Virus record (IMG/VR): IMGVR_UViG_3300030004_000009
Span: 112,704 to 176,703 of that record
Direction: 5' to 3' (one strand)
Source of the DNA: a virus
Length of the DNA: 64,000 bases
In this document: positions 1-64,000 of the stretch, one piece after another
How the letters are laid out: each line of letters opens with the position of its first letter
Position numbering within the stretch: position 1 is the stretch's first letter
Translations under genes and position numbers: made by a program
The notes under the pieces: generated by a model
Told to the model about the DNA's origin: nothing
Seen by the model: only the letters and a program-made list of their open reading frames with translations
Database searches by the model: none

Positions 1-1162
1 CAAAATAAGGACTATATTCATTACGGAGATTTCCTAATATTGAGTTTAAACTCAATTTCATTGACTTATCCTTAACTTTATTACCACTCTTCTTAGCTTC
101 AATACGACCATCTCTTAATTTAGACATTACGTGTAAGAAAGCTTCTTTAAATCCTTTAGGACCAAACTCCCATGCTATACAGACTGCTGGGTACATTGAA
201 CTTACATCAAGATCGAGAATAAGCCATTCACCATTATCAGAACTCTTATAAATATTAGGTTGATTTTGAGAATGTAACCCACCAATACCAAATGTATGTC
301 TTAATTTTCCACATAAAGCAGTAGTACTCCATTCTTTAATATTAGTTTGACCTTTATCATCAAGTATTAAATTATTAAAATCTTTTAAAACATCTTGAAA
401 TGGTTTTGTCTTAAACTTAATATTAGGAAGTATAAAATCCTTAACAGGTATTGTAGTGAAATTATCCATATAACTATAGAGTTGCTTCTCATTATAGATA
501 CCTAACTCTTCACATATATACTTACTAAAGATAGCAACTCCTACTGCTACAGGATCCTTCGACAGACAACGAATTTTAAATTCCTTTTGAATATCCATTC
601 GTAACTTTATGTCACTTATTAGAAGATGATACAATTCAGCAGTACTATCAATATCATTAAAACAATACTTAATAACATCGTCAATACGATCAACTTCAAT
701 TGGTTTAGACCAATCAATCATCATTTCCTTAACATTTCTAAAACACATAGTTACTTGTAGACTCTTTAAACTAGTTCTAAGATTCTTAGAGCTCATCATA
801 GTCATTAAGTCTATATATTTAAAATAGTTAAGAAATGCATATTCATATGCTGCCTGTCCATCATGTCTTACAATCTGAGATGATAGCTTATGTGCAGCAT
901 TAGTTAATAAAGAATAGTCACCTTGTAAGAAGTAAGAAATGTTTTGTATTATCATATTCATAATTGGAGTATCATACATACCACAATTATAACCTATAAA
1001 TGTATACTTATTAGACATAAAGAAATCATACATCTCTTGAAGTTGATTCTTACGCTCACTTATCTCAAATGTTATATTATCTTTTTCACCTATTACTTTA
1101 CAGCAACAGATGAAGCAGTTTGAAAAAACTTCCTCATCAAACTCACAAGGTTTACGTGCCAC
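1..1162 (-). CDS. polB: Family B DNA polymerase, 5' part (runs off the window start)
   Basis: Hand translation from GTG at 1162 gives MARKPCEFDEEVFSNCF... with exonuclease motif FIGYNCGMYD, then PolB motif A LDLDVSSMYP and motif B KLSLNSILG near the window edge; not in the supplied ORF track. Confidence 0.9.
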   Translation of the reverse strand, partial: MARKPCEFDEEVFSNCFICCCKVIGEKDNITFEISERKNQLQEMYDFFMSNKYTFIGYNCGMYDTPIMNMIIQNISYFLQGDYSLLTNAAHKLSSQIVRHDGQAAYEYAFLNYFKYIDLMTMMSSKNLRTSLKSLQVTMCFRNVKEMMIDWSKPIEVDRIDDVIKYCFNDIDSTAELYHLLISDIKLRMDIQKEFKIRCLSKDPVAVGVAIFSKYICEELGIYNEKQLYSYMDNFTTIPVKDFILPNIKFKTKPFQDVLKDFNNLILDDKGQTNIKEWSTTALCGKLRHTFGIGGLHSQNQPNIYKSSDNGEWLILDLDVSSMYPAVCIAWEFGPKGFKEAFLHVMSKLRDGRIEAKKSGNKVKDKSMKLSLNSILGNLRNEYSPYF

Positions 1163-2026
1163 TTATAAAGTTATACCTTTAAATTCAGCTACTTCTTTAA
1201 TCTGTGTTACTCGTTCTTCCCATTGTTGTATGTGAAACATTATATCATCCTCAAGAGCGAATAATATTATATTTCTTAAAGTGCGAAGTTGCTCAGTTGT
1301 AAGTTCATTATAATAACGTGATTTAAGGGTCATCATAGCACGAAGTTGTGTATAACTTAAACCTTTAGCATCGAGTTTAACTCTCATATGATCAACTATA
1401 TTAAGACGTTCACGAATAACCTCAATATAATTACGTTTAATTCTATTACCTCTATCATCAAGATCATATTCTATAAGGTCTTGTTCTTCTTCTTCATTTA
1501 TCTTTAAACCTTGTTTAAGTATAAATGTAAGTGTAATATGAGATTTGTCAAACTTACCTAGACGTTGCATACAACCTTCTTGTACTAACTTTATAGGTAA
1601 ATCTTCAAACTGAGAACTCACTTTAATAAAGTCTTTAAGAGTATATTTTTTAACTTGATCATTTGTAATACCACTAAACATAATAGTTTTCTTAATGTTT
1701 TCTAAGATACTATAACGTGATATATTTTGTGATTCTGATTCACGTAGGTAAAGCTCAACCCCACATCTATCTTTCTGTGACTGTACAATATCAAGTAAAG
1801 GGCGTCTTCCAGGATTTTGCCTATCTTGATTGTACAACATAGAGATACAATGTTGATAGAACCGACGAAGTTGTTCCTCTGTTGCATCTGCTAATGCAAC
1901 TATTTCTTGTGTAAAGTTCCCAGAAGCATCCTTCTCCTTCTTACCTTTCCAAATGTAATTTTTTGTAAAATAGCTACCTTGTTCAATTGCCATTTCTAAT
2001 TTTTCCCCAAAAGCTGTCTCGCTCAT
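1163..2026 (-). CDS. Conserved crAss-like phage hypothetical protein next to polB
   Basis: 287 aa ORF abutting the polB start; QLRRFYQHCISMLYN..NPGR and LTFILKQG segments resemble a Crassvirales core family. Confidence 0.6.
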   Translation of the reverse strand: MSETAFGEKLEMAIEQGSYFTKNYIWKGKKEKDASGNFTQEIVALADATEEQLRRFYQHCISMLYNQDRQNPGRRPLLDIVQSQKDRCGVELYLRESESQNISRYSILENIKKTIMFSGITNDQVKKYTLKDFIKVSSQFEDLPIKLVQEGCMQRLGKFDKSHITLTFILKQGLKINEEEEQDLIEYDLDDRGNRIKRNYIEVIRERLNIVDHMRVKLDAKGLSYTQLRAMMTLKSRYYNELTTEQLRTLRNIILFALEDDIMFHIQQWEERVTQIKEVAEFKGITL

Positions 2027-2027
2027 C

Positions 2028-2360
2028 TTATAGTGTATATAATAAAACCTCTCTCAATTTATCTAGTATATCTTTTACATATTTGCTATCAAATTTCTTC
2101 TTAGCAAATTCAATATCATCTGTCCATGATATAGATTCTATATTGTTTATCTTAGCATATGATTTACAACATAGCTTACTGTGTTCTATCTCAACCAAAT
2201 TATTGATACCTACATTATCTGTTGACGTTATAGGTACAACTAACCAATCATAAGGTACACCTACTTTATTAGTAAAGATGTGTATACATATGTATGGTCT
2301 TTTCTTTGTTGTGTCATTCTTATCCTTTATGAATAAGAGATTACCGACCTCTGCTTTCAA
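2028..2360 (-). CDS. PemK/MazF-like endoribonuclease fold protein
   Basis: G-x-L...KKRPYICI...WLVVPITS pattern typical of the PemK family; no adjacent antitoxin seen. Confidence 0.65.
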   Translation of the reverse strand: MKAEVGNLLFIKDKNDTTKKRPYICIHIFTNKVGVPYDWLVVPITSTDNVGINNLVEIEHSKLCCKSYAKINNIESISWTDDIEFAKKKFDSKYVKDILDKLREVLLYTL

Positions 2361-2483
2361 TGTTCTTCTCTCCTATTACAGGCAATGAACTGGTTAATAC
2401 TGATGTTTACATTACTCAATGTATTTTATGTATTTTGTTTATCATCATTAAATAAATGTTTAGATTGCTGTTATACAGCTTTA

Positions 2484-2825
2484 TTAAGAAACTTTTAATG
2501 TATTACTACTAGTTACAAAACCATTAGTTAATACATGTGTAATAGGGACAAAACTCAGAAAGTAAATAGCTGTATAGCTGTACAGTTTATATGTTTGAGC
2601 TTGATTACACCAATAGGTGTCTTTACCTGCTTCAACATACTTATAAGTTACAAATCCTTCTTGCATGGGTATTATTTCTTGACTATTCCAATTAGGACAC
2701 TTAGTCATAGTTATAAATTGATGCTTTCGATTTGTAAATAATAGATCTTCAAATACGTATTTAACATACGATCCTTCATCTAATCTTCCAACTAATCTTG
2801 CTTTAATACACTGTTCTTGTTCCAT
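2484..2825 (-). CDS. Conserved crAss-like hypothetical protein
   Basis: 113 aa ORF with YVFEDL..TKCPNW..GFVTY..VEAGKD motif. Confidence 0.6.
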   Translation of the reverse strand: MEQEQCIKARLVGRLDEGSYVKYVFEDLLFTNRKHQFITMTKCPNWNSQEIIPMQEGFVTYKYVEAGKDTYWCNQAQTYKLYSYTAIYFLSFVPITHVLTNGFVTSSNTLKVS

Positions 2826-2898
2826 TCAATCCTCACTCCATTATGTTAGATTAAAAGGTGAAGCTTAACGGAGTAAAAACTCCACCTTAATTGTTATC

Positions 2899-3093
2899 TT
2901 AATTTAAAAGCCTTCTGCTTTTGATCCATTTTGTTGCCATGTGAAGAGTATAACAAATTGCTACTATCACAAATATTACTACTAATATAAAGATATAGAG
3001 CATCACTTTAAGTAAGAAGTACACTAATACAGCTAGTACTATAGCTATAATAATCGATAGGAGAATTACTCCTATAGTTTTAATTATTTTCAT
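2899..3093 (-). CDS. Small membrane protein
   Basis: 64 aa, long hydrophobic stretch, overlaps the upstream ORF end. Confidence 0.55.
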   Translation of the reverse strand: MKIIKTIGVILLSIIIAIVLAVLVYFLLKVMLYIFILVVIFVIVAICYTLHMATKWIKSRRLLN

Positions 3094-3436
3094 ATCTTGG
3101 TTTTAATTTTTGTTTTTCTCTTATTTTGATTATAGCTTCAGGTAGAGAGATCCTACTTAATTCTAATTGTTTACAAACTTCTAGATTCTCTCCAAAACAT
3201 GTACACAAAGCTGCTAAAGTAACTATAACTCCACCAACTTCTTGATAAACTTCACCTACTGGTCTATTGTATACATAATCAACCAGCTTTAATACAGTTT
3301 CTCTAGATAGACCAGTTGATTGTACAAGTTCTATAGCTTCTTCAATGAATCTCTGACCTCTCTCATGTTTATCAAATAGAATCTCTTCTCCAAAACACTC
3401 TATAACCCAATTGTTAACTTTAGTTTGAAAGCTCAT
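3080..3436 (-). CDS. MazG-like all-alpha NTP pyrophosphatase family protein
   Basis: RFIEEAIELVQ and QEVGGVIVTLAAL acidic helical motifs; overlaps the end of the Nampt-like gene. Confidence 0.6.
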   Translation of the reverse strand: MSFQTKVNNWVIECFGEEILFDKHERGQRFIEEAIELVQSTGLSRETVLKLVDYVYNRPVGEVYQEVGGVIVTLAALCTCFGENLEVCKQLELSRISLPEAIIKIREKQKLKPRYENN

Positions 3437-5069
3437 TTAAAGTTTTATTAATGTTTTCATTAATCCTAGCACGTATCTCAGCTAAAGTTGGATCAACTAA
3501 CAGATAACCATCTTCAAATACAGGTATTAATTCACCACCTTCTTCCTCTTCTTGTGTTACCTGATCAGTTAGGTAGAATTTACCTGATGGGTCTTTGTCA
3601 ACTCGAAGTAAACCTTTTGCTGATTTCTTAGTTCCATCGTCTGTAATTGGATCTTTAAAGATTTCACGTTGCTCTATTTCATAGATTGGGTGTTCAGCTA
3701 GCATACCTCCTACAAATTGTTCAATAGGAAAACCTATAAGTTCTAACTCTGTCCCATCTTCTCTTACACCAAAGACTTTATCATCATGGTTAGTTAGAGT
3801 TAATGGATAAGCTACTTCACAATAAGTTGATTTAACTGCAATACCCAGGGAGTCTCTCGTCTGATAATTAAAAGTATAACTGCCTATTCCTAGAACAATG
3901 TTTGTAGATGCAAAACCTTTAGCTTCAAGACGTTGACAGATTTCTTCTGCACGTTTTAAAGTAATAGAGTCTCCATAGATAGCACCAATATGTGGATCAA
4001 GAACTTTATAACCTTGTTCATTGATAGTTCCACCAAATACATCCCAAAGAAGTTCAATTACACCTTTTCTAATAGGTGAATTATCGTTTACTGGTGAGTA
4101 CCATGCATTTACACCATGTATACTTGTATTAGTTCCACATATAATATCAACTGGATCACCACTATCAGGACGAAGAACAGCTTTACCATCACGTGCTAAA
4201 ATTTCATCCTTCAAAATAGGTAAGAATTCAGTTAAAACCTTCCATAGATCATAACTATCACTTACCATTGATACTATACCTGTAGGAAATTGTTGTAATA
4301 TCCTTCTAAATGATAGAAGTTCATTCTCTTTTCCATATGAGGTTGCTATAGAATGCTCGCTAGCAGGAACTGATGAGCCAACAAGCTCCTTCTCTATGTT
4401 TGCATTATAGTATTCTTCGAGCATTAATACTGCTGGTATTGTATCAGTTCCAGTAAAAGATAGAAGATGACCTGCCTGATTTTGTGTCGACTCTGTAGAA
4501 CTACGACCTCTTTGACTAAAGTCATGTCCTTGCCACTGTACTCCTTCAACACTACCTGTAGTTTTCAATGCCCACTTACTCAATAAAAGGCGATACTGAT
4601 AACTAACTGTTGCAACTGTAGTTAGATCCCAAATTACTGTTGACATTTGAGTCTCAAGGAAGTTAACTAACCAAGCAAAGTCTGGATGTGTATTTGTAAT
4701 TGTGTAGAATGGTACTTTAATTGGAACTATCGAACCTTCTGGTAATGCTTTAATTAGAAGTGGAAGATAACCTAACTCATGTAGTTTCTCTATATGGTCA
4801 GTTGTTACATCCACAAAACTAAAATGTTTATGGAAGCGTTTATATTCTTTAACTATATCCTCAATAGGACGATCAAAGAATAATTCATTCCATTGTTTAT
4901 GTAAATATTCTTTAAGATAATAGTTTAAACCAAACCATATCGCATAATCTGTTCCTAACCTTGATGAACGAGGTGTCATATTAGAATATAACTTTGTCAT
5001 TCCTTTAGGATAGAATAAATGGTGAAATTGCTTATAGGAATCTGACAGTAATACTGGTAATATTTTCAT
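3420..5069 (-). CDS. nadV: Nicotinamide phosphoribosyltransferase homolog (Nampt/NadV family; probable Namat of NARP1)
   Basis: LSDSYK, HDFSQRG, SVPASEHS, VSDSYD, LRPDSGDP, IYGDSIT, GIGS, KDPITDDGTKKSAKG motifs. Confidence 0.93.
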   Translation of the reverse strand: MKILPVLLSDSYKQFHHLFYPKGMTKLYSNMTPRSSRLGTDYAIWFGLNYYLKEYLHKQWNELFFDRPIEDIVKEYKRFHKHFSFVDVTTDHIEKLHELGYLPLLIKALPEGSIVPIKVPFYTITNTHPDFAWLVNFLETQMSTVIWDLTTVATVSYQYRLLLSKWALKTTGSVEGVQWQGHDFSQRGRSSTESTQNQAGHLLSFTGTDTIPAVLMLEEYYNANIEKELVGSSVPASEHSIATSYGKENELLSFRRILQQFPTGIVSMVSDSYDLWKVLTEFLPILKDEILARDGKAVLRPDSGDPVDIICGTNTSIHGVNAWYSPVNDNSPIRKGVIELLWDVFGGTINEQGYKVLDPHIGAIYGDSITLKRAEEICQRLEAKGFASTNIVLGIGSYTFNYQTRDSLGIAVKSTYCEVAYPLTLTNHDDKVFGVREDGTELELIGFPIEQFVGGMLAEHPIYEIEQREIFKDPITDDGTKKSAKGLLRVDKDPSGKFYLTDQVTQEEEEGGELIPVFEDGYLLVDPTLAEIRARINENINKTLNELSN

Positions 5070-5174
5070 TTACATTTATTTAAAATTTATTGTTTAAATT
5101 CGACTACTATTAACTATCTAAAGACTTTACGGAGATTTTCCTTAGCTAGAGATATGAGATTCCCTTCTATATAA

Positions 5175-5561
5175 TTAAGTTCCACTTTCTTCCTCCTCAT
5201 AGATCTCAACATTATCTCTTACCCATTGCGCTATCTGATGAAAGGTAAAACCTTCATCGTCGTTTAAAAATGATAACATGTTTGATAAATCATTATGGTT
5301 GTTGTGTTCCCACATTAGTTCTTTAGGAACTCTATAACCTTTAGTGTTATTACTATTTAAATAATCACCATATAGATTATGGCTATGAATACCGCAAACT
5401 AAACCAGCTACTCCTATACAACAGTATCCTATACCTACAGGTCCATATAAATTACGTTTTAAAGCTTCTTTTGCTTGTTTGTATTCACCGCTCTCTAAAG
5501 CCTCAAGCCATTTATCAGCAAACCATTTAGGTAATCTATATTGTTTTTCTGTTTCTATCAT
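5175..5561 (-). CDS. Conserved phage hypothetical protein
   Basis: KWLEALESGEYKQ..YCCIGV..LNDD..TFHQIA motif; lies between the Prs-like and Nampt-like genes. Confidence 0.65.
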   Translation of the reverse strand: MIETEKQYRLPKWFADKWLEALESGEYKQAKEALKRNLYGPVGIGYCCIGVAGLVCGIHSHNLYGDYLNSNNTKGYRVPKELMWEHNNHNDLSNMLSFLNDDEGFTFHQIAQWVRDNVEIYEEEESGT

Positions 5562-6457
5562 AATTGTATTACATTAAAGTTTCTTCTATCAGTTTGTTCT
5601 TGATAAGAATTTGTTGTATAAATTTCATTTAAGTAACTACCTTCATCATTCTCTTTAAGTAGTATCTCAACACTCTTACTAAAGATCCCATGAGTTACAA
5701 ATAAAGTAATGTGTTTAACAATACTTGCTCCTTCTATTGGTAACCCTAACCTTGTGTGAATAGTTGGATATTTTAAAGTTCTCAATGTTTTAGCTAATTC
5801 AGTAAATGTACGACCACCATCACATAAATCATCATAAATAATCACATTCTGTTTTAGTAAATCAGGATTAAGTATATCAATACCTGTTATTTCACCTGTT
5901 AAGACATTACGATGTTTATTTGAATAAACAATGTTAATATCTCGCTTAATAATACTTAAGAAATTCTCAATGCGCTTAACTGCTCCGAAGTCTGGAACTA
6001 CAAAGCAAACTTCACTATCTTTATAATCATTTAATTTTAACATTACTTCACTGTCAAGTGGATGTCTTACTTCACAATTACTAAGTAAAGTAGTTGTAAC
6101 ATTAGAATGCGGTTCATACACAATCACCTTATTAAACTTTAAAGAGTCAATGTCATTACATACTGTCTTAAGATCAAAGCTATCGTGTTCAAACATAGAA
6201 CGATCATAACGTGAAGCTAATAAATAGAAAATATGAAGTTGAATATTTATACTTGGATTTACACTTCGTATTATACTTACTAATTGCTTAAGGATGAAAA
6301 TATCATCATAATTCTTAATTCTAGTTTTAATAGTAAGATCCTCACTACTTAAAAGGTAATGAGGTTGATCAAGTTTAATATGCTTATGTCCATCAGGAAA
6401 TTTAAGAATTTCATATTTAAGACTAAGCTTTGAACTATCAGTTAGGTCTATTATCAT
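5558..6457 (-). CDS. prs: Ribose-phosphate pyrophosphokinase homolog (probable Adps of NARP1)
   Basis: KFPDG, SRYDR, EPHS, PDFGAVKR, IYDDLCDGGRTF, VTHGIFS, TTNS motifs. Confidence 0.9.
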   Translation of the reverse strand: MIIDLTDSSKLSLKYEILKFPDGHKHIKLDQPHYLLSSEDLTIKTRIKNYDDIFILKQLVSIIRSVNPSINIQLHIFYLLASRYDRSMFEHDSFDLKTVCNDIDSLKFNKVIVYEPHSNVTTTLLSNCEVRHPLDSEVMLKLNDYKDSEVCFVVPDFGAVKRIENFLSIIKRDINIVYSNKHRNVLTGEITGIDILNPDLLKQNVIIYDDLCDGGRTFTELAKTLRTLKYPTIHTRLGLPIEGASIVKHITLFVTHGIFSKSVEILLKENDEGSYLNEIYTTNSYQEQTDRRNFNVIQL

Positions 6458-6795
6458 ATTTTAAATGTTGTTTGAAAATCCGCTAAGTCTTGGTAGTATC
6501 CTGAGACTTGTAATTGGTTATCAATATAAAATTCAATGTTAGTTCCATATTCAGGATCTACATCATAAACTTTAAATTTGATTACTCTTGTTAATTCACC
6601 TGTTGGAGCACCAGTCATAGGGTTTTGACTATAAACCTTCTCTTCTTTAATAAAGACTCCAGGTTCTTCTTCTTTAAATTTGTGATTAGTAAAGTATTTA
6701 CTATCTGCAAAAGGTGCTATTGGTTTTATCTCTTTTGGTTCTCTTGTTAACTTATCAAAATGATTTAGATAGAGTTGTTTCTCATATGGTGTCAT
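6454..6795 (-). CDS. Hypothetical protein
   Basis: 113 aa, ATGA-coupled to neighbours. Confidence 0.6.
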   Translation of the reverse strand: MTPYEKQLYLNHFDKLTREPKEIKPIAPFADSKYFTNHKFKEEEPGVFIKEEKVYSQNPMTGAPTGELTRVIKFKVYDVDPEYGTNIEFYIDNQLQVSGYYQDLADFQTTFKI

Positions 6796-7064
6796 ATTAG
6801 AATATTCTTTACTTGCTCAATTGTTATATCGTCAAATGCAAACTTGAATATAGGTTTTAGAATTTCTAGATTCTTAGGATTATTCAACATATCATAATCT
6901 ATCTTATACCTACCTTCTATTTCCTCGACTTTATCTTCATATTGCTCATGTGATACATAGCCTTCACAAGAATCATTATATGAAGTTAATAATTCTTCAC
7001 GTCTCATGAGAGCTCTAATGGTCATTATATAGAGTTCTTCTATTTCCTCTGTCATTCTACCCAA
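6792..7064 (-). CDS. Hypothetical protein
   Basis: 90 aa, coupled in the same operon. Confidence 0.55.
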   Translation of the reverse strand: MGRMTEEIEELYIMTIRALMRREELLTSYNDSCEGYVSHEQYEDKVEEIEGRYKIDYDMLNNPKNLEILKPIFKFAFDDITIEQVKNILI

Positions 7065-7249
7065 TCTTTAAATATGAATTGATTAATAAGGGTGAGCACT
7101 AACATAATTGGTGCAAACATTACACAAGGTACTATTACTACATCATCATCAAACTGTGGTCTGTCATATGCAATAGAAAGTTTAAAGTTTATCCAAAAAC
7201 CAATTATAACCCATAGTATAATACTTAATATGATTTCAAGTAGTGTCAT
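7052..7249 (-). CDS. Small two-TM membrane protein
   Basis: 65 aa with two hydrophobic segments. Confidence 0.55.
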   Translation of the reverse strand: MTLLEIILSIILWVIIGFWINFKLSIAYDRPQFDDDVVIVPCVMFAPIMLVLTLINQFIFKDWVE

Positions 7250-7482
7250 TTATTTTTAATTTTATAATGTAACATAAGGACTAACTGTAATACATTAAAT
7301 GTATTACTACCTAAAAGCGGCCAATCTCTTGTTTGTATAGCATAAATAGACCACAATATTTTAGCAGTTAATAAAATTGTTAATGTAGTCCAAGTAAGTG
7401 TACATCTTTTAGTCTTAAAAGTATCATACACTTGTGGGAGAAATGCAATTGTAATTAATATTGCGGCTATATATCCTATCAT
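7246..7482 (-). CDS. SemiSWEET/PQ-loop transporter
   Basis: IGYIAA..IAFLPQ..LWSIYA..DWPLLGSN: PQ motif, three TM helices, conserved W and N. Confidence 0.85.
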   Translation of the reverse strand: MIGYIAAILITIAFLPQVYDTFKTKRCTLTWTTLTILLTAKILWSIYAIQTRDWPLLGSNTFNVLQLVLMLHYKIKNK

Positions 7483-7724
7483 AATCTCTGTTTTTTAATT
7501 TTGTAAAGGGAAAGTATAAACAATTGCATAAAACTAAGCATACTACTTATAAAAAGTGACCAATCACTACAATCCATAGCGTGCATAGTCCATAATAACA
7601 TAGCAGTTAGTAAAATTAATAGTGTAGCCCAACTTAACGCACACTTATGTGTTATAAAAATAGTTATATAAAGTTGAGGTAAATAAGCTATTGTGACTAA
7701 TATTGCTGCAATATAACCTATCAT
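7479..7724 (-). CDS. SemiSWEET/PQ-loop transporter paralog (divergent)
   Basis: IGYIAA..IAYLPQ..LWTMHA..DWSLFISS; tandem duplicate with the conserved Asn replaced by Ser. Confidence 0.75.
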   Translation of the reverse strand: MIGYIAAILVTIAYLPQLYITIFITHKCALSWATLLILLTAMLLWTMHAMDCSDWSLFISSMLSFMQLFILSLYKIKKQRL

Positions 7725-8005
7725 TTAAGTAAAGCTTCAATCTTATCTGCAATAGTTTCATTAATTTTTCTAGCAGCATTCAGTGCTGCTTTCTCTGCAT
7801 TAGCAAGATCAATCTTAGCTTGTGCAATTGCAACATTTGCATCATGTTTTAATGCTGTTGCGTCAATTTTAGCATTCAGAGCTTTTAATTTGTCTGCTGC
7901 TTCTGTGAATGTCTTTAAAATTTCAACTTTTTCTTTACTTAGAGCTTCTGCTGACTTGATGAATAAACTCTTAATAAATTCAATTAACTTTTCCATTTTC
8001 TTCAT
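7721..8005 (-). CDS. Alanine-rich coiled-coil protein
   Basis: 94 aa heptad-like pattern. Confidence 0.6.
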   Translation of the reverse strand: MKKMEKLIEFIKSLFIKSAEALSKEKVEILKTFTEAADKLKALNAKIDATALKHDANVAIAQAKIDLANAEKAALNAARKINETIADKIEALLK

Positions 8006-8244
8006 ATTTATTTTCTAATAACCATATTAATGATGCTGCTATTAGTTTTATGTGTTTAACATACTTTATCTTTTTCTTATTAAAATATCTAGTTATATCT
8101 TTAGTAAATTTTGATGTTGATATATACTTACTGTCTTCTAAAGTATAACTCTTTTGAGTTATCTTATAGATAAGTACTTCATATACGAAAGTATTATATA
8201 AGAGCAACTTAGAGTCGCCCTTATAAAATACCTTTCTCCCTTTA

Positions 8245-8862
8245 TTAGCTTGCTTTACCATATATAGTCTTACCCAGATGGTAGTACTTAGTAACATAAT
8301 TAAGTACATGATCATCTGTTTTATTCAGATTCAGATTAATAATAGTAGCTAATACTTGAAAAATTTCATGCACTGCCACTGCACTAAATGAATAAGTAGT
8401 TTTAAATACATTGAAGTTTTCTCCTTTTCTTTTATTTTTTAAGTGAACTATTAAATCACCTTTAGGACTAATTGTTGGTGTAGAAACCCATTTACCTGGA
8501 TGAGGTTTATTAGTGTGTACTCCACGAATCTTATCATCACCGTAAAGCTGAATACGCTCTTCTTCTGTTTTTTCAAATCGACCGATAGTACGTATAACTA
8601 CAGTTTCTTCTAAACCTGTTTCCTCATTTAGTTGTTTTGCAGTTATCTTTTCAAGTTGATGTTGATACTCAGGTCGAGTCCCTTCAGCAATCTTCTGTTC
8701 TTCTGTTAATCCTTTAATGAAGATACGTTCTTTTTCACCAGTTTTATGATTGGTTATAACACGCATTACATCATTATAAGGTGGTGTGTCTTTATCAGAG
8801 ATACAAGGAAAGTATTTTTCCTTGTATCTGTTAGTTTGTTTATTAGAAACTTTATTTTGCAT
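8245..8862 (-). CDS. Hypothetical protein
   Basis: 205 aa ORF. Confidence 0.6.
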   Translation of the reverse strand: MQNKVSNKQTNRYKEKYFPCISDKDTPPYNDVMRVITNHKTGEKERIFIKGLTEEQKIAEGTRPEYQHQLEKITAKQLNEETGLEETVVIRTIGRFEKTEEERIQLYGDDKIRGVHTNKPHPGKWVSTPTISPKGDLIVHLKNKRKGENFNVFKTTYSFSAVAVHEIFQVLATIINLNLNKTDDHVLNYVTKYYHLGKTIYGKAS

Positions 8863-8876
8863 TTTTTGTACTTTAA

Positions 8877-9320
8877 TTAAGTAATTCGAGGAGTTAATTT
8901 TGAAGCTGATACTTTAATAAACCTATCAGGATTATCGATAATCCTTTTAAGTTGTATATCAAGTATACCTTTGGCAGTATCATCACCAAAGAATCGATTA
9001 GTTGTAAAAAGAGTTACTAATGCTTTAGTAGGTTTCAATGCTCTACCTTTAGCTCTTATTTTACCCTCTTCAAAATGACCTATATCTATAGGATTAAGAA
9101 CACTTAAACCAATACTAAAAGTAGCTTTATACGTATCAACTTCTTCTTCTGTATAGATATGTACTTTCACTCTTTTAAGATTTATAATCTTACTGTCATG
9201 TACAGTATCTACACCACTTTCTTCAATTAAGACACCGACTAACGTAACATTACGTGTTTGGCCATCTCTTAGAGCAGTAGTTACACCTGTAACTACATAC
9301 TCGCGTATTTTAGGATTCAT
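8877..9320 (-). CDS. Conserved crAss-like hypothetical protein
   Basis: IGLSVLNPID..GKIRAKGRA motif. Confidence 0.6.
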   Translation of the reverse strand: MNPKIREYVVTGVTTALRDGQTRNVTLVGVLIEESGVDTVHDSKIINLKRVKVHIYTEEEVDTYKATFSIGLSVLNPIDIGHFEEGKIRAKGRALKPTKALVTLFTTNRFFGDDTAKGILDIQLKRIIDNPDRFIKVSASKLTPRIT

Positions 9321-9784
9321 ATTTGATTTTAATTATTTATTTTAAAAGTTTAATTAATGTCACTAATTAAGCAGCATTAGGTGGATGGTCATCAGGAAGT
9401 TCTACAAGAGAACTTATAGAGTTATTAAAAGCTACATAAAGCTTATTGTTAAATTGTTCTCTATAAATTGATACGACAGTTGACCGTTTAAATAGTAAGC
9501 GATAAATTGCTACTAAAATACATATAAGTAACAATACTTGTATGCAATAATATAATGTATCCATTACTGTTATAATAAATTTATAATTCTAAAACTAGAC
9601 CTTCCAGTTGTAGTTGAAAATGACAAGTAAATGCCATTTACTTTTCTTTCAACTTTGGGTTGAAAGACTAGGTATAATGCAATAAGTACTATACCTATGA
9701 TAATCCAAAATGACCACATAGTTTTCTTTGTTTTAATTAAGAGTGGCTTTCACCACCCTTAATGTTAATAATTAATACATGCGT

Positions 9785-10315
9785 TTACTCAAATCGACGG
9801 ATAATGTTTGCGATTTCACCATTGGTGTCTGATGACATTTCACCCAGGGCCTGGTATTGCCAGGTACCTTGTTCTTTATAGAACTCACCGAGAAAAATAC
9901 AATTCGCATCATTGAAACCTTCAGTGATATCAAAGTTGGCCAGTGTAGTATGTTCGTCGTCATAAACACCTGTAGTGATATCTTTAATGTCACTAAACTT
10001 AGTGCCATCTTTGATATTCACAATGTTTAACATACTAGTGCAAGTAACTGGTAATTCATGGAATTTAATGAATATAACATCACCATCCAGAGCCAGGCCG
10101 GGTAGTTCTTGGCGGTTATAGTATAACAACGCGTTATCTGGCCCTAAAACCTTACCACCAGAACCAGCTCGACCACCGGTTAAACATAAAATCGAGAATT
10201 CAAGGTTCACAGGATTATCTCCTGTATTCCAATCCAGCCCAATGCGTGCATTTTCAAAAGCATCTCCTAGAGAAGTTTTGAGGGTGAGAACATCACCCTT
10301 AATTAAATTTTTCAT
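9785..10315 (-). CDS. TerD-domain stress protein
   Basis: NLIKG..IGLDW..LLYYN..LGEFYKEQGTWQYQALG TerD pattern. Confidence 0.75.
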   Translation of the reverse strand: MKNLIKGDVLTLKTSLGDAFENARIGLDWNTGDNPVNLEFSILCLTGGRAGSGGKVLGPDNALLYYNRQELPGLALDGDVIFIKFHELPVTCTSMLNIVNIKDGTKFSDIKDITTGVYDDEHTTLANFDITEGFNDANCIFLGEFYKEQGTWQYQALGEMSSDTNGEIANIIRRFE

Positions 10316-10346
10316 TATAATTTATTGTTTTACCACATCTGTGGTG

Positions 10347-10420
10347 TTATGAAGGTGAGATTCGGACTCACGACTTTCTCCATATCAGGGAGATACTCTA
10401 GCCAGCTGAGTTACTTCATA
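10347..10420 (-). tRNA. tRNA-Ile(GAU)
   Basis: Cloverleaf TATGAAG/CTTCATA, ACTC/GAGT, TCTCC-CTGATAT-GGAGA, GTGAG-TCCGAAT-CTCAC; atypical T-loop. Confidence 0.8.
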
Positions 10421-10430
10421 AAATTTATCT

Positions 10431-10603
10431 GTCTTTCCAGATTGTCATAAGGTTACTCTTGCTTGGCTTCCCTTCAACTTACCAAGTCCCTAGAGCTGGG
10501 TCTACACCGTGTCAGTCATATTGTGTAGCGTTCTTGTTTCTCTTAACTTCCTAAGCAAATCACACGTGATTACTTACTTGTACAGCTCTTTACGACTGAA
10601 AGA
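10431..10603 (-). ncRNA. Candidate structured ncRNA between two tRNAs
   Basis: Ends pair (TCTTTCAGTCGTAA with TTATGACAATCTGGAAAGA), internal GAGCTG/CAGCTC helix, no ORF. Confidence 0.45.
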
Positions 10604-10608
10604 ATCGG

Positions 10609-10685
10609 TGCTCCCTCCTGAATTTGAATCAGGGACCTCCAAATTATGAGTTTGTTGCTCTAAAACCGGACTGAGCTAAGGGAGC
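10609..10685 (-). tRNA. tRNA-Met or Ile2 (CAU)
   Basis: GCTCCCT/AGGGAGC acceptor, GCTC/GAGC D-stem, CTCATAA loop, CCTGA-TTCAAAT-TCAGG. Confidence 0.9.
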
Positions 10686-10700
10686 TTGAATCTTATATCT

Positions 10701-10943
10701 CTAAATTATCAAGTTATCAAGTTCATCATAAATACAACCAAACTCATCTACTACATATTCCGTAGCTGTAAAGTCATTTATACTATCTTCTATAGTAGAT
10801 TCATTAGCTATTTTAGCTACTTCCGAGTATGATAGATTGCCGAAGAATTGCTTTATCAGTTGAAATTCTCTTTTGGTTTTAATAGAGATTACTAAGTCTA
10901 TTGGTTTAAAAACGTCTTGTTGTTGGATTACTTTTATGTCCAT
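10701..10943 (-). CDS. Hypothetical protein
   Basis: 80 aa ORF. Confidence 0.55.
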   Translation of the reverse strand: MDIKVIQQQDVFKPIDLVISIKTKREFQLIKQFFGNLSYSEVAKIANESTIEDSINDFTATEYVVDEFGCIYDELDNLII

Positions 10944-10968
10944 TATTTAATTTTTAAATTTTAAAATA

Positions 10969-10996
10969 AACCAGAGACTCGTGAAAGTCTCTGGTT
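10969..10996 (-). terminator. Intrinsic terminator
   Basis: 11-bp stem AACCAGAGACT/AGTCTCTGGTT followed on the minus strand by TATTTT. Confidence 0.6.
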
Positions 10997-11174
10997 CCTT
11001 GATTAGGTAATACAATACTTTTCGCGTCGCAATGTAAAAGAGCTAACTGCGAAGGTTTCATATATTTAGGATTACTCCAAAGCTCACATGAAGACCTACA
11101 AACATAAACTCAAACCATATTATTTATTAGTTTTTACGAAACTACTATATAACGGTTCTCAAACTTCTAAAACG

Positions 11175-11636
11175 TCACGATCTTTCAAACAACTTGTTAA
11201 GGTGTTTTGATTTGGTAATTTTATTTATTATCATACTATAACCACAAGTTTGTGAAAACTTACGATTAAGATATTTTAAATATTCACGTTTTGAATATTT
11301 ATGTTTTTTAAATAACTTTGATTGGAATAAATAATAATCATCAATTGATGATTGCCAACTACTATAAGTAACATAACCTTTAGTTTTGAATAAAGCAGTT
11401 GTCTGTCTATTATACATATAATGCATACCAAACAGATTATGTCTCTTCTGACACAACCTGCTCCTAAAAGAGTTAGTCTCTATTAAAATTTGCGCGTACA
11501 CTATATCCTTATATTTAATATTCGACTTATTAAGATAGTTAACTACATTTACTCGTGTAAGCTTTGTAGTATCAACTGTTGTGCTATCTTGTAAACAAGA
11601 TAACTGTAAGAGTGTAATAAATATAAGTTTAAGCAT
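11175..11636 (-). CDS. GH73/FlgJ-like glucosaminidase (cell-wall hydrolase)
   Basis: AQILIET..HNLFGM..YSSWQSSIDDY motif; N-terminal signal or lipoprotein-like leader. Confidence 0.75.
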   Translation of the reverse strand: MLKLIFITLLQLSCLQDSTTVDTTKLTRVNVVNYLNKSNIKYKDIVYAQILIETNSFRSRLCQKRHNLFGMHYMYNRQTTALFKTKGYVTYSSWQSSIDDYYLFQSKLFKKHKYSKREYLKYLNRKFSQTCGYSMIINKITKSKHLNKLFERS

Positions 11637-11670
11637 AATCTTTTATTTTAAGTTAATATTAACACTATTG

Positions 11671-11979
11671 TTAATATTTTTCAGCTATTAGAAACCAATC
11701 ATTAGCTCCTCCATCTAAGTCTGAGCCACTAACACGAATATTTACATAACCATCTCTAGTTAATGTAGTGACCTCGTTATTTATAGTTTCAAGACTATTA
11801 TATATACCATGATATATAATTTTGGGTATTGCTGGTCTAGTGATAACTACCTTTTCAACTACTTGCATGTCTGCCTTAGCTGATTCAATTTGACATATAG
11901 CCAAACCAAATAGAAGGAAACCCATCATAAGGGTACATACTGTATACATGATAGGGTTAAACCATTTGCTTCTTTCCAT
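11671..11979 (-). CDS. Membrane-anchored hypothetical protein
   Basis: N-terminal TM helix. Confidence 0.55.
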   Translation of the reverse strand: MERSKWFNPIMYTVCTLMMGFLLFGLAICQIESAKADMQVVEKVVITRPAIPKIIYHGIYNSLETINNEVTTLTRDGYVNIRVSGSDLDGGANDWFLIAEKY

Positions 11980-12173
11980 TACCTTTTATGATATACGTGA
12001 TGAACTGTTGTTACACGATGAACTACAACTACATGTTGTATTGTCACATGGTGTACTACTCGATGAGTAGGTACTACAATATAAGGGTGTACACTATAAA
12101 TGTGTGGACGATTAGCTGGTTGAGTACAGCTAAATAAGCCAAGTATGGTTATGAATAAAATTAGTTTTTTCAT
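11979..12173 (-). CDS. Small His/Val-rich lipoprotein
   Basis: MKK-hydrophobic-LFSC lipobox followed by H/V-rich tail. Confidence 0.6.
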   Translation of the reverse strand: MKKLILFITILGLFSCTQPANRPHIYSVHPYIVVPTHRVVHHVTIQHVVVVHRVTTVHHVYHKR

Positions 12174-12270
12174 ATTTTAATTTGCCATTTGTTTTTAAAT
12201 TAACAAGTAAACAGTGCTCAGATGGCTTTAGGCGTACGAACACATAGATTAAAAGACCTTTAATCATAGA

Positions 12271-12603
12271 TTAAAATCCTCGTAATGTAATAAACCATTG
12301 TCTTAAACCATCATCCCCAATATCACTCGATTTGTACTTTGTGTACTTAACTAAAATAATATTTTTCATTACTACCTTCTGTGAATCAGGCGCTGTAGTG
12401 TATTGCTGATAATCAGCTGCTAAAGAAGAATTAAATCCTTCAATATAACTTGGACTACCTTCAAATACTTTACGTTCAACTGCTGCTTGTTTTGGAGCCC
12501 AAAATGCATAATTTCCTGTAGCAATTCCATTACCTAGAAAGGTAAGAATTCCTACTCCTAGCATAACTAGGATTATGATTCCGAATACTTTTAATGCGTT
12601 CAT
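12271..12603 (-). CDS. Conserved phage membrane protein
   Basis: N-terminal TM, FWAPK..VERKVFE..SYIEG motif. Confidence 0.6.
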   Translation of the reverse strand: MNALKVFGIIILVMLGVGILTFLGNGIATGNYAFWAPKQAAVERKVFEGSPSYIEGFNSSLAADYQQYTTAPDSQKVVMKNIILVKYTKYKSSDIGDDGLRQWFITLRGF

Positions 12604-12695
12604 TGTTGTGTTGTTTTTAAATTTAATTTATAAATAGAGGAAGGTTACCGTCCTTCTTAGATTCACCTGGTGATAGTGGGCTTCAACTCTATTTA

Positions 12696-13086
12696 ATTGT
12701 TTGTCCTAAAAGTGTGTTGTTACACCAAAAGAAAATGACTTTAGGCTTTTACGGTCCTTTGCTAGTAAGATGATCGGTCTGTTCACGTCGCCTGCCTTAT
12801 TACTAAACCCATTACTATCCGCTGACTTATATAACTTATTATCCTTTGATGTAGTAGTGGATGCAATTACATTCCGAACTATCGGACGTTGCCACATTAT
12901 GACCAATCAAAAATTCTCTTCCTGTATTTCATATAGTCATATTCTATCATTACAATAGACGTATCGTTACCTACAGACTTCAAATACACCTAATAATTAA
13001 GTAATATCGCTATTACAATGCAGCTTCGTTCTACTCTTTAAAAGGTGCATACTGTCAATGCTACTTCCTCTCAGAATCTAAACAAT
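12696..13086 (-). ncRNA. Candidate about 390-nt multi-hairpin ncRNA
   Basis: Terminal ATTGTTT/AAACAAT pairing encloses about 8 hairpins; only short ORFs without recognisable features. Confidence 0.45.
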
Positions 13087-13096
13087 ATCTTTTAAG

Positions 13097-13591
13097 TTAC
13101 ATTTCTATTTTAAACGGTAAGACTGTCACCTTAGGTTCAAAATAACAGACTTTAGGTTGTCCAGTTGGATCTATCATAACAACCCACGTACCTTCAGCAG
13201 ATGCTGGCATAAATAACCCATTAGGTTCTGATTGAGGTATTGGTGTATAACTACTATTACCACTATAAATCAACTTTTCTGGATTGCTTCTTTGAGTAGA
13301 ATAAGGAATAGGATAGCCAGTACATTTACCAATATAAATCAACTTACCTGTCATTTCTGCCTGTAAATAGCAGTAGTTAATTAAAGAAGGATTATCACGT
13401 AAACTATAAATTAGATTAACTAACTTAAGCTCTGTAAACTTATCGATTGTTGGCATACCTGCTTGTGCTACACCTTGACTTTGAAGAGTCTCTTGTTTAG
13501 CTTGATCTATCTCGTCAGCTGTTGGTGGTGATGTTTCACAAGAAGTAATAAATAGCATTATAAATGCTGTAAATAGAATTAACTTTTTCAT
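13097..13591 (-). CDS. Conserved phage lipoprotein
   Basis: Lipobox ITSC; GYPIPYSTQ..NP and QSEPNGLF..GTWV motifs. Confidence 0.7.
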   Translation of the reverse strand: MKKLILFTAFIMLFITSCETSPPTADEIDQAKQETLQSQGVAQAGMPTIDKFTELKLVNLIYSLRDNPSLINYCYLQAEMTGKLIYIGKCTGYPIPYSTQRSNPEKLIYSGNSSYTPIPQSEPNGLFMPASAEGTWVVMIDPTGQPKVCYFEPKVTVLPFKIEM

Positions 13592-13592
13592 T

Positions 13593-14024
13593 TTATCCTG
13601 TTTGTTTTAATATGACTAACTTAGCTTTTTTACGTGAAGCGTCTCTAGGTTTAGCTTTAACCTGTCTTTCTCTGAATTTAGTGACCCCTTTATACACGGC
13701 TTTAATTTGCTCATATGTGAGGTTACTTTTTATTGAATTCATTAATACTGTACAAGCTACTACATTATCGTCTGTATAGCCTTTTGAGCTGTCTACACGA
13801 TCAATTGATCGTTGAAGCATTGGTACGTTGTCCTGAAACTTAACTCCTCTATAGTAGCAAGTTTCTTGTTGCATCATTTGTTTTAAACGTTTAAATGATA
13901 ACCCAAATTCAAGATTATTAGCTTTACATTTTTCATATATTTGTCTAAGCTTCTGAGCAACACGTACGTCTATTGGAAGATTAATCTCACCACTGAGATC
14001 ATCTGTTTTAGTACTATATATCAT
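13593..14024 (-). CDS. HNH-like (His-Me finger) nuclease
   Basis: CYY.G..RSIDRVDSSKGY..DNVVAC...N..K motif. Confidence 0.75.
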   Translation of the reverse strand: MIYSTKTDDLSGEINLPIDVRVAQKLRQIYEKCKANNLEFGLSFKRLKQMMQQETCYYRGVKFQDNVPMLQRSIDRVDSSKGYTDDNVVACTVLMNSIKSNLTYEQIKAVYKGVTKFRERQVKAKPRDASRKKAKLVILKQTG

Positions 14025-14437
14025 TTTGTATTTTAAGTCATTTTAGTGAATTTTAAACGATTATTTTTTATTAGTATGTCTTAATACTACTTTGGTATTT
14101 TTATTGAACACGCGTTAGGAAAAGTACCTCTATTGCCAAATTTTAGGTCAACTTGCATTATGAATTTTCAAACTCTTAAATTTATTTTAAAATAAATTTG
14201 GAAATCTCGATTATTTTTTGTAAGTTCATACGCGCGCATAATAAAGGAATCATTTATTTTAGAGTAATTCAACAGTCTACCTTTTAAGAAGTAAGTATGA
14301 ATTTAGAAAAATAGAAAGATAAAGTAAAAATAGAGTAAAGATACTTAAAAGTAAATAAAACCTCTTAAAAATAGGTGTGTAATTACGCGCGCGAGGCCCG
14401 TATCATGAGTTGTAAGTCTTATTGGCTTTTTTAGCTT

Positions 14438-14911
14438 CTAAAATTTATAATTTTCAAGTAAATCTCTTGTTACACTACTTGTTTTCTCTGGTAATTCGTT
14501 GAGATCAAACCAACCATACTCAACGTGTTCTCTATTAGGAAACTCCTTAGTAATCTTTACTTTAGAGATAGCTAAATAAACTTTCATTTGATAATGATCA
14601 TCTATCATAGTTATATGTGTGTCTTTAAACACATGGATTTTAGCTCCCAACTCCTCATGACACTCACGATAGACAGCTTCTTCATTTGATTCTGAGTAAG
14701 TTATAACTTCTCTATCATTCTCATTACCAACTATGAAGTAAGAATCACCTATTTCTCTCTTTCCTCCAGGTAAACACCATTCGTTAGGAAAGAGTGGATG
14801 AGTATCATGCCTTTTAAGAAGTAAGACTGATTTTAGATAATGATAGCGTTGATCATTTAAGTTATATGTTGGTTCCTCTTGTATTATTACAATTACTGGT
14901 GCATCTTTCAT
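14438..14911 (-). CDS. Nudix hydrolase
   Basis: WCLPGGK..(insertion)..ESNEEAVYRECHEELG Nudix box; EHVEYGWF. Confidence 0.85.
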   Translation of the reverse strand: MKDAPVIVIIQEEPTYNLNDQRYHYLKSVLLLKRHDTHPLFPNEWCLPGGKREIGDSYFIVGNENDREVITYSESNEEAVYRECHEELGAKIHVFKDTHITMIDDHYQMKVYLAISKVKITKEFPNREHVEYGWFDLNELPEKTSSVTRDLLENYKF

Positions 14912-14936
14912 TTTATTTTAAATTTAGTTGTAGTAC

Positions 14937-15284
14937 CTAAAACAATCCCTGTAAACTTTCTGAATGATTCATTTCTACACCTGTTGTAGCATTTACTGTG
15001 AACCATTTGCCATCATTACAATGAATCGATATTGGTGAATATGTGTCGTTTGATTTATCGTTAAGATAAAACATCTTATATTTAAGTGGTTTATCTTTCT
15101 CATAAGTTTTTATAAGGTTTAATATTGGCTCAAGACTATAAGAAGAAAGCATAGAAACAGAAGTAAATGTAAACTCTATAAATCTATGCTTTCTACCTAA
15201 TAGAATATAATTACCAAAAGTGTTAGCAAGTGATGATATACTTGTATTATCATCAATTAGAATTGTGAGTTTAAGAGCTCTCAT
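14937..15284 (-). CDS. Hypothetical protein
   Basis: 115 aa ORF. Confidence 0.5.
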   Translation of the reverse strand: MRALKLTILIDDNTSISSLANTFGNYILLGRKHRFIEFTFTSVSMLSSYSLEPILNLIKTYEKDKPLKYKMFYLNDKSNDTYSPISIHCNDGKWFTVNATTGVEMNHSESLQGLF

Positions 15285-15302
15285 TGTTATGTGTCATACT
15301 GT

Positions 15303-15854
15303 TTAGTTTAAATTATCTAATAATTGAATTTCATTTGATAGTCTTGTTATCTCCATATCTAACTCCTCTGTTTGTCTTTGCTTTGAATAAAAAGTTAACT
15401 CTGTAATATCACCAAATTGAATAGTTTCTATCTCCTCTTGTAATTGTTTAATCACTATATCACTATTTGCATTTTCAATAAATTCTAGATCATATAACAA
15501 TCTCATAATTAAAGCTGGATTATGTTCTACTATTCCAAGTTTTATCCTTTTCATTAAATCATCAATTTTATTTTGTTTATTACAGTTAAAGTCTTGTATG
15601 GCTATAAATAATTGACTCTCTAAATTAAATAAGTGATTATTTTCCACACTACTTTGTTTTTCATTTAAACTATCGAGAGCTAATTTTCTTTGTGATAATT
15701 GTGATAACTGTAAGGTTTTTAGGTTATGAAGTCTTTTTATTTTTTCTTTAGATTTAGTGATAAATATCTCTATGTCTTCAGATGTAATTGTGATGTTTGG
15801 ATTAACTATTCCTTCAAGTATTGACGTCAATAGTTGTCTCTCTAAGGTTGTCAT
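15303..15854 (-). CDS. Coiled-coil hypothetical protein
   Basis: 183 aa, L/Q/E-rich. Confidence 0.55.
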   Translation of the reverse strand: MTTLERQLLTSILEGIVNPNITITSEDIEIFITKSKEKIKRLHNLKTLQLSQLSQRKLALDSLNEKQSSVENNHLFNLESQLFIAIQDFNCNKQNKIDDLMKRIKLGIVEHNPALIMRLLYDLEFIENANSDIVIKQLQEEIETIQFGDITELTFYSKQRQTEELDMEITRLSNEIQLLDNLN

Positions 15855-16059
15855 TTTCGTTTAGTTAAGCATGTCTTCTCTTATTTCTTTTATCTACTCT
15901 ATTAATACGACGTTGGTCGTATTTACCTATACCGTGAATTGAATCATAGTAGCATTTAAAAGCTAAGTGGTATTTAAGTTTAACAAATTTATCTTTGAGA
16001 GTTCTCTTACATCCACACTGACATTTTGGGTTTCCATTGGTTGTTTCATTTTGCATAAT

Positions 16060-16419
16060 TTAAGGATAGAGTTTTAATAGGTCTGTATACTTCCTAAGTA
16101 TACGTTGTAGAACTAACCATGTGATTAAAGAGTTCTCTTTATAAGTAACTATTTCAAGTTTTTTATCTTGAATAAGAAGTATAAAGGATCTTTCACTTGT
16201 TATAATACCAACTAATAAGCTAATTATATCACGATTAAGTTGTTCAACTATGATACCACTACTAACTGTGAATTTAGAAGTTGGGTACAATTCGCGTAAG
16301 TTGGATACAATAGCTTGTATCGTTAATTGTATTAGTTTATTTTGTACTGTAATGAGATTATTCTCATCATGTTGTATAACACTACCTTGAGCATTACTAC
16401 AAATCTTTTGTTTATTCAT
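16060..16419 (-). CDS. Hypothetical protein
   Basis: 119 aa ORF. Confidence 0.5.
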   Translation of the reverse strand: MNKQKICSNAQGSVIQHDENNLITVQNKLIQLTIQAIVSNLRELYPTSKFTVSSGIIVEQLNRDIISLLVGIITSERSFILLIQDKKLEIVTYKENSLITWLVLQRILRKYTDLLKLYP

Positions 16420-16457
16420 ATTATGAAGGTTAAAACTAACCTGAAATTAAAATAAAA

Positions 16458-16524
16458 GTAATAGATAGGATTTTATACCTACATCTCCAACTACAATGTT
16501 GGACTCTAATTGAGCTACTATTAC
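16458..16524 (-). ncRNA. tRNA-like element TL1
   Basis: GTAATAG-TA-GCTC..GAGT, CCAAC-ATTGTA-GTTGG (6-nt loop), GTAGG-TATAAAAT-CCTAT, CTATTAC. Confidence 0.6.
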
Positions 16525-16666
16525 TTATGAAATAGTATCGTTATTCCACGATACATGACTAAAATGAGGATTAATAATCCTCCAATTGCTGCCAACTCTG
16601 GAAGAGCTATAACAGTAATTATACAACCCACTATGGAAAGTATAACTGATATAAAGAACATAGTTC

Positions 16667-16978
16667 TCATACATTGACTAATTTGTAATAGCTTACACCA
16701 TTACTGATTTCTGGCCCTTCTGCAACTAATAAATCGAATCGAGGCTGAGCTGCTTCAGCTACCTCTTTTGAAACAATATATAGTTTCTGAAAATTTGGGT
16801 CAGGATATGGTAATCCTTCTACTTTACTATACTCTCTACGATAGATGATTGTCATATCAATATCTACTTTCCGCTTAAGGGTAATGTTACAACGAGCATG
16901 TCCGTTAAAAGTGAGTACTTTATACCCTAATCCGCTGTCTACTGTTATGCTACTTCCTGTGTAATTAAGGATTTGCAT
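16667..16978 (-). CDS. Conserved phage hypothetical protein
   Basis: ILNYT..ARC..VEGLP..LYIVS..VA..RFDLL family pattern. Confidence 0.6.
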   Translation of the reverse strand: MQILNYTGSSITVDSGLGYKVLTFNGHARCNITLKRKVDIDMTIIYRREYSKVEGLPYPDPNFQKLYIVSKEVAEAAQPRFDLLVAEGPEISNGVSYYKLVNV

Positions 16979-16995
16979 ACGTTTTAAAATTTAAA

Positions 16996-17301
16996 TTAAC
17001 CTACTTTACTTTCGATTGGTTTCCTTATATCCCTAACATTCTCATTTTGAGAATCTGTAGGATAACTATAACCAAGTCTTTTATTCTCTTCTTCAATAAA
17101 ATTAAATAAGTCTTCTAAACAGTTATAAACTGACTGTAAATACTTATAATTTGTTGAAGTTAAACTTTTACCAGGATCTTCCGGGCCTTTTCCTGGCTCA
17201 CAAAAATTAAGTTTTGTGATTACCCCATTAATGAGTGTTACCTCAAATTTGCCCTCATTGTGCCATTCAAGGCTGTTTTTTATCTCTCTATGATGTTCCA
17301 T
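16996..17301 (-). CDS. Hypothetical protein
   Basis: 101 aa ORF. Confidence 0.55.
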   Translation of the reverse strand: MEHHREIKNSLEWHNEGKFEVTLINGVITKLNFCEPGKGPEDPGKSLTSTNYKYLQSVYNCLEDLFNFIEEENKRLGYSYPTDSQNENVRDIRKPIESKVG

Positions 17302-17407
17302 TTTTAATTGTTAATTGTTAATAAAAATAGAGGTTACACCTTGCGTTTGTCCCTCTATTAACCTAAACCTAAAATTACTATAAATTGTAACAGGTGTTAC
17401 AAAGTCT

Positions 17408-18043
17408 TTAATCATAGACTACAAAATATGAGTCTAATAGTTGTTTACTCTTTGGAAGTTGTTTATATTTTATATTGTTACCTTTAGGAACTATTGTCTC
17501 AATCACATGAACCATGTGTTTAGTTGTTTGTCCTAATAAGTGATAATCATACATTACTTTAACTGCTGTATTTCTATTTGAAGTTGAAAATTGTTCATCT
17601 ACATTATACAAAATTTGCAGTAACTTATCTTCAAATGGATCAAGTGTCGCTTTTTCAGTTGTTTGTATGTTGCTATCACCTTTTTTATTATAATCCTGAC
17701 TACTAATGGTTGAGATTAATTTAGGTAGACTAGCATTTAAAGTGTTAAGTGCATAAGTTGAGTTATACTTTGAAAGTTTATCTAATACAGGAATATCAAG
17801 TTTGATATTCTCAAGTAGTATTGTTTCGTTTATATAAATGTTCTGTAATGCTGCTAACTGTTTCTCTGTAATACTTCTGAACTTATAAAGATAAGTTAGA
17901 AGATCGATAGTAAACTCTTTAATAGATTGTGCTTTATTTGAATATAGAATACATGCAATCTTTAATAAGATCCATGCATTACTTCTATTTTTATTTTGAA
18001 TGTCTTTAAGAGTATATCTTTTTGGGCGTGTTATTGTTTCCAT
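17408..18043 (-). CDS. Hypothetical protein
   Basis: 211 aa ORF. Confidence 0.55.
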   Translation of the reverse strand: METITRPKRYTLKDIQNKNRSNAWILLKIACILYSNKAQSIKEFTIDLLTYLYKFRSITEKQLAALQNIYINETILLENIKLDIPVLDKLSKYNSTYALNTLNASLPKLISTISSQDYNKKGDSNIQTTEKATLDPFEDKLLQILYNVDEQFSTSNRNTAVKVMYDYHLLGQTTKHMVHVIETIVPKGNNIKYKQLPKSKQLLDSYFVVYD

Positions 18044-18064
18044 AATGTTTATTTGATTTTAGTA

Positions 18065-18334
18065 AAGCTAAGGGCTGGTAATCGCAACCGCCGAGAAATA
18101 AATTAACACTTAAGTAATACATTTAGGTGAAACTCACTTAAGTTAAATCAATCATTCAATCTCTGTTTAGAATTCTTATTTCTCTACCTGACTGGTCTGT
18201 GTCTTAGCTATTTCTTTAAACTTACTTGTAAAGCATTCTGGTTGCCGCACTCTGAGTGCTAAGTTAGCTCAGTTGACAAATTCCATCTTATTTAACCCGT
18301 CTCCTGGCGGTATGGGTACTTTACCTATAAGTTT
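18065..18334 (-). ncRNA. Two adjacent end-paired candidate ncRNAs
   Basis: AGCTAAG/CTTAGCT closes about 18065-18209; AAACTTA..GTAAAG/CTTTAC..TAAGTTT closes about 18218-18334. Confidence 0.4.
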
Positions 18335-18336
18335 TG

Positions 18337-18414
18337 TAGCCTACAGAGATTTGATACTCCACCTTCGTCTGATGATTTTTTGTAGACGACGCACTCAATT
18401 ATGCTAATAGGCTA
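18337..18414 (-). ncRNA. tRNA-like element TL2
   Basis: TAGCCTAT/GTAGGCTA acceptor, GCAT/GTGC D-stem, TCGTCT-(13 nt)-AGACGA, GGAG-TATCAAAT-CTCT. Confidence 0.6.
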
Positions 18415-18605
18415 TGTTAATACTATCTTTGTTTCATGGCAATTTCCTTTAATAGTAATCACAATTGTAGATCTCCTACAACATCATACGATAGTAATTC
18501 TTTAGCTAACGCGCCCTCTCGTTAGCAATTTTAATAACTGTATATATAAGTGTAACTGTTACACCTAATAATATAAGCAATAAAGTTCCCATAAATTAGA
18601 CGTTA

Positions 18606-18989
18606 TCATTCCAAAGCTTTTAACCTAGCTTCAATTTCCTCAACCGTAAGATCATTAAGCTTATCCTCATGTCTCTTAGCTAGGAGTTCCTTAAGTTTAG
18701 TTGCCTCTTGTTGTTTGACAGTCTTAGCTAACTTATCATTAGCTTCAGCTTGTTTAGTTTCAACAATGAACTTTAGGATATCAAGCTTGATATCAAGTTC
18801 AGTATTGGCACTTGTTTTCTTCTCTAAGAGTGATTTCTTAGAGGTTTTATCTTTTTCATCGCTTAATACTATATAAATAGCATCTAAGCTTGTAAGAGAT
18901 AGACTCCACAAATCTTCTGTTGTAAGAAGACCTTTAGAGGAAGCAAAGCGTAATTTCTCACGCGATGCTGTAATAAATAATTGTTCCAT
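18606..18989 (-). CDS. Conserved phage protein, partner of the upstream large ORF
   Basis: ASREKLRFASSKGLLTTEDLWSLSL N-terminal motif, coiled-coil C-terminus. Confidence 0.7.
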   Translation of the reverse strand: MEQLFITASREKLRFASSKGLLTTEDLWSLSLTSLDAIYIVLSDEKDKTSKKSLLEKKTSANTELDIKLDILKFIVETKQAEANDKLAKTVKQQEATKLKELLAKRHEDKLNDLTVEEIEARLKALE

Positions 18990-18992
18990 GAT

Positions 18993-21002
18993 TTAAAAGT
19001 TGATTTTTAAGTTACGTTTGAAAGATCCTGAGACCCTTGCTATAATTGTATTCTGTTGTGTTTCAGAGAAGCCTACACCTGATAACTGGTGTTCATTAAA
19101 TTGTATTTTAAGTTTAGAAGCCATCACTTCGAGAACCTTACGATTCTCGTTAAGTTTATTATTTAAAAACTCATTGTAAAATGGCCGTACTTCCTCGTTA
19201 TTTACCGCTCCTTCAAGTATAAAGATGAAATGTTTATTACCAGTTTTAAGGGTATTTTCCCAATGGTTTGGAGATAACATAATACTTTTCACTTTAGTAA
19301 AGATATTAGTCTTTACTCCCCATTTCTCTTTAGAAGAAATATTCGAGTTAGTTGGTAATGATGGTTTGATAGTAAAGACACCTTGGTTAAGATTTACCAC
19401 TGCAATATCCATTCTACCTAACACACGTGTGTTATGATGAAAGTTATATATCTCACCATTAAACTCAACTTGTGCTTTAAAACCTGTATTCATTAAACCA
19501 TTATAGTTAACGATAGATAGTTTATAATTACCATCCTTCATCATATTGATATTGCTCCAGGTAATATTTTCAACTCTTACTTCTGGTTCATTAGAATGAC
19601 CCCTCATATCAACATCAAGATTACCAGACATGCTTGATTTACTAATTCCTTTATAAGAACTATAATAAATCTCAGTACCATTAGGTTCAATAGCGTGAGC
19701 ATCAAAGTCAGGAGTTCCTTTAGTATCTTCATCATTCCATTGAATTGAAAATCTTAAGACACCACTAACATCACCACCAGCAGACTTTACACGCTCTTTC
19801 ATTGAGTCAGCAATTCCACCAACATAAGACCATGAAAATGGATTGTCCCATTTAAACATTGATGGTGATTTAGGATTAACTGCTGTAATTAAACTAATAA
19901 GGTTACTAAAGTGTGGCTGTTCAAGTAGAAGTTCAATAGTCTTAGCAGTTGGTACTACTTCTGTAAGGAACTTCTCAATTGTAATTTCTTCAACTTTCGA
20001 TAAAGTCTTAGGATTAACCAAACTTGTTTTCTGTAAGTCACCAAAAATGTCACTTACCTCAGTACTACGATCTGTAAAGACAATATCATTAACACTTATG
20101 TCAGTTGATACTGCAAAACGCCGATCAAGAGATTCAAGATAACCAAGCTCCTCTATTTTCTTCTTTGCTTCTTCTATCATTCGAGGAGTAATAGCTGCAG
20201 TCGGTCTTTTGTAGTTCGTAGGTGCAACCTTCTTCTCATAACGTGGCAAAGCGTCATCAATCTCAATACCAACACTTAAATCTTCAAGGAATGTACCGAT
20301 AACTGAACCTCTTATGTTGTTAAGATAAGGAGTTTTAAGTGAGTTTATCCATACAAACTCATCTTTACCGGTAGTTAATTGGTCGTATGACCTTTTAAGA
20401 AGTAAGAATGCTTTTACCATCTCTACAAATTCAGCACCACGATAAAGTGAACCCTGTTTTGTAAGCTCAATCATTGTTTCAAGTGAATCAATAGTAAACT
20501 CATCAAGTGCACGCTTAAGTGTTTGCTTACCTGTACGAAGGATACCTGCTTTTGAATCACGATCTTTCGCAGCTGTTAACGGTACATTACCAAGTTCTAA
20601 CGAGAAATGCTGCCAATAAATCTTCTTTTCAGGATCAAAGTTCTTAGGTGTACCAACGATTCTTGACTCAGGAAGAAATACATCTGTAATTGGAAGTGAT
20701 TCAATATAATCATTAACTAATGATATACTGTTCTCATACTCTTCTTCTATACCTCCAATGTTAAAATACCATAAACCTTGAGATTTATAGTTTTTGTCAA
20801 TAAAACAGATACCGCTAAATTGACGTAAGAATGACTTACAACAATTACAGTTATTAGACTGTCTTATTACATCATTTTCAAACCCACTTAAGTAGAGTTC
20901 ATACACTTTTTCTCGATCAACATTCTTATAAAAGATATGTTGCTCACCTTTAGCAAGCTGATTGTAGCGTTGCTGGACTAAATTTTTAACTTCACTAAAC
21001 AT
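18993..21002 (-). CDS. Large conserved phage protein with a YfaP/DUF2135-like beta-sandwich
   Basis: CNCCKSF motif; LRFSIQWN..DFDAHAIEP..GNLDVD..VENITW; likely start ATG 21002. Confidence 0.7.
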   Translation of the reverse strand: MFSEVKNLVQQRYNQLAKGEQHIFYKNVDREKVYELYLSGFENDVIRQSNNCNCCKSFLRQFSGICFIDKNYKSQGLWYFNIGGIEEEYENSISLVNDYIESLPITDVFLPESRIVGTPKNFDPEKKIYWQHFSLELGNVPLTAAKDRDSKAGILRTGKQTLKRALDEFTIDSLETMIELTKQGSLYRGAEFVEMVKAFLLLKRSYDQLTTGKDEFVWINSLKTPYLNNIRGSVIGTFLEDLSVGIEIDDALPRYEKKVAPTNYKRPTAAITPRMIEEAKKKIEELGYLESLDRRFAVSTDISVNDIVFTDRSTEVSDIFGDLQKTSLVNPKTLSKVEEITIEKFLTEVVPTAKTIELLLEQPHFSNLISLITAVNPKSPSMFKWDNPFSWSYVGGIADSMKERVKSAGGDVSGVLRFSIQWNDEDTKGTPDFDAHAIEPNGTEIYYSSYKGISKSSMSGNLDVDMRGHSNEPEVRVENITWSNINMMKDGNYKLSIVNYNGLMNTGFKAQVEFNGEIYNFHHNTRVLGRMDIAVVNLNQGVFTIKPSLPTNSNISSKEKWGVKTNIFTKVKSIMLSPNHWENTLKTGNKHFIFILEGAVNNEEVRPFYNEFLNNKLNENRKVLEVMASKLKIQFNEHQLSGVGFSETQQNTIIARVSGSFKRNLKINF

Positions 21003-21075
21003 AATTTGATCTTTTACAGGCGCACAATACCTGATTTGTTTAAAATACAATCTTTATATGCTCTCAGATTGTTTG

Positions 21076-21177
21076 TGTATGCAGAAGGATACGATCCTTC
21101 GATCCCGTGAGGAAGGAGTAACTTATGAACTCGTCAATTGTTAACTCGTACGGTGCCCAACACCGCCTTGCGATACA
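21076..21177 (-). ncRNA. tRNA-like element TL3
   Basis: TGTAT(C)GCA/TGCATACA, long D-stem GCGGTG/CACCGT, GAGT(T)AAC-(17 nt)-GTTACTC, variable hairpin, GAAGG-ATCGTAT-CCTTC. Confidence 0.6.
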
Positions 21178-21363
21178 TTTAATAAGTAGTAGTTATACAG
21201 TAGAAACACCGATCAGCATTTAGATTATAAGTGAGCAGGATACTGATCCTCGAGGAATTTACCAGCTTCAGAGACTCATAACCAGCATTACCTTGTACTT
21301 AGATTAACGGCTACTTAGCTATTACTACTGCTTTCCTACTATTTCTTTTTGATTGTTTTGAAG

Positions 21364-21780
21364 TGGAGTGTATGGGATTCGAACCCATGTCTTACTCATC
21401 ATTATAAAGCTTTCTACATGTTTAACTCAATTTTTATCGATAGTAGAGTTCCATCTATTTAGTTTTACATTCTAACAAATGTTTAAAAGCTTCTATTACA
21501 TTGCAGCTTAAATTAACTTTACATATTCCGCGTTTGGCCATAATTGTATGTTCAACTATCTGATTACACAGCCTAAGATCAGTATACTTTAACCCCAGAT
21601 TAAGGGTCCACTATAACACTTTGTGTTAAGCTGCAATCCTCATAGAGGAAGTCCGGCTTGTCATGGAGATAACTTTACAGTTGCCATTTGAAATTTTGAA
21701 AGTTCTATTTAAAGTGGTCTCCTCACAACCCACTACATGCTTACTTTACTCTGTACGAGCAATCAATACCTGCACACCCC
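21364..21780 (-). ncRNA. ssrA: tmRNA
   Basis: Acceptor GGGGTGT/ACACTCC with G3-U wobble, T-arm ATGGG-TTCGAAT-CCCAT, tag frame 21685-21626 encoding GNCKVISMTSRTSSMRIAA-stop. Confidence 0.92.
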
Positions 21781-21932
21781 ATGTAGTTTAAAAGTAACCA
21801 CTTATACCAGTGGTTGTTGGTCCGTTTCTTATTCTAACCGTAGAAAGTAATCATCAACGAGTTTCCCATTATATTTATAATTCTCAGTTGGGTCTGGCCA
21901 GTAGCTTACTGGATAGCGCATGCAGCTTCTTT

Positions 21933-22145
21933 TTAAATCATCACATATTCTCCATCAGGTCCTCTAACTGGAATATAATTAGACTGCTCTTTAGGTTCTT
22001 CAAGTAACTCTGGAAACACTTCTTCTAACCATTCGTTAAAGTACTCTCTATCAATACTAAGAGGATAAACTTCTTTACCTGCTTCTCTTGATATGCCTTT
22101 CATGTAAGCCTCCCACATTGCAGTTCTTATTTCTTCATTCGTCAT
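21933..22145 (-). CDS. Hypothetical protein
   Basis: 70 aa; EAY..G..YFNEW motif shared with the C-terminus of 22412..22708. Confidence 0.55.
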   Translation of the reverse strand: MTNEEIRTAMWEAYMKGISREAGKEVYPLSIDREYFNEWLEEVFPELLEEPKEQSNYIPVRGPDGEYVMI

Positions 22146-22411
22146 ACTTACTTTGCTTTATCATTTGTTTGTATAAACTTTCAAACTTTATTCTCCTAAC
22201 TTCTAACCATTGTGAATACTCTTGTTCTTCATTGAGTTTACCATTAGAACCAGCTTGATAAAATTGCCACATAAGTTCTTTTAAAACCTCTCCTATTTCT
22301 ATCATTTGTTATTTCATAAAAGGTTTAAAGATCTCTACCATTAACCATACATAAAGCACTGACACCAACAGTTTGAAAACAGTAATTACCACTATTTCTT
22401 TTATTTTGTTG

Positions 22412-22708
22412 TTAGGCTGTTTCATTTCTATAATTTTTAAACCATTCATCAAAATATTTAGTGACATCTCCAGTAGTATCAGTGACTAACTTTAAACCTG
22501 CTTTATAAGCTTCTCGTAATAGCTCTATATACTCTAAATCTGAAACTTTGTAAACCTCATTGTAAAGATCAACAGGTATAAAATAAGCTGATAAACCTAT
22601 CTCATCATGACCTTCAAGTTCCATACCAAGTATACATTCATTAAAGCGCTCGTGTTCCATGAAATCCTGACTTTCAGGCCATAGAACTAATTTATATGTA
22701 TTTGACAT
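22412..22708 (-). CDS. Conserved crAss-like hypothetical protein
   Basis: YKLVLWPESQDFMEH..F.EC..SAYFIP motif. Confidence 0.65.
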   Translation of the reverse strand: MSNTYKLVLWPESQDFMEHERFNECILGMELEGHDEIGLSAYFIPVDLYNEVYKVSDLEYIELLREAYKAGLKLVTDTTGDVTKYFDEWFKNYRNETA

Positions 22709-23213
22709 TTTTTGTTTTAATTAATAGTTAAAGAGCATCTTACATAACAGAATACCTATTAAAATATCTTTTATGGCTCATTATGACGGATAGCTCTTTA
22801 ACTTGATTTATAGTAAACTTAAAAATAAGGGTCATCATTCACTGAATAAATATCGTCAATTGGGAATTCTTCACCTGTTGTAGCAATTGCTACTATCTCT
22901 CCATCAAGACCTAAGTGACAGCTATTAAATAGTAAAGGATAGTCAAAATGAAAGACAATTAGTTTATCACCTTCTTGTAATATCATCTCAACATCTCCTG
23001 TTCTATGTAGCTTAAAGCTACAGGTTTTGAAGTTGGTTGAATGTCATGAAAGCTAACTGTACAATTAGTCAGTTTTGAAGCATGATGTACAAACTGGTCT
23101 TTAGAGAGCTTTTCGTGTTGTTCTTCGCTTATGGTGAACACTTTGTTTCCATAAGCAGGAATGATAAAATATAACATGATCTCATTTATTTGGTTTTAAG
23201 TTTAATTAATAGT

Positions 23214-23399
23214 TTAATTAGGTAATTCAACCCAGAATTTCTTATTACAATTAGGACAATGATATTGTACAAAGTCACCATCAGCAACTCCACCACCTTT
23301 ACCGTAGTCTTCATCTATTTCAATAGCATCTGGATGTTGCCATCTTCCTTGTTGTTCTTTATTCCAAGGATTTTCTTTAGTACATATTTGTCTTTCCAT
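23214..23399 (-). CDS. Small zinc-ribbon protein
   Basis: CT..PW..HPDA..YHCPNCNK; likely start ATG 23399. Confidence 0.6.
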   Translation of the reverse strand: MERQICTKENPWNKEQQGRWQHPDAIEIDEDYGKGGGVADGDFVQYHCPNCNKKFWVELPN

Positions 23400-23418
23400 T
23401 AGTGTTTTAGCTGATGGC

Positions 23419-23556
23419 TCAACAAGGAATTTGTTTACTGCCTGGTTTAATAAAAGCACCTGCTGGTATACCAGGTTTACCATTCATTGCGTTATAGTTA
23501 CCCATCTTAGATGCTAACTTACGTTCTGCTTTCTTACGTCTACTTGATTTGCTCAT
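23419..23556 (-). CDS. 45-aa basic peptide (MSKSSRRKKAERKLASK...KPGSKQIPC)
   Basis: Hand translation; ATGA-coupled to the upstream ORF; below the track cutoff. Confidence 0.55.
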   Translation of the reverse strand: MSKSSRRKKAERKLASKMGNYNAMNGKPGIPAGAFIKPGSKQIPC

Positions 23557-23789
23557 TGTATAAAGTTAAAGTAATGTTGTTTAAGTTTATTTTTGGTTTC
23601 GTTCGATAACTCCGGTAAATGTAATAGGTTATTTAGGAAGATTTCAGGGTGTTTAGCATTACTCAAGAAGTAAACTAAATCATCCTCCATATCTTCATCT
23701 ATTACTTCTCTCATTCCACCACATTCTTGAGGATGTGCACAATGCCTTAGACCTTGTCTCTGACATGTACTACAATAGTGAAATTTCAT
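23553..23789 (-). CDS. Small Cys/His zinc-binding protein
   Basis: CSTC..HCAHPQECG. Confidence 0.6.
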   Translation of the reverse strand: MKFHYCSTCQRQGLRHCAHPQECGGMREVIDEDMEDDLVYFLSNAKHPEIFLNNLLHLPELSNETKNKLKQHYFNFIQ

Positions 23790-23794
23790 TGTTT

Positions 23795-24280
23795 TTAAGT
23801 TAAGATTCCGTCGTGTATTACTTTGTCGTTATAGGTAACTCTTACCCTATCAGCGTACTGATTGAAGCTACAATATTTACCAAATCGTTCTACTGCTTCA
23901 TCTTCAACACATTCAATATATCCCCAACTCTTATGATGTATGTAAGGGTAGTGTTGAATGTCCCAGTAATCAAGGATATGACGGTCATCCCGTTTTAAAA
24001 AACTACTAGGTTGACCAAAAGCTTTAATACAAGCTTCTTTAGTATTCCAGTACCAAGTAACACTGATACTAGGTAGCTTATCCCAATTAGGATGAGAATC
24101 TTCAAACTCTTTTAAAGTGTATGCACCTGGATAATCATTATCTTTACCCCAAAAATTAATTTCTTGATCCTCAAATTCAGGACGAATTATCCAAGCACAC
24201 TTCTTAGAATGCCAATCAGTTATAGGTACTCCATCAGAATACTGATGTTGTCCATCCATTGAGTTAATGTGTACTTTCAT
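23795..24280 (-). CDS. Hypothetical protein
   Basis: 161 aa ORF. Confidence 0.6.
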   Translation of the reverse strand: MKVHINSMDGQHQYSDGVPITDWHSKKCAWIIRPEFEDQEINFWGKDNDYPGAYTLKEFEDSHPNWDKLPSISVTWYWNTKEACIKAFGQPSSFLKRDDRHILDYWDIQHYPYIHHKSWGYIECVEDEAVERFGKYCSFNQYADRVRVTYNDKVIHDGILT

Positions 24281-24300
24281 TTAGTGTTTTGGATTAAAAG

Positions 24301-24642
24301 CTATAAGGTTAATAGTGCTTTTTTAAATTCTCTTTTGAACACAGTTTGTAAATCTAAACTATCTTCTCCTTCTTGTAGAATATCTGGTAATGAAGTGCCT
24401 TTTGGTACAGCTAAAATTACTTTTATTAATACATTAGGTATTTTTTGACTGTGGTAATCACCTTGTTGAACATGTTTAGTATGTCTACGTTCTTTCATTT
24501 GGATTTCATAACTACGTTTAGTTAAAAACGATTGTACTTCTTCAATAGTGAAACTAGTTTCACTATTGACATAGCGATCTAGATAATAATCTTTACCTCT
24601 ATCTTCACCAAAGTGTTCTCTGTATTGTTCTCTTGTTATCAT
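24301..24642 (-). CDS. Hypothetical protein
   Basis: 113 aa ORF. Confidence 0.6.
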   Translation of the reverse strand: MITREQYREHFGEDRGKDYYLDRYVNSETSFTIEEVQSFLTKRSYEIQMKERRHTKHVQQGDYHSQKIPNVLIKVILAVPKGTSLPDILQEGEDSLDLQTVFKREFKKALLTL

Positions 24643-24654
24643 GATTAGTTTTAA

Positions 24655-25170
24655 TTAAAGGTGAAGCATGTTTCTCATGCCATTATAAAGATCAGGATCA
24701 AGATCAGGATATAAATCCACAGTTAAGTCTTCCCACATTCTTTCGAGTTCTCTATCAGTTGGATAACTGTATATTAAGGAGTCATTATCTAAAACTGGAA
24801 GTACGTGATCATTAAATGTGTTGTGTAAGAAGTTACACAACACATGATTACCTCTCTTATGAAGCAAACTCATCGATTCTCTTATGTAGAGTTTGTTATT
24901 GTCTCTTACATTCTTATGAGGACGAAGCCACATTATGTTATCATATTGCTTCCATGTTATATAGCTCCAATCATCATAAAATTCAAGAATACTATGAACA
25001 AATGATTTTTGTCTAAAGTCGTAAGTCTTGAATGCTAAAACATCATAACACTTATACCAAAAGTCATGGCAATGATCTGCAAGATCAATGTCTGCAATAA
25101 AGGATTTATCTCTTGTTGGTTGTTGTGATTGCCATACTTGATATCGTGGCGTTACTTGTTTTAGATACAT
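24655..25170 (-). CDS. Hypothetical protein
   Basis: 171 aa ORF. Confidence 0.55.
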   Translation of the reverse strand: MYLKQVTPRYQVWQSQQPTRDKSFIADIDLADHCHDFWYKCYDVLAFKTYDFRQKSFVHSILEFYDDWSYITWKQYDNIMWLRPHKNVRDNNKLYIRESMSLLHKRGNHVLCNFLHNTFNDHVLPVLDNDSLIYSYPTDRELERMWEDLTVDLYPDLDPDLYNGMRNMLHL

Positions 25171-25229
25171 GTTAGAGATCAGAGAGCTTAAAGTACTCTT
25201 GAGTGAAGACTATAGTCTAACTTTTAAAT

Positions 25230-25511
25230 TTACTCTTTAGGGAAAAGTTGCTTTTGTAAGCTAAGCAAAATCTTTACACCTGCTTCAGCTTCTTCAAGTT
25301 TATTTATGGCGTTTACAATGTCCTTTGCACTAAAAGGAGTAGCAGACTTTTCATTTTCCACCATTTGTCTTAAACTAACAACTGATCGCTCTGAAGCTAA
25401 GATGTCTGCTTGTAACTGTAGCTCTGCATCCTCCACCTGATATTGGAGTTCCAGGGATTCTTTGGCCTCCTGTGATTGTTGGAGTCTTTCTTTGTACGAT
25501 AATGTGCTCAT
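25230..25511 (-). CDS. Coiled-coil hypothetical protein
   Basis: 93 aa with A-rich leader; overlapped by the 3' end of the upstream ORF. Confidence 0.65.
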   Translation of the reverse strand: MSTLSYKERLQQSQEAKESLELQYQVEDAELQLQADILASERSVVSLRQMVENEKSATPFSAKDIVNAINKLEEAEAGVKILLSLQKQLFPKE

Positions 25512-26346
25512 GTTTTTTATTTGTTTTTAAATTTAATTCTGTGTATTGTATTTCAGGTATGTTCCACTTAAGAAATGTTGCTTTAATTGTTGTATAAATA
25601 ATATGTCCACCTTCTAAAGCCCACCATACTTCATTTTTGTTATTAAAAGTAGCATGTTTCCAATACTCACCTCCTAATTCTTTCATTTTAGCTAGAATCT
25701 GAAGACTTATATCATAATTAGGTGAGTAAACTTTGAAGTTATTAGGGAAACTAGACTGCCAATCAACCATTACAAACTCATTACATGGGTCAATAGTTCC
25801 TCTATAAGTATTAAAACCTGGCTCACCATAAGTTATCTTTTTAGCTTGATCAGTTAAATGTTCGACTATGCCAACTCCTCTAGGTATGATTTGTTTACCT
25901 AAAATATCATTAACTGTAATAAGTTTATTACTGTGATAACTGAAGTAACTTGGAGTATTAGACCAACCAACGAGTCTGTCACTGTTTATAAATAAATAAG
26001 GTGCTTCAGGATTAACTGTCTCTACTTTAACTGTATTCCAACCATAGCCTAACTCAAATAGTTTCTTCTGTACCAAAACACTTTCTTCTGGTGTAACTTG
26101 TAGTTTGGTATTTCTAAAGTCTAATTCTTCAGTTACATTTAAACCATAGAAGCTATTGTAAAAATTTACAAAACCTTTAAGCGCTACATATGTTGAATGA
26201 CTTGTTACATCAACAATATAAAAAACGCTTGAATGTACACTATCAACACTATACGTTATGTGTTTTGAGAGTTTTAAATCTGCCCAAGCATTGAGTACTT
26301 CTCCAGGAATTTCTTGACCTACTTCAACTTTTGTTATTGGTTTCAT
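25375..26346 (-). CDS. Hypothetical protein with two related domains
   Basis: Two similar segments (VQKKLFELGYGW and ILAKMKELGGEYW). Confidence 0.65.
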   Translation of the reverse strand: MKPITKVEVGQEIPGEVLNAWADLKLSKHITYSVDSVHSSVFYIVDVTSHSTYVALKGFVNFYNSFYGLNVTEELDFRNTKLQVTPEESVLVQKKLFELGYGWNTVKVETVNPEAPYLFINSDRLVGWSNTPSYFSYHSNKLITVNDILGKQIIPRGVGIVEHLTDQAKKITYGEPGFNTYRGTIDPCNEFVMVDWQSSFPNNFKVYSPNYDISLQILAKMKELGGEYWKHATFNNKNEVWWALEGGHIIYTTIKATFLKWNIPEIQYTELNLKTNKKHEHIIVQRKTPTITGGQRIPGTPISGGGCRATVTSRHLSFRAISC

Positions 26347-26442
26347 CTTCTTTTATTTTTAACCTTACTTATTAAAAGGTAAAACTACTAAATTAAGAGT
26401 AATCTAACAGTCTCACCTTTTAAGTAGTAAGCATTGAGTTAA

Positions 26443-26967
26443 TTAACAGTTTCCATAACCACCTATTTGACCCGGCCCAACAGCTTTAGAGGCTTCCTTT
26501 TCAAACTTCTCCCAGGCTTCAAGATCAATGAAATCCGATACAATTTGAATTTTACTATCCCAGTGAATAAATGATGTACGATCCTTAACACAAACGTAAA
26601 CTGGTACTTGACTTCCACCGGCTTTAGCTTCTTGTTTCTCTACAAATGGTAGAAGTGCGATCATATATCCAGCATGTCTAAAATGTACACCTCCACATGT
26701 AGGACACTTTAAAAGTTGAAGTTCATGTGGATCAGCTGTTTTTATCATTTCACTTTGATTGTAAGCCCCTAAATCCTGTGTGATTTGAAGCTGTTGCATT
26801 GGTATAGTTGTAAATTGTTCAATTGCTGCACCATAATCAAGAGCTAACTGCTCACGATGTTCTTCAGGGAAAGTGTTAATAAATGTCTCAAGTGATTGAG
26901 GTAAGTTTGGTGATGTGGCTAATAGTATAACTATTGCTTGATCAACTTCTGGTGTATCTGTTTTCAT
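26443..26967 (-). CDS. Zinc-finger hypothetical protein
   Basis: CPTCGGVHFRHAGY; likely start ATG 26967. Confidence 0.6.
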   Translation of the reverse strand: MKTDTPEVDQAIVILLATSPNLPQSLETFINTFPEEHREQLALDYGAAIEQFTTIPMQQLQITQDLGAYNQSEMIKTADPHELQLLKCPTCGGVHFRHAGYMIALLPFVEKQEAKAGGSQVPVYVCVKDRTSFIHWDSKIQIVSDFIDLEAWEKFEKEASKAVGPGQIGGYGNC

Positions 26968-27080
26968 TATTATTTGGGTTTTAAATTTTAAAGATAAAGA
27001 ACTCGTGTGATTGTTTCCAACCAAATCCATCTGCCTTGACCCAGTTAGATTCCTGTTATTTCACTGGCACGAGTATATTG

Positions 27081-27485
27081 TTAATTAAGACCACTTATTA
27101 GACGTTCTTCAAGGTTTTCGTCTATAATGATTACATTTTTATATGCATCGATAGTCTCCAATTGTTTAATAAAAGAATTCCAATTATCAATACGCATTAC
27201 TGTTACACCTGTATTTAACTTTTGTGAAGCATACCTTGCAATATCGTAATCAATTTTATTACCTGTAGTAATAAGAAGTAGGTTTTGTTTACTTCTTTCA
27301 ACTAGTTCAATACCTTCGAGGTATTTAGTGTATAGTATACATCTATCGCCATCTTTATTAAAATATTGAATTGCTGCTGAGGTTTCAGTTAACTCAGTAA
27401 GAACACCTCTTATTATTTCTCCAACAAAGGATGCTTTGACTATATCTCCTACTTTAAGAGCTTCGTCGTTTTGGTTTTCTGTCAT
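27081..27485 (-). CDS. Hypothetical protein with SH3/KOW-like N-terminus
   Basis: LKVGDIVK..G. Confidence 0.55.
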   Translation of the reverse strand: MTENQNDEALKVGDIVKASFVGEIIRGVLTELTETSAAIQYFNKDGDRCILYTKYLEGIELVERSKQNLLLITTGNKIDYDIARYASQKLNTGVTVMRIDNWNSFIKQLETIDAYKNVIIIDENLEERLISGLN

Positions 27486-27762
27486 GATTTATAATTGTTT
27501 TGTTTGGTTACTTGATTTGAAACTCCTTGAAGACCGAGACTATAAGAGAGTCTATCTAAGAGTTAATTAACTATTGATTATCATTGATTTTTTATTTAAT
27601 AAAGAACGATTTACAGTCTCAATATCATTAAGGAGTGAGGCATCACCCTCACTCCAAACCAAATAACAGTTAGAATCTAGGGTTCTAACTACCGATCATG
27701 AGAAACAGTGAATACGTTACAGATGCGACCTGTGTAACTCCTGATAGTACGTATTAGTGCTA

Positions 27763-27921
27763 TTAGTCAGCTCCTTGATGACTTTTATTGTGATTTACCG
27801 GTCTGAATTTCTTTTTTTCTTTTTGTTTCTTATTTGCATATTCTGTTTTTAATTCGTCTGTTGTCATGTCACGATGAGTTGTACCTTGTACTTTTGTTTC
27901 ATCTTTCTTATTACTTGCCAT
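27763..27921 (-). CDS. Small basic protein
   Basis: MASNKKDETK... with A-rich leader; start revised to 27921. Confidence 0.5.
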   Translation of the reverse strand: MASNKKDETKVQGTTHRDMTTDELKTEYANKKQKEKKKFRPVNHNKSHQGAD

Positions 27922-28049
27922 TGTGTATTTTGTATTAAACTGTAATTGGAAGAATATGCATAGACAAACTCCCTGGCTTTTTGTTTTATTACAGTTAGAC
28001 AAGAGATAAGGATCTGAGCCTATACACCTAAAGTGTCTCTTGTGGAAAG

Positions 28050-28148
28050 TTACGCATTGTTACGTACCCTTCTTCTACTCATTCCAATAGCCACCACTAT
28101 GATAGCTATAATAGGCAAGAGTTGTGCTGTTAGTCCAATCCATAACAT
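28050..28148 (-). CDS. 32-aa single-TM peptide (MLWIGLTAQLLPIIAIIVVAIGMSRRRVRNNA)
   Basis: Hand translation; A-rich leader, TM helix plus basic tail. Confidence 0.5.
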   Translation of the reverse strand: MLWIGLTAQLLPIIAIIVVAIGMSRRRVRNNA

Positions 28149-28171
28149 TGTAGTGTTTTTGAGATTAATAG

Positions 28172-29410
28172 ATTTATCATTATCTCAGACTTTAGCGTGA
28201 GATGTTAGTTTAATTGCTGTCCTTTAAAGACATTTAAATACCTAAGTATACAATCTATCACCTTATTAATGATAAATGAGCTACTATAGTTTCTTCAGGA
28301 TTTGGTATAAACATATTACTTGCTCAAGGTAATATAAAAGTCCCCATTGTTAGCTCCTGATTGCTTCATTTGTCTTTTGAGTACAAGGCCCAGTTCTACA
28401 TTTTTACAAATGATTATAAAGGTGAGAGTTTGCAACCTCTTTTCCTACTGTAGAATGGCACACACTTAATGTAAATGAGAGAAGCTAGGTCTCAGCGGCC
28501 TAGCTATTACAACGATAAACTCTCATTTTTTAATATTATGAAGCACTCTGTTATAGCTTATTACTAAGACTAATACACTATGAATCATAATTTTTTAACA
28601 GGAATAGTTTACTCACCTGTTGATGCTTGGACACTCTCAAGCTTTGTCTTAGTGGGTTCTTTCAATGTATTACTACATCGTGAAATCTTATAAAGATCTA
28701 TCACACACCTCATACTTGGATACAAGGTTGTTCATTTATAGCACTCCAAGATACTACTTATTGAACTAACTACACTGAGACCCTAGATTCTATCTCACAT
28801 TCGGATTATTAGGTATTGTAGTTATATTTTAAAAACAGAGCTCATGACGAAAACCCGGCGTAGTAAACTACAGTCATGGTAACATATCTCTATATAATTC
28901 GAAGCGGTTTTGCACTCTGTTTAAATTTTCAAACTCAAAGCTCTTATTTAAGTACTATACAGCTAGACGTATACATAGCTTTTATTTGTATAGGTTCTGT
29001 TCTCTGAACAACCGCCATTACTTAAATAGCTTTCTTTGAGTTATATTTTAATATAATTACTCGTTCTAAATAACTGTTGAATAAATCCTTCCTGATCTAC
29101 TGCTTACTTCAATTATTGACGAGTAATTATATTTTTTAATCTTTGATACCTTTTAAGTAGTAAATGTAACGTGGAGGTGTTAGTAATTTCTTATATGTAT
29201 AAATTTTTTAAAGCTCCAACTACGTACGTAGCCTTGCTAGTACGAATAACGCTGTCCTAATAAAAGTTAGGAGCCTATGGGATTCTGCTACTGTTTACCC
29301 CACCATTTTACTGGAAACCCCGGTTATCCTTTTGGCCCGGAAGGTCAGCTTTAGGTTATCAACCCTACATTTAGACTAAGCAAGCCTAGTCGGAGATAAG
29401 CCCGACTCGT
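28172..29410 (-). ncRNA. Array of about 10 consecutive end-paired structured RNA domains
   Basis: 1.25 kb without a 60-aa ORF; successive closing stems separated by AT-rich linkers. Confidence 0.5.
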
Positions 29411-29413
29411 ATC

Positions 29414-29695
29414 TTATATGCACTCAAATAAGTTGTCTAGCCATTTATGATCTTTGATATCTAGTGCATGTTGTTTTAATACCTGTTCTTTCTCTTCTTC
29501 ACTTGACCATGTAAGTAATTGTGATGCAGGATTTGGTGTTCCAGCATAGATGTCTAAAGCTATCATAAATGGTAACTCTTTTGATCTGCATAATTCTTTG
29601 ATGGTTTCATTATGATGATACGCTTTGTATAGAATTACAATACCTCGTTTACCTTCTGTCTTGATCTCTAATGCATCTGCTATTTCTGTGTTCAT
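29414..29695 (-). CDS. Hypothetical protein
   Basis: Start revised to ATG 29695 because the longer frame overlaps tRNA-Glu. Confidence 0.6.
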   Translation of the reverse strand: MNTEIADALEIKTEGKRGIVILYKAYHHNETIKELCRSKELPFMIALDIYAGTPNPASQLLTWSSEEEKEQVLKQHALDIKDHKWLDNLFECI

Positions 29696-29717
29696 GACTA
29701 TTTGGTTTAAATGTAAG

Positions 29718-29791
29718 TATAGTGTATGGGACTTGAACCCATGATCTTCACATTGAAAATGTGACGTCTTAACCAGCTTGACCAACACTAC
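29718..29791 (-). tRNA. tRNA-Glu(UUC)
   Basis: GTAGTGT/ACACTAT, GTC/GAC, TCACA-TTTTCAA-TGTGA, ATGGG-TTCAAGT-CCCAT. Confidence 0.88.
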
Positions 29792-29840
29792 ATGACTTGC
29801 CCTCCTTATTAAAAGGTGAAACTAGTATAAAGATTTAAAG

Positions 29841-29928
29841 TAAACCATATGCAATTCGAATGCAAACCTCCTTTCGACGTCGTTACAGGTGTTCTCTGAC
29901 TGAGTAGCCAGCTTAAACTAATGGTTTA
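29841..29928 (-). ncRNA. tRNA-like element TL4
   Basis: TAAACCAT/ATGGTTTA, GTTT/GAAC with an enlarged D-loop, enlarged anticodon loop, TGCA-TTCGAAT-TGCA. Confidence 0.6.
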
Positions 29929-30001
29929 ATTGTACAGTAGTACAATGTGGTTTTGGCCCAACATTTAGTTGTAGGCACTTTGTTTTTCATGTTACTTGAT
30001 T

Positions 30002-30382
30002 TTATTGCCACTCTCTTCCTTTTATTAATGCAATACCTAACGGTTTTGAATCTACTACAAATTGCCATGTGTAATCTGTAACCATCCATAACTTATCACA
30101 CGTTAAATCATAAGAACAAAATGTAAGTCCATTTGAAGTAGCTTTATAATTATAAAGCTTCCATCTTATTTGATCTTTATCTCTAACTAATTGTGTTAAT
30201 TTATAGATTATTTGGTTATAAACCACGTTATCAATTTGTATTGTGTTGCGTTTAATTTCAGTACTATATGTTGGTTCTGCTCTACTCATCTTCTTTTGAG
30301 GAAGTTGTAAGCCCTCGAACTGTTCATTAATTGGCCATAAAACAAATAGAAAAACGCTTTGATTAATTAGTGGTTTTTTCAT
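30002..30382 (-). CDS. Hypothetical protein
   Basis: 126 aa ORF. Confidence 0.55.
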   Translation of the reverse strand: MKKPLINQSVFLFVLWPINEQFEGLQLPQKKMSRAEPTYSTEIKRNTIQIDNVVYNQIIYKLTQLVRDKDQIRWKLYNYKATSNGLTFCSYDLTCDKLWMVTDYTWQFVVDSKPLGIALIKGREWQ

Positions 30383-30399
30383 GTTATTTAGTTTTACAT

Positions 30400-30458
30400 T
30401 TAGCTGATGGCTCTTAGCTGATGGCTCTTAGCTGATGGCTCTTAGCTGATGGCTCTTA
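30400..30458. repeat. Perfect tandem repeat (TTAGCTGATGGCTC) x4
   Basis: Four identical 14-mers without spacers. Confidence 0.95.
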
Positions 30459-30463
30459 AAGTA

Positions 30464-30489
30464 AGGAGTTAGTATTGCTACTAACTCCT
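30464..30489 (-). repeat. GCAA-tetraloop hairpin family, copy 1
   Basis: AGGAGTTAGTA-GCAA-TACTAACTCCT. Confidence 0.8.
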
Positions 30490-30870
30490 AATTGAATGAA
30501 AAGATAATAAAAGAAATAAACTATAATAGTGATTGTAATGTTTGAAAGTTTAATTAAATATTTTGTTTGACGTGTTTTACGTTCTAAAATCATTTATTAA
30601 TCTTCCTGTAACGCTACAATTCGTTATAGGCTAATAAAGAGGAGTAAACTCTCTACCGTAACTTGACCTTTACTCTTCATTAGTTAATTATAAATGCTAC
30701 CTTTATTACTCTGTTGAGTATAATTAAGCCGTGTCGCTATATGCTATCCTGTGACTCATTTATAATTAAATATTTAGTGATCGTAACATTTGTATTAAGG
30801 TTACAATTCGTTATAGAATCAGTAACTAAGATAGTTCCCACTATTCTTTCTAACTTAGTTAACAAACGGT

Positions 30871-30946
30871 TGGTTACACATTATGGATTTGAACCACAAT
30901 CAAGAGAACCAAAATCTCCTATCCTAGCCAGTTGGACGAATGTGCA
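30871..30946 (-). tRNA. tRNA-Gln(UUG)
   Basis: TGCACAT/ATGTGTA-A-CCA, GGAGA-TTTTGGT-TCTCT, TGTGG-TTCAAAT-CCATA. Confidence 0.88.
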
Positions 30947-31384
30947 ATTTAACTTTAAGAATAATATAATTACTGCTTATGAGGATTAAGGTAATACTCA
31001 TAAGCTACCACCAGCCATCCATCTCAAGTACCCACATGTGACCATCCTTAAGGTTTTACATATAGTAATCTTGGTTCCTCACTATACTATTCTTTTAACT
31101 TAGAATTGCTATTATGATTCCTATTACTAAAAAAAGTAAAAAGATTAATAGACATTCTTTGAATGTTTGTGGATCAGGGTAAGTCGTCATCTTCTATAAG
31201 TTTTTTAATTAAATATCGAATAGTTAAACCTGTTCCTACTATAAGTACAGCTAATGTACCTAGAATGTAATAAAATATTTCCATTGACTTTGTTTTTAAT
31301 GGTTATCGTAGCCATTATAATAAATCCATGCTTTTAGACATAGAATACAAGTATAAACAAGTGCTACGATTAATAAAAGATAGA

Positions 31385-31636
31385 TCATACTTTGTTTTGA
31401 TAATTTGTGATTGTAAATGGTTTAATGACCGATTTAATTGAAGGGAGTTGCTGTTCGTTTTGAAGTAGAGTGATGAAAGCAGCTTGTGTCTTTAAATCTT
31501 TGAATTCTTGTTCTTTAAGGTCTCCTTGATAAACTCTTAAAGTTTCTCTTGGAAGTATGATTAAAGTATAAATATTCATAATATTTGGTGACCATTTCCC
31601 TGTCATCACTCTACCTAAAACTGTTGTAATTTGCAT
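31385..31636 (-). CDS. Hypothetical protein
   Basis: Likely start ATG 31636 just after the upstream stop. Confidence 0.5.
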   Translation of the reverse strand: MQITTVLGRVMTGKWSPNIMNIYTLIILPRETLRVYQGDLKEQEFKDLKTQAAFITLLQNEQQLPSIKSVIKPFTITNYQNKV

Positions 31637-31637
31637 T

Positions 31638-32096
31638 TTAAAAATGTTGCTCACTGTTACCAGGATAATTATAGTTATCAGAAGGTAAAGCATCACTACC
31701 GTCAAATGTTCCAATAGGTTCAACTACTGGAACTTCATCATCAATCCAATTTTTTAGGTATTGTAATTTACTGATTGTTAAAGGCTGAATGATAAAGTTA
31801 TCAGGTAATATTGATGGAATTAAAGGTTGACCAATCTCGTCTTCATCGAGATTGTAAGTTACGAACTCTGGTGTTTGTAAAGCTTCAGGTAAACCTAACC
31901 ATTCAGGTAAGTCACCACCATGAAACCAGAAGGCTTCAAGAATAGTTATTACACTGTGTTTGACAAGTGGTTCGTTAATTTCCTCTTTGATTTCTTCGAC
32001 GCCCTCAATACTTGTGTGTAATGCATCAAGTCCTTGATTGACATACGTGTCAATTAAAGCTTGAAATTTTGGTGTGTAAAGTCTGATTATTCTCAT
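31638..32096 (-). CDS. Acidic hypothetical protein
   Basis: 152 aa, AACCAAAATC leader. Confidence 0.6.
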   Translation of the reverse strand: MRIIRLYTPKFQALIDTYVNQGLDALHTSIEGVEEIKEEINEPLVKHSVITILEAFWFHGGDLPEWLGLPEALQTPEFVTYNLDEDEIGQPLIPSILPDNFIIQPLTISKLQYLKNWIDDEVPVVEPIGTFDGSDALPSDNYNYPGNSEQHF

Positions 32097-32120
32097 GATT
32101 TTGGTTTTAAGTTTGTTGTT

Positions 32121-32342
32121 TTATAACCACTTTGGTGGATTTCCTGGTAATTTACTTGCTAAATATTTGAATAGTAAACGAACTAAATATCCTAATACAA
32201 ATATCCAAGAAGATAAAGCTATTATTAAAGTTAATAGTATATCATCCCAAGTCCACTCTGTACTTATAGATTTTATAAAAATCCGCTTAACTAATTTGTA
32301 GGCTATAACATAACCTATAAAGTATATTGCTGTTAATATCAT
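32121..32342 (-). CDS. Small two-TM membrane protein
   Basis: 73 aa hydrophobic. Confidence 0.6.
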   Translation of the reverse strand: MILTAIYFIGYVIAYKLVKRIFIKSISTEWTWDDILLTLIIALSSWIFVLGYLVRLLFKYLASKLPGNPPKWL

Positions 32343-32431
32343 AACTTAACTGTTTAATAATAAGATGAATAAGATGAATAACAATAAAGCTATCCATTCA
32401 ATTTTGTTTAGTTTCATAATGTTTAAATTAA

Positions 32432-32457
32432 GGAGTTTAGTATTGCTACTAAACTCC
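32432..32457 (-). repeat. GCAA-tetraloop hairpin family, copy 2
   Basis: GGAGTTTAGTA-GCAA-TACTAAACTCC. Confidence 0.8.
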
Positions 32458-32490
32458 AGCTGTTGATTTGATTTCGCACTTCAAATGTTC

Positions 32491-32802
32491 TTACTGCTCT
32501 TTAGGTAATTTAAGAGTTTTCCTATAATCCTCTATAATTATTGTATAAATAGATGGTGGATAATAAAAACCTTCACTATTAATGTGGAGCTCGTCGCCTT
32601 GTTTAAATACAGTATCTATGTCTAAGGGGATATAGACAGGAGTAACATCTCCAGCTTTTGCATTTATTGGTGAGTTTAACCATTTTCCTCTATAGACTTT
32701 ATAAGTTATAGAGTCAGAGGTTGAAGCCACATATGTTCCTGAATAACAGGATTGAAAGCTTAATGCGATTAAGCTGATGAATAAAATAATTGTTGTTTTC
32801 AT
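32491..32802 (-). CDS. Putative lipoprotein
   Basis: MKTTIILFISLIALSFQSC lipobox; AACCAAATAATC leader; start 32802. Confidence 0.6.
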   Translation of the reverse strand: MKTTIILFISLIALSFQSCYSGTYVASTSDSITYKVYRGKWLNSPINAKAGDVTPVYIPLDIDTVFKQGDELHINSEGFYYPPSIYTIIIEDYRKTLKLPKEQ

Positions 32803-33121
32803 GATTATTTGGTTTTTATGTTGATTATTTGATTTCTTTAGAATAAACATACGCTTGCTACTTACTTTTACATGAACGTGTACACATTATGTTAATAACC
32901 TAAATAGTGTTGATACTGCTTTATAAATGGAAACCCATTTTGTAGAACTATACCTGCAATTAAGCAAGGCTACAAGAATATTTTTCGTATGTTTAGTTTT
33001 TAAAGCTCAACCTTTGCTATAAAAGGTTGAGCCGAGTGTTGTATTACCATCTTTAATATTTCACCACCGTTAAAGACCTTGTCCAAACAGAATGGTATTG
33101 ATGATTTGTAAGCTGGCATGA

Positions 33122-33568
33122 TTAGTCTTTTAGCTCCTCAAATCCTATTCCTTTTACAAGATAGAATTTGTCATCGTCTTGGATAACATCTCCTACTGAT
33201 GTACTACGTACTCCTGGATTCCATTCTTCATCCAGATTCTGTGATTTCTTAAATGCTTCATCTAATGATGTTGCATTAACAAAACCTACATACTTACGTG
33301 GTTGACTTTTGGTTTCAGTAAACTTTAAAGGACCAGTTGCATGATGAATGTGAAATTGTCCTTCTTCCTCCTGAACAGGTGGAAATAACTCTTGCCATTC
33401 TTCATCTATAATACCTGTAAGGTAGAACTCTCTTAAATCTTGTGGCAAATTACTGAAAGCGTCTTGAAGATGAGCACCTTTTTCATAGGCTGCGATTTGT
33501 TCTTGTGTAATAGGAAGATCTATTGTCCTCTCTATTCCACTGTACTGTGAAACTCGTGTTATATTCAT
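33122..33568 (-). CDS. Two-domain hypothetical protein (C-terminal YodL-like RSTSVGDV motif)
   Basis: QDAF..L..DLREFYLTGI and RSTSVGDVI; start 33568. Confidence 0.6.
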   Translation of the reverse strand: MNITRVSQYSGIERTIDLPITQEQIAAYEKGAHLQDAFSNLPQDLREFYLTGIIDEEWQELFPPVQEEEGQFHIHHATGPLKFTETKSQPRKYVGFVNATSLDEAFKKSQNLDEEWNPGVRSTSVGDVIQDDDKFYLVKGIGFEELKD

Positions 33569-33593
33569 GATGATTATTTGGTTACTTTTTAAT

Positions 33594-34290
33594 AACAGGA
33601 ATAGCTTCTTCACCTGTATATAGATATACCTTCTACGCGTGCGACTTAATGAGATATCCTTTGTGTAGTTTCAACACTTCTCCCTGCTAGGGTTGTTTAG
33701 ATTTAAGGGAATAGTTTTCTCACCCTTTATATTACCACTCATCAGGATTCATAGCCTGTGGTAACTTTGCATACTCTTTCAATGCTCTAACTTGTTTTGT
33801 GTGGATAGTTATTTAAGGTTTTCTCTATCCCAGCAACCAGGCTTCTACTATTTTTGATTTCAGTGGTTCAGCTTATTCCCACTTCTTCTTGTTTCTCGTT
33901 ATTTGCTTTCATTGGTACAAGTCAATTAAGCTCAACAATTTGTCCTTCATTGTGTTAGTCTTCCCTCTTGGACTACAGAGTGTAATTAAACGCACCGTCT
34001 CCGATTTACACGGATCATAACAACTATCTTATAAATTGCTGTTATAATGGCTCAAGGTCGCTTAGTTGTCTTTTAAACAACATAACTGATGCGTATTTTT
34101 GGCCTTTGCACTACACTTCTTAGCCTGTGTTAGGGTGAGATTGATTACTCACTTGGTCGCTGGCCCAGCTGTTTACTGGCTTTTTAACTGATTGGTTAAA
34201 TAATACATGCATTAGCTAACTTGAAAAGAGTTAGCGGTGATTAATAAATGTCTCACAACATTAATGGCTGTTCATAAACTAGCTTAATTA
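33594..34290 (-). ncRNA. Candidate large (about 700 nt) ornate ncRNA
   Basis: No 60-aa ORF, many hairpins, two T-loop-like hairpins, lies immediately 3' of a tRNA-like element. Confidence 0.55.
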
Positions 34291-34294
34291 GAGC

Positions 34295-34402
34295 AAATGA
34301 GTCGAGATTCGAACTCAATGAAACGTGATAGTTAAATAAAAAACGATGTATGAACTATGGAAACAAAAACTCTTAACTATCTATTCCTTTCCTACCTCAT
34401 TT
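34295..34402 (-). ncRNA. tRNA-like element TL5
   Basis: AAATGAG/CTCATTT, T-arm TTGAG-TTCGAAT-CTCGA, 9-bp stem GATAGTTAA/TTAACTATC around a 37-nt loop; no D-stem. Confidence 0.6.
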
Positions 34403-34404
34403 AA

Positions 34405-34522
34405 TTAAACACTAAACTATGTATAATTCCTGCCAACGGAAGCTATTATCACCAACAATTGCCGGCAAAGTCCGCACGCCGTATTAATGGACTTACAAAT
34501 TATACTATAGTTTAGTGTTTAA
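34405..34522. ncRNA. Long inverted-repeat element with GC-rich interior
   Basis: 16-bp plus 8-bp perfect arms TTAAACACTAAACTAT-GTATAATT and AATTATAC-T-ATAGTTTAGTGTTTAA. Confidence 0.55.
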
Positions 34523-34548
34523 AGAGTTAGATATTGCTATCTAACTCT
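34523..34548 (-). repeat. GCAA-tetraloop hairpin family, copy 3
   Basis: AGAGTTAGATA-GCAA-TATCTAACTCT. Confidence 0.8.
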
Positions 34549-34555
34549 GTGTTTG

Positions 34556-35035
34556 TTATTCAATGATTTCACCTAACAACCACTCGCGAATGTCAAGAAG
34601 TAAGAACTTCTGAGCAATGTAAGTGTCTGGATTAAAGTTACCAATTCGGTGATTTGGATTTGTCTCAATCCTTTCTGCATTTGCTTTCTCTTTACCCGAT
34701 TCTTCATCACGTTCTTCTTCACAATGTTTCATTCTTGCTTCAAGCCATTTGCGCATTAACATGACTTCAACACGGTTGAGTTCAATGTGAAACATAGCTT
34801 CGTCTTTAATGTCGTAATACGCCTTTTCAAGTGCATAATGACTTAATTTACGAAAGAGAGTGTTTGCTTCATCACTTGTTAGTTTATGATGAAAGACGCC
34901 AAGTAAGATTTGCCTTACTGAAAACAATGACAATGTGAAGAGTGCTGAAATGTTGAAATTTACGTATCTAGGTTCGTTAACGGTTTGTACGTTTGAGGTT
35001 TTAAAGCCTGTTAATGGGATGTTTGATGTGTTCAT
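34556..35035 (-). CDS. Early hypothetical protein
   Basis: 159 aa, two AACCAAATAATC leader motifs. Confidence 0.65.
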   Translation of the reverse strand: MNTSNIPLTGFKTSNVQTVNEPRYVNFNISALFTLSLFSVRQILLGVFHHKLTSDEANTLFRKLSHYALEKAYYDIKDEAMFHIELNRVEVMLMRKWLEARMKHCEEERDEESGKEKANAERIETNPNHRIGNFNPDTYIAQKFLLLDIREWLLGEIIE

Positions 35036-35080
35036 GATCTTTGATTATTTGGTTTTTATGATTATTTGGTTTCTTTTTAA

Positions 35081-35112
35081 TTGAGAGTTTAATATTGCTA
35101 TTAAACTCTCAA
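35081..35112 (-). repeat. GCAA-tetraloop hairpin family, copy 4
   Basis: TTGAGAGTTTAATA-GCAA-TATTAAACTCTCAA. Confidence 0.8.
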
Positions 35113-35115
35113 GTG

Positions 35116-35403
35116 TTAATGTTTGTTTTCTGTGATCATAAAGTCATAAGAGTTTCTTGTATTACCTACACTAAATTCCATATAACCATACTCACAATTC
35201 TTGTCTCTGTATTCCTGATTCCCTACTAAATGGTCTTTAGACCATTCTTTAAAATCTTCTTCGTTGACAATCTTAGTATCTTCTGTGTATACTAAAAGAA
35301 TTTCTTTCTTGTGTGTTTCAGAAGAACTTGTATGAGGTCTCATTAATATTAATTTACCTTCTAATACAACTTTGTTGCTTTTGTTCATAATGTAAAAGTA
35401 CAT
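35116..35403 (-). CDS. Early hypothetical protein
   Basis: 95 aa with repeated leader motif. Confidence 0.6.
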   Translation of the reverse strand: MYFYIMNKSNKVVLEGKLILMRPHTSSSETHKKEILLVYTEDTKIVNEEDFKEWSKDHLVGNQEYRDKNCEYGYMEFSVGNTRNSYDFMITENKH

Positions 35404-35811
35404 GATCTTTGATGTTTTTAATATGATGTTATTTGGTTATTTGGTTATTTACTCTTTTGGATATTAACACTCCCTTACTCCTATTTTATTTAAACAATTG
35501 TTTAAAACAACTTTTAATAGTCTGAAAGGTGATTTGTGGTTTTATTTTCATTCATCGTAATATTACGATTGATCGAAAAATGATCATTTTTGAACGAAAT
35601 TGAGCACTTAAATTTACACCACCAAGTTAAAAATAGACTTAGTTCCGTTTTTAGACTAATGGAGTGGATGTGTACTACAAGCTTGTATTTGATCTACGAG
35701 ATTCTCGTAATTGAAAATAACCGCTATGTCGATCGACTATTCCATTCATTTCAATTACAAAATTAACACTCTCAAGTCCATACTAGACATGAGAGTAAGA
35801 AAAGAGAAAGC

Positions 35812-36246
35812 TTACACTTTCTCTTTTCTTTTAGCTGGTTGTTTAACTTCATTTGGATCTATTTCAACATATACCCATTTGTCCTCACCCTCTTTTGCAT
35901 CATGTTTCCATGTTGCTTTATGAGTTCTTTTCCATTCTTCATACTGTTCAAATGTCATATCTACAGCTCGATTAGTTGTAGGTTCACTGTGTATCATTGT
36001 AGTATAGCCGTTATAGTTCTTTATAACAATTATAAATAATGGGACATCAAGTTCGATAACAGAGTAAAGTTTATCTGAATGTTTATAGAAAGGTTCAGTT
36101 CTAACATTTGCAGCTGATGCTTTATTTAAAGCACCTTGAATTACATGATTTGCACCAACTGTAACATTTAATGATAATACCTGAGGCATATCTATTACAT
36201 TAAAAGAGAAAGCATGTACTGGATCAATAACTAGTAATATCTTCAT
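35812..36246 (-). CDS. Early hypothetical protein downstream of the hammerhead ribozyme
   Basis: MKILLVIDPV...; start revised to ATG 36246 (144 aa). Confidence 0.65.
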   Translation of the reverse strand: MKILLVIDPVHAFSFNVIDMPQVLSLNVTVGANHVIQGALNKASAANVRTEPFYKHSDKLYSVIELDVPLFIIVIKNYNGYTTMIHSEPTTNRAVDMTFEQYEEWKRTHKATWKHDAKEGEDKWVYVEIDPNEVKQPAKRKEKV

Positions 36247-36260
36247 GATGTTGATTATTT

Positions 36261-36315
36261 GGTTAAGACACAAACTGTGTTTCGGCTATTCTTTTTTAAG
36301 CCTCATCAGTTAACC
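36261..36315 (-). ncRNA. Type I hammerhead ribozyme
   Basis: GGTTAA-CTGATGA-GGCT(11 nt)AGCC-GAAA-CAC(5 nt)GTG-TC/TTAACC; full catalytic core, three stems, GUC cleavage triplet. Confidence 0.9.
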
Positions 36316-36557
36316 TTACTTCTTAATTAAAACTATGCTTACACATTACAAGGTAAGACTGATATCTTACTTTATAAGTGACTGTTCCTTGACTTCTATG
36401 CTTACACATAGAGTTACTCCCTCCTTGACTTATACAATATCATTGCACACCGTTTACGCGCGTAGTTCCTTAATGGAAATGCTACGTGATACTAAAATTG
36501 CTACACTATCAATATGTAATGATACACGAAGCGATCTTTAGATCCACGCGTTGTATG

Positions 36558-36620
36558 CCTTGTATATCGAAGAGCGATAGACCTTACATATCGAAGAGTG
36601 ATAGACCTTGCATATCGAAG
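36558..36620. repeat. Imperfect 24-bp tandem repeat x2.6 (CCTTRYATATCGAAGAGYGATAGA)
   Basis: Copies start at 36558, 36582 and 36606. Confidence 0.85.
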
Positions 36621-36678
36621 CGTAATGAAGAGCGAAGTTAAAATCGAATGCGAAGCATGAGTACTGTTATACCAAACT

Positions 36679-36708
36679 AAACTATGAGCCCTTTCGGACC
36701 CATAGTTT
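36679..36708 (-). terminator. Strong hairpin after the first minus-strand gene
   Basis: AAACTATGGGTCC-GAAA-GGGCTCATAGTTT. Confidence 0.6.
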
Positions 36709-36720
36709 AATCAACGCTTA

Positions 36721-37308
36721 CTACTTAGGCATAATGTTAAAGGTATAACAATTTGCCTTGTTTTCACTTTGTACAGAACCATCAGGATTCTTCCTGATGA
36801 CGTTGTTTTGAGCATTATCATCTCTGAAAAATGCAGTGCAAACTAACCGTTTGCCTACCAGTGAGTCAATTAACTCACTTGGTTTAATTTCGGGATAAGG
36901 GATAACCCTAGTAACTTCACCGGCAGCATCCAGGAAGGAAAACACTGTTTTAGATTTGCCTTGTGCAAGCAAACCCAATGTAATCTTCTTGCCGTCTTTA
37001 AAGACGATCATCCTTGCATGCGGATTGTCTCCGATATCCGCAATGGTGTATTTCGTATCTTCAGAGCCGTCTTCTTTCTTACCTTTAATGGTAACAGTCT
37101 GCGGTTGAGTAAGTTTACGAACGTTTGGCGCGGTAGTTGTATCGATTTCTTCCCAACCGATGGACACTATCTCACCTGAATAGCCCTGAAACATAGCACC
37201 GGAAATACCGGAGAACGACAAAATAGAAGTGTTTGGGTCAGCTTGTTTAAGCTCTAACTCGAACAAAGCCTTAAGCTCTGCTTTTGTGGGGTTTTTTTTC
37301 TCAATCAT
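36721..37308 (-). CDS. First early-arm gene, hypothetical, GC-richer than neighbours
   Basis: 195 aa ORF adjacent to the strand switch. Confidence 0.7.
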   Translation of the reverse strand: MIEKKNPTKAELKALFELELKQADPNTSILSFSGISGAMFQGYSGEIVSIGWEEIDTTTAPNVRKLTQPQTVTIKGKKEDGSEDTKYTIADIGDNPHARMIVFKDGKKITLGLLAQGKSKTVFSFLDAAGEVTRVIPYPEIKPSELIDSLVGKRLVCTAFFRDDNAQNNVIRKNPDGSVQSENKANCYTFNIMPK

Positions 37309-37581
37309 TGTAGTGATTTTTTAAGATTAATGAATAAATAAATGATTTGTACGGAAGATGGTGAGGGGGTAACAAACTGACCTCTTGAAATGACACCTCC
37401 TTACACATGATTTTTAAAAATTTTATAAAAAATAAAAAATAATATATATAAAAAATTTTATAGAAGGATGAGGCTTATATCAGAGTCATAGAATCAAAAA
37501 GACCTAAAACTAAATAATAGCTTTTTATTTTTTGAAATTTCATAAGTTTAGAATTTGTGACTTAATCTATTTAAAACTAAA

Positions 37582-37613
37582 TTTGCTATTTTCAATTATT
37601 TTTAGTATCTTTA
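37582..37613 (+). promoter_or_regulatory. Bacteroidota housekeeping-type promoter (variant)
   Basis: TTTG-N20-TATCTTTA ending 3 nt before ATG 37617. Confidence 0.55.
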
Positions 37614-37616
37614 CAT

Positions 37617-38099
37617 ATGATTTATTTTATACAAGCAGACAACTATGTTAAGGTTGGTTATACATCAAATTTAAAGAAAAGATTTCAAGATTATGTAACA
37701 GAGAACCCTAACAAGGTAATACTAATAGCTCAATGTAATGGTGCGTATGATATTGAAAATAAGATACATAAACAACTTAAAGACTTTCATCATCGTGCAG
37801 AATGGTTTCATCTAAATAAAGAATCAGAAACATTAATTAAAAAGATAGTAAAAGAAAATAAAGATAATATTGAACCTAAATATGTAAAAAAGAAAAGAGT
37901 AAAGCGATTGCATCTTAAAGTCCTAGAGATATTAAAAAGTCACTGTACCTTAACTAGAGAGTTACTTATAACATCAGATATAAAGAAAAAGATAGCAGAA
38001 GAGTTTAACGTACAACTAGCTACAATAAATAATCATATTAAGAAATTAGAAAAATTAGGAAAAATAAAGAAGTTGGAAACTACTTACTATATAAATTAA
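37617..38099 (+). CDS. T5orf172/MUG113 GIY-YIG-like nuclease with C-terminal HTH
   Basis: IYFIQ..VKVGYT..R..E..IH..F....AEWF motif. Confidence 0.85.
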   Translation: MIYFIQADNYVKVGYTSNLKKRFQDYVTENPNKVILIAQCNGAYDIENKIHKQLKDFHHRAEWFHLNKESETLIKKIVKENKDNIEPKYVKKKRVKRLHLKVLEILKSHCTLTRELLITSDIKKKIAEEFNVQLATINNHIKKLEKLGKIKKLETTYYIN

Positions 38100-38267
38100 A
38101 AGTTTGATTTTTCAAAAAGTGTCCTTAATATATAAGAAGGAAATAAGCCAAAAACGGCCAAATTTTATATAATTAAGGCATATCTCCAAGTTCAATAGAC
38201 GAACTTTTAGTCTATTGAACTAAAAAACAATCTTATGAACTATTTTATTATATTTTTATTATAATTA

Positions 38268-38299
38268 TTTGGAAATGTCAAAAAATTTTCTTATATTTG
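38268..38299 (+). promoter_or_regulatory. Bacteroidota -33/-7 promoter
   Basis: TTTG-N20-TATATTTG. Confidence 0.8.
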
Positions 38300-38319
38300 T
38301 ATTATAACAAAATAATACT

Positions 38320-38775
38320 ATGAGTAAGCATGAAGTAAAAAGTACAGTTAGAGAATACGTAGATCAAGATACAGGTGAGATATCTTTAATAGAAACACAG
38401 AAAACTCATATAATCAAAGTTGTAGAAGAAGAGTTTTTTATGATGCATGTGAAGTTATTAAAAAATTACTACGACTTAGATCATGTATCAGACTTTAGAT
38501 TAATTGTTAAGTTATGTGAATTAGCAGAATTTAATACAGGTAGTGTTAGTATAAGCACTGGTAAAAGACAAGAGATATGTAAAGAACTTAATATAAATAC
38601 TACTAACTTTTCAAAGTACATCAAAAGATTAAAAGATAAAAAATTAATAACAGGAGATAAAGGAGAATATCTAATCAATCCAGGAATATTTTGGAAAGGT
38701 GATAGAAGAGAAAGAAAAAAGTTACTAGATTCAGGAAGTTTATCAGTAGTATTTGAATTTAGGAAAGAGGAGTAA
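38320..38775 (+). CDS. RepL-like winged-HTH protein
   Basis: VDQDTGEI..ICKELNI..SKYIKRLKDKKLI..YLINPGIFWKG. Confidence 0.8.
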   Translation: MSKHEVKSTVREYVDQDTGEISLIETQKTHIIKVVEEEFFMMHVKLLKNYYDLDHVSDFRLIVKLCELAEFNTGSVSISTGKRQEICKELNINTTNFSKYIKRLKDKKLITGDKGEYLINPGIFWKGDRRERKKLLDSGSLSVVFEFRKEE

Positions 38776-38868
38776 AATGAAGTGTCCAAAGTTTATTAAA
38801 AGATTTATAACAAGATTAGAGTATACACACGAATGGCTACAGTGGCAGTTAATTAAATATTATTACGG

Positions 38869-39501
38869 ATGTTAAATTGGTTAACAGGAGGAATCCTAAC
38901 AAAAATAGGTATAGTAGCATTAGTATTAATGGCAGGTACTATATTTTATCTTCATACACAAAATGTGAAGTTACAGACTAAAGTAGATAACACAACACAA
39001 AATATCAAATCAATTAATTTTGGTACTAAGGTATTTAAAAATGATTCAGGACAATGGCAAGCTACTTCAATAGAACAGAATAAAACTATTGCACAACTTA
39101 AGCAAGATAAAGATTCAATTAACTTAGTTAACTTAAAATTAGCTAAACAGTTGAAATTAAAACCTAAAGAGATTACAGAAATAGGTCAAGTAGATACAAA
39201 ACTTATACATGATACATCAACTATATTTATACCTCATAAAGATACAACATATGATTTTTCAGTAAAACCATATGTAACAAACAAAGTAAAAATTAAAGGA
39301 GATTCAATCTCGAATGATTTGCAAGTTAGTAACGATCAATCTTTAGTATGGCATACTAAGAGAGAGACAATAGATCCTCCTAAAAGTTTTTTCTTACTTC
39401 GTTGGTTTCAGAAGAGACAAACTATCACTTATATTGATATTATAAATAGTAATAAACTTATAAGAACTACACAGCAGTCATTTCAAATAATCAATAAATA
39501 A
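38869..39501 (+). CDS. Membrane-anchored coiled-coil protein, possible Rz-like spanin
   Basis: N-terminal TM, coiled coil, conserved PPKSFFLLRWFQKR segment. Confidence 0.5.
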   Translation: MLNWLTGGILTKIGIVALVLMAGTIFYLHTQNVKLQTKVDNTTQNIKSINFGTKVFKNDSGQWQATSIEQNKTIAQLKQDKDSINLVNLKLAKQLKLKPKEITEIGQVDTKLIHDTSTIFIPHKDTTYDFSVKPYVTNKVKIKGDSISNDLQVSNDQSLVWHTKRETIDPPKSFFLLRWFQKRQTITYIDIINSNKLIRTTQQSFQIINK

Positions 39502-39503
39502 TC

Positions 39504-39539
39504 AATAGAGTTACCTCATCAGTAACTCTATTTTATTTT
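39504..39539 (+). terminator. Intrinsic terminator
   Basis: AATAGAGTTAC/GTAACTCTATT stem followed by a T-rich tract. Confidence 0.7.
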
Positions 39540-39547
39540 AAATTAAA

Positions 39548-39579
39548 TTTGGTAGTTTCAGTATTATTTAGTATCTTTG
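39548..39579 (+). promoter_or_regulatory. Bacteroidota -33/-7 promoter
   Basis: TTTG-N20-TATCTTTG. Confidence 0.8.
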
Positions 39580-39628
39580 TAAACTTTGTGTTGGAACGTA
39601 CTAGCACTATTTAAACCTTGACTACTTT

Positions 39629-40255
39629 ATGTTTACACAAATCATCAACTCTATCATTAATGGTACTATAACAAAGCTTATCACAACTTATCATAACTGG
39701 AGTCATCTTAAGTTTTACTTTGTTGTTAGTCTTATATTCTTACTTTTACTTGGTTTCTTATATAAGGATACAGTAGTAATGCTAGCTAGTGATTTAATTA
39801 GTAATCAGATACAATTTAGAGAGTGTAGAGATATTGAGGGTCTTAGTAAATATATGAATGAAACAGTAAAGAAAGATAAAATTATAAACTCATATACAGT
39901 ATATCTTTATCAACCGATCAATAGTTCAATCTATAAAAAGCTTGTAGTTAGTGATGACACTATTATAATGCATAGTCCTGTACTTCAAGGTATATATTTA
40001 AGAACACAACCAACAATTAATAAAGAGTTAGAACTTCATTCATATTACCTTGCTGATAGAGATGAGTTTATGAGTCATGAAGATACAAAGTATTGGTCTA
40101 TGAATGGAGCAGATACAAGATTAGGTTATGCATTAAAGATAGATTCAAAAGTAATAGGAGAAGTTTGGATTGATTTCAAAGTTAACCCCACACCACTTGA
40201 GTTAGAAAGAGTACTTAAAGAGGTCTCACCAGCGTTATATACATATATACTATAA
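39629..40255 (+). CDS. Single-TM protein with periplasmic domain, T4 T-type holin-like
   Basis: Amphipathic N-terminus, one TM, about 160 aa soluble domain. Confidence 0.4.
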   Translation: MFTQIINSIINGTITKLITTYHNWSHLKFYFVVSLIFLLLLGFLYKDTVVMLASDLISNQIQFRECRDIEGLSKYMNETVKKDKIINSYTVYLYQPINSSIYKKLVVSDDTIIMHSPVLQGIYLRTQPTINKELELHSYYLADRDEFMSHEDTKYWSMNGADTRLGYALKIDSKVIGEVWIDFKVNPTPLELERVLKEVSPALYTYIL

Positions 40256-40278
40256 AATTAAAAATGAAAGAATGATAA

Positions 40279-41220
40279 ATGGAAAATGAACAGTACGACA
40301 AAGTTAATGGTGACATTGCTTTCACCGAATCGACACACACTTATGTAAACACTAAACATTTAGATAGAAAATACATATCGGTAACTACACTTATTGGAGA
40401 GTATCATCAGAAATTTGACTCTGAATTTTGGGCAAGTTATAAGGCATGCGAAGCGTTAATGGGTTCTCAGTTTGAAAAATTAGGATTAAAGTTCGAACTC
40501 TTAGAGAAAAAGAAGTTTGATAGTGTCTATCTCGATACATTTGAAATTGATTATAATGAATTTGAAGAGAAAAAGCAAGAGATATTAGCATCATATGGTA
40601 TGGCAAATAAAGTTGCATGTGAACGTGGTAACATAATACATAATGCTAAAGAGAATCAGTTTTATGAGAAAGCAGTCCATAGGCTACAAGATTATAACTT
40701 CGATCTTCACACATTAAATGGAGACTTTGCTTGTCAAAGACATGACTTTACTCTTAATAGAGATAAGGCTATACTACCTGAATACTTAATGTATTACTCT
40801 ACTAAAGATGGAATACTTAATATTGCTGGTCAAGCTGATATAGTAATAAAAGACGGTAATGATATTTACATACTTGATCACAAATCTAATGCTAAAGGTA
40901 TTAAAAATAAAGCATACTTCGATGTGAAGAAAAAGAAGAAACAGATGATGTTCTATCCTATAAATAATATGGATGATCATATGTTAAATCACTACACACT
41001 TCAATTATCATTATATGCTTGGATACTTCAAAAGATAAGTCCAGATTTTCAAATTAAACTTCTACGCCTTCTTCATATAGATGGTAATCAAAAGGAAACA
41101 ATCTACGACCTTGATTATAAAAGGGAGGAAGTAGAAAGAATGCTTAAGCATTATAAAAAGACATTAAAGGTGCAACACTATCGTGAGACAGGAGAGTTGC
41201 AGAGAGGAGAAGAAGACTAA
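40279..41220 (+). CDS. PD-(D/E)XK nuclease
   Basis: SVTTLIG, RGNIIH, PE, IAGQADIV, ILDHKS, YTLQLSLYA motifs. Confidence 0.85.
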   Translation: MENEQYDKVNGDIAFTESTHTYVNTKHLDRKYISVTTLIGEYHQKFDSEFWASYKACEALMGSQFEKLGLKFELLEKKKFDSVYLDTFEIDYNEFEEKKQEILASYGMANKVACERGNIIHNAKENQFYEKAVHRLQDYNFDLHTLNGDFACQRHDFTLNRDKAILPEYLMYYSTKDGILNIAGQADIVIKDGNDIYILDHKSNAKGIKNKAYFDVKKKKKQMMFYPINNMDDHMLNHYTLQLSLYAWILQKISPDFQIKLLRLLHIDGNQKETIYDLDYKREEVERMLKHYKKTLKVQHYRETGELQRGEED

Positions 41221-41525
41221 TGCAATCAAGAGATGATAAATTAAGAGAGCAACAAGATTTAATTAATGAGTATAAATCATTAAAGAATCAACTCTATAGA
41301 ATAAAATTTAGAATCCTATATGAGAATCTTCAAGACTATAAAAGAGTAAGAGAAGTTATAGCAAGATTAAATGATTTAAAAATAGAATTGGAATTAGTAT
41401 TTAGTAAAGGAGATTTAGAAGCAGCTTATGATGAAGTATATTATCATGGTAATATGCATAGATGGGATTGGGAAATAGAGGAAGCAAAACTAATAGAAGA
41501 ACTTTCTTCACTAGAATTATATTAA
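41220..41525 (+). CDS. Hypothetical protein
   Basis: 101 aa, TAATG-coupled. Confidence 0.55.
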   Translation: MQSRDDKLREQQDLINEYKSLKNQLYRIKFRILYENLQDYKRVREVIARLNDLKIELELVFSKGDLEAAYDEVYYHGNMHRWDWEIEEAKLIEELSSLELY

Positions 41526-41800
41526 TGAAAGCTAGTCAAATAGTTAGAGCACATATTAAGGAAGCCTTAAATCAAGGACTTCCACTATCGGAAGCACGAA
41601 TGAAGATATGTAGAACTTGTCCATTATTTGATCAAGGAGTTTTTGGTCCTATATGCAATCCTAACTTATACCTTAATCCAATTACTAATGAAACTAGTTA
41701 CATAGTTAAACAAGGTTTTACTAAAGGATGTGGTTGCCGTTTAAATGCAAAGACAAGAATAGAAGATGCAGAATGTCCAATGAATCCACCAAAATGGTAA
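41525..41800 (+). CDS. Cys-rich zinc-binding protein
   Basis: RMKICRTCP..C..GCGCRLNAKTR..CP..KW; start 41525. Confidence 0.7.
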   Translation: MKASQIVRAHIKEALNQGLPLSEARMKICRTCPLFDQGVFGPICNPNLYLNPITNETSYIVKQGFTKGCGCRLNAKTRIEDAECPMNPPKW

Positions 41801-41806
41801 GAATTA

Positions 41807-42193
41807 ATGAAAATTAAAATAGAGAACGATAGAATAGAAGTATATACATTAATTACAGTGCTTCAAGATATAATGAATAATGTTTTATTAGTAGATGAAA
41901 TAGATTTAAATAACGTTACTTTAAAACGTAGTTTAGTACCATCAACACCTTCTATAGAAGATTTAAGTGAAGAGAATGATATTATCATAGATCAGGAAGA
42001 TCTTGATTATATTGAAGAACTAAGTGGGGTACAAGAGAGTATGCTACCTAAATATATAAAACCTTTTATATCTATAGAGGATATAAAAGAATCAGATATA
42101 AATTTAGAACCTAATGAAATACATCGTTATATAGACACTGATACTATGTCAGTAGGAGATAATGTAACACCAGTTATTAAACAAAAGAAATGA
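41807..42193 (+). CDS. Acidic hypothetical protein
   Basis: 128 aa ORF. Confidence 0.55.
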   Translation: MKIKIENDRIEVYTLITVLQDIMNNVLLVDEIDLNNVTLKRSLVPSTPSIEDLSEENDIIIDQEDLDYIEELSGVQESMLPKYIKPFISIEDIKESDINLEPNEIHRYIDTDTMSVGDNVTPVIKQKK

Positions 42194-42197
42194 TTAT

Positions 42198-42602
42198 ATG
42201 TTAAGAGACGAACCACTAAGAAGAATAGAAAGAGATAATTGGGAAAATCCAATACAAGAAAGAAATGAACAAGTAATGACTCAATTAGAAGAGTATCAGA
42301 TGCTAGTAGAAATATTAAAAATATATCATGAAGATATGTCTATAGAAGAGCAAGAAAAGTTCAAAGATGAATACATACAACTTGATTGGAATATGAGGTT
42401 ATTACATAAAGCTTTATATGATAATACAACTAAAGACTTTGAGGATGTTTTAGAAGACTACTTAGAAGATAAAGATAATGTAGTATCATTCTACACTAAA
42501 GAAGAACAAAAGCTAGCAGCTCAAACTGCTAAAGAATTATATAATACAGATATATTAGTATGTGAAATGGATGCACCTGAATTATGTTGTGATGAACTAT
42601 GA
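42198..42602 (+). CDS. Acidic hypothetical protein ending in CCDEL
   Basis: 134 aa ORF. Confidence 0.6.
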   Translation: MLRDEPLRRIERDNWENPIQERNEQVMTQLEEYQMLVEILKIYHEDMSIEEQEKFKDEYIQLDWNMRLLHKALYDNTTKDFEDVLEDYLEDKDNVVSFYTKEEQKLAAQTAKELYNTDILVCEMDAPELCCDEL

Positions 42603-43195
42603 TACATGATAGTGAAAAAACTGGAAGATTAAACTGGCTTACTATTAGGAAGCAACAACAAGAATCTACATTAAAGAAAATACAAGAAGAATTAGAGATA
42701 CTACATCCTAATGCTTCTACAATAATAGATCTAGAAAGATGGCGTGAATTACATAAGAATGATAAACTCCATAAAAGTCTTTTACTAGAAATTAATAATG
42801 AAATAGAAGCTTATTCTAAACTTCAAGATATATCTGAATTAGATATAGTAAATGAACTTATAGCTATTCAAGAACTACAGATTATAGATGATTGGGATGA
42901 CGATGGAAATGTTATTTATGAGGAACCTGAAACGGAATTAGAGAGAGCCAAACTCATAAGAGAAATTCCTGGACTTGATATATGTGTAATAGAAGAACCT
43001 CTTACATGTTGTGATGAACTACCAGTAATCGATCATACAGAAAAATATAATAAGTTTAATGGTAAATTATTAAGTGAACACGATATGCCACCAGAAGAAA
43101 CTACTGATGAAGATCCACTAGAAATGCCAAGATTTGAAATATGGGCAGATAAAGGCACAGGTTATAACTTAGATACTAATACATACATAGAGTAA
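42599..43195 (+). CDS. Acidic hypothetical protein with internal CCDEL
   Basis: 198 aa, ATGA-coupled. Confidence 0.6.
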   Translation: MIHDSEKTGRLNWLTIRKQQQESTLKKIQEELEILHPNASTIIDLERWRELHKNDKLHKSLLLEINNEIEAYSKLQDISELDIVNELIAIQELQIIDDWDDDGNVIYEEPETELERAKLIREIPGLDICVIEEPLTCCDELPVIDHTEKYNKFNGKLLSEHDMPPEETTDEDPLEMPRFEIWADKGTGYNLDTNTYIE

Positions 43196-43211
43196 TAAAA
43201 TAAATAAGACA

Positions 43212-43649
43212 ATGGAATTAAGAGTAACAAAAGACACATTTGCATTTAAGATAGTAGAAAATCCTTTTATGAAGGTGGTAACAGATTCAGGTATCTATCT
43301 TGGAGCTAGAGGATCATACTCAAGTCAAGAGACTGGTGTGATGGAACAACTTGCTCAAACAATACAGTTTGGTATTGTAACTATAGTAGGTCCTGATTGT
43401 AAAGTGGTATCAGTAGGTGACGGTGTATATTTTAATGTACATAGTATAGAACCTATACCTTTTTATGAACCAGTTTGGGTATTACACGAAGGTAATATAA
43501 GAGCATGGGTAAAAGATGATGGAACATTAGCAGGTCTAATTGCAGATAAAGAAGAAGAGCTTAAAGCAGAAGCATTTAAAACTTCTATAGCTTTAAATAG
43601 CAAACCAATAGCAGGAGAACCAGGTTCAGGTTTAACATTAGTACGATAA
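43212..43649 (+). CDS. GroES-like co-chaperonin
   Basis: TDSGIYL..GIVTIVGPDCKVVSVGDGVYF..LHEGNI. Confidence 0.75.
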   Translation: MELRVTKDTFAFKIVENPFMKVVTDSGIYLGARGSYSSQETGVMEQLAQTIQFGIVTIVGPDCKVVSVGDGVYFNVHSIEPIPFYEPVWVLHEGNIRAWVKDDGTLAGLIADKEEELKAEAFKTSIALNSKPIAGEPGSGLTLVR

Positions 43650-43653
43650 CAAT

Positions 43654-43971
43654 ATGATAGAAAATATAGAAAAAGTCTTCTTCATTCCAGGAGACTTAGT
43701 AACAATAAAACACGATCTCCCTAATAAACCAACAATGTTGGTTAAAGGTAAAGAGACAAAGACATTTAAAGATATAGAAGGAGCACACTTCATTGGTATT
43801 AAGTGCTTTTGGTTTACAACTGAAGGTTTATATCAGGAATCCATATACAATACTAAGGACCTGTCAAAGGTAGATTCTTCTAACGCTTATAAAACAGATT
43901 ATACTAACTTTTATTCTAGTTCAGAATTGAAATTATCTGGAACTGGTACAACAACGTTTAAAAATTATTAA
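43654..43971 (+). CDS. YodC/DUF2158-like small beta-barrel protein
   Basis: FIPGDLVTIK..PTMLV..CFWFT..G. Confidence 0.65.
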   Translation: MIENIEKVFFIPGDLVTIKHDLPNKPTMLVKGKETKTFKDIEGAHFIGIKCFWFTTEGLYQESIYNTKDLSKVDSSNAYKTDYTNFYSSSELKLSGTGTTTFKNY

Positions 43972-43995
43972 TATTACTACCAATCTTAACCTTAT

Positions 43996-44994
43996 ATGGA
44001 TAGTCAAACACAACAGCAATTTATAGCCTGGTTAGGCGATAAACTTCAAGCCAAAGATCAAGGAGATTTACAAAAGAAACTTCAAACATTAGGTGATGAT
44101 GGTATTCGTAAAGCGTATGATCAATTCACATCTGAAAAGTCTGATGCAGATGATAATCAAGAAGAAGCAGAAGATAATGGAGTTCAAAGTAATAAACTAG
44201 GTGGTCAACTTCACTATATAAAATGTCTTCAAGCTTTTGCTAAAGGTGGTCATATTGAAATGGAGAAGTGTGGCTGTGGAGGTAAAATGGCTAAAGGTGG
44301 TGAACTAGTTAATAGAGGTTCAGTTTCTATTAAGAAAGATAAAGGTTCTATTAAAGATTCTGATAACTCTAAAATTAAACCTAAAGGTCAAAAGATAAGT
44401 CATGGATACGATCCAGCAGAAATGTCTGATAAACCAACTAAAGGTAAAAAGAAAGAAATGAAAAAAGGCGGTTTAATGCAAGCTGATATTATAGGTAAAG
44501 ATAAAAAAGGTGGTCGTCTAAATGCTACAGAAGGCTTTAAGAAAGGTGGAAAAGCAGAAGAGATGAAAACTGGTGCTCGTATGGAATTTAAAAAAGGTGG
44601 TATGGCTAAGAAAGCAGAAGGTGGTACTTTAACTTCTACACTATTATCTCTTGCACGTGGTGGTAGAGTTGAAGAAGGCGGTCTTACTCAATCGTATCCT
44701 CATGGTATTAAAGATCCTAATGCAACTCCTCCTAAACTTAAAGGTAAACGTAAGGATATTGATAAAAAAGAAGCTAATCCAGGAAAGAAACAATATCTTG
44801 ATAAAGGTGATACTAAACAATATCGTACAGCAGTAACTAAAGTACCAACTGGTGCTACAGGAACTAAACTTCAAGGTGGTGGTTCAATGGCAGGTACTAT
44901 GGGTGGAATGATAGGTGGAGCAGGAGTTAAAAATCCTAACTCTGGTTCTAAGTTAGTAAAAAAAAAGATGAAGGTGGGAATGATGGGCGCTTAA
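43996..44994 (+). CDS. Basic low-complexity protein with repeated xxGG motifs
   Basis: Many KLGG/AKGG/KKGG/AEGG/ARGG repeats. Confidence 0.7.
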   Translation: MDSQTQQQFIAWLGDKLQAKDQGDLQKKLQTLGDDGIRKAYDQFTSEKSDADDNQEEAEDNGVQSNKLGGQLHYIKCLQAFAKGGHIEMEKCGCGGKMAKGGELVNRGSVSIKKDKGSIKDSDNSKIKPKGQKISHGYDPAEMSDKPTKGKKKEMKKGGLMQADIIGKDKKGGRLNATEGFKKGGKAEEMKTGARMEFKKGGMAKKAEGGTLTSTLLSLARGGRVEEGGLTQSYPHGIKDPNATPPKLKGKRKDIDKKEANPGKKQYLDKGDTKQYRTAVTKVPTGATGTKLQGGGSMAGTMGGMIGGAGVKNPNSGSKLVKKKMKVGMMGA

Positions 44995-45017
44995 CCCAAG
45001 GACAAGGTAATTTACGA

Positions 45018-45422
45018 ATGCAAGGTGAACAAACGCCAACACCTGAACAAATACAGGATATGAAAGTTGAGAATAAAGTAGGTGAGTTACAACAGGCAGA
45101 ACAGCAACGTCAGAATCCAGATGTAGTACAAAATCAATCTATGACTGATATCTTACGTGCACAAATGGTTCCAAAACCTAAATTACAACCACAACCAACT
45201 ATGAGAGTTATGTCTAGTAATGGACAGTTATTTGGAGTACCAACTGCTAAGAAAGGTACTAAATTAAAATCTAATATTGAAACTTTTGATCCATACGGTT
45301 CTAAGAAGACTCAAGGTCTTAACCCTAAGAAAGTTATAATGGGTCAAGGATCGGGAGCTGTACAGAGTAATGAGAAGATGTATACAGGTAGAGCACATGC
45401 AACTAATTATGGTGGTGCTTAA
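45018..45422 (+). CDS. Q/P-rich hypothetical protein
   Basis: 134 aa, AKKGTKL motif. Confidence 0.6.
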   Translation: MQGEQTPTPEQIQDMKVENKVGELQQAEQQRQNPDVVQNQSMTDILRAQMVPKPKLQPQPTMRVMSSNGQLFGVPTAKKGTKLKSNIETFDPYGSKKTQGLNPKKVIMGQGSGAVQSNEKMYTGRAHATNYGGA

Positions 45423-45664
45423 TTCTACAAATAAATAAGAAATGATATGAATATAATAGTACAGGATCTAATAGCAAATAGAGTAGAGTTTGAAGATTTT
45501 ATAGAAGAAGTTTTTGGAGCAGGTTATCTACTTGATTTAGAAACTATAAATTTTAATAACTTAACTTTAAGAAAAGATAAACCAATAGACTTTCCAGAAA
45601 GAATAGATGAGATGTTTAAACCTGTTATGGGTCAAGGTAATGAGGATAATATATTTAATGATTA

Positions 45665-46231
45665 ATGAATTACTTTATATTTGAAAATAATAAGTTACAC
45701 CTTAATAAGGAGAGCATTCTCCTCATTAAGGAATTTGCACCCTTATGGGATATAGATAGGAATAAGATTAATGGTGATACACGTGGTTATGATCGTAAAC
45801 GTGCATTTCGTGAATTCACATATATGTTTTTAATGTATGATTGGGAATCGCCTTATAAGCAATTTACAGATCAAGAAAGACATAACGACTCACTTGCTGA
45901 TAGTGAATTAACTAACAAACAATTCAACGATCCTTTATTTGTAGAGGCTTGTAAGAAGTATCAGAAGATACAAGAAACAAGAATGTTAAAACTATTACAA
46001 GCTTGTTATAAAGCAGTTGATGAGTTAACTTTATTTTATAATACTGTAGATTTACAAGAACGTGATATAGATGGTAAACCTATCTTCAATGCAAAACAAA
46101 TAAACGATACAATTGCTAGCCAAGGTAAAACTATAATATCTCTTGAGTCACTTGAAGCTATAGTAAGACGTGAGAAAGAGGGAGATGCAGCTAAACTTCG
46201 TGGGGATAAGAAACCTGGAACATTCGATTAA
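45665..46231 (+). CDS. Conserved crAss-like protein upstream of terL (possible small terminase)
   Basis: AFREFTYMFLMYDWESPY motif; position directly before terL. Confidence 0.6.
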   Translation: MNYFIFENNKLHLNKESILLIKEFAPLWDIDRNKINGDTRGYDRKRAFREFTYMFLMYDWESPYKQFTDQERHNDSLADSELTNKQFNDPLFVEACKKYQKIQETRMLKLLQACYKAVDELTLFYNTVDLQERDIDGKPIFNAKQINDTIASQGKTIISLESLEAIVRREKEGDAAKLRGDKKPGTFD

Positions 46232-46273
46232 CTCATACTTACTCTTTAAAAGGTAAGACTGATAAATTAAAAT

Positions 46274-49200
46274 ATGGTTAAAAGTGTAGACGAACTAATA
46301 GGTGAAACCTGGCGTAAAAAGATAATATGGGATGTATCTCATGAAAGAGCACTTAAACAAGTAGAAGCTGGAACCTTCTACTTTGATCCTAACCTATCAT
46401 ATGAGACTACAGGTTATAGACCAATAACAGAAATTAAAGGTCTTGATTTTAATCCACTACCTTTTAAGAAGATAGGATTAGATAGAATATCTAAAGGTAC
46501 ATATTCGGGACTTCAGATAGGAAGTAAACACCATAGAGATTGGTGGCTAGAGCAGTATGATAAATGTGAAAATGGATTTGAACACAAAGGTTATAGAGTA
46601 ACTGGTGATCATTATTTCTTCTTAAACTTTTACTCTATGTTAGTCGGTAAGAAAGGACAGAAGGCTGGAGCCGGACGACAGTTCACACACCCTTCATTTT
46701 GGTCACTTCACTATGAATGGTTTCATTACATAGAACTTGCAGAAGTATTTGGTTATGATTGTGCAGCTCTAAAATCAAGAGGGGTAAATGTCTTGCCCTC
46801 CGTCTAGGTAACTAGCGGTAATAAATCCGGCAATATCGGTGAAGACTAAGTTGATTATTATAAAAACAATTAAAATTATTATGACTATAAAAGAACAAGA
46901 ACAAATACTAGAGAAATTACCTTTTTACACTAAGCATAGTAGTAAGAGAGAAATAAGACATGAGTTCTTCGATAACATTGAAACAGAAGTTCAAGCATAT
47001 ATCCTAGGTATATACGCATCAGACGGGAGTGTTAATGCAGAACGAAAGACAATGACTTTAGGAATATCACAAGTTGATACTCAATTAATAGAATTATTTA
47101 AGAAATACATATCACCAAATGCTTATACTCGTATTACTGAACCAAGAGTATTATCAAATGCAGGTAGAAATGGTATAGATATAAATGATAATGGTTCTAT
47201 ATATTTGGATATAACTAGTGTAATTATCTATAAATCTCTTTGCGATAAAGGCTTTGGATCTAGAAAGACTTATAACGATTCAGTCTTACCTAATATATCA
47301 GCAGAGATGTTACCTCACTTTATAAGAGGTTACTTTGATGGTGATGGATGTATAACTACTTGGTTAGCTAAAGAGAAAGGTAAAGCAGATAGAGTAAGAT
47401 CCAAATTTGACATATCGTCAAAGACTAGATCACTACTCGATGATATAAATTCTGAGTTTAGTAAAGTTGGAATAACTTGTAACATTAACTATTTAAAGAG
47501 AGACGACATGTATCGTTTATGTACTTCAAGTAGAGTTGAGTTAGGTAAGTTGTTTAAGTATCTATATAGTGATAGTAATTTCAGATTGGATCGTAAATAC
47601 GATAAATTTAATCGATATGTTAATACCGAGATAACTCAGTTAATCGCTGAGTATCGTAACGCATAGGTGTTGAGCGCTATTGAGAGCAATAATATACCCA
47701 CGAGTGCCGGACAACCTAATGGCTTAGGTTGAAAATATATGCTGAACTCATGAGAAATCATGAGAAGCTAAGGATAAAAAGCCTTAGCGATAACATTAAT
47801 TGAGGATTCTCAGAAGTAGGTGCATCTTTAGGTGTACGACCGTTTATAACAACACCACATTATAATACAGTTTATCTAGCTTCATATGAACCTTATCTTA
47901 CTGGTAAAGGTATCATACAGAAATGCTGGACCCAACTTGACTGGTTAAATCAGAACTCAGAAGATGGTATGCGTAGAGTAAGACAATATGTAAATCAAGG
48001 TCTTCATAAACGTGCATCTAAATTAAATAAAGATAACGAAGAATTTGGACATATGTCTCAGATATCTGGACAGATAGTTGATAAAGCTGATAAACTTCGT
48101 GGTGATCGTACAGATCGTCTTATATTTGAAGAGTCAGGTTCTAATCCAGTTCTCTTAGATACTTATGGTGTATCTGAAGCATTAGTTATTCCAAATGGTG
48201 AACGTGTAGGAACACGTATTGTATTTGGTACTGGTGGAGATACTGATGAAAATGAGAATGCGAAGAGTAAAAAGACTAAATCAGGTTTATTTGGACTTGA
48301 AACTATGTTCAATGATCCTCGTGCATTTAATATCTTACCTTATAGACACAACTATAATACACTACAAGAATATGTAGATACAGCATTTTTTGTACCAGCA
48401 TGGCGTACAGTTATAGTGGCTATGGATCATCGTGGTGTTGTTAATGAAGAGTTAGCTAGAGCATACTATAATAAAGAGAGAGATAAAAAGAAAGGACAGC
48501 CTGAAGCTTATCTTAGATACTGTTCAGAGTATTGTTTTACATATGAAGAAGCTTTATCACGTAAAGGTTCTAATAACTTTGATCGAGCTAAACTTGTAGA
48601 ACAACGTGTTCAAATAGAATTCTTAAAAACAACTCCAGTTCCAGTACGTGGTCACTTATCATGGATTAAAGATCCTACTAACGAGAAGAATATTACTGGT
48701 GTTAAATTTACTAAGAGTGATAGTGGTACAGTATTTGTAACGGAAGAGCCAATACAAGAGAATGGTCTTGTAGTTCATGATTTATATGTAGCTGGTATTG
48801 ACTCTATTGATATGGGTATCAACGATTCAATCTCAGGCGATAAAGGTTCTAAGTTTTGTATTGTGGTTAAGAAACGTTCATATGGACTTTCAGGTAATCA
48901 ATATGTATGTAAATATATTGATAGACCAGTTGATGTTCGTGAGTGTTATGAAAAAGCAGCTATGATGCTTTGGTGGTATAATGCTAAAGCTAATATAGAA
49001 TATACAAAGATTGGTCTTATTGGTTACTTTAGAGAGAAGGGTTGGATACGCTATTTAATGTCTAGACCTAAATATGCTCTTGAAGGTCAATCTAATAATA
49101 AGAATGCAACTAACTTAATTGGTACTCAATCTACTCCTAAACTTATTGATTATGGACTTGACCTTGTACGTGATTATATAAATGACTATTGTGAAAACAT

Positions 49201-49444
49201 TTTTTACTTAGATATGGTAAAGCAGCTTCAAGACTATTCATACGAATTAAAAGGTAAATTTGATATAGTAGCTGCAATGCAGATGTGTGAAATTGGTGAT
49301 CAAGATATGATGGGTATAACACCACGTAAACAAGAGCAGCAAGAATGGAGAGATATAGGATATTACTATGAAGATGGTAGAAAACGATATGGTATAAAAC
49401 CTCAAGAAAATAATAATGAGTACTTATTTAGACTTACCGGATAG
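46274..49444 (+). CDS. terL: Terminase large subunit, spliced: join(46274..46785,47803..49444), about 717 aa
   Basis: TGDHYFFLNF; splicing rebuilds Walker A LKSRGVGFSE; LRGDR..FEESG Walker B; GTGG; YVAGIDSID nuclease motif. Confidence 0.92.
46786..47802 (+). mobile_element. Group I intron in terL
   Basis: 5' exon ends in U paired to G of the guide GCCCU; intron ends in G; P3 TCCGGCA/TGCCGGA; P7 GCATA/TATGC; reading frame restored. Confidence 0.9.
46881..47666 (+). CDS. Intron-encoded LAGLIDADG homing endonuclease
   Basis: Two motifs AYILGIYASDG and FIRGYFDGDG; likely start ATG 46881. Confidence 0.9.
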   Translation: MTIKEQEQILEKLPFYTKHSSKREIRHEFFDNIETEVQAYILGIYASDGSVNAERKTMTLGISQVDTQLIELFKKYISPNAYTRITEPRVLSNAGRNGIDINDNGSIYLDITSVIIYKSLCDKGFGSRKTYNDSVLPNISAEMLPHFIRGYFDGDGCITTWLAKEKGKADRVRSKFDISSKTRSLLDDINSEFSKVGITCNINYLKRDDMYRLCTSSRVELGKLFKYLYSDSNFRLDRKYDKFNRYVNTEITQLIAEYRNA

Positions 49445-49763
49445 AGTCCGACAATACATAAGAGATAAATTTCATAAAGAATACTTAAGTACTCTTGACT
49501 ACTATACTAAACCTATATGTGATGGAGTTAAACTTTATGTATTGACATGGGGTTTAAATCAATGGATGTTTCCATTTGTTATGCAAGGTGAGTTTACATC
49601 AGAAGATAACTTTTTTAATTATATAGTTAAACAAATAGGTAGTACTAAGTTTTTTGAGACTAAACATTTTATAGCATACAGAATAGGAAAACCAATGATT
49701 GAAGCAGACCATTATATAGACCCTTTACTTAAATTTGATAATCATGTTAACAGAGAGTTATAA
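49416..49763 (+). CDS. Conserved small protein between terL and portal
   Basis: 115 aa, overlaps both neighbours. Confidence 0.65.
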   Translation: MSTYLDLPDRVRQYIRDKFHKEYLSTLDYYTKPICDGVKLYVLTWGLNQWMFPFVMQGEFTSEDNFFNYIVKQIGSTKFFETKHFIAYRIGKPMIEADHYIDPLLKFDNHVNREL

Positions 49764-52020
49764 TCAAAATGCTCTTTATTCAGAGAAGGAAAAAGATACA
49801 GATGACTATCTAGTTAGTTGTATAGATCTTGCTATTGCTGAACTTATTAAAGAGAAAGATCACTTGCGTAAAGCTTATAATTATTATAATGGATTACGTG
49901 ATGCTCAACAATTTAGGCATTTAGAAGAGAATTTCGGTATTGGTGTTGCAACTTCAATTGAGTTTATACCTCTTATACGTAGACATGTAGATGCCTTAGT
50001 AGGACAGTATCTTCAAAATAAAATAAAGCCAAAAGTTACTTGTAAAGATAAACCTACTCTTAATAAAATAGAGAGACAGAAACAACTTGCTATATATGAA
50101 GGAGAAGTCAATAGACTTAAAACTCAATTTGAAACTAACTTTACATTTGCTTATGCAACACCAGAAGATCAACAAACACAACAAGTACCAGTAGATATAG
50201 CAGTAGAGAATGAACTCTCTAAACTAAAGGATGAGATATCAAGAAACTTTGTATCTGAATTTGAAATAGCAGCACAGAATGTATTACTTCATCTTATACA
50301 GTCTAAGTCAGTTGATATTTATAATAAACTTAAGACAATCTTACTTGATATACTTATTGCAGGTCAATGTTATTATAAAATAACAACCATACATAAAGGT
50401 GAGACACCACAGATTGAAGTGCTTAATCCATTTGATGTATTTCACGATAGAACTACACTTTCTCCTTATATTAAAAAAGCACCACGTATAGTATCTCGTA
50501 GATGGATGTACAAAGATCAAATACTTAATCGTTATGGTCACTTCTTTCAGAAAGATGATATAGATCGTTTAATGGATGGTATGCCTGAAGGACCTAATTC
50601 TTCACTCATGTATATCGTTAATGATTCTCGTGGATTAGTTGCAGATACATCTGTAGCTATTGATCCATTTTCAGTTTATAATAATGACTATAAGAATGAA
50701 CAATATTATAATAAGCTTAATCTTGTACCGGTATATGAGGTTGAATGGTTAACAGTTAATAAGAACGATTATAAGACGGAAGATGGTAAAACTATCTATA
50801 GAGTTGATAGATATAAAGGTACTAGAATAGGTCAAGATATCTATGTTGATATGGGTAAAGATGAAGATGTAATACGGAGTGTAGAAAATCCTTATGAATG
50901 TTTTAATTCAATTAATGGTACTTATTACTCTGATCGTAATGGTAAGCCTTATTCATTAGTCTTAGCAACAGCAGGTCTACAAGATAAGTATGACATACTT
51001 CACTTTCATCGTGATAACTTAATAGCTAACTCAGGATCTAAAGGAGATTGGGTTGATGTTTCTAATCTACCTACATTTCTAGGTCAAACTCCAGAAGAAA
51101 GACTTCTAAAGTTTATGGCTTATAAGAAACAGGGCCTTGCCCCAATTAATACAGCTCAAGAGGGTCGTGGAGCAAATCATAATACAGTGTTTTCAGGTTT
51201 TGATAATACTGTTCCAGGTCAAGCTATTCAAGCAATACAACTTGTAATACAACAAACTGAAGATACATGTTCAGCTATAACTGGTGTATTTCGAGAGTTA
51301 CTTGGAGGTATAGAACAAACTGATGCAGTTTCAAATGTAGCAGTAGGTGTAAGACAGTCAGCAATCATAACAAAACAATATTATCAAGTTATGGATTCTA
51401 TTACAACAGAACTTCTTATTGATGCTATTAATGCTTGTAAAGAGTCTTATAGAGATGGAATGGTTGGATCACTTATACTTGGTGATAAAATGCAAAAGAT
51501 CTTTTCAATATCACCAGAACATTTTTGCTTTACTGATTATGATGTGCATATAGCAGATTCAGGCGATATGGTTAAGGATATGCAGAAAATAGAACAGATT
51601 ACTATGGAACTTATTAAAGGTGGACAAGTTGATATGGATATTATACTTGAGGGTATTAGTGCTGAATCTATGACAGAAATGAAAGAAGATGTTCTTAACG
51701 CTATTAAGAAGAAACAAGCTGAGAATAATCAAATTCAAATGCTTACTCAACAACTCAAACAAGCTCAACAAGCTGCTAAACAACTTCAATCCCAAATGCA
51801 AGCTATTCAAAGTCAAAATGATAAACTTAAAGCACAAGGTCTTCAAGTTGAAGAACAAGCTATTAATGATGACTTTACAGTACGTACTCAACAAAATCAA
51901 AATACTAAAGATTATAACGATAAGAAAATACAATTAGATGAACAACGTATTGAACTTGAAAAACTTGAAGTGATTCAAGGTAATAAAGTTAATCAAACAC
52001 CTAATCAAGACTTTGCATGA
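49735..52020 (+). CDS. Portal protein
   Basis: KAYNYYNG.RD..QFRHLEENFGIG..IEFIPLIRRHVD..ITGVFRE.LGGIEQ.DAVSNV; long C-terminal coiled coil; synteny. Confidence 0.9.
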   Translation: MIIMLTESYNQNALYSEKEKDTDDYLVSCIDLAIAELIKEKDHLRKAYNYYNGLRDAQQFRHLEENFGIGVATSIEFIPLIRRHVDALVGQYLQNKIKPKVTCKDKPTLNKIERQKQLAIYEGEVNRLKTQFETNFTFAYATPEDQQTQQVPVDIAVENELSKLKDEISRNFVSEFEIAAQNVLLHLIQSKSVDIYNKLKTILLDILIAGQCYYKITTIHKGETPQIEVLNPFDVFHDRTTLSPYIKKAPRIVSRRWMYKDQILNRYGHFFQKDDIDRLMDGMPEGPNSSLMYIVNDSRGLVADTSVAIDPFSVYNNDYKNEQYYNKLNLVPVYEVEWLTVNKNDYKTEDGKTIYRVDRYKGTRIGQDIYVDMGKDEDVIRSVENPYECFNSINGTYYSDRNGKPYSLVLATAGLQDKYDILHFHRDNLIANSGSKGDWVDVSNLPTFLGQTPEERLLKFMAYKKQGLAPINTAQEGRGANHNTVFSGFDNTVPGQAIQAIQLVIQQTEDTCSAITGVFRELLGGIEQTDAVSNVAVGVRQSAIITKQYYQVMDSITTELLIDAINACKESYRDGMVGSLILGDKMQKIFSISPEHFCFTDYDVHIADSGDMVKDMQKIEQITMELIKGGQVDMDIILEGISAESMTEMKEDVLNAIKKKQAENNQIQMLTQQLKQAQQAAKQLQSQMQAIQSQNDKLKAQGLQVEEQAINDDFTVRTQQNQNTKDYNDKKIQLDEQRIELEKLEVIQGNKVNQTPNQDFA

Positions 52021-52880
52021 CAACACTCGCTTTAAATATAACTCTAGATAATGGTTGTAATTTGTCTGTCTCTGATACTACAGGTTTCTATAATGGTAGT
52101 ACTAACTTAACTGGATTCTTACCGGAATCCAACGAAAGTTCACTTGTACTCAATACATATAAGCTATCACAAGGTTATTTCTTAAATATTTTACTTTATA
52201 ATAAGTATGCAAGCACACCTGTAATAGTTAATACCTCTGACTCATTTTATACTGTACCTCAACCTACAAATGTCACTTACGCTAATAACTTTCCATCAAC
52301 TAGTTATAAATTAACACTTGATGGTTCTTATACACTAACAAGATATTTTATACCTTCCCTTACTTTTTATACGGCAAATTATACTAATTCTATTTTTAAC
52401 AGTATAAATATGTTTTATACAGATGGCACAAATTTATATAATGTTATAAGTGGCACACCAACTATAATATCAATTACTGCTTTTATAAACACTAATCTTA
52501 ATACTTCTAACTGTATTTCAACTAGTAGTTCGTTTATCTCAACTTGTCATACTAACGCATGTTATTTTAAAATACTAAGTACAATAACCGATAAAAATAT
52601 AGGAGTTCCACAACATCATAGAGATTATGGACAGGATAGACGAGATTATGGGGATACATATTACGATAGTTATAGAGATTCTAGATCAGAGGATGATAGA
52701 CGTTATGAGTTTAAAGAACTTAAGGAAAAGAGAGATATTTTATATATGACACTTGAAGTAATTAAGTATCTTCAAGACTTTAACAATATAACACAGATAC
52801 AAAAGTTAATAGAAGCCTTAGACATATGTGGCACAATGTGTTCACCTATTATAGGAGCAAATTGTGGTTGTAGTGGATAA
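52017..52880 (+). CDS. Conserved virion-associated protein after portal
   Basis: RDILYMTLEVIKYL..CGTMC..CGCS C-terminus. Confidence 0.6.
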   Translation: MTTLALNITLDNGCNLSVSDTTGFYNGSTNLTGFLPESNESSLVLNTYKLSQGYFLNILLYNKYASTPVIVNTSDSFYTVPQPTNVTYANNFPSTSYKLTLDGSYTLTRYFIPSLTFYTANYTNSIFNSINMFYTDGTNLYNVISGTPTIISITAFINTNLNTSNCISTSSSFISTCHTNACYFKILSTITDKNIGVPQHHRDYGQDRRDYGDTYYDSYRDSRSEDDRRYEFKELKEKRDILYMTLEVIKYLQDFNNITQIQKLIEALDICGTMCSPIIGANCGCSG

Positions 52881-53084
52881 GTTACCTATTTTAAAACAAT
52901 TAATCATTGATAATTTTGCTATCTTTATTAGACAAGCACAAAAGGGTCATAAAACATCTAATGGTTACTCAACTATTAGAGAAGCAATGTTTGCTATTAA
53001 CATGTTAAATAATTTTACAGTAGATACTAATAAACAAACAGCTATAATAGATTATTATCTAAGAAGGCTTAACGAAATATAACA

Positions 53085-56000
53085 ATGTTACAAACAGGAA
53101 GTAATAATCCATTTACAATTATAGATAGTTCTATGGAACAAACAGATAAGATACTTTCTATAGAAACTGTAAACTCTACAACTTGTATCTCTGATCTTAC
53201 ACCTGCTTGTACTAATGGAGTTCATAATTCATTATATGGTTTACAAGGCGGTATACCTACTGAACGCTATCACACAACAGCTCTTATTAATGCAGGTTTA
53301 GTAGCTGCCACTACACCTTCAAATACTAATCCATTTGTTACACAAAGTGTAGTGAATACTTTAATTGGTAATGCATCTGATATGTATCTTACTATCATTA
53401 ATCCAGTATTTGATGGACTATTATCAGGTGGTAATATAGCTTTATCTAACATCCAATATATTCTATTTAATGGGGATACGGATATGAATTGGAGAATAGG
53501 TTATGATATGGGTGCTTTTTCACTTACTAATGTAGCCACTCCACTCACTATAGTTACTGGTACAGGTTCAACAGATGGTTTTGCTATAGGTGGTACTGAA
53601 GGATCATCTTTCTTTGAAATTAAAGGGAGCACAGGTAATGCTTACTTCTTACAAGGTCTATCAGTTAATAACTCACCAGTTAATCCTACTGATGTAACTA
53701 GAATGACTGATTTTAATAATGGATTATCAGTTAATAGTACTAATTTTATAGGATTAGGTGGGCAATTAATAGAAGGTGTTAACATAGATCAAAATGGTAA
53801 TCAGTTTGAACTTTCTGACGATCTTTATTCATCTACTTATCTTTGGATGGGACCTGATCCTAGTAATCCTGGAATAGAAATTGGTATAGGATCAGGTAGT
53901 TCAGCTAGTTTCATGGAATTTTATACTACTGGACTAGGCCTTTATTTTGAATACGGAGGTGGAGGTAGTCAAGTTATATTACTCAGTAGTGAAGGTGGTA
54001 TACTAGTCCAAGATGCTATTAATAATATAGGAGTTTTATATGCTAGTGATTATTCATCTAATTGGTCATCAGATACTCCATTAGTAATACCTAATATAGG
54101 ATATTTATATGATAATTTTATATCAATAGGTGGATCAGATCAAACTATAACTCAAGTCCCTAATTTTCAAAATGGATTAGTAAGCTCATCAGGTGGGTAT
54201 ACTACATCGGTTGACCCCACCGAATTTCAGGCACTTTATAGCGGTAATGGTTTTTATAGTAGATTGACCTGGGATGGTTTAGAATTTTACAATTCTAGTA
54301 ATTCTGCTCTATTTAGCATAGATGCTTATAATGGTATATTTTCAGGATCACTAGTAATGCGTTTCATGAGTGAAATAAATGTACTTGACCCAGTTAATGG
54401 AGCTGATCCTGTTACTTTAGATTATGCGAATGCTAATTATGCTTTAAGTTCTGGTACTTATGTTACCTCTTTTAATACGAGGACTGGAGCAATTACTTTA
54501 TTAGCCAGTGATGTAACTACTGTATTAAATGGAACTACATTAACTGGACCTATTTATTTAGCTGGAGATGCTACTACAGCTTTAGAACCTGCTAGTTTTG
54601 GTCAATTATTAAATTATGTTAATGGATTAAACTGGAAACATTCTGTAACTGTAAGTACAACGGGTACCCTTCCTGCTTATACTACAAGTTCTGATTTTTT
54701 AACATTAACTGCATCTAGTAATGGAGCATTTCCAACTATTGACGGTATATCATTATCATCAGGAGTTGATACTATATTAGTTAAGAATGAAAGTGGATCA
54801 CTACGTACTAATAATGGAGCTTATGAATTAACTCAACAAGGTAGTATCTCAACTCCATGGATATTAACTAGAACTATTGACAGTAATACTTCTTTAGAAT
54901 TATCAGGAGCTACTTATTTAGTAAGAGAAGGATCCACTCAACAAGGTCAAGTTTACTTAGTTAATAGTAATCCAGTAACCTTAGGTACTACTCAAATAAC
55001 TCTTGCTTTAAGTGCAGGTCCTAATACTTATTTATCAGATGGTATTACTATAACTCAATCAGGTAATGTATTTAGTCTTAATACTTCATATACTGACGGA
55101 AGATATTTACAATTAACTGGTGGTACTGTTACTGGTAATATTGGAATAAATGGAGGTACTTTAAGTAGTAATTATAGTGGATTAATAGGTACTTTAAGTG
55201 GTAGTAGATTAGTTTCTGGAGGTGGTAATTATATTGAACTATCTTCTGGAGGCTCTTATAATTCCATAACTTTAAATACTAATAATTTAGTAAATATAAC
55301 TAATCCCACTACTACTATTCAATTTTCAGGAAATACTATAACTAATACTGGAAATAGTGCTACTGTTTTGTGGAGTAATCAAGGTTATATAACTGGTACT
55401 ACTATATCTACTTTATATGTACCATATACTGGAGCCACTAGTAATGTTAATTTAGGTATATATAGTTTAACAAGCGGTGCCATAACATCTACGGGACAAA
55501 GTTCATTTACCGGAAGCGGTGGTGAACCAGCGGTAACTATTACATCAGCAGGTGGATCAAACCCGGAAGCATTAATAGTAAACGGTACAAGTACTTTTAA
55601 TAGTACTACAGAAATTAATGCGGGATTAAGTGCCAATACTATAGTTAATAATGGCACAGGAGGGAACGGTTATTATTCAGGAATAGCACAATCGCCAGCA
55701 CCCGCAACGCCTGTAAGCGGTACAGAGGTTTTATATGTTAATTCAAGCAGCCAGTGGACATTTTTAGGACATAACGGTTTTGCTGCATCGCTTACAAAAT
55801 CGCTTTTAACTGCAAGCCAAGTTTATTCATTTCCTAATTCAACCGGAACATTTGTTGACGGGGGTGTTATTAACTGGCCCGGCACAATTTACAGTACACC
55901 AACTACAGCTACCGTAACATCGGGAGGTGTATTGACCTTTGCACCTGCTTTGGCTACGCAAACGGCTAATACATTTTTAGCTGGGCCATCATCGGGAAGC

Positions 56001-57407
56001 GCAGCAACTCCGGCGTTCAGGGCGATAGTAGCAAATGACATACCAACGCTGTTAAATACTGTTAATATTGGCGGGACACCATCCGGGTTATCTTATACTA
56101 ATTCACTTTATATCCAACGAAGTACAACTGCAGCCGGAATAGTTGGCATTCAAAACACTAACGCTTCCGGATACTCCGATATACATTTTTATGATAATAA
56201 CGAAAACTTGCAACTATCATTAGGAACAAACAATTCAGGGGTGAGTAATCCATTTTATAATTTCATAAATTCAAATTCCGGCAATATAATTTCATTCAAA
56301 TTTTCAACTAACGGAACACCTATTGGCACTATTTCGACCACAGCTTCAGGAACTTCGGTTACCGGAACAGGCACATCTTTTACAAGTACTTTTTTTGTAG
56401 GGCAGAGCATAACAGCAAATGGAGAAACTCACGTTATTTCTGCCATCCCAAGCGATTTATCCATGACTACAACAGCATGGACAAACACTAACACAAATAT
56501 TAATTATTCATTTTCAAGCACGACTCCGTTATCTTTATACGCTAACGGCACTACTTATGTAAATGGGAGGCTCGGATTATTGACAGGTTCTCCAACCCAT
56601 ACAATTACTCACGGTTCAACTTCTACAGGTACTGCTGTTTATAACACATCAGACCAAGTAACTAATTACGAACGAATAGTACAGCAATATCAGTCGAATA
56701 TATACACAATCGGCTCTTATGCTGGGGGTACTGGTACAGTTAGATCAATACAATTCGGAGCTGCGTTGGGTGTTGGAACAACCTTAGGCACGAGTGCGAG
56801 GATTTTTACTATAAATCAGGGCAGTTCTGGAAATATTGGATTTTTCGATTTTTTCTCACCGTCTACGTCTAGTACGAGCCATGTGTCATTCGAGTCAACT
56901 TTATCAAGCTCAAGTGTGACACAACATCTTTTGTCCATCCAACCGACTGCCTCGAATACGTTAGCAGGTGGGTATATAGGGTTGTACATGCCGGTTTTTG
57001 AGAGTTCATTTACTGGCACTGTTGCGAATTTTATTGATGTGGGGCTTACCACAGCCGCTAATGGGGGTGGTACCTATACAAGTAAATGGAAGGTGGACCA
57101 TTCAGGCAATAGCGCGCAAAGCGGCTATTTAGCCATCAATCAGCCCCCAACCGCCGTGAGTTGTTCAACAAGCGGAACCGCTAATTTTAACGAAATACAG
57201 CAGGGTAGTGCCTTCAAAATGGTTGTTGTAACGCTATCCGCTGCATTAGGAACAGCGAGTTATACATACGCCACCGCTTTTACGAATACCCCGGTAATTT
57301 TAACCACGTCGGGGCTATCAGCCTCTTTAGTAACAACAAACGGAACGTCATCGATTACAATTACCGGCGCAACAAGCACCGGGACACTTATACTTATGGG
57401 TAATTAA
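53085..57407 (+). CDS. Large S/T/G-rich fibre or receptor-binding protein
   Basis: 1440 aa; VTSFNTRTGAITL, LVKNE..NGAY..WILTR..D and YLQLTGGTVTG fibre motifs. Confidence 0.75.
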   Translation: MLQTGSNNPFTIIDSSMEQTDKILSIETVNSTTCISDLTPACTNGVHNSLYGLQGGIPTERYHTTALINAGLVAATTPSNTNPFVTQSVVNTLIGNASDMYLTIINPVFDGLLSGGNIALSNIQYILFNGDTDMNWRIGYDMGAFSLTNVATPLTIVTGTGSTDGFAIGGTEGSSFFEIKGSTGNAYFLQGLSVNNSPVNPTDVTRMTDFNNGLSVNSTNFIGLGGQLIEGVNIDQNGNQFELSDDLYSSTYLWMGPDPSNPGIEIGIGSGSSASFMEFYTTGLGLYFEYGGGGSQVILLSSEGGILVQDAINNIGVLYASDYSSNWSSDTPLVIPNIGYLYDNFISIGGSDQTITQVPNFQNGLVSSSGGYTTSVDPTEFQALYSGNGFYSRLTWDGLEFYNSSNSALFSIDAYNGIFSGSLVMRFMSEINVLDPVNGADPVTLDYANANYALSSGTYVTSFNTRTGAITLLASDVTTVLNGTTLTGPIYLAGDATTALEPASFGQLLNYVNGLNWKHSVTVSTTGTLPAYTTSSDFLTLTASSNGAFPTIDGISLSSGVDTILVKNESGSLRTNNGAYELTQQGSISTPWILTRTIDSNTSLELSGATYLVREGSTQQGQVYLVNSNPVTLGTTQITLALSAGPNTYLSDGITITQSGNVFSLNTSYTDGRYLQLTGGTVTGNIGINGGTLSSNYSGLIGTLSGSRLVSGGGNYIELSSGGSYNSITLNTNNLVNITNPTTTIQFSGNTITNTGNSATVLWSNQGYITGTTISTLYVPYTGATSNVNLGIYSLTSGAITSTGQSSFTGSGGEPAVTITSAGGSNPEALIVNGTSTFNSTTEINAGLSANTIVNNGTGGNGYYSGIAQSPAPATPVSGTEVLYVNSSSQWTFLGHNGFAASLTKSLLTASQVYSFPNSTGTFVDGGVINWPGTIYSTPTTATVTSGGVLTFAPALATQTANTFLAGPSSGSAATPAFRAIVANDIPTLLNTVNIGGTPSGLSYTNSLYIQRSTTAAGIVGIQNTNASGYSDIHFYDNNENLQLSLGTNNSGVSNPFYNFINSNSGNIISFKFSTNGTPIGTISTTASGTSVTGTGTSFTSTFFVGQSITANGETHVISAIPSDLSMTTTAWTNTNTNINYSFSSTTPLSLYANGTTYVNGRLGLLTGSPTHTITHGSTSTGTAVYNTSDQVTNYERIVQQYQSNIYTIGSYAGGTGTVRSIQFGAALGVGTTLGTSARIFTINQGSSGNIGFFDFFSPSTSSTSHVSFESTLSSSSVTQHLLSIQPTASNTLAGGYIGLYMPVFESSFTGTVANFIDVGLTTAANGGGTYTSKWKVDHSGNSAQSGYLAINQPPTAVSCSTSGTANFNEIQQGSAFKMVVVTLSAALGTASYTYATAFTNTPVILTTSGLSASLVTTNGTSSITITGATSTGTLILMGN

Positions 57408-57417
57408 CTAAAAACAT

Positions 57418-57753
57418 ATGAATAATATAGACTTCGTAGGAGAAGATCCCACAATAGAAGATGGAGTACCAACAAGTGGATGTTTAACCTCTAATCAAGA
57501 CATGATAAACCATAACAACCTAGGTAATATACAAGGAGGGACTCTTAATGAAAGATATCACTTAACATTAGCTCAACTTAATACCTTACCACAAGTATAT
57601 ACAGTATCAGATTCTGGAACACCATTATCAAATGCAACACTAAATTCAGATTATCCATCAGCCACTAATGGTAGTATAGTTAAAGGTCAAGATGTTATCT
57701 ATCAATTAATTAATGGTAGTTGGTTTTATTATGCCTATAGTGCATGTTCTTAA
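57418..57753 (+). CDS. Small fibre-related protein
   Basis: HNNLGNIQGG..ERYHLT motif shared with the fibre N-terminus. Confidence 0.6.
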   Translation: MNNIDFVGEDPTIEDGVPTSGCLTSNQDMINHNNLGNIQGGTLNERYHLTLAQLNTLPQVYTVSDSGTPLSNATLNSDYPSATNGSIVKGQDVIYQLINGSWFYYAYSACS

Positions 57754-57788
57754 AGATAATATAAATTAATTAAATTATAAAATAAATA

Positions 57789-58073
57789 ATGGCAACTATA
57801 GTCGCAATTACAAATGAGCCTAAAACAGGCAAACCACGTACCTTAACAGTTAATGTAGGTGCAGTTAACTTATCTTATGAGATATCACTTAATGACACAG
57901 ATGGAACAGTAATACTAGCAGGTAAACAACAAACTTTTAATTACAATCCAAATGCAACTCCAATTAGATCTACTAGTACTGTAGCACCAACCACTATTAG
58001 TACTGCTCAGACAACATTTGCTAATGCGGTTGCTACTGCATTTATAGCTTATTATGAAGCAACAAATAGTTAA
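57789..58073 (+). CDS. Small structural protein
   Basis: 94 aa, T/A-rich. Confidence 0.55.
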   Translation: MATIVAITNEPKTGKPRTLTVNVGAVNLSYEISLNDTDGTVILAGKQQTFNYNPNATPIRSTSTVAPTTISTAQTTFANAVATAFIAYYEATNS

Positions 58074-58110
58074 GATAGACTTAATTTAAAACTTTTAATA
58101 ACCACCTATC

Positions 58111-58419
58111 ATGTTTCCGGATTACGGTCATCCAATAACTCCCTATTTACCTACTACAGGTCAAGCTAAAATAGCAGTTACTAGTACAGCAGTAATGTTA
58201 CCTATTACTGTACCATTTAAACAGATTATAATTATTGCAAAAGTAACAAATACAGCAGATATATTAGTTGGCATAGAATCAGTAGCAAATACAGAAGATG
58301 GTACAGGTACTGGAGTTATAGTTCCACCAGGTGCTTCTATAACAATGGCAGCATCAGATAGTATTCCACTTTATATTAATGGTACTTCTGGTGATATAAT
58401 TTCATATATAACAAACTAA
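58111..58419 (+). CDS. Small beta-rich structural protein
   Basis: A..TNT..ILVG..G..VPPGASI..LYI.G pattern. Confidence 0.55.
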   Translation: MFPDYGHPITPYLPTTGQAKIAVTSTAVMLPITVPFKQIIIIAKVTNTADILVGIESVANTEDGTGTGVIVPPGASITMAASDSIPLYINGTSGDIISYITN

Positions 58420-58422
58420 AAT

Positions 58423-58710
58423 ATGGAAAATTTACAATATACACCAGGTTTGTCAGCTTATCAATTAGCCTCTAAGATAGTAAATACACAGACAACACTA
58501 GTTGCTGGTACAAAAGCTCTAACTATTGCTGGAGTTACAACAAGTTCTCACGCATATGTGCAATTAGTTACACCTGGTACTACAACATTAACAGTTCAGT
58601 ATCAAGTAGTGTGTACTGCTAATACAGTCACTATACAGGCTAATATTGCTGCAGGTACCATTAATGTAGCAGATATAAGTGTACTAAACGTATTAGTATT
58701 TAAACAATGA
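58423..58710 (+). CDS. Small beta-rich structural protein
   Basis: TLVAGT..VTTSS..D.S.LN pattern. Confidence 0.55.
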   Translation: MENLQYTPGLSAYQLASKIVNTQTTLVAGTKALTIAGVTTSSHAYVQLVTPGTTTLTVQYQVVCTANTVTIQANIAAGTINVADISVLNVLVFKQ

Positions 58711-59192
58711 CAAATTTTTATACAGAAGTTATTAAAAAGAGTCCTAACTTCAACTCAACTAAGATTATTAATGATATTAACTTATTAGAACCTATCACAA
58801 GAGCATCAGTAATGGCTATCATTACTGATGCTAAATCATTAGGTCATGAAATGATCGTTTACGAAACTTATAGAAGTGAGGCTAGACAACAAGAACTTTT
58901 TAAACAGGGAGCTACCAAATTAAAAGATGTAGGTGTACATGGCTATGGACTTGCAGCAGATATAGTTAAAGTAGTAAAAGGTGAACCTAATTGGGATGGT
59001 GACTTTACTTTCTTAATAAATCTTGCTAAGAAACATGGTTTAATATCAGGTAATGATTGGGGACGTCCAGGAGTTAAACATTCATTTGTAGATCCTGATC
59101 ATGTACAGCGTATTACAATAGAAGATCAAGAAAAATTATTTCATGGATTATGGTATCCAGATGAACATTATAATCCATATATTAAACATTAA
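58707..59192 (+). CDS. M15 family peptidase endolysin
   Basis: ETYRSEARQQELF..HGYGLAADI..GNDW..DPDHVQ. Confidence 0.88.
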   Translation: MTNFYTEVIKKSPNFNSTKIINDINLLEPITRASVMAIITDAKSLGHEMIVYETYRSEARQQELFKQGATKLKDVGVHGYGLAADIVKVVKGEPNWDGDFTFLINLAKKHGLISGNDWGRPGVKHSFVDPDHVQRITIEDQEKLFHGLWYPDEHYNPYIKH

Positions 59193-59194
59193 AT

Positions 59195-59572
59195 ATGAGT
59201 AATCCTTCAGTAAGTATAATAGCTCCTTCAACTACTACAGATAATGTAGTTCTTATGTTAACCGGAGTAGTAGTACAAGGCACTTATCCAATAAAATATC
59301 AAGTGTGGACAAAGGATAGTGGACCTGATTGTACCTTCACAGCAGCTGTAAGTTGTATAAACCAAGTTTATGAATTATATCCTGGTACATATGTTTTTAG
59401 ATTAACTGCTTATGATCAATTACTTAATACTGGAACAACTACTTGTACAGTTACTGTATCATCTAATGGAGGTCCTTTATATCTTCCAGGACATAATGTA
59501 GATAACACAATACCAACTGATCCTTTTTTACAGGTTGGTTATACAACACCTTTAGATGTAATACTAACATGA
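59195..59572 (+). CDS. PKD/Ig-like domain protein
   Basis: WTKDSGP..L.PGTYVFRLTAYD..TVTV. Confidence 0.7.
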   Translation: MSNPSVSIIAPSTTTDNVVLMLTGVVVQGTYPIKYQVWTKDSGPDCTFTAAVSCINQVYELYPGTYVFRLTAYDQLLNTGTTTCTVTVSSNGGPLYLPGHNVDNTIPTDPFLQVGYTTPLDVILT

Positions 59573-59829
59573 AGACTTTTAAATTATTATATGCTAGGTG
59601 GATAGGTCCTACACCAGACTTCTTTAAGATTATAATCTGGATTGGTTTATTCTGTGGAACTCTCGGTGGTGGACTTAAAGCAGCTAGTAACTATATACCT
59701 GATAAAATATCAAATATAGCTGGTTACTTAGTAACAACAGGTATTGCTAGCGCTACAGTGGCTAAATTTACAGTTAAAGATGATAAAGATATACAGCATA
59801 AAGCAGAAGAAATATTACATTCTAATTAA
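59569..59829 (+). CDS. Two-TM holin-like protein
   Basis: RW..PTPDFFK plus two TM helices; near the endolysin. Confidence 0.55.
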   Translation: MKTFKLLYARWIGPTPDFFKIIIWIGLFCGTLGGGLKAASNYIPDKISNIAGYLVTTGIASATVAKFTVKDDKDIQHKAEEILHSN

Positions 59830-62295
59830 ATGAGTCAAATCTTTGTTAAAGATAATTCTGGTAATAAGGTGCAAGTTGCAGAACTTGCATCTATTATAGG
59901 AAAACAGCAGATGATATTTGGAGGAAAGGATCAAGATCTAATTTTACGTACTGCTGGGAATGTATCAGTACAAGTTGGTAATAAACTTTATCCTTTAACT
60001 TTTTCAACAGCAACTACAACAAGTACTGATGAAACTGGTAGTGTAACTACTATATTAGCTTTAAATTCTGATCTTAAGGATTTAAAATATCCTGGTGATG
60101 GAAATTATGTCTTTATACAACAGAATAGCTCATTCTTCATAACATCAGATAATAGTTATATTCAATTAAGTGGTCCTCCATCCACATTAAGTGGTAGTTC
60201 TATTATAAGTAATTCTAATGGTTATTTAAGTTATACTATTCCTCAAACTCTTACTGGTGCTCAAGCACTTCAAGTAAGCCTAAATAGTGGGAATATAAAT
60301 AGCTTTAATGATATTACAAGTTATACTAAGAGTAGTGTTTATACTAATCAGTTACTATATAACATAACTAATCAGTCACATTATGTACTTACAGTACCAA
60401 GTAGTCCATCACTACAATCTAGTTGGCAACCACTCTATTTATCTCTTATAAATGGTGGTAATATTTTAAAACCAGTATCTATCACTCTAGCTGATACACA
60501 GGTACAGACTAATTCGGCATTACATATAACTGGTGATGCACCTACTATTTTTAGTATACCTAAAGCTCCAACTACTCTTTTTACAATTGGAGCATCTGAT
60601 TATAGTTCAGGTCTTGCTACATGGACTAATAACGGTAATGTTTTCTTTCAACTACTTAATTCGAACTATCAATCTACATTTAACTTTATAACTAATACGA
60701 AGTTAGGTAACACTAATAATCTTTTAACTATAAGTAATAGTAGTATAGCAATTAATACTAATTTAAATTATAACTATAGTTTAAATGTAGGTGGTCCAAT
60801 TATGTTAACTGGAAGTTTCACTCAGACTGGCAATACACAGTCATCTAACTTCTTACAGGGTCAGACTGGATTTGGAATTACAAAGGATAGTTCTAATTTA
60901 TGGACATTAGAAATTGATAATATTATTGTAAGAGATCAATTAACTCATAATCCTATATATCAAACTATAGGCTTAGATGGTAGTCAAATATTTAGTCAAG
61001 ATATTATAATAACTAATGTAGATTTTATAGAGGGGTTTCCTATTTATATGAATGCAACAGCTTCTGGTCAGTTTTCTGACAATATAGGTACAGTTAGAGT
61101 TTTATCTACTCGTGCTACAAATGCGCATGTTGTACATATACCTATTGCTAATTTAAATACTGATGCACCTACTCAAACTTATGAAATTATACCTCTTTCA
61201 TATGGTATTGGTGATATTTATAATGACTCTACAGTTGATACTTCTACAACATATAATCAAGCTTCTGATCTTAGTTATTATACTCCAACAGGTACTATAG
61301 ATTATGATAGTATGACTCAATCGTTTATTAGTGGTAGTACATTACTTCAAATTAATTCAATATCTGTTTATTTTATACAAACTTTATCTACACTTTATGT
61401 AGGTGATTTATTATATTATAAAATGTGGGATTACAATGGTAATTACTTAGATGCAATAAGAGCTGAAGTAGTTTTAGTTGTTAGTGATGGTTATTTTATT
61501 TATATTTATGATGGAGGTATAGTTAATGCAGGTACTAGATTAATACGTATAGGAAATACAAGTGGTACTAATGCTTATTTACAATCTAGCTCTATTGAAA
61601 ACTTAAATCCTTTTATAGAACTAATTAGTAACATAACTACATTTAATACCTTTGTCGATAATTATTATTATGAACAAGATACTGATAATTTAGGATTTAA
61701 TTTTATAGAGAACAGTTGGACTAATCCTATAAATACTAGAGTTAAGATTGGGGATCTGTCTAATATTTTAGGATCTTCTAAGGCTATAGCCTTAGGGTTA
61801 ACTACACAACAATACGGTTTATATTCTGATAATGTATATTTAGAAGGAAGTCTTATAGCAACTGGTATTCTAAGAGCTAATAATGCACCAGTATTGTCAA
61901 CTGATGTTGTAAGATTATCTGATTTATCAGCTGTATTTAATGGTGCTTATTTTGGACAAACTGGAAGTCTTACTGATGGAGGACATTATAATAATCCCTC
62001 ATTAAGTGATAATACCTTTAGAGTTGGAGCTTGGTTAGACATATTAAGTATTAGTGGTAGCTGTACCATCATAGTTCAAGTTACATTTACTAATCCAGCT
62101 AGTAATGTTATTACTCAGACTTTCTATCCACAAGGTGTTTCTACTGGTACTACATTGTCTACAGTAACTTCATATTCATTCCCTACAATGGATCTTAGAG
62201 CTTTAGTTAGTACTACAATTCAGGTATCTACTACAGTTTCTGGTTCTGGTACTATTTTATATAATCTTGGCTCTACTATTGAAATTAAAAGATAA
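59830..62295 (+). CDS. Large structural or tail-associated protein
   Basis: 821 aa; DLILRTAGNVSVQVGNK, LEIDNIIVR and GLYSDNVYL motifs. Confidence 0.65.
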   Translation: MSQIFVKDNSGNKVQVAELASIIGKQQMIFGGKDQDLILRTAGNVSVQVGNKLYPLTFSTATTTSTDETGSVTTILALNSDLKDLKYPGDGNYVFIQQNSSFFITSDNSYIQLSGPPSTLSGSSIISNSNGYLSYTIPQTLTGAQALQVSLNSGNINSFNDITSYTKSSVYTNQLLYNITNQSHYVLTVPSSPSLQSSWQPLYLSLINGGNILKPVSITLADTQVQTNSALHITGDAPTIFSIPKAPTTLFTIGASDYSSGLATWTNNGNVFFQLLNSNYQSTFNFITNTKLGNTNNLLTISNSSIAINTNLNYNYSLNVGGPIMLTGSFTQTGNTQSSNFLQGQTGFGITKDSSNLWTLEIDNIIVRDQLTHNPIYQTIGLDGSQIFSQDIIITNVDFIEGFPIYMNATASGQFSDNIGTVRVLSTRATNAHVVHIPIANLNTDAPTQTYEIIPLSYGIGDIYNDSTVDTSTTYNQASDLSYYTPTGTIDYDSMTQSFISGSTLLQINSISVYFIQTLSTLYVGDLLYYKMWDYNGNYLDAIRAEVVLVVSDGYFIYIYDGGIVNAGTRLIRIGNTSGTNAYLQSSSIENLNPFIELISNITTFNTFVDNYYYEQDTDNLGFNFIENSWTNPINTRVKIGDLSNILGSSKAIALGLTTQQYGLYSDNVYLEGSLIATGILRANNAPVLSTDVVRLSDLSAVFNGAYFGQTGSLTDGGHYNNPSLSDNTFRVGAWLDILSISGSCTIIVQVTFTNPASNVITQTFYPQGVSTGTTLSTVTSYSFPTMDLRALVSTTIQVSTTVSGSGTILYNLGSTIEIKR

Positions 62296-62322
62296 GATGT
62301 TGTATAAATAAAGTAATTTTTA

Positions 62323-62354
62323 TTTGGTTAAATCAAATAATAGTATTATATTTG
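62323..62354 (+). promoter_or_regulatory. Bacteroidota -33/-7 promoter
   Basis: TTTG-N20-TATATTTG. Confidence 0.8.
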
Positions 62355-62376
62355 CAAAATTAAACAATAAGAACAA

Positions 62377-62667
62377 ATGAAAACAATCGAAAACAAAATG
62401 ACAACCATCCTTAAAACACAGGATGCAGTAGCAAGCTACGCTGATCTATTAACCTCGCTTCTTAATAGACCGTTACAAAAGACAGTAACACTTAAAGAAA
62501 TGCGTAGGGATCTAAAATTAATAGATAAATTAGAAGATGCGGATGAAATTATAGAGGTAACAGATGAGGAATTTAAGCACCTTGCTCAACTTGTAGAAAC
62601 CTCTGAGTGGGCTATTAAACATCAGGACATTCTTGACTTTAGTGAGTATTTTGAATCATTAGTTTAA
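62377..62667 (+). CDS. Hypothetical protein, possible fibre chaperone
   Basis: 96 aa acidic helical protein after fibre genes. Confidence 0.55.
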   Translation: MKTIENKMTTILKTQDAVASYADLLTSLLNRPLQKTVTLKEMRRDLKLIDKLEDADEIIEVTDEEFKHLAQLVETSEWAIKHQDILDFSEYFESLV

Positions 62668-62713
62668 CTAATGATTCAAAGATAGACAATAGTAAAATTA
62701 AATATGAATTAAT

Positions 62714-63826
62714 ATGATAGAAAATGAAGAAGATCTCTCAATCTTTGAAGATGATTTAAATAATGAAAATAATGGGGGAACTGATCTCTTACCCTTTTCT
62801 TTAGAAGGAGATGAAAATGAAAATGATGATGAGCATGAGCATGATGATTTTGAAATAAAGTCATTTGAGGGTAATGGTGAAGATTATGACAATGATCAAC
62901 CTATTATTCCTTCTTATAAGGAAAATGCCTTAATTAACGACATACTTGCACTTAAAGGAATTAAAGATAAAACTATTCAGTTTGAGAATGAAGAGGGTGA
63001 AATAGAGAATGTAAATTTTTACGACTTACCTAAAAATGAACAACTTAATATCATAAACTCTTCTGAAAAAGATATAGACTTTGGTCTTGAAGAAGATGAA
63101 ACCAATGCTATTAATTTCTTACGTGAGAATGGAGTAACATTTGAAGAGGCTATTGATTATTTTAAACGTGAAGCTATACAAGAGTATATAAATGCTCAAA
63201 ATATAGCTGGAATAGAAGTAGATCAATATACAGATGAGCAATTATTTGCAATAGACCTTAAAGCTAGATATGAAAACTTAACGGATGATGAGATAGCTAT
63301 TGAGGTTGAAAAACAATTAGAACATCCAGATCTATTTAAGAAGAAGGTAGATAAACTAAGAACAGACTATAAAGAGATAGAAGTGACGCAACTACAAGCT
63401 GCACAACAACAACAAGAGTTAATTGATGAACAAAGATATAATGACCTCCAAGCTAGTTTAGTTTCTGTTGCTACATCAGTACAAGACATAGGTGGTTTAG
63501 ATATAGATAATGAGGATAAAGAAGAAATCTTATCTTACATCTTAGATAAAGATATGAATGGCGTAAGTCAATTCATAAAATCTTTAGACAGTCCTGATAA
63601 GCTTTTTGAGCTTGCTTGGTATGCTACTAAGGGTAAGGAAGCTTTTAACATATTACACGATTATTATAAAAAGCAAATAGATATTACTCGTAAGTCTTCT
63701 TACGATAAAGGTAGAGACGAAGCTCTTGGTAAAGTTGATACCACTCGAAAAACTTTTATACGTGATCAACCAAAACAGTCAAATGGAACTAAATTCAAAG
63801 ACATTATGGACTTTGACCATGACTAA
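62714..63826 (+). CDS. Acidic conserved protein preceding MCP (scaffold-like)
   Basis: D/E-rich N-terminus, position directly upstream of MCP. Confidence 0.7.
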   Translation: MIENEEDLSIFEDDLNNENNGGTDLLPFSLEGDENENDDEHEHDDFEIKSFEGNGEDYDNDQPIIPSYKENALINDILALKGIKDKTIQFENEEGEIENVNFYDLPKNEQLNIINSSEKDIDFGLEEDETNAINFLRENGVTFEEAIDYFKREAIQEYINAQNIAGIEVDQYTDEQLFAIDLKARYENLTDDEIAIEVEKQLEHPDLFKKKVDKLRTDYKEIEVTQLQAAQQQQELIDEQRYNDLQASLVSVATSVQDIGGLDIDNEDKEEILSYILDKDMNGVSQFIKSLDSPDKLFELAWYATKGKEAFNILHDYYKKQIDITRKSSYDKGRDEALGKVDTTRKTFIRDQPKQSNGTKFKDIMDFDHD

Positions 63827-63846
63827 TTTTAAAACAAGTTAATTAC

Positions 63847-64000
63847 ATGCAATTATTTAATTTAACGACTGTTAAGTCTACAATGGGTACTACAAAGACC
63901 TATGAGGATTTTCACAAATTTTTAGGTGCTAAACCTCATCGTTTAGGCATAGTTGCCCGTCATTATCAAGATTTTACAGCTTCTTATTTAACAGAGAGCT
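63847..64000 (+). CDS. Major capsid protein, 5' end (truncated by window)
   Basis: MQLFNLTTVKSTMGTTKTYEDFHKFLGAKPHRLGIVARHYQDFTASYLTES resembles the crAss-like MCP N-terminus; synteny. Confidence 0.8.
   Translation, partial: MQLFNLTTVKSTMGTTKTYEDFHKFLGAKPHRLGIVARHYQDFTASYLTES

Follow-up and report, generated by a model that had tools for sequence, protein, structure and literature searches.

A gene-free, inverted-repeat-rich stretch with a strain-variable 585-nt block in the early arm of an environmental crAss-like phage

The locus lies in a 64-kb window that forms the end of an IMG/VR virus record of 176.7 kb (86% complete); all coordinates refer to this window. The large terminase shares 25 to 41% identity with terminases from crAss-like phages of Bacteroides, Flavobacterium, and relatives, and the source is an environmental, uncultivated crAss-like phage. 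Such phages rank with the most abundant known. Between 1 and 37.3 kb, genes are carried on the minus strand and are small and mostly orphan, with four tRNA genes and a tmRNA gene interspersed. From 37.6 kb onward the plus strand carries the genes, those of the packaging and structural modules among them. Matches to the Bacteroidota-type promoter consensus (TTTG, 17 to 23 nt, TAnnTTTG) were found upstream of plus-strand genes only (37554-37585, 38268-38299, 39548-39579, and 62323-62354, each with plus-strand genes just downstream) and not once in the minus-strand arm. This confinement speaks for a host from the Bacteroidota and for the minus-strand genes being read by a different polymerase. 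In many of the latter, located between 27 and 36 kb, the ATG is immediately preceded by a common leader word. Together with the plus-only promoters, this common word argues that the minus-strand block is the early arm; its transcription by a virion RNA polymerase, as in the Cellulophaga crAss-like phage phi14:2, would fit this arrangement. Throughout the genome, we also noticed a family of short intergenic hairpins with 11- to 15-bp arms, which contain a GAGTTAG-like word, and 2- to 6-nt loops (for example, 30464-30489, 32432-32457, and 34523-34548). They are probably the usual gene-end terminators of this phage, and none is located within the stretch described below.

In the early arm, between a 93-aa early gene (29414-29695, minus strand), which is preceded by tRNA-Glu (29718-29791), and a 32-aa hydrophobic, membrane-type micro-ORF (28050-28148, minus strand), lies an ORF-free, inverted-repeat-rich stretch of 1.27 kb (28149-29413, minus strand). 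It is co-oriented with the tRNA, tmRNA, and small early genes. In line with the sequence-only reading of 28172-29410, no ORF of 60 aa or more is present in 28003-29413; the gene-free part was obtained by subtracting the plausible 32-aa micro-ORF from this interval. The highest G+C content of the stretch is reached in 29140-29412. No recognizable or canonical terminator was found after the 93-aa gene on the minus strand, and because the tRNA abuts this gene as well, co-transcription is likely. The 32-aa micro-ORF and the first early gene (37308) have almost the same leader: on the minus strand, 28149-28174 and 37309-37333 are nearly identical over approximately 24 nt, which suggests a duplicated gene-start module.

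The stretch is non-coding. In every frame, log-odds from a codon model trained with 99 long phage ORFs lay between -5 and -50 per 120 nt, similar to the tmRNA gene, compared to +8 to +20 for the flanking genes. A recoded gene was ruled out by the frequent use of all three stop codons in all six frames. A decayed gene was rejected as well, as no coding bias was detected and no similarity was found to the phage's own genes, to those of the related phage G001, or to the neighbors of 93-aa homologues elsewhere. At 28795-28815 (minus strand), an early-gene leader with two mismatches to the leader word is followed by an ATG and an immediate TGA. By its sequence, this is a dead gene start, standing at the head of the part that the stretch has in common with a different strain (L025; see below).

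To quantify inverted repeats, perfect arms with a span of up to 160 were counted and compared with 400 dinucleotide shuffles. Eleven repeats of at least 8 bp were observed, compared to 3.9 +/- 2.0 in shuffles (P 0.005), and six of at least 9 bp, compared to 1.1 (P 0.0025). The longest arm measured 15 bp, whereas the longest across all 400 shuffles was 13 bp. Their density was 4.3 to 4.7 per kb; coding DNA of this genome has 0.77 and its ORF-free DNA as a whole 1.34, the latter being generally richer in inverted repeats than coding DNA. Among 1.3-kb windows of the 176.7-kb genome, the top-scoring one for inverted repeats contains the stretch. All seven arm pairs quoted in the sequence-only reading were present at about the places given. 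Its claim of consecutive helix-closed units held for the set, which exceeded chance; individually, three or four units stood out clearly, one of them absent from its list. The remaining claimed helices did not rise above shuffle level; these comprise TCAGGA, CATTTGT, and 28831-28923, about half of the claimed units, and segment 29140-29412 behaved likewise. The proposed back-to-back layout was clean for 28831-29133 and not elsewhere. The units are indeed of unrelated sequence, with direct repeats that are short and two-copy only, and no like units recur at regular spacing, in line with the earlier view that this is neither a CRISPR array nor a tandem repeat. Every unit is single-copy, with no further copies elsewhere in the genome.

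The modules, all given on the minus strand, were scored individually against dinucleotide shuffles. The resulting z-scores (minus/plus strand) are somewhat flattered, since units were chosen by their arms. The strongest signal was obtained for the module with 15-bp perfect arms, the longest in the stretch (29050-29133; -7.15/-5.83), which on the minus strand extends to an irregular hairpin of roughly 30 bp. Adjacent to it, a module with two nested closing helices of 9 and 10 bp (28931-29043) reached -3.49/-5.03. The next one, closed by an 8-bp helix (28831-28923), was not above shuffles (-1.1/-1.0). A 9-bp closing helix around a G+C-rich hairpin of 7 to 9 bp (28473-28529) scored -2.88/-5.04 and, on the minus strand, leads into a U-rich tail. 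The module with 11-bp perfect closing arms (28172-28277) was borderline at -2.10/-1.35. An irregular hairpin that the sequence-only reading did not list (28536-28600; -2.75/-2.43) overlaps a 21-codon ORF with a gene-like leader (28588-28523).

Summed over twelve segments, z amounted to approximately -24 on each strand. These equal sums indicate that the excess stability derives from perfect Watson-Crick arms. They are uninformative on strand, or on RNA versus DNA, and fit a DNA-level or recent mutational origin as well as an RNA-level one. Two hairpins, 29050-29133 and 34405-34522, were distinctly more stable on the minus strand by virtue of G-U pairs, and two others favored the plus strand. 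When the two halves of the stretch were folded as whole parts, z-scores of -2.3 and -2.05 were obtained. Sliding 150-nt z-scores were weak even over the true tRNA-Glu gene; therefore, their silence elsewhere says little. Other long stem-closed hairpins occur in the early arm at 34405-34522, 22726-22803, and 30684-30769, with z-scores from -3.3 to -6.0. The first of these belongs to a second ORF-free gap of the early arm (33614-34555, 942 nt), which is G+C-richer and gave no Rfam matches at E up to 5. In this gap, a short terminator-like hairpin comes first, directly followed by the 118-nt hairpin with 16-bp perfect arms (34405-34522), for which folding energies of -43 kcal/mol on the minus strand and -33 on the plus strand were calculated (z -6.0).

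The recurrence of linkers between units proved stronger than first described. It comprises a 13-nt exact repeat and an enriched minus-strand word. One copy of the repeat (28820-28832, minus strand) marks the downstream edge of the accessory block described below, and the other (29039-29051, minus strand) separates two modules. TTAAAAAAT was counted four times on the minus strand of the stretch compared to 0.06 expected, an enrichment that is strand-specific and in the sense of the early genes; four of the nine minus-strand copies of the whole genome fall in the stretch. The copy at 29131-29139 is positioned immediately 5' of the 15-bp-arm module, and the others are at 29203-29211, 28590-28598, and 28525-28533, all on the minus strand. 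Exact copies of the 12-nt linker word number two in the entire 64 kb. Many ordinary gene starts of this phage are preceded by a similar, TTAAAA-type context, which weakens the reading of the linker word as a dedicated cleavage site. Judging from this likeness, it may be a gene-boundary signal rather than a cleavage site.

The locus was present at 99.2 to 100% identity in approximately 20 contigs drawn from ENA, JGI, and Logan assemblies, including bog-type JGI samples; this is too little variation for covariation. Positions 28829-29413 showed no change among these near-identical contigs, which come from different samples and of which more than a dozen contain the full stretch. A 1.8-kb contig of a different strain, L025, was without exactly 28829-29413 (585 nt, end points ambiguous by about 3 nt). 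The missing block (minus strand) begins immediately behind the 93-aa stop codon, and its other end is at the base of the final module in an adjacent set of three. It is composed of a 280-nt G+C-richer part without fold signal, followed by three stem-closed modules. In L025, the junction falls in the linker word, and the 93-aa stop codon is followed by the linker, the degenerate leader, and ATG-TGA. Mis-assembly is not the cause of this junction, since the common word is too short at the k-mer sizes used. Identity to L025 was 96.3% over tRNA-Glu and the 93-aa gene and 99.3% over 27718-28831, and this shift in divergence at the junction points to recombination there. As L025 is without 585 nt of whole modules, at least half of the stretch is dispensable and modular. 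The few substitutions in L025 were non-compensatory for the one long-range pairing that was checked by hand, and at 28282-28286 a clustered change affected four of five nucleotides. The 585-nt block is flanked by an imperfect 8-nt direct repeat and possesses no terminal inverted repeats.

Searches for relatives of the stretch were negative throughout. No DNA homologues were found in 50,697 phage records, the rest of the phage's own genome, or two related IMG/VR records. Pattern scans of IMG/VR and metagenomes returned no homologue, the 16 metagenome pattern matches being due to chance. Neither IMG/VR nor 185,579 species genomes contained a copy of the 15-bp-arm unit, and the latter yielded one 20-mer match without extension. 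The sRNAs proposed by the sequence-only reading corresponded to no Rfam family (Rfam 15, 4227 models) in a scan of 27400-31200 at gathering score and at E up to 5. The only matches, two tRNAs and two chance matches, were outside the stretch, and GOLLD, ROOL, group I introns, ribozymes, and tmRNA were not among them. ARAGORN detected no tRNA-like fold in the stretch at default and 90% thresholds. At 80%, two poor matches appeared (28414-28511, minus strand; 29157-29244, plus strand) with mismatched stems and no T-loop consensus, and tRNA remnants inside the stems were ruled out for want of an acceptable match. Integron attC-like sites were discarded by eye, as the core-site consensus was absent.

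The surroundings of the stretch differ between relatives. Among the flanking proteins, that of 134 aa had no relatives and that of 323 aa had none in IMG/VR. On four contigs carrying homologues of the 93-aa gene, a coding gene is situated 100 to 210 nt downstream, and no ORF-free stretch is present. The syntenic 105-kb record G001, with 40 to 70% protein identity in the conserved modules, has nothing in common with 17-36.7 kb of the window and no ORF-free gap larger than 0.5 kb there. Taken with the strain comparison, these sequence data point to a stretch that is young, lineage-specific, and partly dispensable. In one distant relative, the 93-aa homologue is followed by a sequence (L050:449-913) that is 41% identical to the 159-aa gene 34556-35035, located 5 kb away in the present phage; this neighbor indicates that gene order in the early arm is fluid.

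The closest precedent by position is phi14:2. Two long early-arm intergenic regions of this phage are transcribed above most genes and, unlike early mRNAs, persist through infection; their function is unknown (bioRxiv 10.1101/2020.03.07.982082). These regions are the g004-g005 and g005-g006 junctions (Drobysheva et al., bioRxiv 10.1101/2020.03.07.982082). In the same work, the virion polymerase was assayed in vitro on denatured phi14:2 DNA, and the early transcripts were without a common upstream motif (bioRxiv 10.1101/2020.03.07.982082). We located both regions in NC_021806 (L033). Like our stretch, they belong to a phage of the same order, are ORF-poor over 0.7 to 1.7 kb of the early arm, are co-oriented with early genes, and are near a tmRNA. 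However, they have no sequence similarity to the stretch. The g004-g005 region (L033:2905-3589) had no Rfam match, a few 9-bp inverted repeats, and a z-score of -0.3; thus, it is without fold excess and has fewer perfect inverted repeats than the stretch. The g005-g006 region (L033:4031-4502) matched the Rfam tmRNA model over its full length (46 bits, with a gathering score of 47; E 2.6e-16), whereas the stretch matched nothing. In addition, transcription has been shown for phi14:2, whereas the stretch is known from its sequence. Given a phi14:2 region without fold signal and the lack of sequence similarity, the analogy is positional only. Judging from phi14:2 itself, ORF-free early-arm stretches of crAss-like phages can be abundant stable RNAs.

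Structured RNAs of better-known systems offer further comparisons. Like other large RNAs such as GOLLD and ROOL, the stretch is ORF-free and tRNA-proximal in a phage genome, but it shows no sign of a single large conserved fold and matched none of the 4227 Rfam models at E up to 5. In the T7 early transcript, RNase III processing hairpins separate protein genes, and leader-trailer helices are found in rRNA operons. Modules 29050-29133 and 28931-29043 are of the size of these long irregular helices of about 20 to 30 bp between polycistronic units. In contrast to T7, nothing coding lies between the helices of the stretch, cleavage there is hypothetical, and the host is presumed to be a member of the Bacteroidota. 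The stable RNAs C and D of T4 are two defined RNAs within the tRNA gene cluster that are conserved among relatives. A likeness may be proposed in that small, stable non-tRNA RNAs would be processed out of the early or middle transcript that also yields phage tRNAs. However, the T4 RNAs are conserved and defined, whereas the stretch has no conservation and its products are hypothetical.

On balance, and tentatively, we read the stretch as an accessory non-coding segment of the early transcript whose hairpins are RNA processing or stability modules. We infer its transcription, the strand, an RNA-level function, and cleavage. The stretch would be read through together with tRNA-Glu, the 93-aa gene, and the small ORFs. 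Its long near-perfect stems would serve as RNA processing or stability elements, acting as RNase III-type double-stranded substrates and 3'-end caps, and the single-stranded A/U-rich linkers would be likely RNase E/G-type cut sites. Hairpin-capped fragments or a stable long non-coding RNA would be the products. Modules would be gained and lost whole through recombination at the linker word, and at least the 585-nt half is not essential. This reading is supported by the non-coding status of the stretch, inverted repeats that are three to five times denser than in shuffles or other ORF-free DNA, the linker enrichment, three or four modules with z-scores of -3 to -7, the tRNA, tmRNA, and hairpin context of the early arm, and the phi14:2 precedent. 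It is weakened by the absence of homologues, strand-equal stability, shuffle-like behavior of half of the units, and the dispensability of half of the stretch. The model of the sequence-only reading, in which a polycistronic cassette of different sRNAs is processed at AU-rich linkers, is thereby partly supported, namely, in its non-coding nature, its stem-closed modules, a strand-specific A/U-rich linker, and a strain difference of whole modules; that each unit would be cut out as a separate sRNA goes beyond these features. The sequence features first noted were largely borne out and hold up statistically. The 585-nt presence/absence polymorphism, the strand specificity of the linker enrichment, the strand symmetry of the fold signal, and the absence of the stretch in all relatives are new.

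Neutral spacer DNA, though doubtful when considered by itself, is nearly as likely as the RNA-level reading. The stretch would then be residue of a hyperplastic early region, made up of defunct gene boundaries and scars left by recombination, functionless and at most passively transcribed. Its repeats would have arisen, with similarly guarded probability, from template-switch or palindrome-forming mutations against which there was no selection. Lineage specificity, with no counterpart in any relative, and a natural strain missing the 585-nt half speak for such an origin, as do perfect arms with a strand-symmetric signal. The degenerate leader with ATG-TGA at 28795-28815, another leader-like word without ATG near 28200, and the likeness of the linker to ordinary gene-start contexts would represent the remains of gene boundaries, and in L025 the clustered 28282-28286 change has the look of a multi-nucleotide template event. 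Inverted repeats are generally commoner in ORF-free than in coding DNA of this genome; however, their density here is three times that of other ORF-free DNA, and the linker word is enriched 60-fold on one strand. Moreover, neither a leftover coding signal nor a protein similarity that would betray a decayed gene was detected, and although phage genomes are compact, more than a dozen contigs keep the full stretch with the accessory block unchanged.

The remaining explanations appear less probable. Cassettes acting at the DNA level in regulation or recombination, that is, gene-less analogues of the promoter-plus-stem-loop cassettes (PeSLs) in hyperplastic regions of T4-type phages, are a rather improbable account. 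Here, the linker would be a polymerase start signal and the stem a terminator or pause site, and recombination at linkers would shuffle the modules. The stems are long-range, with 54 to 90 nt between arms, and mutually different rather than short conserved terminators, and at such large arm spacers cruciform extrusion is unlikely. The 12-nt linker word shows no genome-wide distribution, and sigma-70-like matches were as frequent as in shuffles (24 compared to 21.6), with no Bacteroidota-type promoter in the stretch. Nevertheless, one linker contains a perfect TATAAT, the same type of word precedes many genes, and structured DNA signals are conceivable where early transcripts have no common upstream motif, as in phi14:2. 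The likeness to PeSLs consists in short repeated boundary motifs and stem-loops in non-essential early DNA (PMC2839356, PMC4122927). Furthermore, close strains differ by whole modules with end points in a repeated motif, here the linker word, and PeSL-mediated gain and loss has been documented between 96%-identical T4-type phages (PMC2839356, PMC4122927). PeSLs, however, are conserved promoter-terminator pairs that flank ORFs, whereas the modules of the stretch hold no ORF and show no conserved promoter with a short terminator. A string of translated micro-ORFs, in line with the surrounding small-ORF host-takeover region, is very unlikely. It could draw on the 21-codon hydrophobic ORF 28588-28523 with its gene-like leader, whose stop overlaps the ATG of an 8-codon ORF, and on the real 32- and 52-aa genes just downstream. 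This is outweighed by strongly negative codon log-odds throughout, by a total of only seven minus-strand ATG ORFs of at least 10 codons, most without the phage's leader, and by gene callers, which made no consistent call in the stretch across approximately 20 contigs. We assign an equally low probability to MITE-like small mobile elements or a replication origin. Perfect terminal inverted repeats of 11 to 16 bp and a present/absent block with an imperfect 8-nt flanking repeat resemble the former. However, every unit is single-copy in the genome, the 15-bp-arm unit is without a copy in the collections named above, and the 585-nt block itself is not bounded by inverted repeats. An origin was rejected because iterons, an A+T peak, and a skew inflection were all absent from the stretch.

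A bolder form of the RNA-level reading, which we consider a long shot, would make the stretch an RNA "ORFanage", an array that varies between strains and consists of early non-coding RNAs that fold independently, each closed by its own helix. They would be freed at the A/U-rich linker and swapped between strains by recombination at the linker. Its partner might be an anti-leader element 500 nt downstream (27657-27668), and the RNAs might control early genes or engage host RNA-binding or defence factors. This element is the core of 27625-27700 (minus strand); nowhere else in the 64-kb window does the early-gene leader occur in antisense. Its minus-strand RNA contains a 12-nt word perfectly complementary to the leader at 35427-35438. 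With the consensus leader of at least seven early genes, 11 of 12 positions are paired, including one G-U. The word, itself single-stranded, is flanked by two 9-bp hairpins, one of which is G+C-rich and terminator-like, and follows closely on a 52-aa ORF (z -3.4). From this arrangement, the region is a candidate for a 3'-end-derived RNA that pairs with early leaders.

Early-arm expression of crAss-like phages is poorly understood, and their virion RNA polymerase has no known promoter motif. If processed hairpin RNAs are indeed produced, the stretch would be a second, structurally explicit early non-coding RNA locus and would indicate that gaining and losing modules is how such loci evolve. Should it instead be neutral spacer, it cautions that dense perfect inverted repeats in ORF-free phage DNA are not by themselves evidence of RNA genes.

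Three minor observations concern the early arm outside the stretch. A 14-nt tandem repeat (30427-30454) upstream of a 126-aa gene varies in copy number, with seven strain contigs missing 28 nt (two units). Between this gene and tRNA-Glu, a tRNA-like element (29840-29927, minus strand) combines a perfect 7-bp acceptor stem and a T-arm with an aberrant anticodon region; it was matched by ARAGORN at 80% thresholds only and gave no match in Rfam. Finally, 10609-10685 (minus strand) is a tRNA according to Rfam (60 bits) that is absent from the default ARAGORN output.

What the first reader, a model, noticed from the sequence alone, without database searches (positions are those of the whole stretch)
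33594..34290. About 700-nt ornate ncRNA candidate directly downstream of a tRNA-like element
Seen: no 60-aa ORF, A/G-rich minus strand, many hairpins (TTACCAC/GTGGTAA, GGATAG/CTATCC, AACCA/TGGTT, GTTGT/ACAAC, GTGAG/CTCAC, GCTAACT/AGTTAGC) and two T-loop-like hairpins. Established: large phage ncRNAs such as GOLLD and ROOL are of this size class and lie near tRNA genes. I cannot match it to either by eye, so it may be a distant member or a new class.
Basis: partly seen in the sequence, partly recalled or inferred. Interest (0 to 1): 0.72.

Follow-up and report, generated by a model that had tools for sequence, protein, structure and literature searches.

The report
Orphan gene-free stretch, crAss-like phage
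A roughly 1-kb stretch without genes in the early-gene arm of an uncultivated peat crAss-like phage is truly non-coding and probably transcribed. It is not GOLLD, ROOL or OLE, has no detectable relatives, and folds no better than neighbouring genes, so an "ornate RNA" remains unproven.

Summary
The sequence features are real. It has no ORF under four genetic codes, no leftover coding signal and no repeats.

The listed hairpins exist but are about what chance gives:
- Folding z is -1.95 on the minus strand and -1.14 on the plus strand.
- Local 150-nt windows score no better than flanking genes.
- Five same-length coding controls range from -3.15 to +0.84.

Rfam 15, which includes GOLLD, ROOL and OLE, gives nothing even at E<=10.

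No homologue was found anywhere. Six other contigs are 100% identical. Syntenic relatives (45-65% protein identity) have a completely different early arm, so covariation cannot be tested.

Seven peat or permafrost metatranscriptome runs hold 21-51% of the stretch's 31-mers, which suggests transcription. I could not lay the reads.

The two ends are built from small elements that recur in this genome: a terminator-like hairpin, a long stalk hairpin, a tRNA-like acceptor/T-arm helix, two conserved-loop hairpins and a leader motif. The roughly 570-nt core is featureless.

The closest precedent is the highly transcribed early intergenic RNA of phage phi14:2, which is unrelated in sequence.

The scan has no look-alike on other DNA. 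A follow-up on the neighbouring gene-free block of this genome pointed to the same precedent.

The parts
34556..35035 (-). Upstream early gene (159 aa, no known family).
   Evidence: ORF list. No Pfam, PHROG or PDB match. One 34%-identical relative in phage record G001.
34523..34548 (-). Terminator-like perfect 11-bp hairpin just after the upstream gene's stop, with a weak U tract. It belongs to a hairpin family repeated in the early arm.
   Evidence: Inverted repeat I7; terminator scan; repeated ends detected by blastn against the rest of the genome.
34405..34522 (-). Long stalk hairpin: AT-rich arms of about 24 bp around a GC-richer interior of about 70 nt.
   Evidence: Inverted repeat I1. 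Fold -43 kcal/mol, z -5.66, 0 of 200 shuffles as stable.
34295..34402 (-). tRNA-like element: 7-bp acceptor helix and T arm with a UUCGAAU loop. The D and anticodon arms are replaced by a 9-bp helix (GAUAGUUAA/UUAACUAUC) that encloses about 40 nt.
   Evidence: Read from the sequence. ARAGORN finds it only at its laxest setting, and there is no Rfam tRNA hit. Four similar elements on the same strand were printed.
33728..34294 (-). Unique non-coding core of about 570 nt with no repeat, no family match and no significant folding signal.
33705..33727 (-). Hairpin AAGGG-UGAGAAAACUAUU-CCCUU, one copy of the conserved-loop hairpin family.
   Evidence: direct repeat D3.
33595..33617 (-). Hairpin ACAGG-UGAAGAAGCUAUU-CCUGU, a second copy, 11 nt before the leader motif. 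A third copy lies at 28597-28622.
33572..33583 (-). Leader motif AACCAAAUAAUC, 3 nt before the start codon.
   Evidence: 9 copies on the minus strand of the window against 0.84 expected. Most copies (6 of 9) lie 0-17 nt before an ATG; the copy at 30206-30217 has none close by.
33122..33568 (-). Downstream early gene (148 aa). Its N-terminal half matches phrog_20898, a family of unknown function.

Best explanation
The stretch is a lineage-specific, non-coding part of the minus-strand early transcription unit of a distant crAss-like phage. It is a long early non-coding transcript or leader, not a member of a known RNA family.

It is a mosaic:
- The 5' side carries a terminator-like hairpin, a long stalk hairpin and a tRNA-like acceptor/T-arm helix.
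- The 3' side carries two conserved-loop hairpins and the leader motif found before many early start codons.
- About 570 nt of unique sequence lies between them.

Proposed mechanism:
1. Early transcription runs through the stretch.
2. Host tRNA-processing enzymes (RNase P and RNase Z) cut at the tRNA-like element, as they do at true tRNAs. This releases a downstream RNA that starts near 34294.
3. That RNA is the long 5' leader of the mRNA for the 148-aa protein.
4. The conserved-loop hairpins next to the start codon act as protein-binding or stabilising sites.

Basis of each step:
- Shown: it is non-coding, the element families exist, and the phage is crAss-like.
- Indicated but not shown: transcription.
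- Inferred: the cleavage, the leader role and any function of the core.
For: Non-coding:
- No ORF under code 11, code 4, TAG=Q or TAA=Q.
- Codon-usage score stays below 0.15 in all six frames, against means of 0.15-0.55 in-frame for six neighbouring genes.
- No tblastx remnant.

Strand:
- All neighbouring genes are on the minus strand, and the minus strand is purine-rich like them.

Elements at the ends recur in this genome:
- Leader motif, 9 copies against 0.84 expected.
- Hairpin family with two compensatory pairs.
- tRNA-like helices.
- Stalk hairpin, z -5.66.

RNA processing next to leaders is plausible here:
- tRNA-Glu ends 10 nt before a leader copy.
- A hammerhead-like core lies just before another copy.

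Transcription:
- Seven metatranscriptome runs of only 0.23-0.66 Gb hold 21-51% of the stretch's 31-mers.

Precedent:
- In crAss-like phage phi14:2, two long early intergenic regions are transcribed above most genes and persist through infection (bioRxiv 10.1101/2020.03.07.982082).
- The window's terminase matches Crassvirales phages.
Against: - I could not lay reads, so there is no strand, no transcript ends, and no comparison of depth with the flanking genes. An RNA library can also carry DNA.
- The hairpin at 34523-34548 may terminate the upstream transcript. No promoter was identified inside the gap: sigma-70-like sites number 4 against 8.2 expected, and the Bacteroidota -7 motif is not enriched.
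- The tRNA-like element has no thermodynamic support on its own (z -0.19), and cleavage there is untested.
- Nothing shows that the 570-nt core does anything.
- The nearest relatives lack any equivalent.
Confidence: 0.45

Rival explanations
1. Functionless spacer. The DNA was left by recombination and gene turnover in a hypervariable early arm. It is transcribed only by read-through, and only the small elements at its ends do anything.
For: - Genes on both sides of the early arm are syntenic with relative G002 at 45-65% identity, but nothing between window 17000 and 36700 is conserved.
- No relative has an equivalent gap that is not tRNA or tmRNA.
- Folding is at background level.
- The stretch has no paralogue in this genome, and shared k-mers with the other large gap are at chance level.
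Against: - Phage genomes rarely keep 1 kb of useless DNA.
- There is no coding remnant of a lost gene.
- The stretch is intact and identical in all six other contigs.
- It appears in small metatranscriptome assemblies.
Confidence: 0.25
2. A stand-alone, stable, highly structured large RNA of a new class (about 700-900 nt). It would act, for example, in host takeover or counter-defence.
For: - It is non-coding, about 5 GC points above the genome mean, and on the sense strand of the early arm.
- Parts of it are held by seven or more small metatranscriptome runs.
- Folding z-scores do not discriminate well in these AT-rich phages. The proven phi14:2 early RNA region scores -0.14 and that phage's tmRNA scores -0.66.
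- The phi14:2 precedent exists.
Against: - z is only -1.95, and the local windows are unremarkable.
- No homologues means no covariation.
- Its ends are made of elements shared with other loci, so a single 700-nt unit is not indicated.
Confidence: 0.15
3. A DNA-level element, such as a replication origin, packaging site or promoter cluster.
For: A RepL-like gene lies 3.8 kb away. The stalk arms contain TATAAT words.
Against: - There are no iterons or tandem repeats.
- The cumulative GC-skew minimum is at window 37200, the strand switch, not here.
- Promoter-like sites are fewer than in shuffles.
Confidence: 0.05
4. A decayed tRNA array or a decayed protein gene.
For: Relatives carry 24-27 tRNAs against 3-4 here. 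A tRNA-like element and T-loop-like hairpins are present.
Against: - There is no tRNA model hit even at E<=10, and ARAGORN finds nothing until its laxest setting.
- There is no coding-potential or tblastx remnant.
Confidence: 0.03
5. A distant member of GOLLD, ROOL or OLE.
For: The size class fits, and it lies in a phage next to a tRNA-like element.
Against: cmscan against all 4227 Rfam 15 models with permissive filters lists none of them at E<=10 on either strand. Nothing reaches gathering score in the whole window.
Confidence: 0.02

Closest known systems
Long early intergenic non-coding RNA of crAss-like Cellulophaga phage phi14:2 (g004-g005 junction, NC_021806 2905-3589; Drobysheva et al., bioRxiv 10.1101/2020.03.07.982082)
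   Same: - It lies in a crAss-like phage, in the early-gene arm, on the same strand as the early genes.
- It is about 690 nt without genes and purine-rich.
- It has no Rfam family.
- Its function is unknown.
   Different: - There is no sequence similarity (nhmmer and blastn; whole record).
- phi14:2 has time-course RNA-seq showing high and persistent levels. Here there are only unlaid k-mer matches in metatranscriptomes.
- In phi14:2 the region lies just upstream of the phage tmRNA. Here the tmRNA is 12 kb away.
GOLLD and ROOL RNAs (Rfam; Kretsch et al. 2025, PMC12286853)
   Same: They are large non-coding RNAs of phages and prophages, often near tRNA islands. The size class is similar.
   Different: - There is no covariance-model match.
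- There is no conserved, covariation-supported multi-stem architecture.
- True tRNAs are 2.6 kb or more away. Only a tRNA-like helix is adjacent.
tRNA-punctuated RNA processing (phage T4 tRNA cluster with its stable species 1 and 2 RNAs; MALAT1/mascRNA) — from general knowledge
   Same: A tRNA-shaped acceptor/T-arm helix sits at the boundary of a long non-coding RNA, where RNase P or RNase Z cleavage could define an end.
   Different: Cleavage is not shown here. The element lacks normal D and anticodon arms.

Membership tests
GOLLD (Rfam) | Significant match to the family covariance model (conserved 3' domain) | tested here: not met
   No hit at gathering score in the window or at E<=10 in 33300-34800 on either strand.
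GOLLD / ROOL | Encoded in a phage or prophage, often next to tRNA islands | tested here: inconclusive
   It is a phage. Only a tRNA-like helix is adjacent. The nearest true tRNAs are at 30871-30946 and 29717-29791.
ROOL (Rfam) | Significant match to the family covariance model (P1-P19 with pseudoknots) | tested here: not met
   no hit.
OLE (Rfam) | Significant match to the family covariance model | tested here: not met
   no hit.
Any structured RNA family | Covariation-supported secondary structure across homologues | not testable with these tools
   - The only other copies are 100% identical.
- There is no homologue in phage records, IMG/VR, JGI metagenomes or relatives' early arms.
phi14:2-type long early non-coding RNA of crAss-like phages | Long (over 600 nt) gene-free region in the early arm of a crAss-like phage, sense to the early genes | tested here: met
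phi14:2-type long early non-coding RNA of crAss-like phages | Transcribed above most genes and persisting late in infection | tested here: inconclusive
   Seven metatranscriptome runs hold 21-51% of its 31-mers.
phi14:2-type long early non-coding RNA of crAss-like phages | Sequence homology to the phi14:2 region | tested here: not met
   nhmmer gives nothing, and blastn gives only chance-level matches.
tRNA (for the adjacent element 34295-34402) | Cloverleaf with a D arm and a 7-nt anticodon loop; detected by ARAGORN or the Rfam tRNA model | tested here: not met
   The acceptor helix and T arm are present, but there is no normal D or anticodon arm. It is not called by ARAGORN at default settings or by the Rfam tRNA model.

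The most novel reading that the evidence does not exclude
The stretch encodes an abundant, stable early RNA of 0.7-0.9 kb, specific to this peat crAss-like phage lineage. Cleavage at the upstream tRNA-like helix releases it from the early transcript. It would be a functional counterpart of the unexplained phi14:2 early long non-coding RNA, which would make such RNAs a recurrent feature of crAss-like phages that evolves too fast for sequence homology to survive.
Probability: 0.15. Interest if true: 0.65.

Novelty: new variant of a known kind. Interest (0 to 1): 0.3.

Why it matters
Long non-coding RNAs of phages such as GOLLD, ROOL and the phi14:2 early RNAs are abundant, yet their functions are unknown. 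A second crAss-like phage with a transcribed gene-free early region of about 1 kb would suggest these RNAs are a general early-infection device of the group, even though their sequences are unrelated. That idea could be tested in the cultivable phi14:2 system.

As it stands, the evidence only shows an orphan non-coding stretch with interesting small elements at its ends. It should not be catalogued as a new ornate RNA class.

Tried and rejected
So there is no depth, strand or transcript ends.
- Nucleotide searches found nothing: the phages collection; records G001, G002, G003 and phi14:2; nhmmer on G001 and G002 in full and on L004 and L019-L021 and L040-L042.
- Exact 19-23-mers from the core and from the tRNA-like element are absent from viral contigs and metagenome contigs.
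- Relatives fetched through flanking or nearby proteins were either 100% identical or at most 66% identical with no equivalent region.
- A profile search with the RepL-like protein found only G002 again, plus one 4-kb contig.
- 'relatives' is not available for virus records. Four loci (L019, L021, L040, L041) could not be extended to their full records.
- The 937-nt gap in relative G001 looked like a candidate homologue but is a tmRNA plus small ORFs.
- Paralogy with the other large gap (28003-29413) is rejected. Shared 8-10-mers are at shuffle level, and the shared CAUUGAAAGA word is not collinear with the shared hairpin.
- Alternative genetic codes are rejected.
- The Bacteroidota -7 promoter word TANNTTTG is not enriched: 69 found against 93 expected.
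- A terminase alignment was abandoned because one row was only 20% identical.
- The flanking proteins have no match to a solved structure or an Atlas cluster.

Full report
**What the window is**

The window is bases 112704-176703 of a 176.7-kb IMG/VR virus record, estimated 86% complete. DNA runs that hold the stretch are peat metagenomes. The terminase and portal match phage families. The terminase's relatives in GenBank are Crassvirales and other crAss-like phages of Bacteroidota. Genes from about window 37300 downwards are on the minus strand. This early arm also carries tRNAs and a tmRNA.

**The observation**

- It lies between a 159-aa gene (34556-35035) and a 148-aa gene (33122-33568), both on the minus strand.
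- No ORF of 60 aa or more exists. The longest on the minus strand is 30 aa.
- Reading TGA, TAG or TAA as sense opens nothing that spans it.
- A codon-usage score trained on the phage's long genes stays at out-of-frame level in all six frames. The maximum is 0.14, against in-frame means of 0.15-0.55 for six neighbouring small genes.
- tblastx against the rest of the genome and two relatives finds no remnant.
- There are no tandem repeats or iterons.
- The minus strand is 58% purine.

The non-coding character and the composition are confirmed, and all quoted hairpins are present.

**Is the structure more than chance?**

- For 33594-34290 the minimum free energy gives z = -1.95 (minus) and -1.14 (plus) against 100 dinucleotide shuffles.
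- In 150-nt windows the interior scores +0.8 to -2.0. Flanking coding windows reach -3 to -4.8.
- Four sub-domains folded alone give +0.31, -1.50, -0.50 and -0.19.
- Five coding controls of the same length give -3.15, -0.71, +0.04, -0.38 and +0.84. The phage's own tmRNA gives -3.59.

The many hairpins are therefore about what this composition gives by chance. One caveat applies: this statistic is weak in such AT-rich phages. The phi14:2 tmRNA scores only -0.66, and that phage's proven early non-coding region scores -0.14.

**Known families**

cmscan of the whole window at gathering thresholds finds only four tRNAs and the tmRNA. A permissive scan of 33300-34800 at E<=10 lists seven chance-level hits. 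None is GOLLD, ROOL, OLE, tRNA, an intron or a ribozyme family with a credible score.

**Anatomy**

Reading 5' to 3' on the minus strand:
1. A perfect 11-bp terminator-like hairpin (34523-34548) with a weak U tract.
2. A long stalk hairpin (34405-34522).
3. A tRNA-like element (34295-34402). Its 7-bp acceptor helix abuts a T arm with a UUCGAAU loop. The rest is a 9-bp helix enclosing about 40 nt.
4. About 570 nt of unique sequence (33728-34294).
5. Two hairpins with the loop UGARAA..CUAUU (33705-33727, 33595-33617). A third copy at 28597-28622 differs by two compensatory stem changes.
6. The motif AACCAAAUAAUC, 3 nt before the start codon. It has nine copies on the minus strand against 0.84 expected, most of them (6 of 9) 0-17 nt before an ATG.

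Only the ends match other places in the genome. The core has no paralogue, and it shares no more k-mers with the other large gap (28003-29413) than shuffles do. The stretch therefore looks like a mosaic of small recurrent elements around an unremarkable core, not one 700-nt unit.

**Relatives**

- Six other contigs carrying the downstream gene are 100% identical across the gap. The two differences in one of them lie at 31175 and 31243.
- The next relatives of the flanking and nearby proteins are at most 66% identical.
- Record G002 is syntenic with this genome on both sides at 45-65% protein identity. Nothing between window 17000 and 36700 is recognisable in it, and its early arm has no gap above 484 nt.
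- Large gaps in G001 and L041 are tRNA arrays or tmRNA.
- nhmmer and blastn find nothing in any relative.
- Exact words from the core are absent from the viral and metagenome collections.
- Profile searches for more relatives returned only G002 and one short contig.

**Expression**

Of the 24 best-holding public runs, ten are peat or permafrost metatranscriptomes. Seven of these, each of only 0.23-0.66 Gb, hold 21-51% of the sampled 31-mers. This suggests the stretch is transcribed at a level that allows assembly. I lost the single read-laying run to a filter. Strand, ends and depth relative to the flanking genes are therefore unknown, and DNA carry-over is not excluded.

**Precedent**

A note from this scan on the neighbouring gene-free block pointed to phage phi14:2, and I checked the paper. 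In this crAss-like phage, two long intergenic regions in the early arm (the g004-g005 and g005-g006 junctions) are transcribed above most genes, from the earliest time point, and do not decline. Their function is unknown.

In the record I find that the g005-g006 region contains a tmRNA (ARAGORN 4031-4500; Rfam 46 bits against a threshold of 47). The g004-g005 region (2905-3589, 685 nt) has no family and no similarity to the stretch studied here. This is the closest known thing in kind, but it is not a homologue.

**Interpretation**

Most likely (0.45): a lineage-specific non-coding part of the early transcript. It would be a long leader or long early RNA whose ends are defined by small cis elements.
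- Processing at the tRNA-like helix is an inference. Two observations support it: tRNA-Glu ends 10 nt before another leader copy, and a sub-threshold hammerhead-like core lies just before a third copy.
- Rivals are functionless spacer DNA in a hypervariable arm (0.25), a stand-alone structured RNA of a new class (0.15), a DNA-level element (0.05; the GC-skew minimum is at 37200), a decayed tRNA array or gene (0.03), and a distant GOLLD, ROOL or OLE (0.02).

**Verdict**

The stretch is real and non-coding and lies beside a tRNA-like element, but it is not demonstrably more structured than chance. A long non-coding transcript is plausible and has a published analogue. The 'ornate' label and any link to GOLLD or ROOL are not supported. 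Interest is modest until read coverage or homologues become available.

Noticed in passing
L043:4031-4502 (phi14:2, NC_021806): One of the two 'long non-coding intergenic regions' reported as highly transcribed in phi14:2 (the g005-g006 junction) contains a tmRNA. ARAGORN calls it at 4031-4500 with tag GSSVQKLAMVA. Rfam tmRNA scores 46 bits, just under the 47-bit threshold. tmRNA genes also sit in the early arms of this phage (21361-21780), G001 and L041.
   Followed up: partly
L043:3256-3364: A 109-nt piece of the phi14:2 g004-g005 non-coding region is about 75% identical to unannotated DNA in the unrelated Cellulophaga phages phi4:1 and phi17:2. This may be a small conserved RNA element shared by phages of one host.
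   Followed up: no
window 36274-36347 (-): A hammerhead-like sequence (CUGAUGAG ... CGAAAC core) scores 22 bits, E 0.016, in a 251-nt scan, below the 48.5-bit threshold. It lies immediately upstream of a copy of the leader motif at 36253-36264.
   Followed up: partly
window 29696-29791, 33572-33617, 35043-35108, 36253-36347 (-): At these four copies the AACCAAAUAAUC leader is preceded within about 10-25 nt by a structured element: tRNA-Glu, the conserved-loop hairpin, a terminator-like hairpin, or the hammerhead-like core. Two copies share a longer context, AUUAAAAAG(U/A)AACCAAAUAAUC. This suggests RNA processing or a phage-specific promoter.
   Followed up: partly
window 17000-36700 versus G002 81400-95200 (L029): The early arm is completely unconserved between this phage and its nearest relative, while both flanks are syntenic at 45-65% protein identity.
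   Followed up: partly
L025:15254-15327; L029:4959-5045 and 10364-10452 (G002): Relative G002 carries 27 tRNA-type genes. One has a CUA anticodon (a possible amber suppressor), and two in its early arm are tRNA-like with abnormal anticodon loops. This phage record has only 3-4 tRNAs.
   Followed up: no
window 10609-10685 (-): The Rfam tRNA model scores this at 60 bits, but ARAGORN does not report it.
   Followed up: no
window 16458-16524, 21076-21177, 29841-29928 (-): Three further tRNA-like elements with paired acceptor ends and T arms but rebuilt middles lie on the same strand as the one at 34295-34402.
   Followed up: partly

Follow-up and report, generated by a model that had tools for sequence, protein, structure and literature searches.

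Results

The window analyzed here, 64,000 nucleotides of a 176.7-kb virus record (IMG/VR record IMGVR_UViG_3300030004_000009), contains two co-directional minus-strand genes separated by a 474-nt gap that is free of open reading frames (ORFs). The upstream gene, P0001 (36721..37308), is an open reading frame of 195 amino acids (aa), and the downstream gene, P0002 (35812..36246, with its ATG at 36246), encodes a 144-aa ORFan. Between them, a putative ribozyme lies in the sense strand of the co-directional gene block, which is the leftward, non-structural block of a crAss-like genome. Neither P0001 nor P0002 matched a Pfam or PHROG family. No tblastn match was obtained for P0001, and P0002 had no relatives in IMG/VR and none but itself among 5.8 billion protein clusters. 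A blastn search for close relatives of the locus in 50,697 phage records returned no match.

The part of the gap upstream of the ribozyme (36316..36720, minus strand) has, by sequence and fold, the character of an ORF-free structured RNA, and it would stay on the 5′ fragment of the ribozyme. On the same strand, a 14-mer occurs twice in this region (36333-36346 and 36396-36409), positions 36542-36620 hold three tandem repeats of 24 nt each, and a hairpin with a 14-bp stem lies at 36678-36709. The 474-nt gap between P0001 and P0002 folded better than 100 of 100 shuffled sequences (z = −3.0). Its sequence is unique within the genome, and no relatives of it were found.

To place the genome, we examined its large terminase. 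The relatives of this protein with named hosts were exclusively phages of Bacteroidota (crAss-like, Bacteroides, Flavobacterium, Tenacibaculum, and Azobacteroides phages), and its best identity was 41%, to an uncultured gut phage. This marker places the phage in a crAss-like setting, among relatives that infect Bacteroidota. No hammerhead was found in the nearest crAss-like genomes tested (MT835470.1, cr113_1, and the Azobacteroides phage). Given its absence from these three genomes, the hammerhead is no general crAss trait, and it may have been acquired along with P0002, the ORFan gene.

The element itself occupies positions 36261..36315 of the minus strand and reads, from 36315 to 36261, GGUUAA-CUGAUGA-GGCU(UAAAAAAGAAU)AGCC-GAA-ACAC(AGUUU)GUGU-C/UUAACC, with loops in parentheses and a slash at the predicted cut. 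The 5′ strand of stem I (GGUUAA, 36310..36315) is preceded by a family-conserved A at 36316 and is followed by the catalytic core segment C3-A9 (CUGAUGA, 36303..36309), which is invariant in the alignment of phage relatives described below. Stem II (GGCU/AGCC, 36302-36299 with 36287-36284) consists of the G10.1-C11.1 pair followed by G-C, C-G, and U-A pairs and, together with its 11-nt loop U-AAAAAAGAA-U, spans 36284..36302, as supported by the same alignment. The core nucleotides G12, A13, and A14 (GAA, 36281..36283) lead into stem III (ACAC/GUGU, 36280-36277 with 36271-36268), which includes the A15.1-U16.1 pair and is closed (36268..36280) either by a 5-nt loop or by a fifth A-U pair and a GUU triloop. 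The cleavage triplet is GUC, and the hammerhead consensus places the predicted scissile bond between C17 (36267) and U1.1 (36266). The 3′ strand of stem I (UUAACC, 36261..36266) would thus form the first six nucleotides of the predicted cleaved mRNA. All conserved hammerhead core positions were found (C3-A9, G10.1-C11.1, G12/A13/A14, A15.1-U16.1, and C17), and all stem pairs form. Loops cap stems II and III, while stem I stays open and lets both ends of the element exit, which makes the topology type I. Hammerhead cleavage leaves products with 2′,3′-cyclic phosphate and 5′-OH ends.

In its context, stem II of the window copy had a pairing probability of 0.98 and stem III, which is short and AU-rich, 0.64 (family median for stem III, 0.95); overall, the in-context stem probabilities were typical of the family. 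The free 6-bp stem I duplex was predicted at only −4.1 kcal/mol, and the local fold energy of the element was unexceptional (z = −0.9). The initial annotation had described a complete type I hammerhead on the minus strand, and the full reading of core and stems supports that description, as does a score of 60.9 bits (E = 1.6e-11 over the window) with a family covariance model (R1). The predicted cut also agrees exactly with the coordinates given there: cleavage at 36267/36266 would release a product that begins with UUAACCAAAUAAUCAACAUC followed directly by AUG (36246-36244), with the cut 20 nt before the ATG. On sequence grounds we conclude that this element is a genuine type I hammerhead ribozyme, with cleavage a prediction.

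Three lines of analysis bear on whether such an arrangement could have come about by chance in low-complexity, AT-rich DNA. Our own hammerhead descriptor matched only once in the whole 176.7-kb record. Across 150 Markov-simulated genomes of the same dinucleotide make-up, a loose descriptor gave 0.3 matches per genome, and the observed stem lengths were reached in none of the 150. Model R1, built from 111 distinct phage hammerheads (alignment A1) with the window copy left out, gave a second-best match within the window of 15.5 bits and found one copy only in the 176.7-kb record. The window score lies inside the range of 39 to 73 bits obtained for 11 copies in two other phage records.

The initial annotation had proposed a check with the Rfam hammerhead models, which did not supply confirmation: at gathering score, no hammerhead was reported in the whole window, and the best local scores (E ≤ 10) were 16.3 bits for HH9 (gathering score, 52) and 17.4 bits for RAGATH-1-hammerhead (gathering score, 56.3). 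The same search reported nothing in 13 other family loci that hold about 25 clear copies. Because these clear relatives were missed too, the Rfam result points to the restricted reach of the models and does not count against the motif. The catalytic core and three-helix junction are shared with the Rfam hammerhead families RF00163, RF00008, RF02275, RF02276, RF02277, and RF03152, yet neither the window copy nor the roughly 25 relatives reached gathering score with the models of clan CL00010 and RF03152. A large phage hammerhead family thus escapes current Rfam models.

A chance look-alike would accord with the base composition, with Rfam scores far below gathering, and with the unexceptional fold energy, and we nevertheless consider it extremely improbable in view of the simulations, the R1 E value, and the match of spacing, leader, and flanking residues to a strongly covarying family (see below). 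We give equally little weight to the idea that the signal stems from an overlapping promoter. The stem III sequence ACAGTTTG resembles the Bacteroidota −7 box but misfits its consensus, TAHHTTTG: it is without the near-invariant T and A and has a G at a position where G is almost never seen (PMC6847099). The −7 box TANNTTTG was absent from the minus strand between 36247 and 37400, and sigma-70-type promoter matches were no commoner than in shuffled sequences.

Hammerheads can also act in pairs, as in viroid-like RNAs and retrozymes, where they excise the RNA between them. We rejected the possibility that the element belongs to a circular or mobile small RNA of this kind, because only one ribozyme is present in the 177-kb record. 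No other ribozyme class was detected at E ≤ 5 in the surrounding 8.7 kb, and the family occupies sense-strand positions between genes, which makes excision by paired ribozymes a most improbable origin.

To determine how widely this type of hammerhead occurs, we scanned IMG/VR with a pattern that combined the core with the inner portion of stem I. The scan yielded at least 119 loci with at least 136 copies, representing 117 distinct contexts among the matches listed. In alignment A1, 99.4% of cells were in standard pairs, and the covariation score was 0.518; with partners shuffled it was 0.111, and with partners slid it did not exceed 0.075. The three free pairs of stem II and the four of stem III occurred as four or five standard pair types each. 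The sequence conservation of stem I in this alignment is partly a search artefact, because the search pattern fixed it; the outermost stem I pair, which the pattern left free, is G-C in some copies and A-U in others. When these loci were scanned again under relaxed settings, about 57 more copies emerged, with permitted variation at position 7, with GUA, AUC, or CUC as cut triplets, and with other 6-bp AU-rich versions of stem I (GAUUAA/UUAAUC, GUUAUA/UAUAAC, GGUUUG/CAAACC, and GUAACU/AGUUAC). Since these variants are of equal length, stem I is a true fixed-length helix. Three traits mark the family: stem I has 6 bp and is AU-rich, stem II has 4 bp and a loop closed by U...U, and stem III varies freely. 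Conserved A residues flank stem I in the family and are kept in the window copy. Large insertions in stem II are tolerated in two relatives (L016 and L077).

The family copies share a characteristic position relative to genes, in the sense strand and between genes. Among the matches listed, 95 of the 117 contexts have 18 to 24 nt between the predicted cut site and the first ATG, and in 99 of 117 this ATG starts an ORF that is 40 codons long or longer. An ATG of a long ORF occurs 8 to 35 nt downstream in 84% of family contexts, compared with 14% of random same-strand positions. On the other side, the stop codon of an upstream ORF (at least 50 codons) lies inside the 5′ strand of the ribozyme or at most 10 nt from it in 77/117 contexts, the built-in stop often being supplied by GGUUAA (its UAA) or by CUGAUGA (a UGA). 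A stop codon in or against the 5′ strand leaves no room for a promoter, which places the ribozyme within a polycistronic RNA. In the remaining contexts the upstream setting varies, some copies being preceded by long gaps. Some contigs carry a copy before nearly every gene; one record (that of L119) has ten in about 5 kb.

The genes that follow the family ribozymes are small (median, about 70 aa) and mutually unrelated: 96 downstream proteins matched 20 PHROGs, with no PHROG common to more than three of them. This diversity of downstream genes indicates that the module is generic and tied to no single gene. Among 185,579 prokaryote genomes searched, the sub-family was found in three short metagenome-assembled genome (MAG) contigs only. 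Three family contigs were sampled, and the closest cultured relatives of two of them were phages of Flavobacteriia. In Flavobacterium phage elemoC (MT497067.1), a 48-bit copy has its predicted cut site near position 16957 on the minus strand, 28 nt ahead of an annotated gene, and weaker copies (37 to 42 bits) occur in Pelagibacter podophages.

The window copy has the spacing of the family, with the cut site 20 nt before the ATG. It departs from most of the family on its upstream side, where 405 nt separate it from the end of the preceding gene, a situation shared with a minority of relatives. This arrangement raises the question of whether the cut mainly serves the upstream RNA, by providing the 3′ end of the roughly 400-nt structured noncoding RNA or of the P0001 message, with the leader as a by-product. 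The gap is ORF-free, folds well beyond its shuffled versions, and bears repeats and a strong hairpin. It also recalls the abundant early noncoding RNAs of the crAss-like phage phi14:2, in which long early intergenic regions are transcribed above most genes and persist (bioRxiv 10.1101/2020.03.07.982082). What the family conserves, however, is the distance to the downstream ATG, while the upstream context varies from an abutting stop codon to a long gap, and the gap sequence itself has no detectable relatives. We therefore regard a primary role at the upstream RNA as unlikely. The same holds for its corollary, that the ribozyme fold and the 2′,3′-cyclic phosphate would be kept as a protective end.

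We next considered the 20-nt leader (36247..36266, minus strand) that the predicted cut would leave on the downstream mRNA. In Flavobacterium johnsoniae, ribosomes initiate without Shine-Dalgarno (SD) pairing, the leaders of primary transcripts average 33 nt, and A residues at −3, −6, −12, and −13 are positive determinants of initiation, as established by ribosome profiling and reporters (Baez et al. 2019, PMC6847099). The window leader has A at −3, −6, −12, −13, and −14 and is without an SD sequence. Across 98 family leaders, A was present at −3 in 82%, at −6 in 58%, at −12 in 80%, and at −13 in 80%. SD-like 4-mers were found in 8/98 family leaders and ahead of 8/123 long ORFs of the window's genome, 62% of which have A at −3. 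The leader appears to follow the initiation style of the host: GGAG occurs in the leader of two family copies, both on contigs with a Pelagibacter- or cyanophage-like portal.

The leader also contains a copy of a recurring leader motif of this phage, AACCAAAUAAUC (36253..36264, minus strand, by exact-match scan). This motif has six exact minus-strand copies and 29 matches at up to two mismatches (15.7 expected), and it lies, often with AUUAAAAAG ahead of it, 0 to 28 nt before the starts of five other minus-strand genes that have no ribozyme. The sequence AACCAAATAATC has six exact minus-strand copies, located between 30.2 and 36.3 kb; four of the six, together with three copies with one or two mismatches, stand 0 to 28 nt before an ATG, and the exact copy at 30217 has no ATG close behind it. 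Ahead of the other copies of the leader motif, no other ribozyme class was detected at E ≤ 5. The overlap between the 3′ strand of stem I and the leader motif had been pointed out in the initial annotation, and the six exact copies, several of them 0 to 28 nt before an ATG, substantiate it. Because of this overlap, the ribozyme strand looks to have been grafted onto the standard leader of the phage.

We modeled the predicted accessibility of the initiation region before and after the cut. Accessibility rose from 0.59 to 0.74 in the window copy; for 97 relatives, the values were 0.63 before and 0.735 after. The same gain (0.55 to 0.65) resulted when 149 genes that have no ribozyme were cut virtually at −21, and structure modeling therefore lends no specific support to an "unmasking" of the initiation region. 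Taken together, the sequence comparisons indicate that (i) an abundant family, carried almost only by phage contigs, combines a compact ribozyme with a short leader fused to it before a gene; (ii) the window copy is a member of this phage hammerhead-plus-short-leader family; and (iii) the family leaders match the initiation determinants measured in F. johnsoniae.

Several features set the window copy apart from its relatives and bear on its activity. Loop II is 6 nt (six extra A residues) longer than the family norm of U-NRR-U, and no relative with 7 to 12 nt between the two U residues was found in IMG/VR. At the Mg2+ concentrations of cells, natural hammerheads depend on a tertiary contact of loop II with stem I to cleave fast, and the long loop II could weaken this contact. 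With its long loop II, weak stem III, and solitary state, the copy could be a ribozyme that is slow or decaying. One alternative, accordingly, is a decaying, slow, or conditional hammerhead, acquired with the ORFan as a cassette and contributing little or active only under certain conditions. Such a reading would account for the unique loop expansion, the weak stem III, the single copy in the genome, the absence from the closest crAss-like genomes tested, and the ORFan downstream, and slow, perhaps regulated phage variants were noted by Perreault et al. (PMC3088659). We nonetheless give it little credence: core nucleotides and pairs are all intact, loop II retains its U...U closure and stem I its flanking conserved A residues, the R1 score falls within the family range, and stem II insertions are tolerated in L016 and L077.

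Discussion

The explanation that we favor, and consider likely, is that a family-type ribozyme and its short leader detach the message of the gene from the upstream RNA. The leftward block would be transcribed through the ribozyme, either as part of the P0001 message or from a start within the 474-nt gap, and the RNA, once folded, would cleave its own bond between C36267 and U36266. The ribozyme body and a 2′,3′-cyclic phosphate end would stay with the 5′ fragment, and the two products would fall apart, because stem I is only 6 bp long and weak by prediction. The downstream mRNA would then start with a 5′-OH at −20 and carry only an unstructured, A-rich, SD-free initiation region, of the kind that Bacteroidota ribosomes use (A at −3, −6, −12, and −13). 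As a result, the message of the gene would be freed from the upstream structured RNA and would have a fixed leader independent of context. For the window copy, cleavage would yield an unusual 5′ product, an ORF-free structured RNA of about 400 nt, and the ribozyme would mark the border of this RNA with the next gene.

Within this explanation, we infer that transcription runs through the element, that the RNA cleaves in vivo and its products separate, and that translation or stability may benefit. A 5′-OH end, in particular, is a poor substrate for 5′-monophosphate-dependent decay and might have a stabilizing effect. The initial annotation had stated that the ribozyme creates the leader of the gene; comparison favors this statement, given the spacing of 18 to 24 nt in most family contexts and the co-directional block, and the cleavage on which it depends stands as a prediction. 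Several observations speak against the favored explanation: the window copy is the only one in 177 kb, the nearest crAss-like genomes tested have none, loop II is longer than in any relative found, stem III is short and AU-rich, the predicted gain in accessibility does not exceed that of a virtual cut in ribozyme-free genes, and, unlike in most relatives, 400 nt of noncoding RNA, instead of a stop codon, lie ahead of the copy.

A further, bolder proposal concerns the family as a whole. In phages of SD-blind Bacteroidota hosts, the hammerhead and its A-rich leader of about 20 nt might constitute a portable translation-start cassette for which cleavage is required for efficient initiation. Loading of these ribosomes would in that case be best where the 5′ end is free, unstructured, and placed at about −20; the 18- to 24-nt spacing, the weak stem I, and the built-in stop codons would be adaptations; and the window copy would act where a long structured early RNA gives way to the first gene that follows. 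We put this proposal forward tentatively, as possible but doubtful.

Phage hammerheads that flank genes have been known since 2011, and the kind of element described here is thus already known. The purpose of phage and bacterial hammerheads was considered unresolved in a 2019 review (PMC6765202). The window copy alone adds little to this question, but the family renders it testable. Two handles are the fixed distance from cut to start and a leader that carries the initiation signals of F. johnsoniae, for which a reporter system exists (PMC6847099). In addition, Flavobacterium phage elemoC on Flavobacterium sp. BAL314 provides a cultured pair with a homologous copy.

Among known systems, the closest are the clustered prophage hammerheads of Perreault et al. 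2011, which flank genes and cleave and for which a role in processing long phage transcripts was proposed (PMC3088659). Both sets have the canonical core and lie in the sense strand between co-directional phage genes. Several of the earlier hammerheads were shown to cleave, and they were proposed to cut transcripts into gene-length mRNAs; natural phage hammerheads cleave during transcription and in Escherichia coli (PMC3088659). The family described here differs in its carriers, which are lytic-type phage contigs (three matches in 185,579 prokaryote genomes), and in its fixed 6-bp AU-rich stem I, its predicted cut 18 to 24 nt from the start codon, and its Bacteroidota-type leader. Its characteristic sequence was not found in the supplements of Perreault et al. 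2011 or in the literature searched, nor did that literature yield a report of a hammerhead in a crAss-related or Flavobacterium phage.

In position relative to the start codon, the window copy can be compared with HHphage of the haloarchaeal viruses HF1 and HF2, which lies 13 nt before the start of an early gene and has a mapped 5′ end at most 3 nt from the cut (PMC3088659). Like the window copy, HHphage is thus only a few nucleotides ahead of a start codon. It is, however, a core-insertion variant that requires very high salt, it belongs to another type of virus and another host domain, and it is a single case. A link between hammerhead cleavage in a viral 5′ untranslated region and translation of the ORF is also made by Lopez-Galiano et al. 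2026 for type I hammerheads (PMC13725137). Those elements belong to RNA viruses of fungi and plants, act in cap-independent translation, and are without sequence kinship to the present family, and ribosome loading is of another kind. The engineered insulator RiboJ (PMC6206723) likewise places a self-cleaving ribozyme near the translation start and strips the upstream RNA context. RiboJ is used in E. coli and keeps a hairpin ahead of the SD site, whereas the window module is natural and is predicted to leave an unstructured, SD-less leader.

Upstream stop codons and leaders in the ribozyme family

Across the phage modules in IMG/VR that combine a hammerhead ribozyme with a short leader, the 5′ strand of the ribozyme contains stop codons in two of three reading frames (loci L003 to L121). 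In most intercistronic members of this set, the upstream gene ends within that strand, its stop codon being supplied either by stem I (UAA, within GGUUAA) or by the CUGAUGA core (a UGA). Because the upstream stop lies inside the 5′ strand, a terminating ribosome would occupy the 5′ half of the ribozyme. At locus L119 (record G001, about 2.8 to 7.6 kb), ten hammerheads lie within ~5 kb, nearly every small gene has its own hammerhead upstream, and a AAACAAAACAAAA-type leader, of the same type each time, follows 3′ of each ribozyme. This locus is a clean natural case of an operon punctuated by ribozymes. In Flavobacterium phage elemoC (L123, MT497067.1, 16937 to 17044), the hammerhead is overlapped by an annotated opposite-strand “hypothetical protein,” which is probably a gene-calling artifact. 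Two further family copies (L011 and L049), on contigs whose portal protein is Pelagibacter- or cyanophage-like, carry GGAG or GGAGG inside their leaders; the same ribozyme module seems to be coupled to Shine-Dalgarno (SD)-type leaders in phages whose hosts use SD.

Leader motifs, hairpins, and other RNA elements in the window

On the minus strand of the window, the leader motif AACCAAAUAAUC was found 0 to 28 nt before the ATG of five genes other than that of the hammerhead (29696-29707, 32803-32834, 33572-33583, 35043-35071, and 35427-35446). Copies are in tandem at some of these gene starts, and AUUAAAAAG is often present 5′ of the motif. No ribozyme was detected upstream of the five genes with Rfam (E ≤ 5). 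The motif may be the standard translation-start leader of this phage or, alternatively, part of a phage-specific promoter. Two near-identical, perfect 26-nt hairpins (AGAGTT.AATATTGCTAT.AACTCT; 34523-34548 and 35084-35109) may act as terminators or processing sites, the counterpart of the hammerhead at other junctions; the second has a gene end just before it and a leader motif just after it.

Rfam also identified a phage-borne tmRNA gene (21361-21780, minus strand, 63.3 bits) and a fourth tRNA with CAU in the anticodon region (10609-10685, minus strand, 60.3 bits), neither of which was called by ARAGORN. A perfect tandem repeat of the 14-nt unit TTAGCTGATGGCTC (~4.5 copies, 30400-30469) is flanked by the two tRNA genes.

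A structured region upstream of the hammerhead

Between the hammerhead and P0001, the co-directional 195-amino-acid gene upstream, lies a 405-nt ORF-free region (36316-36720, minus strand) that folds strongly (z = −3.0). A hairpin with a stem of 14 bp, capped by a GAAA loop, comes immediately after the P0001 stop codon; the region also contains three 24-nt tandem repeats (36542-36620, minus strand) and two copies of CTATGCTTACACAT. Its sequence does not recur in the genome, and a search for relatives of the region found none. This region may be a noncoding RNA akin to the early intergenic RNAs that phage phi14:2 produces in abundance.
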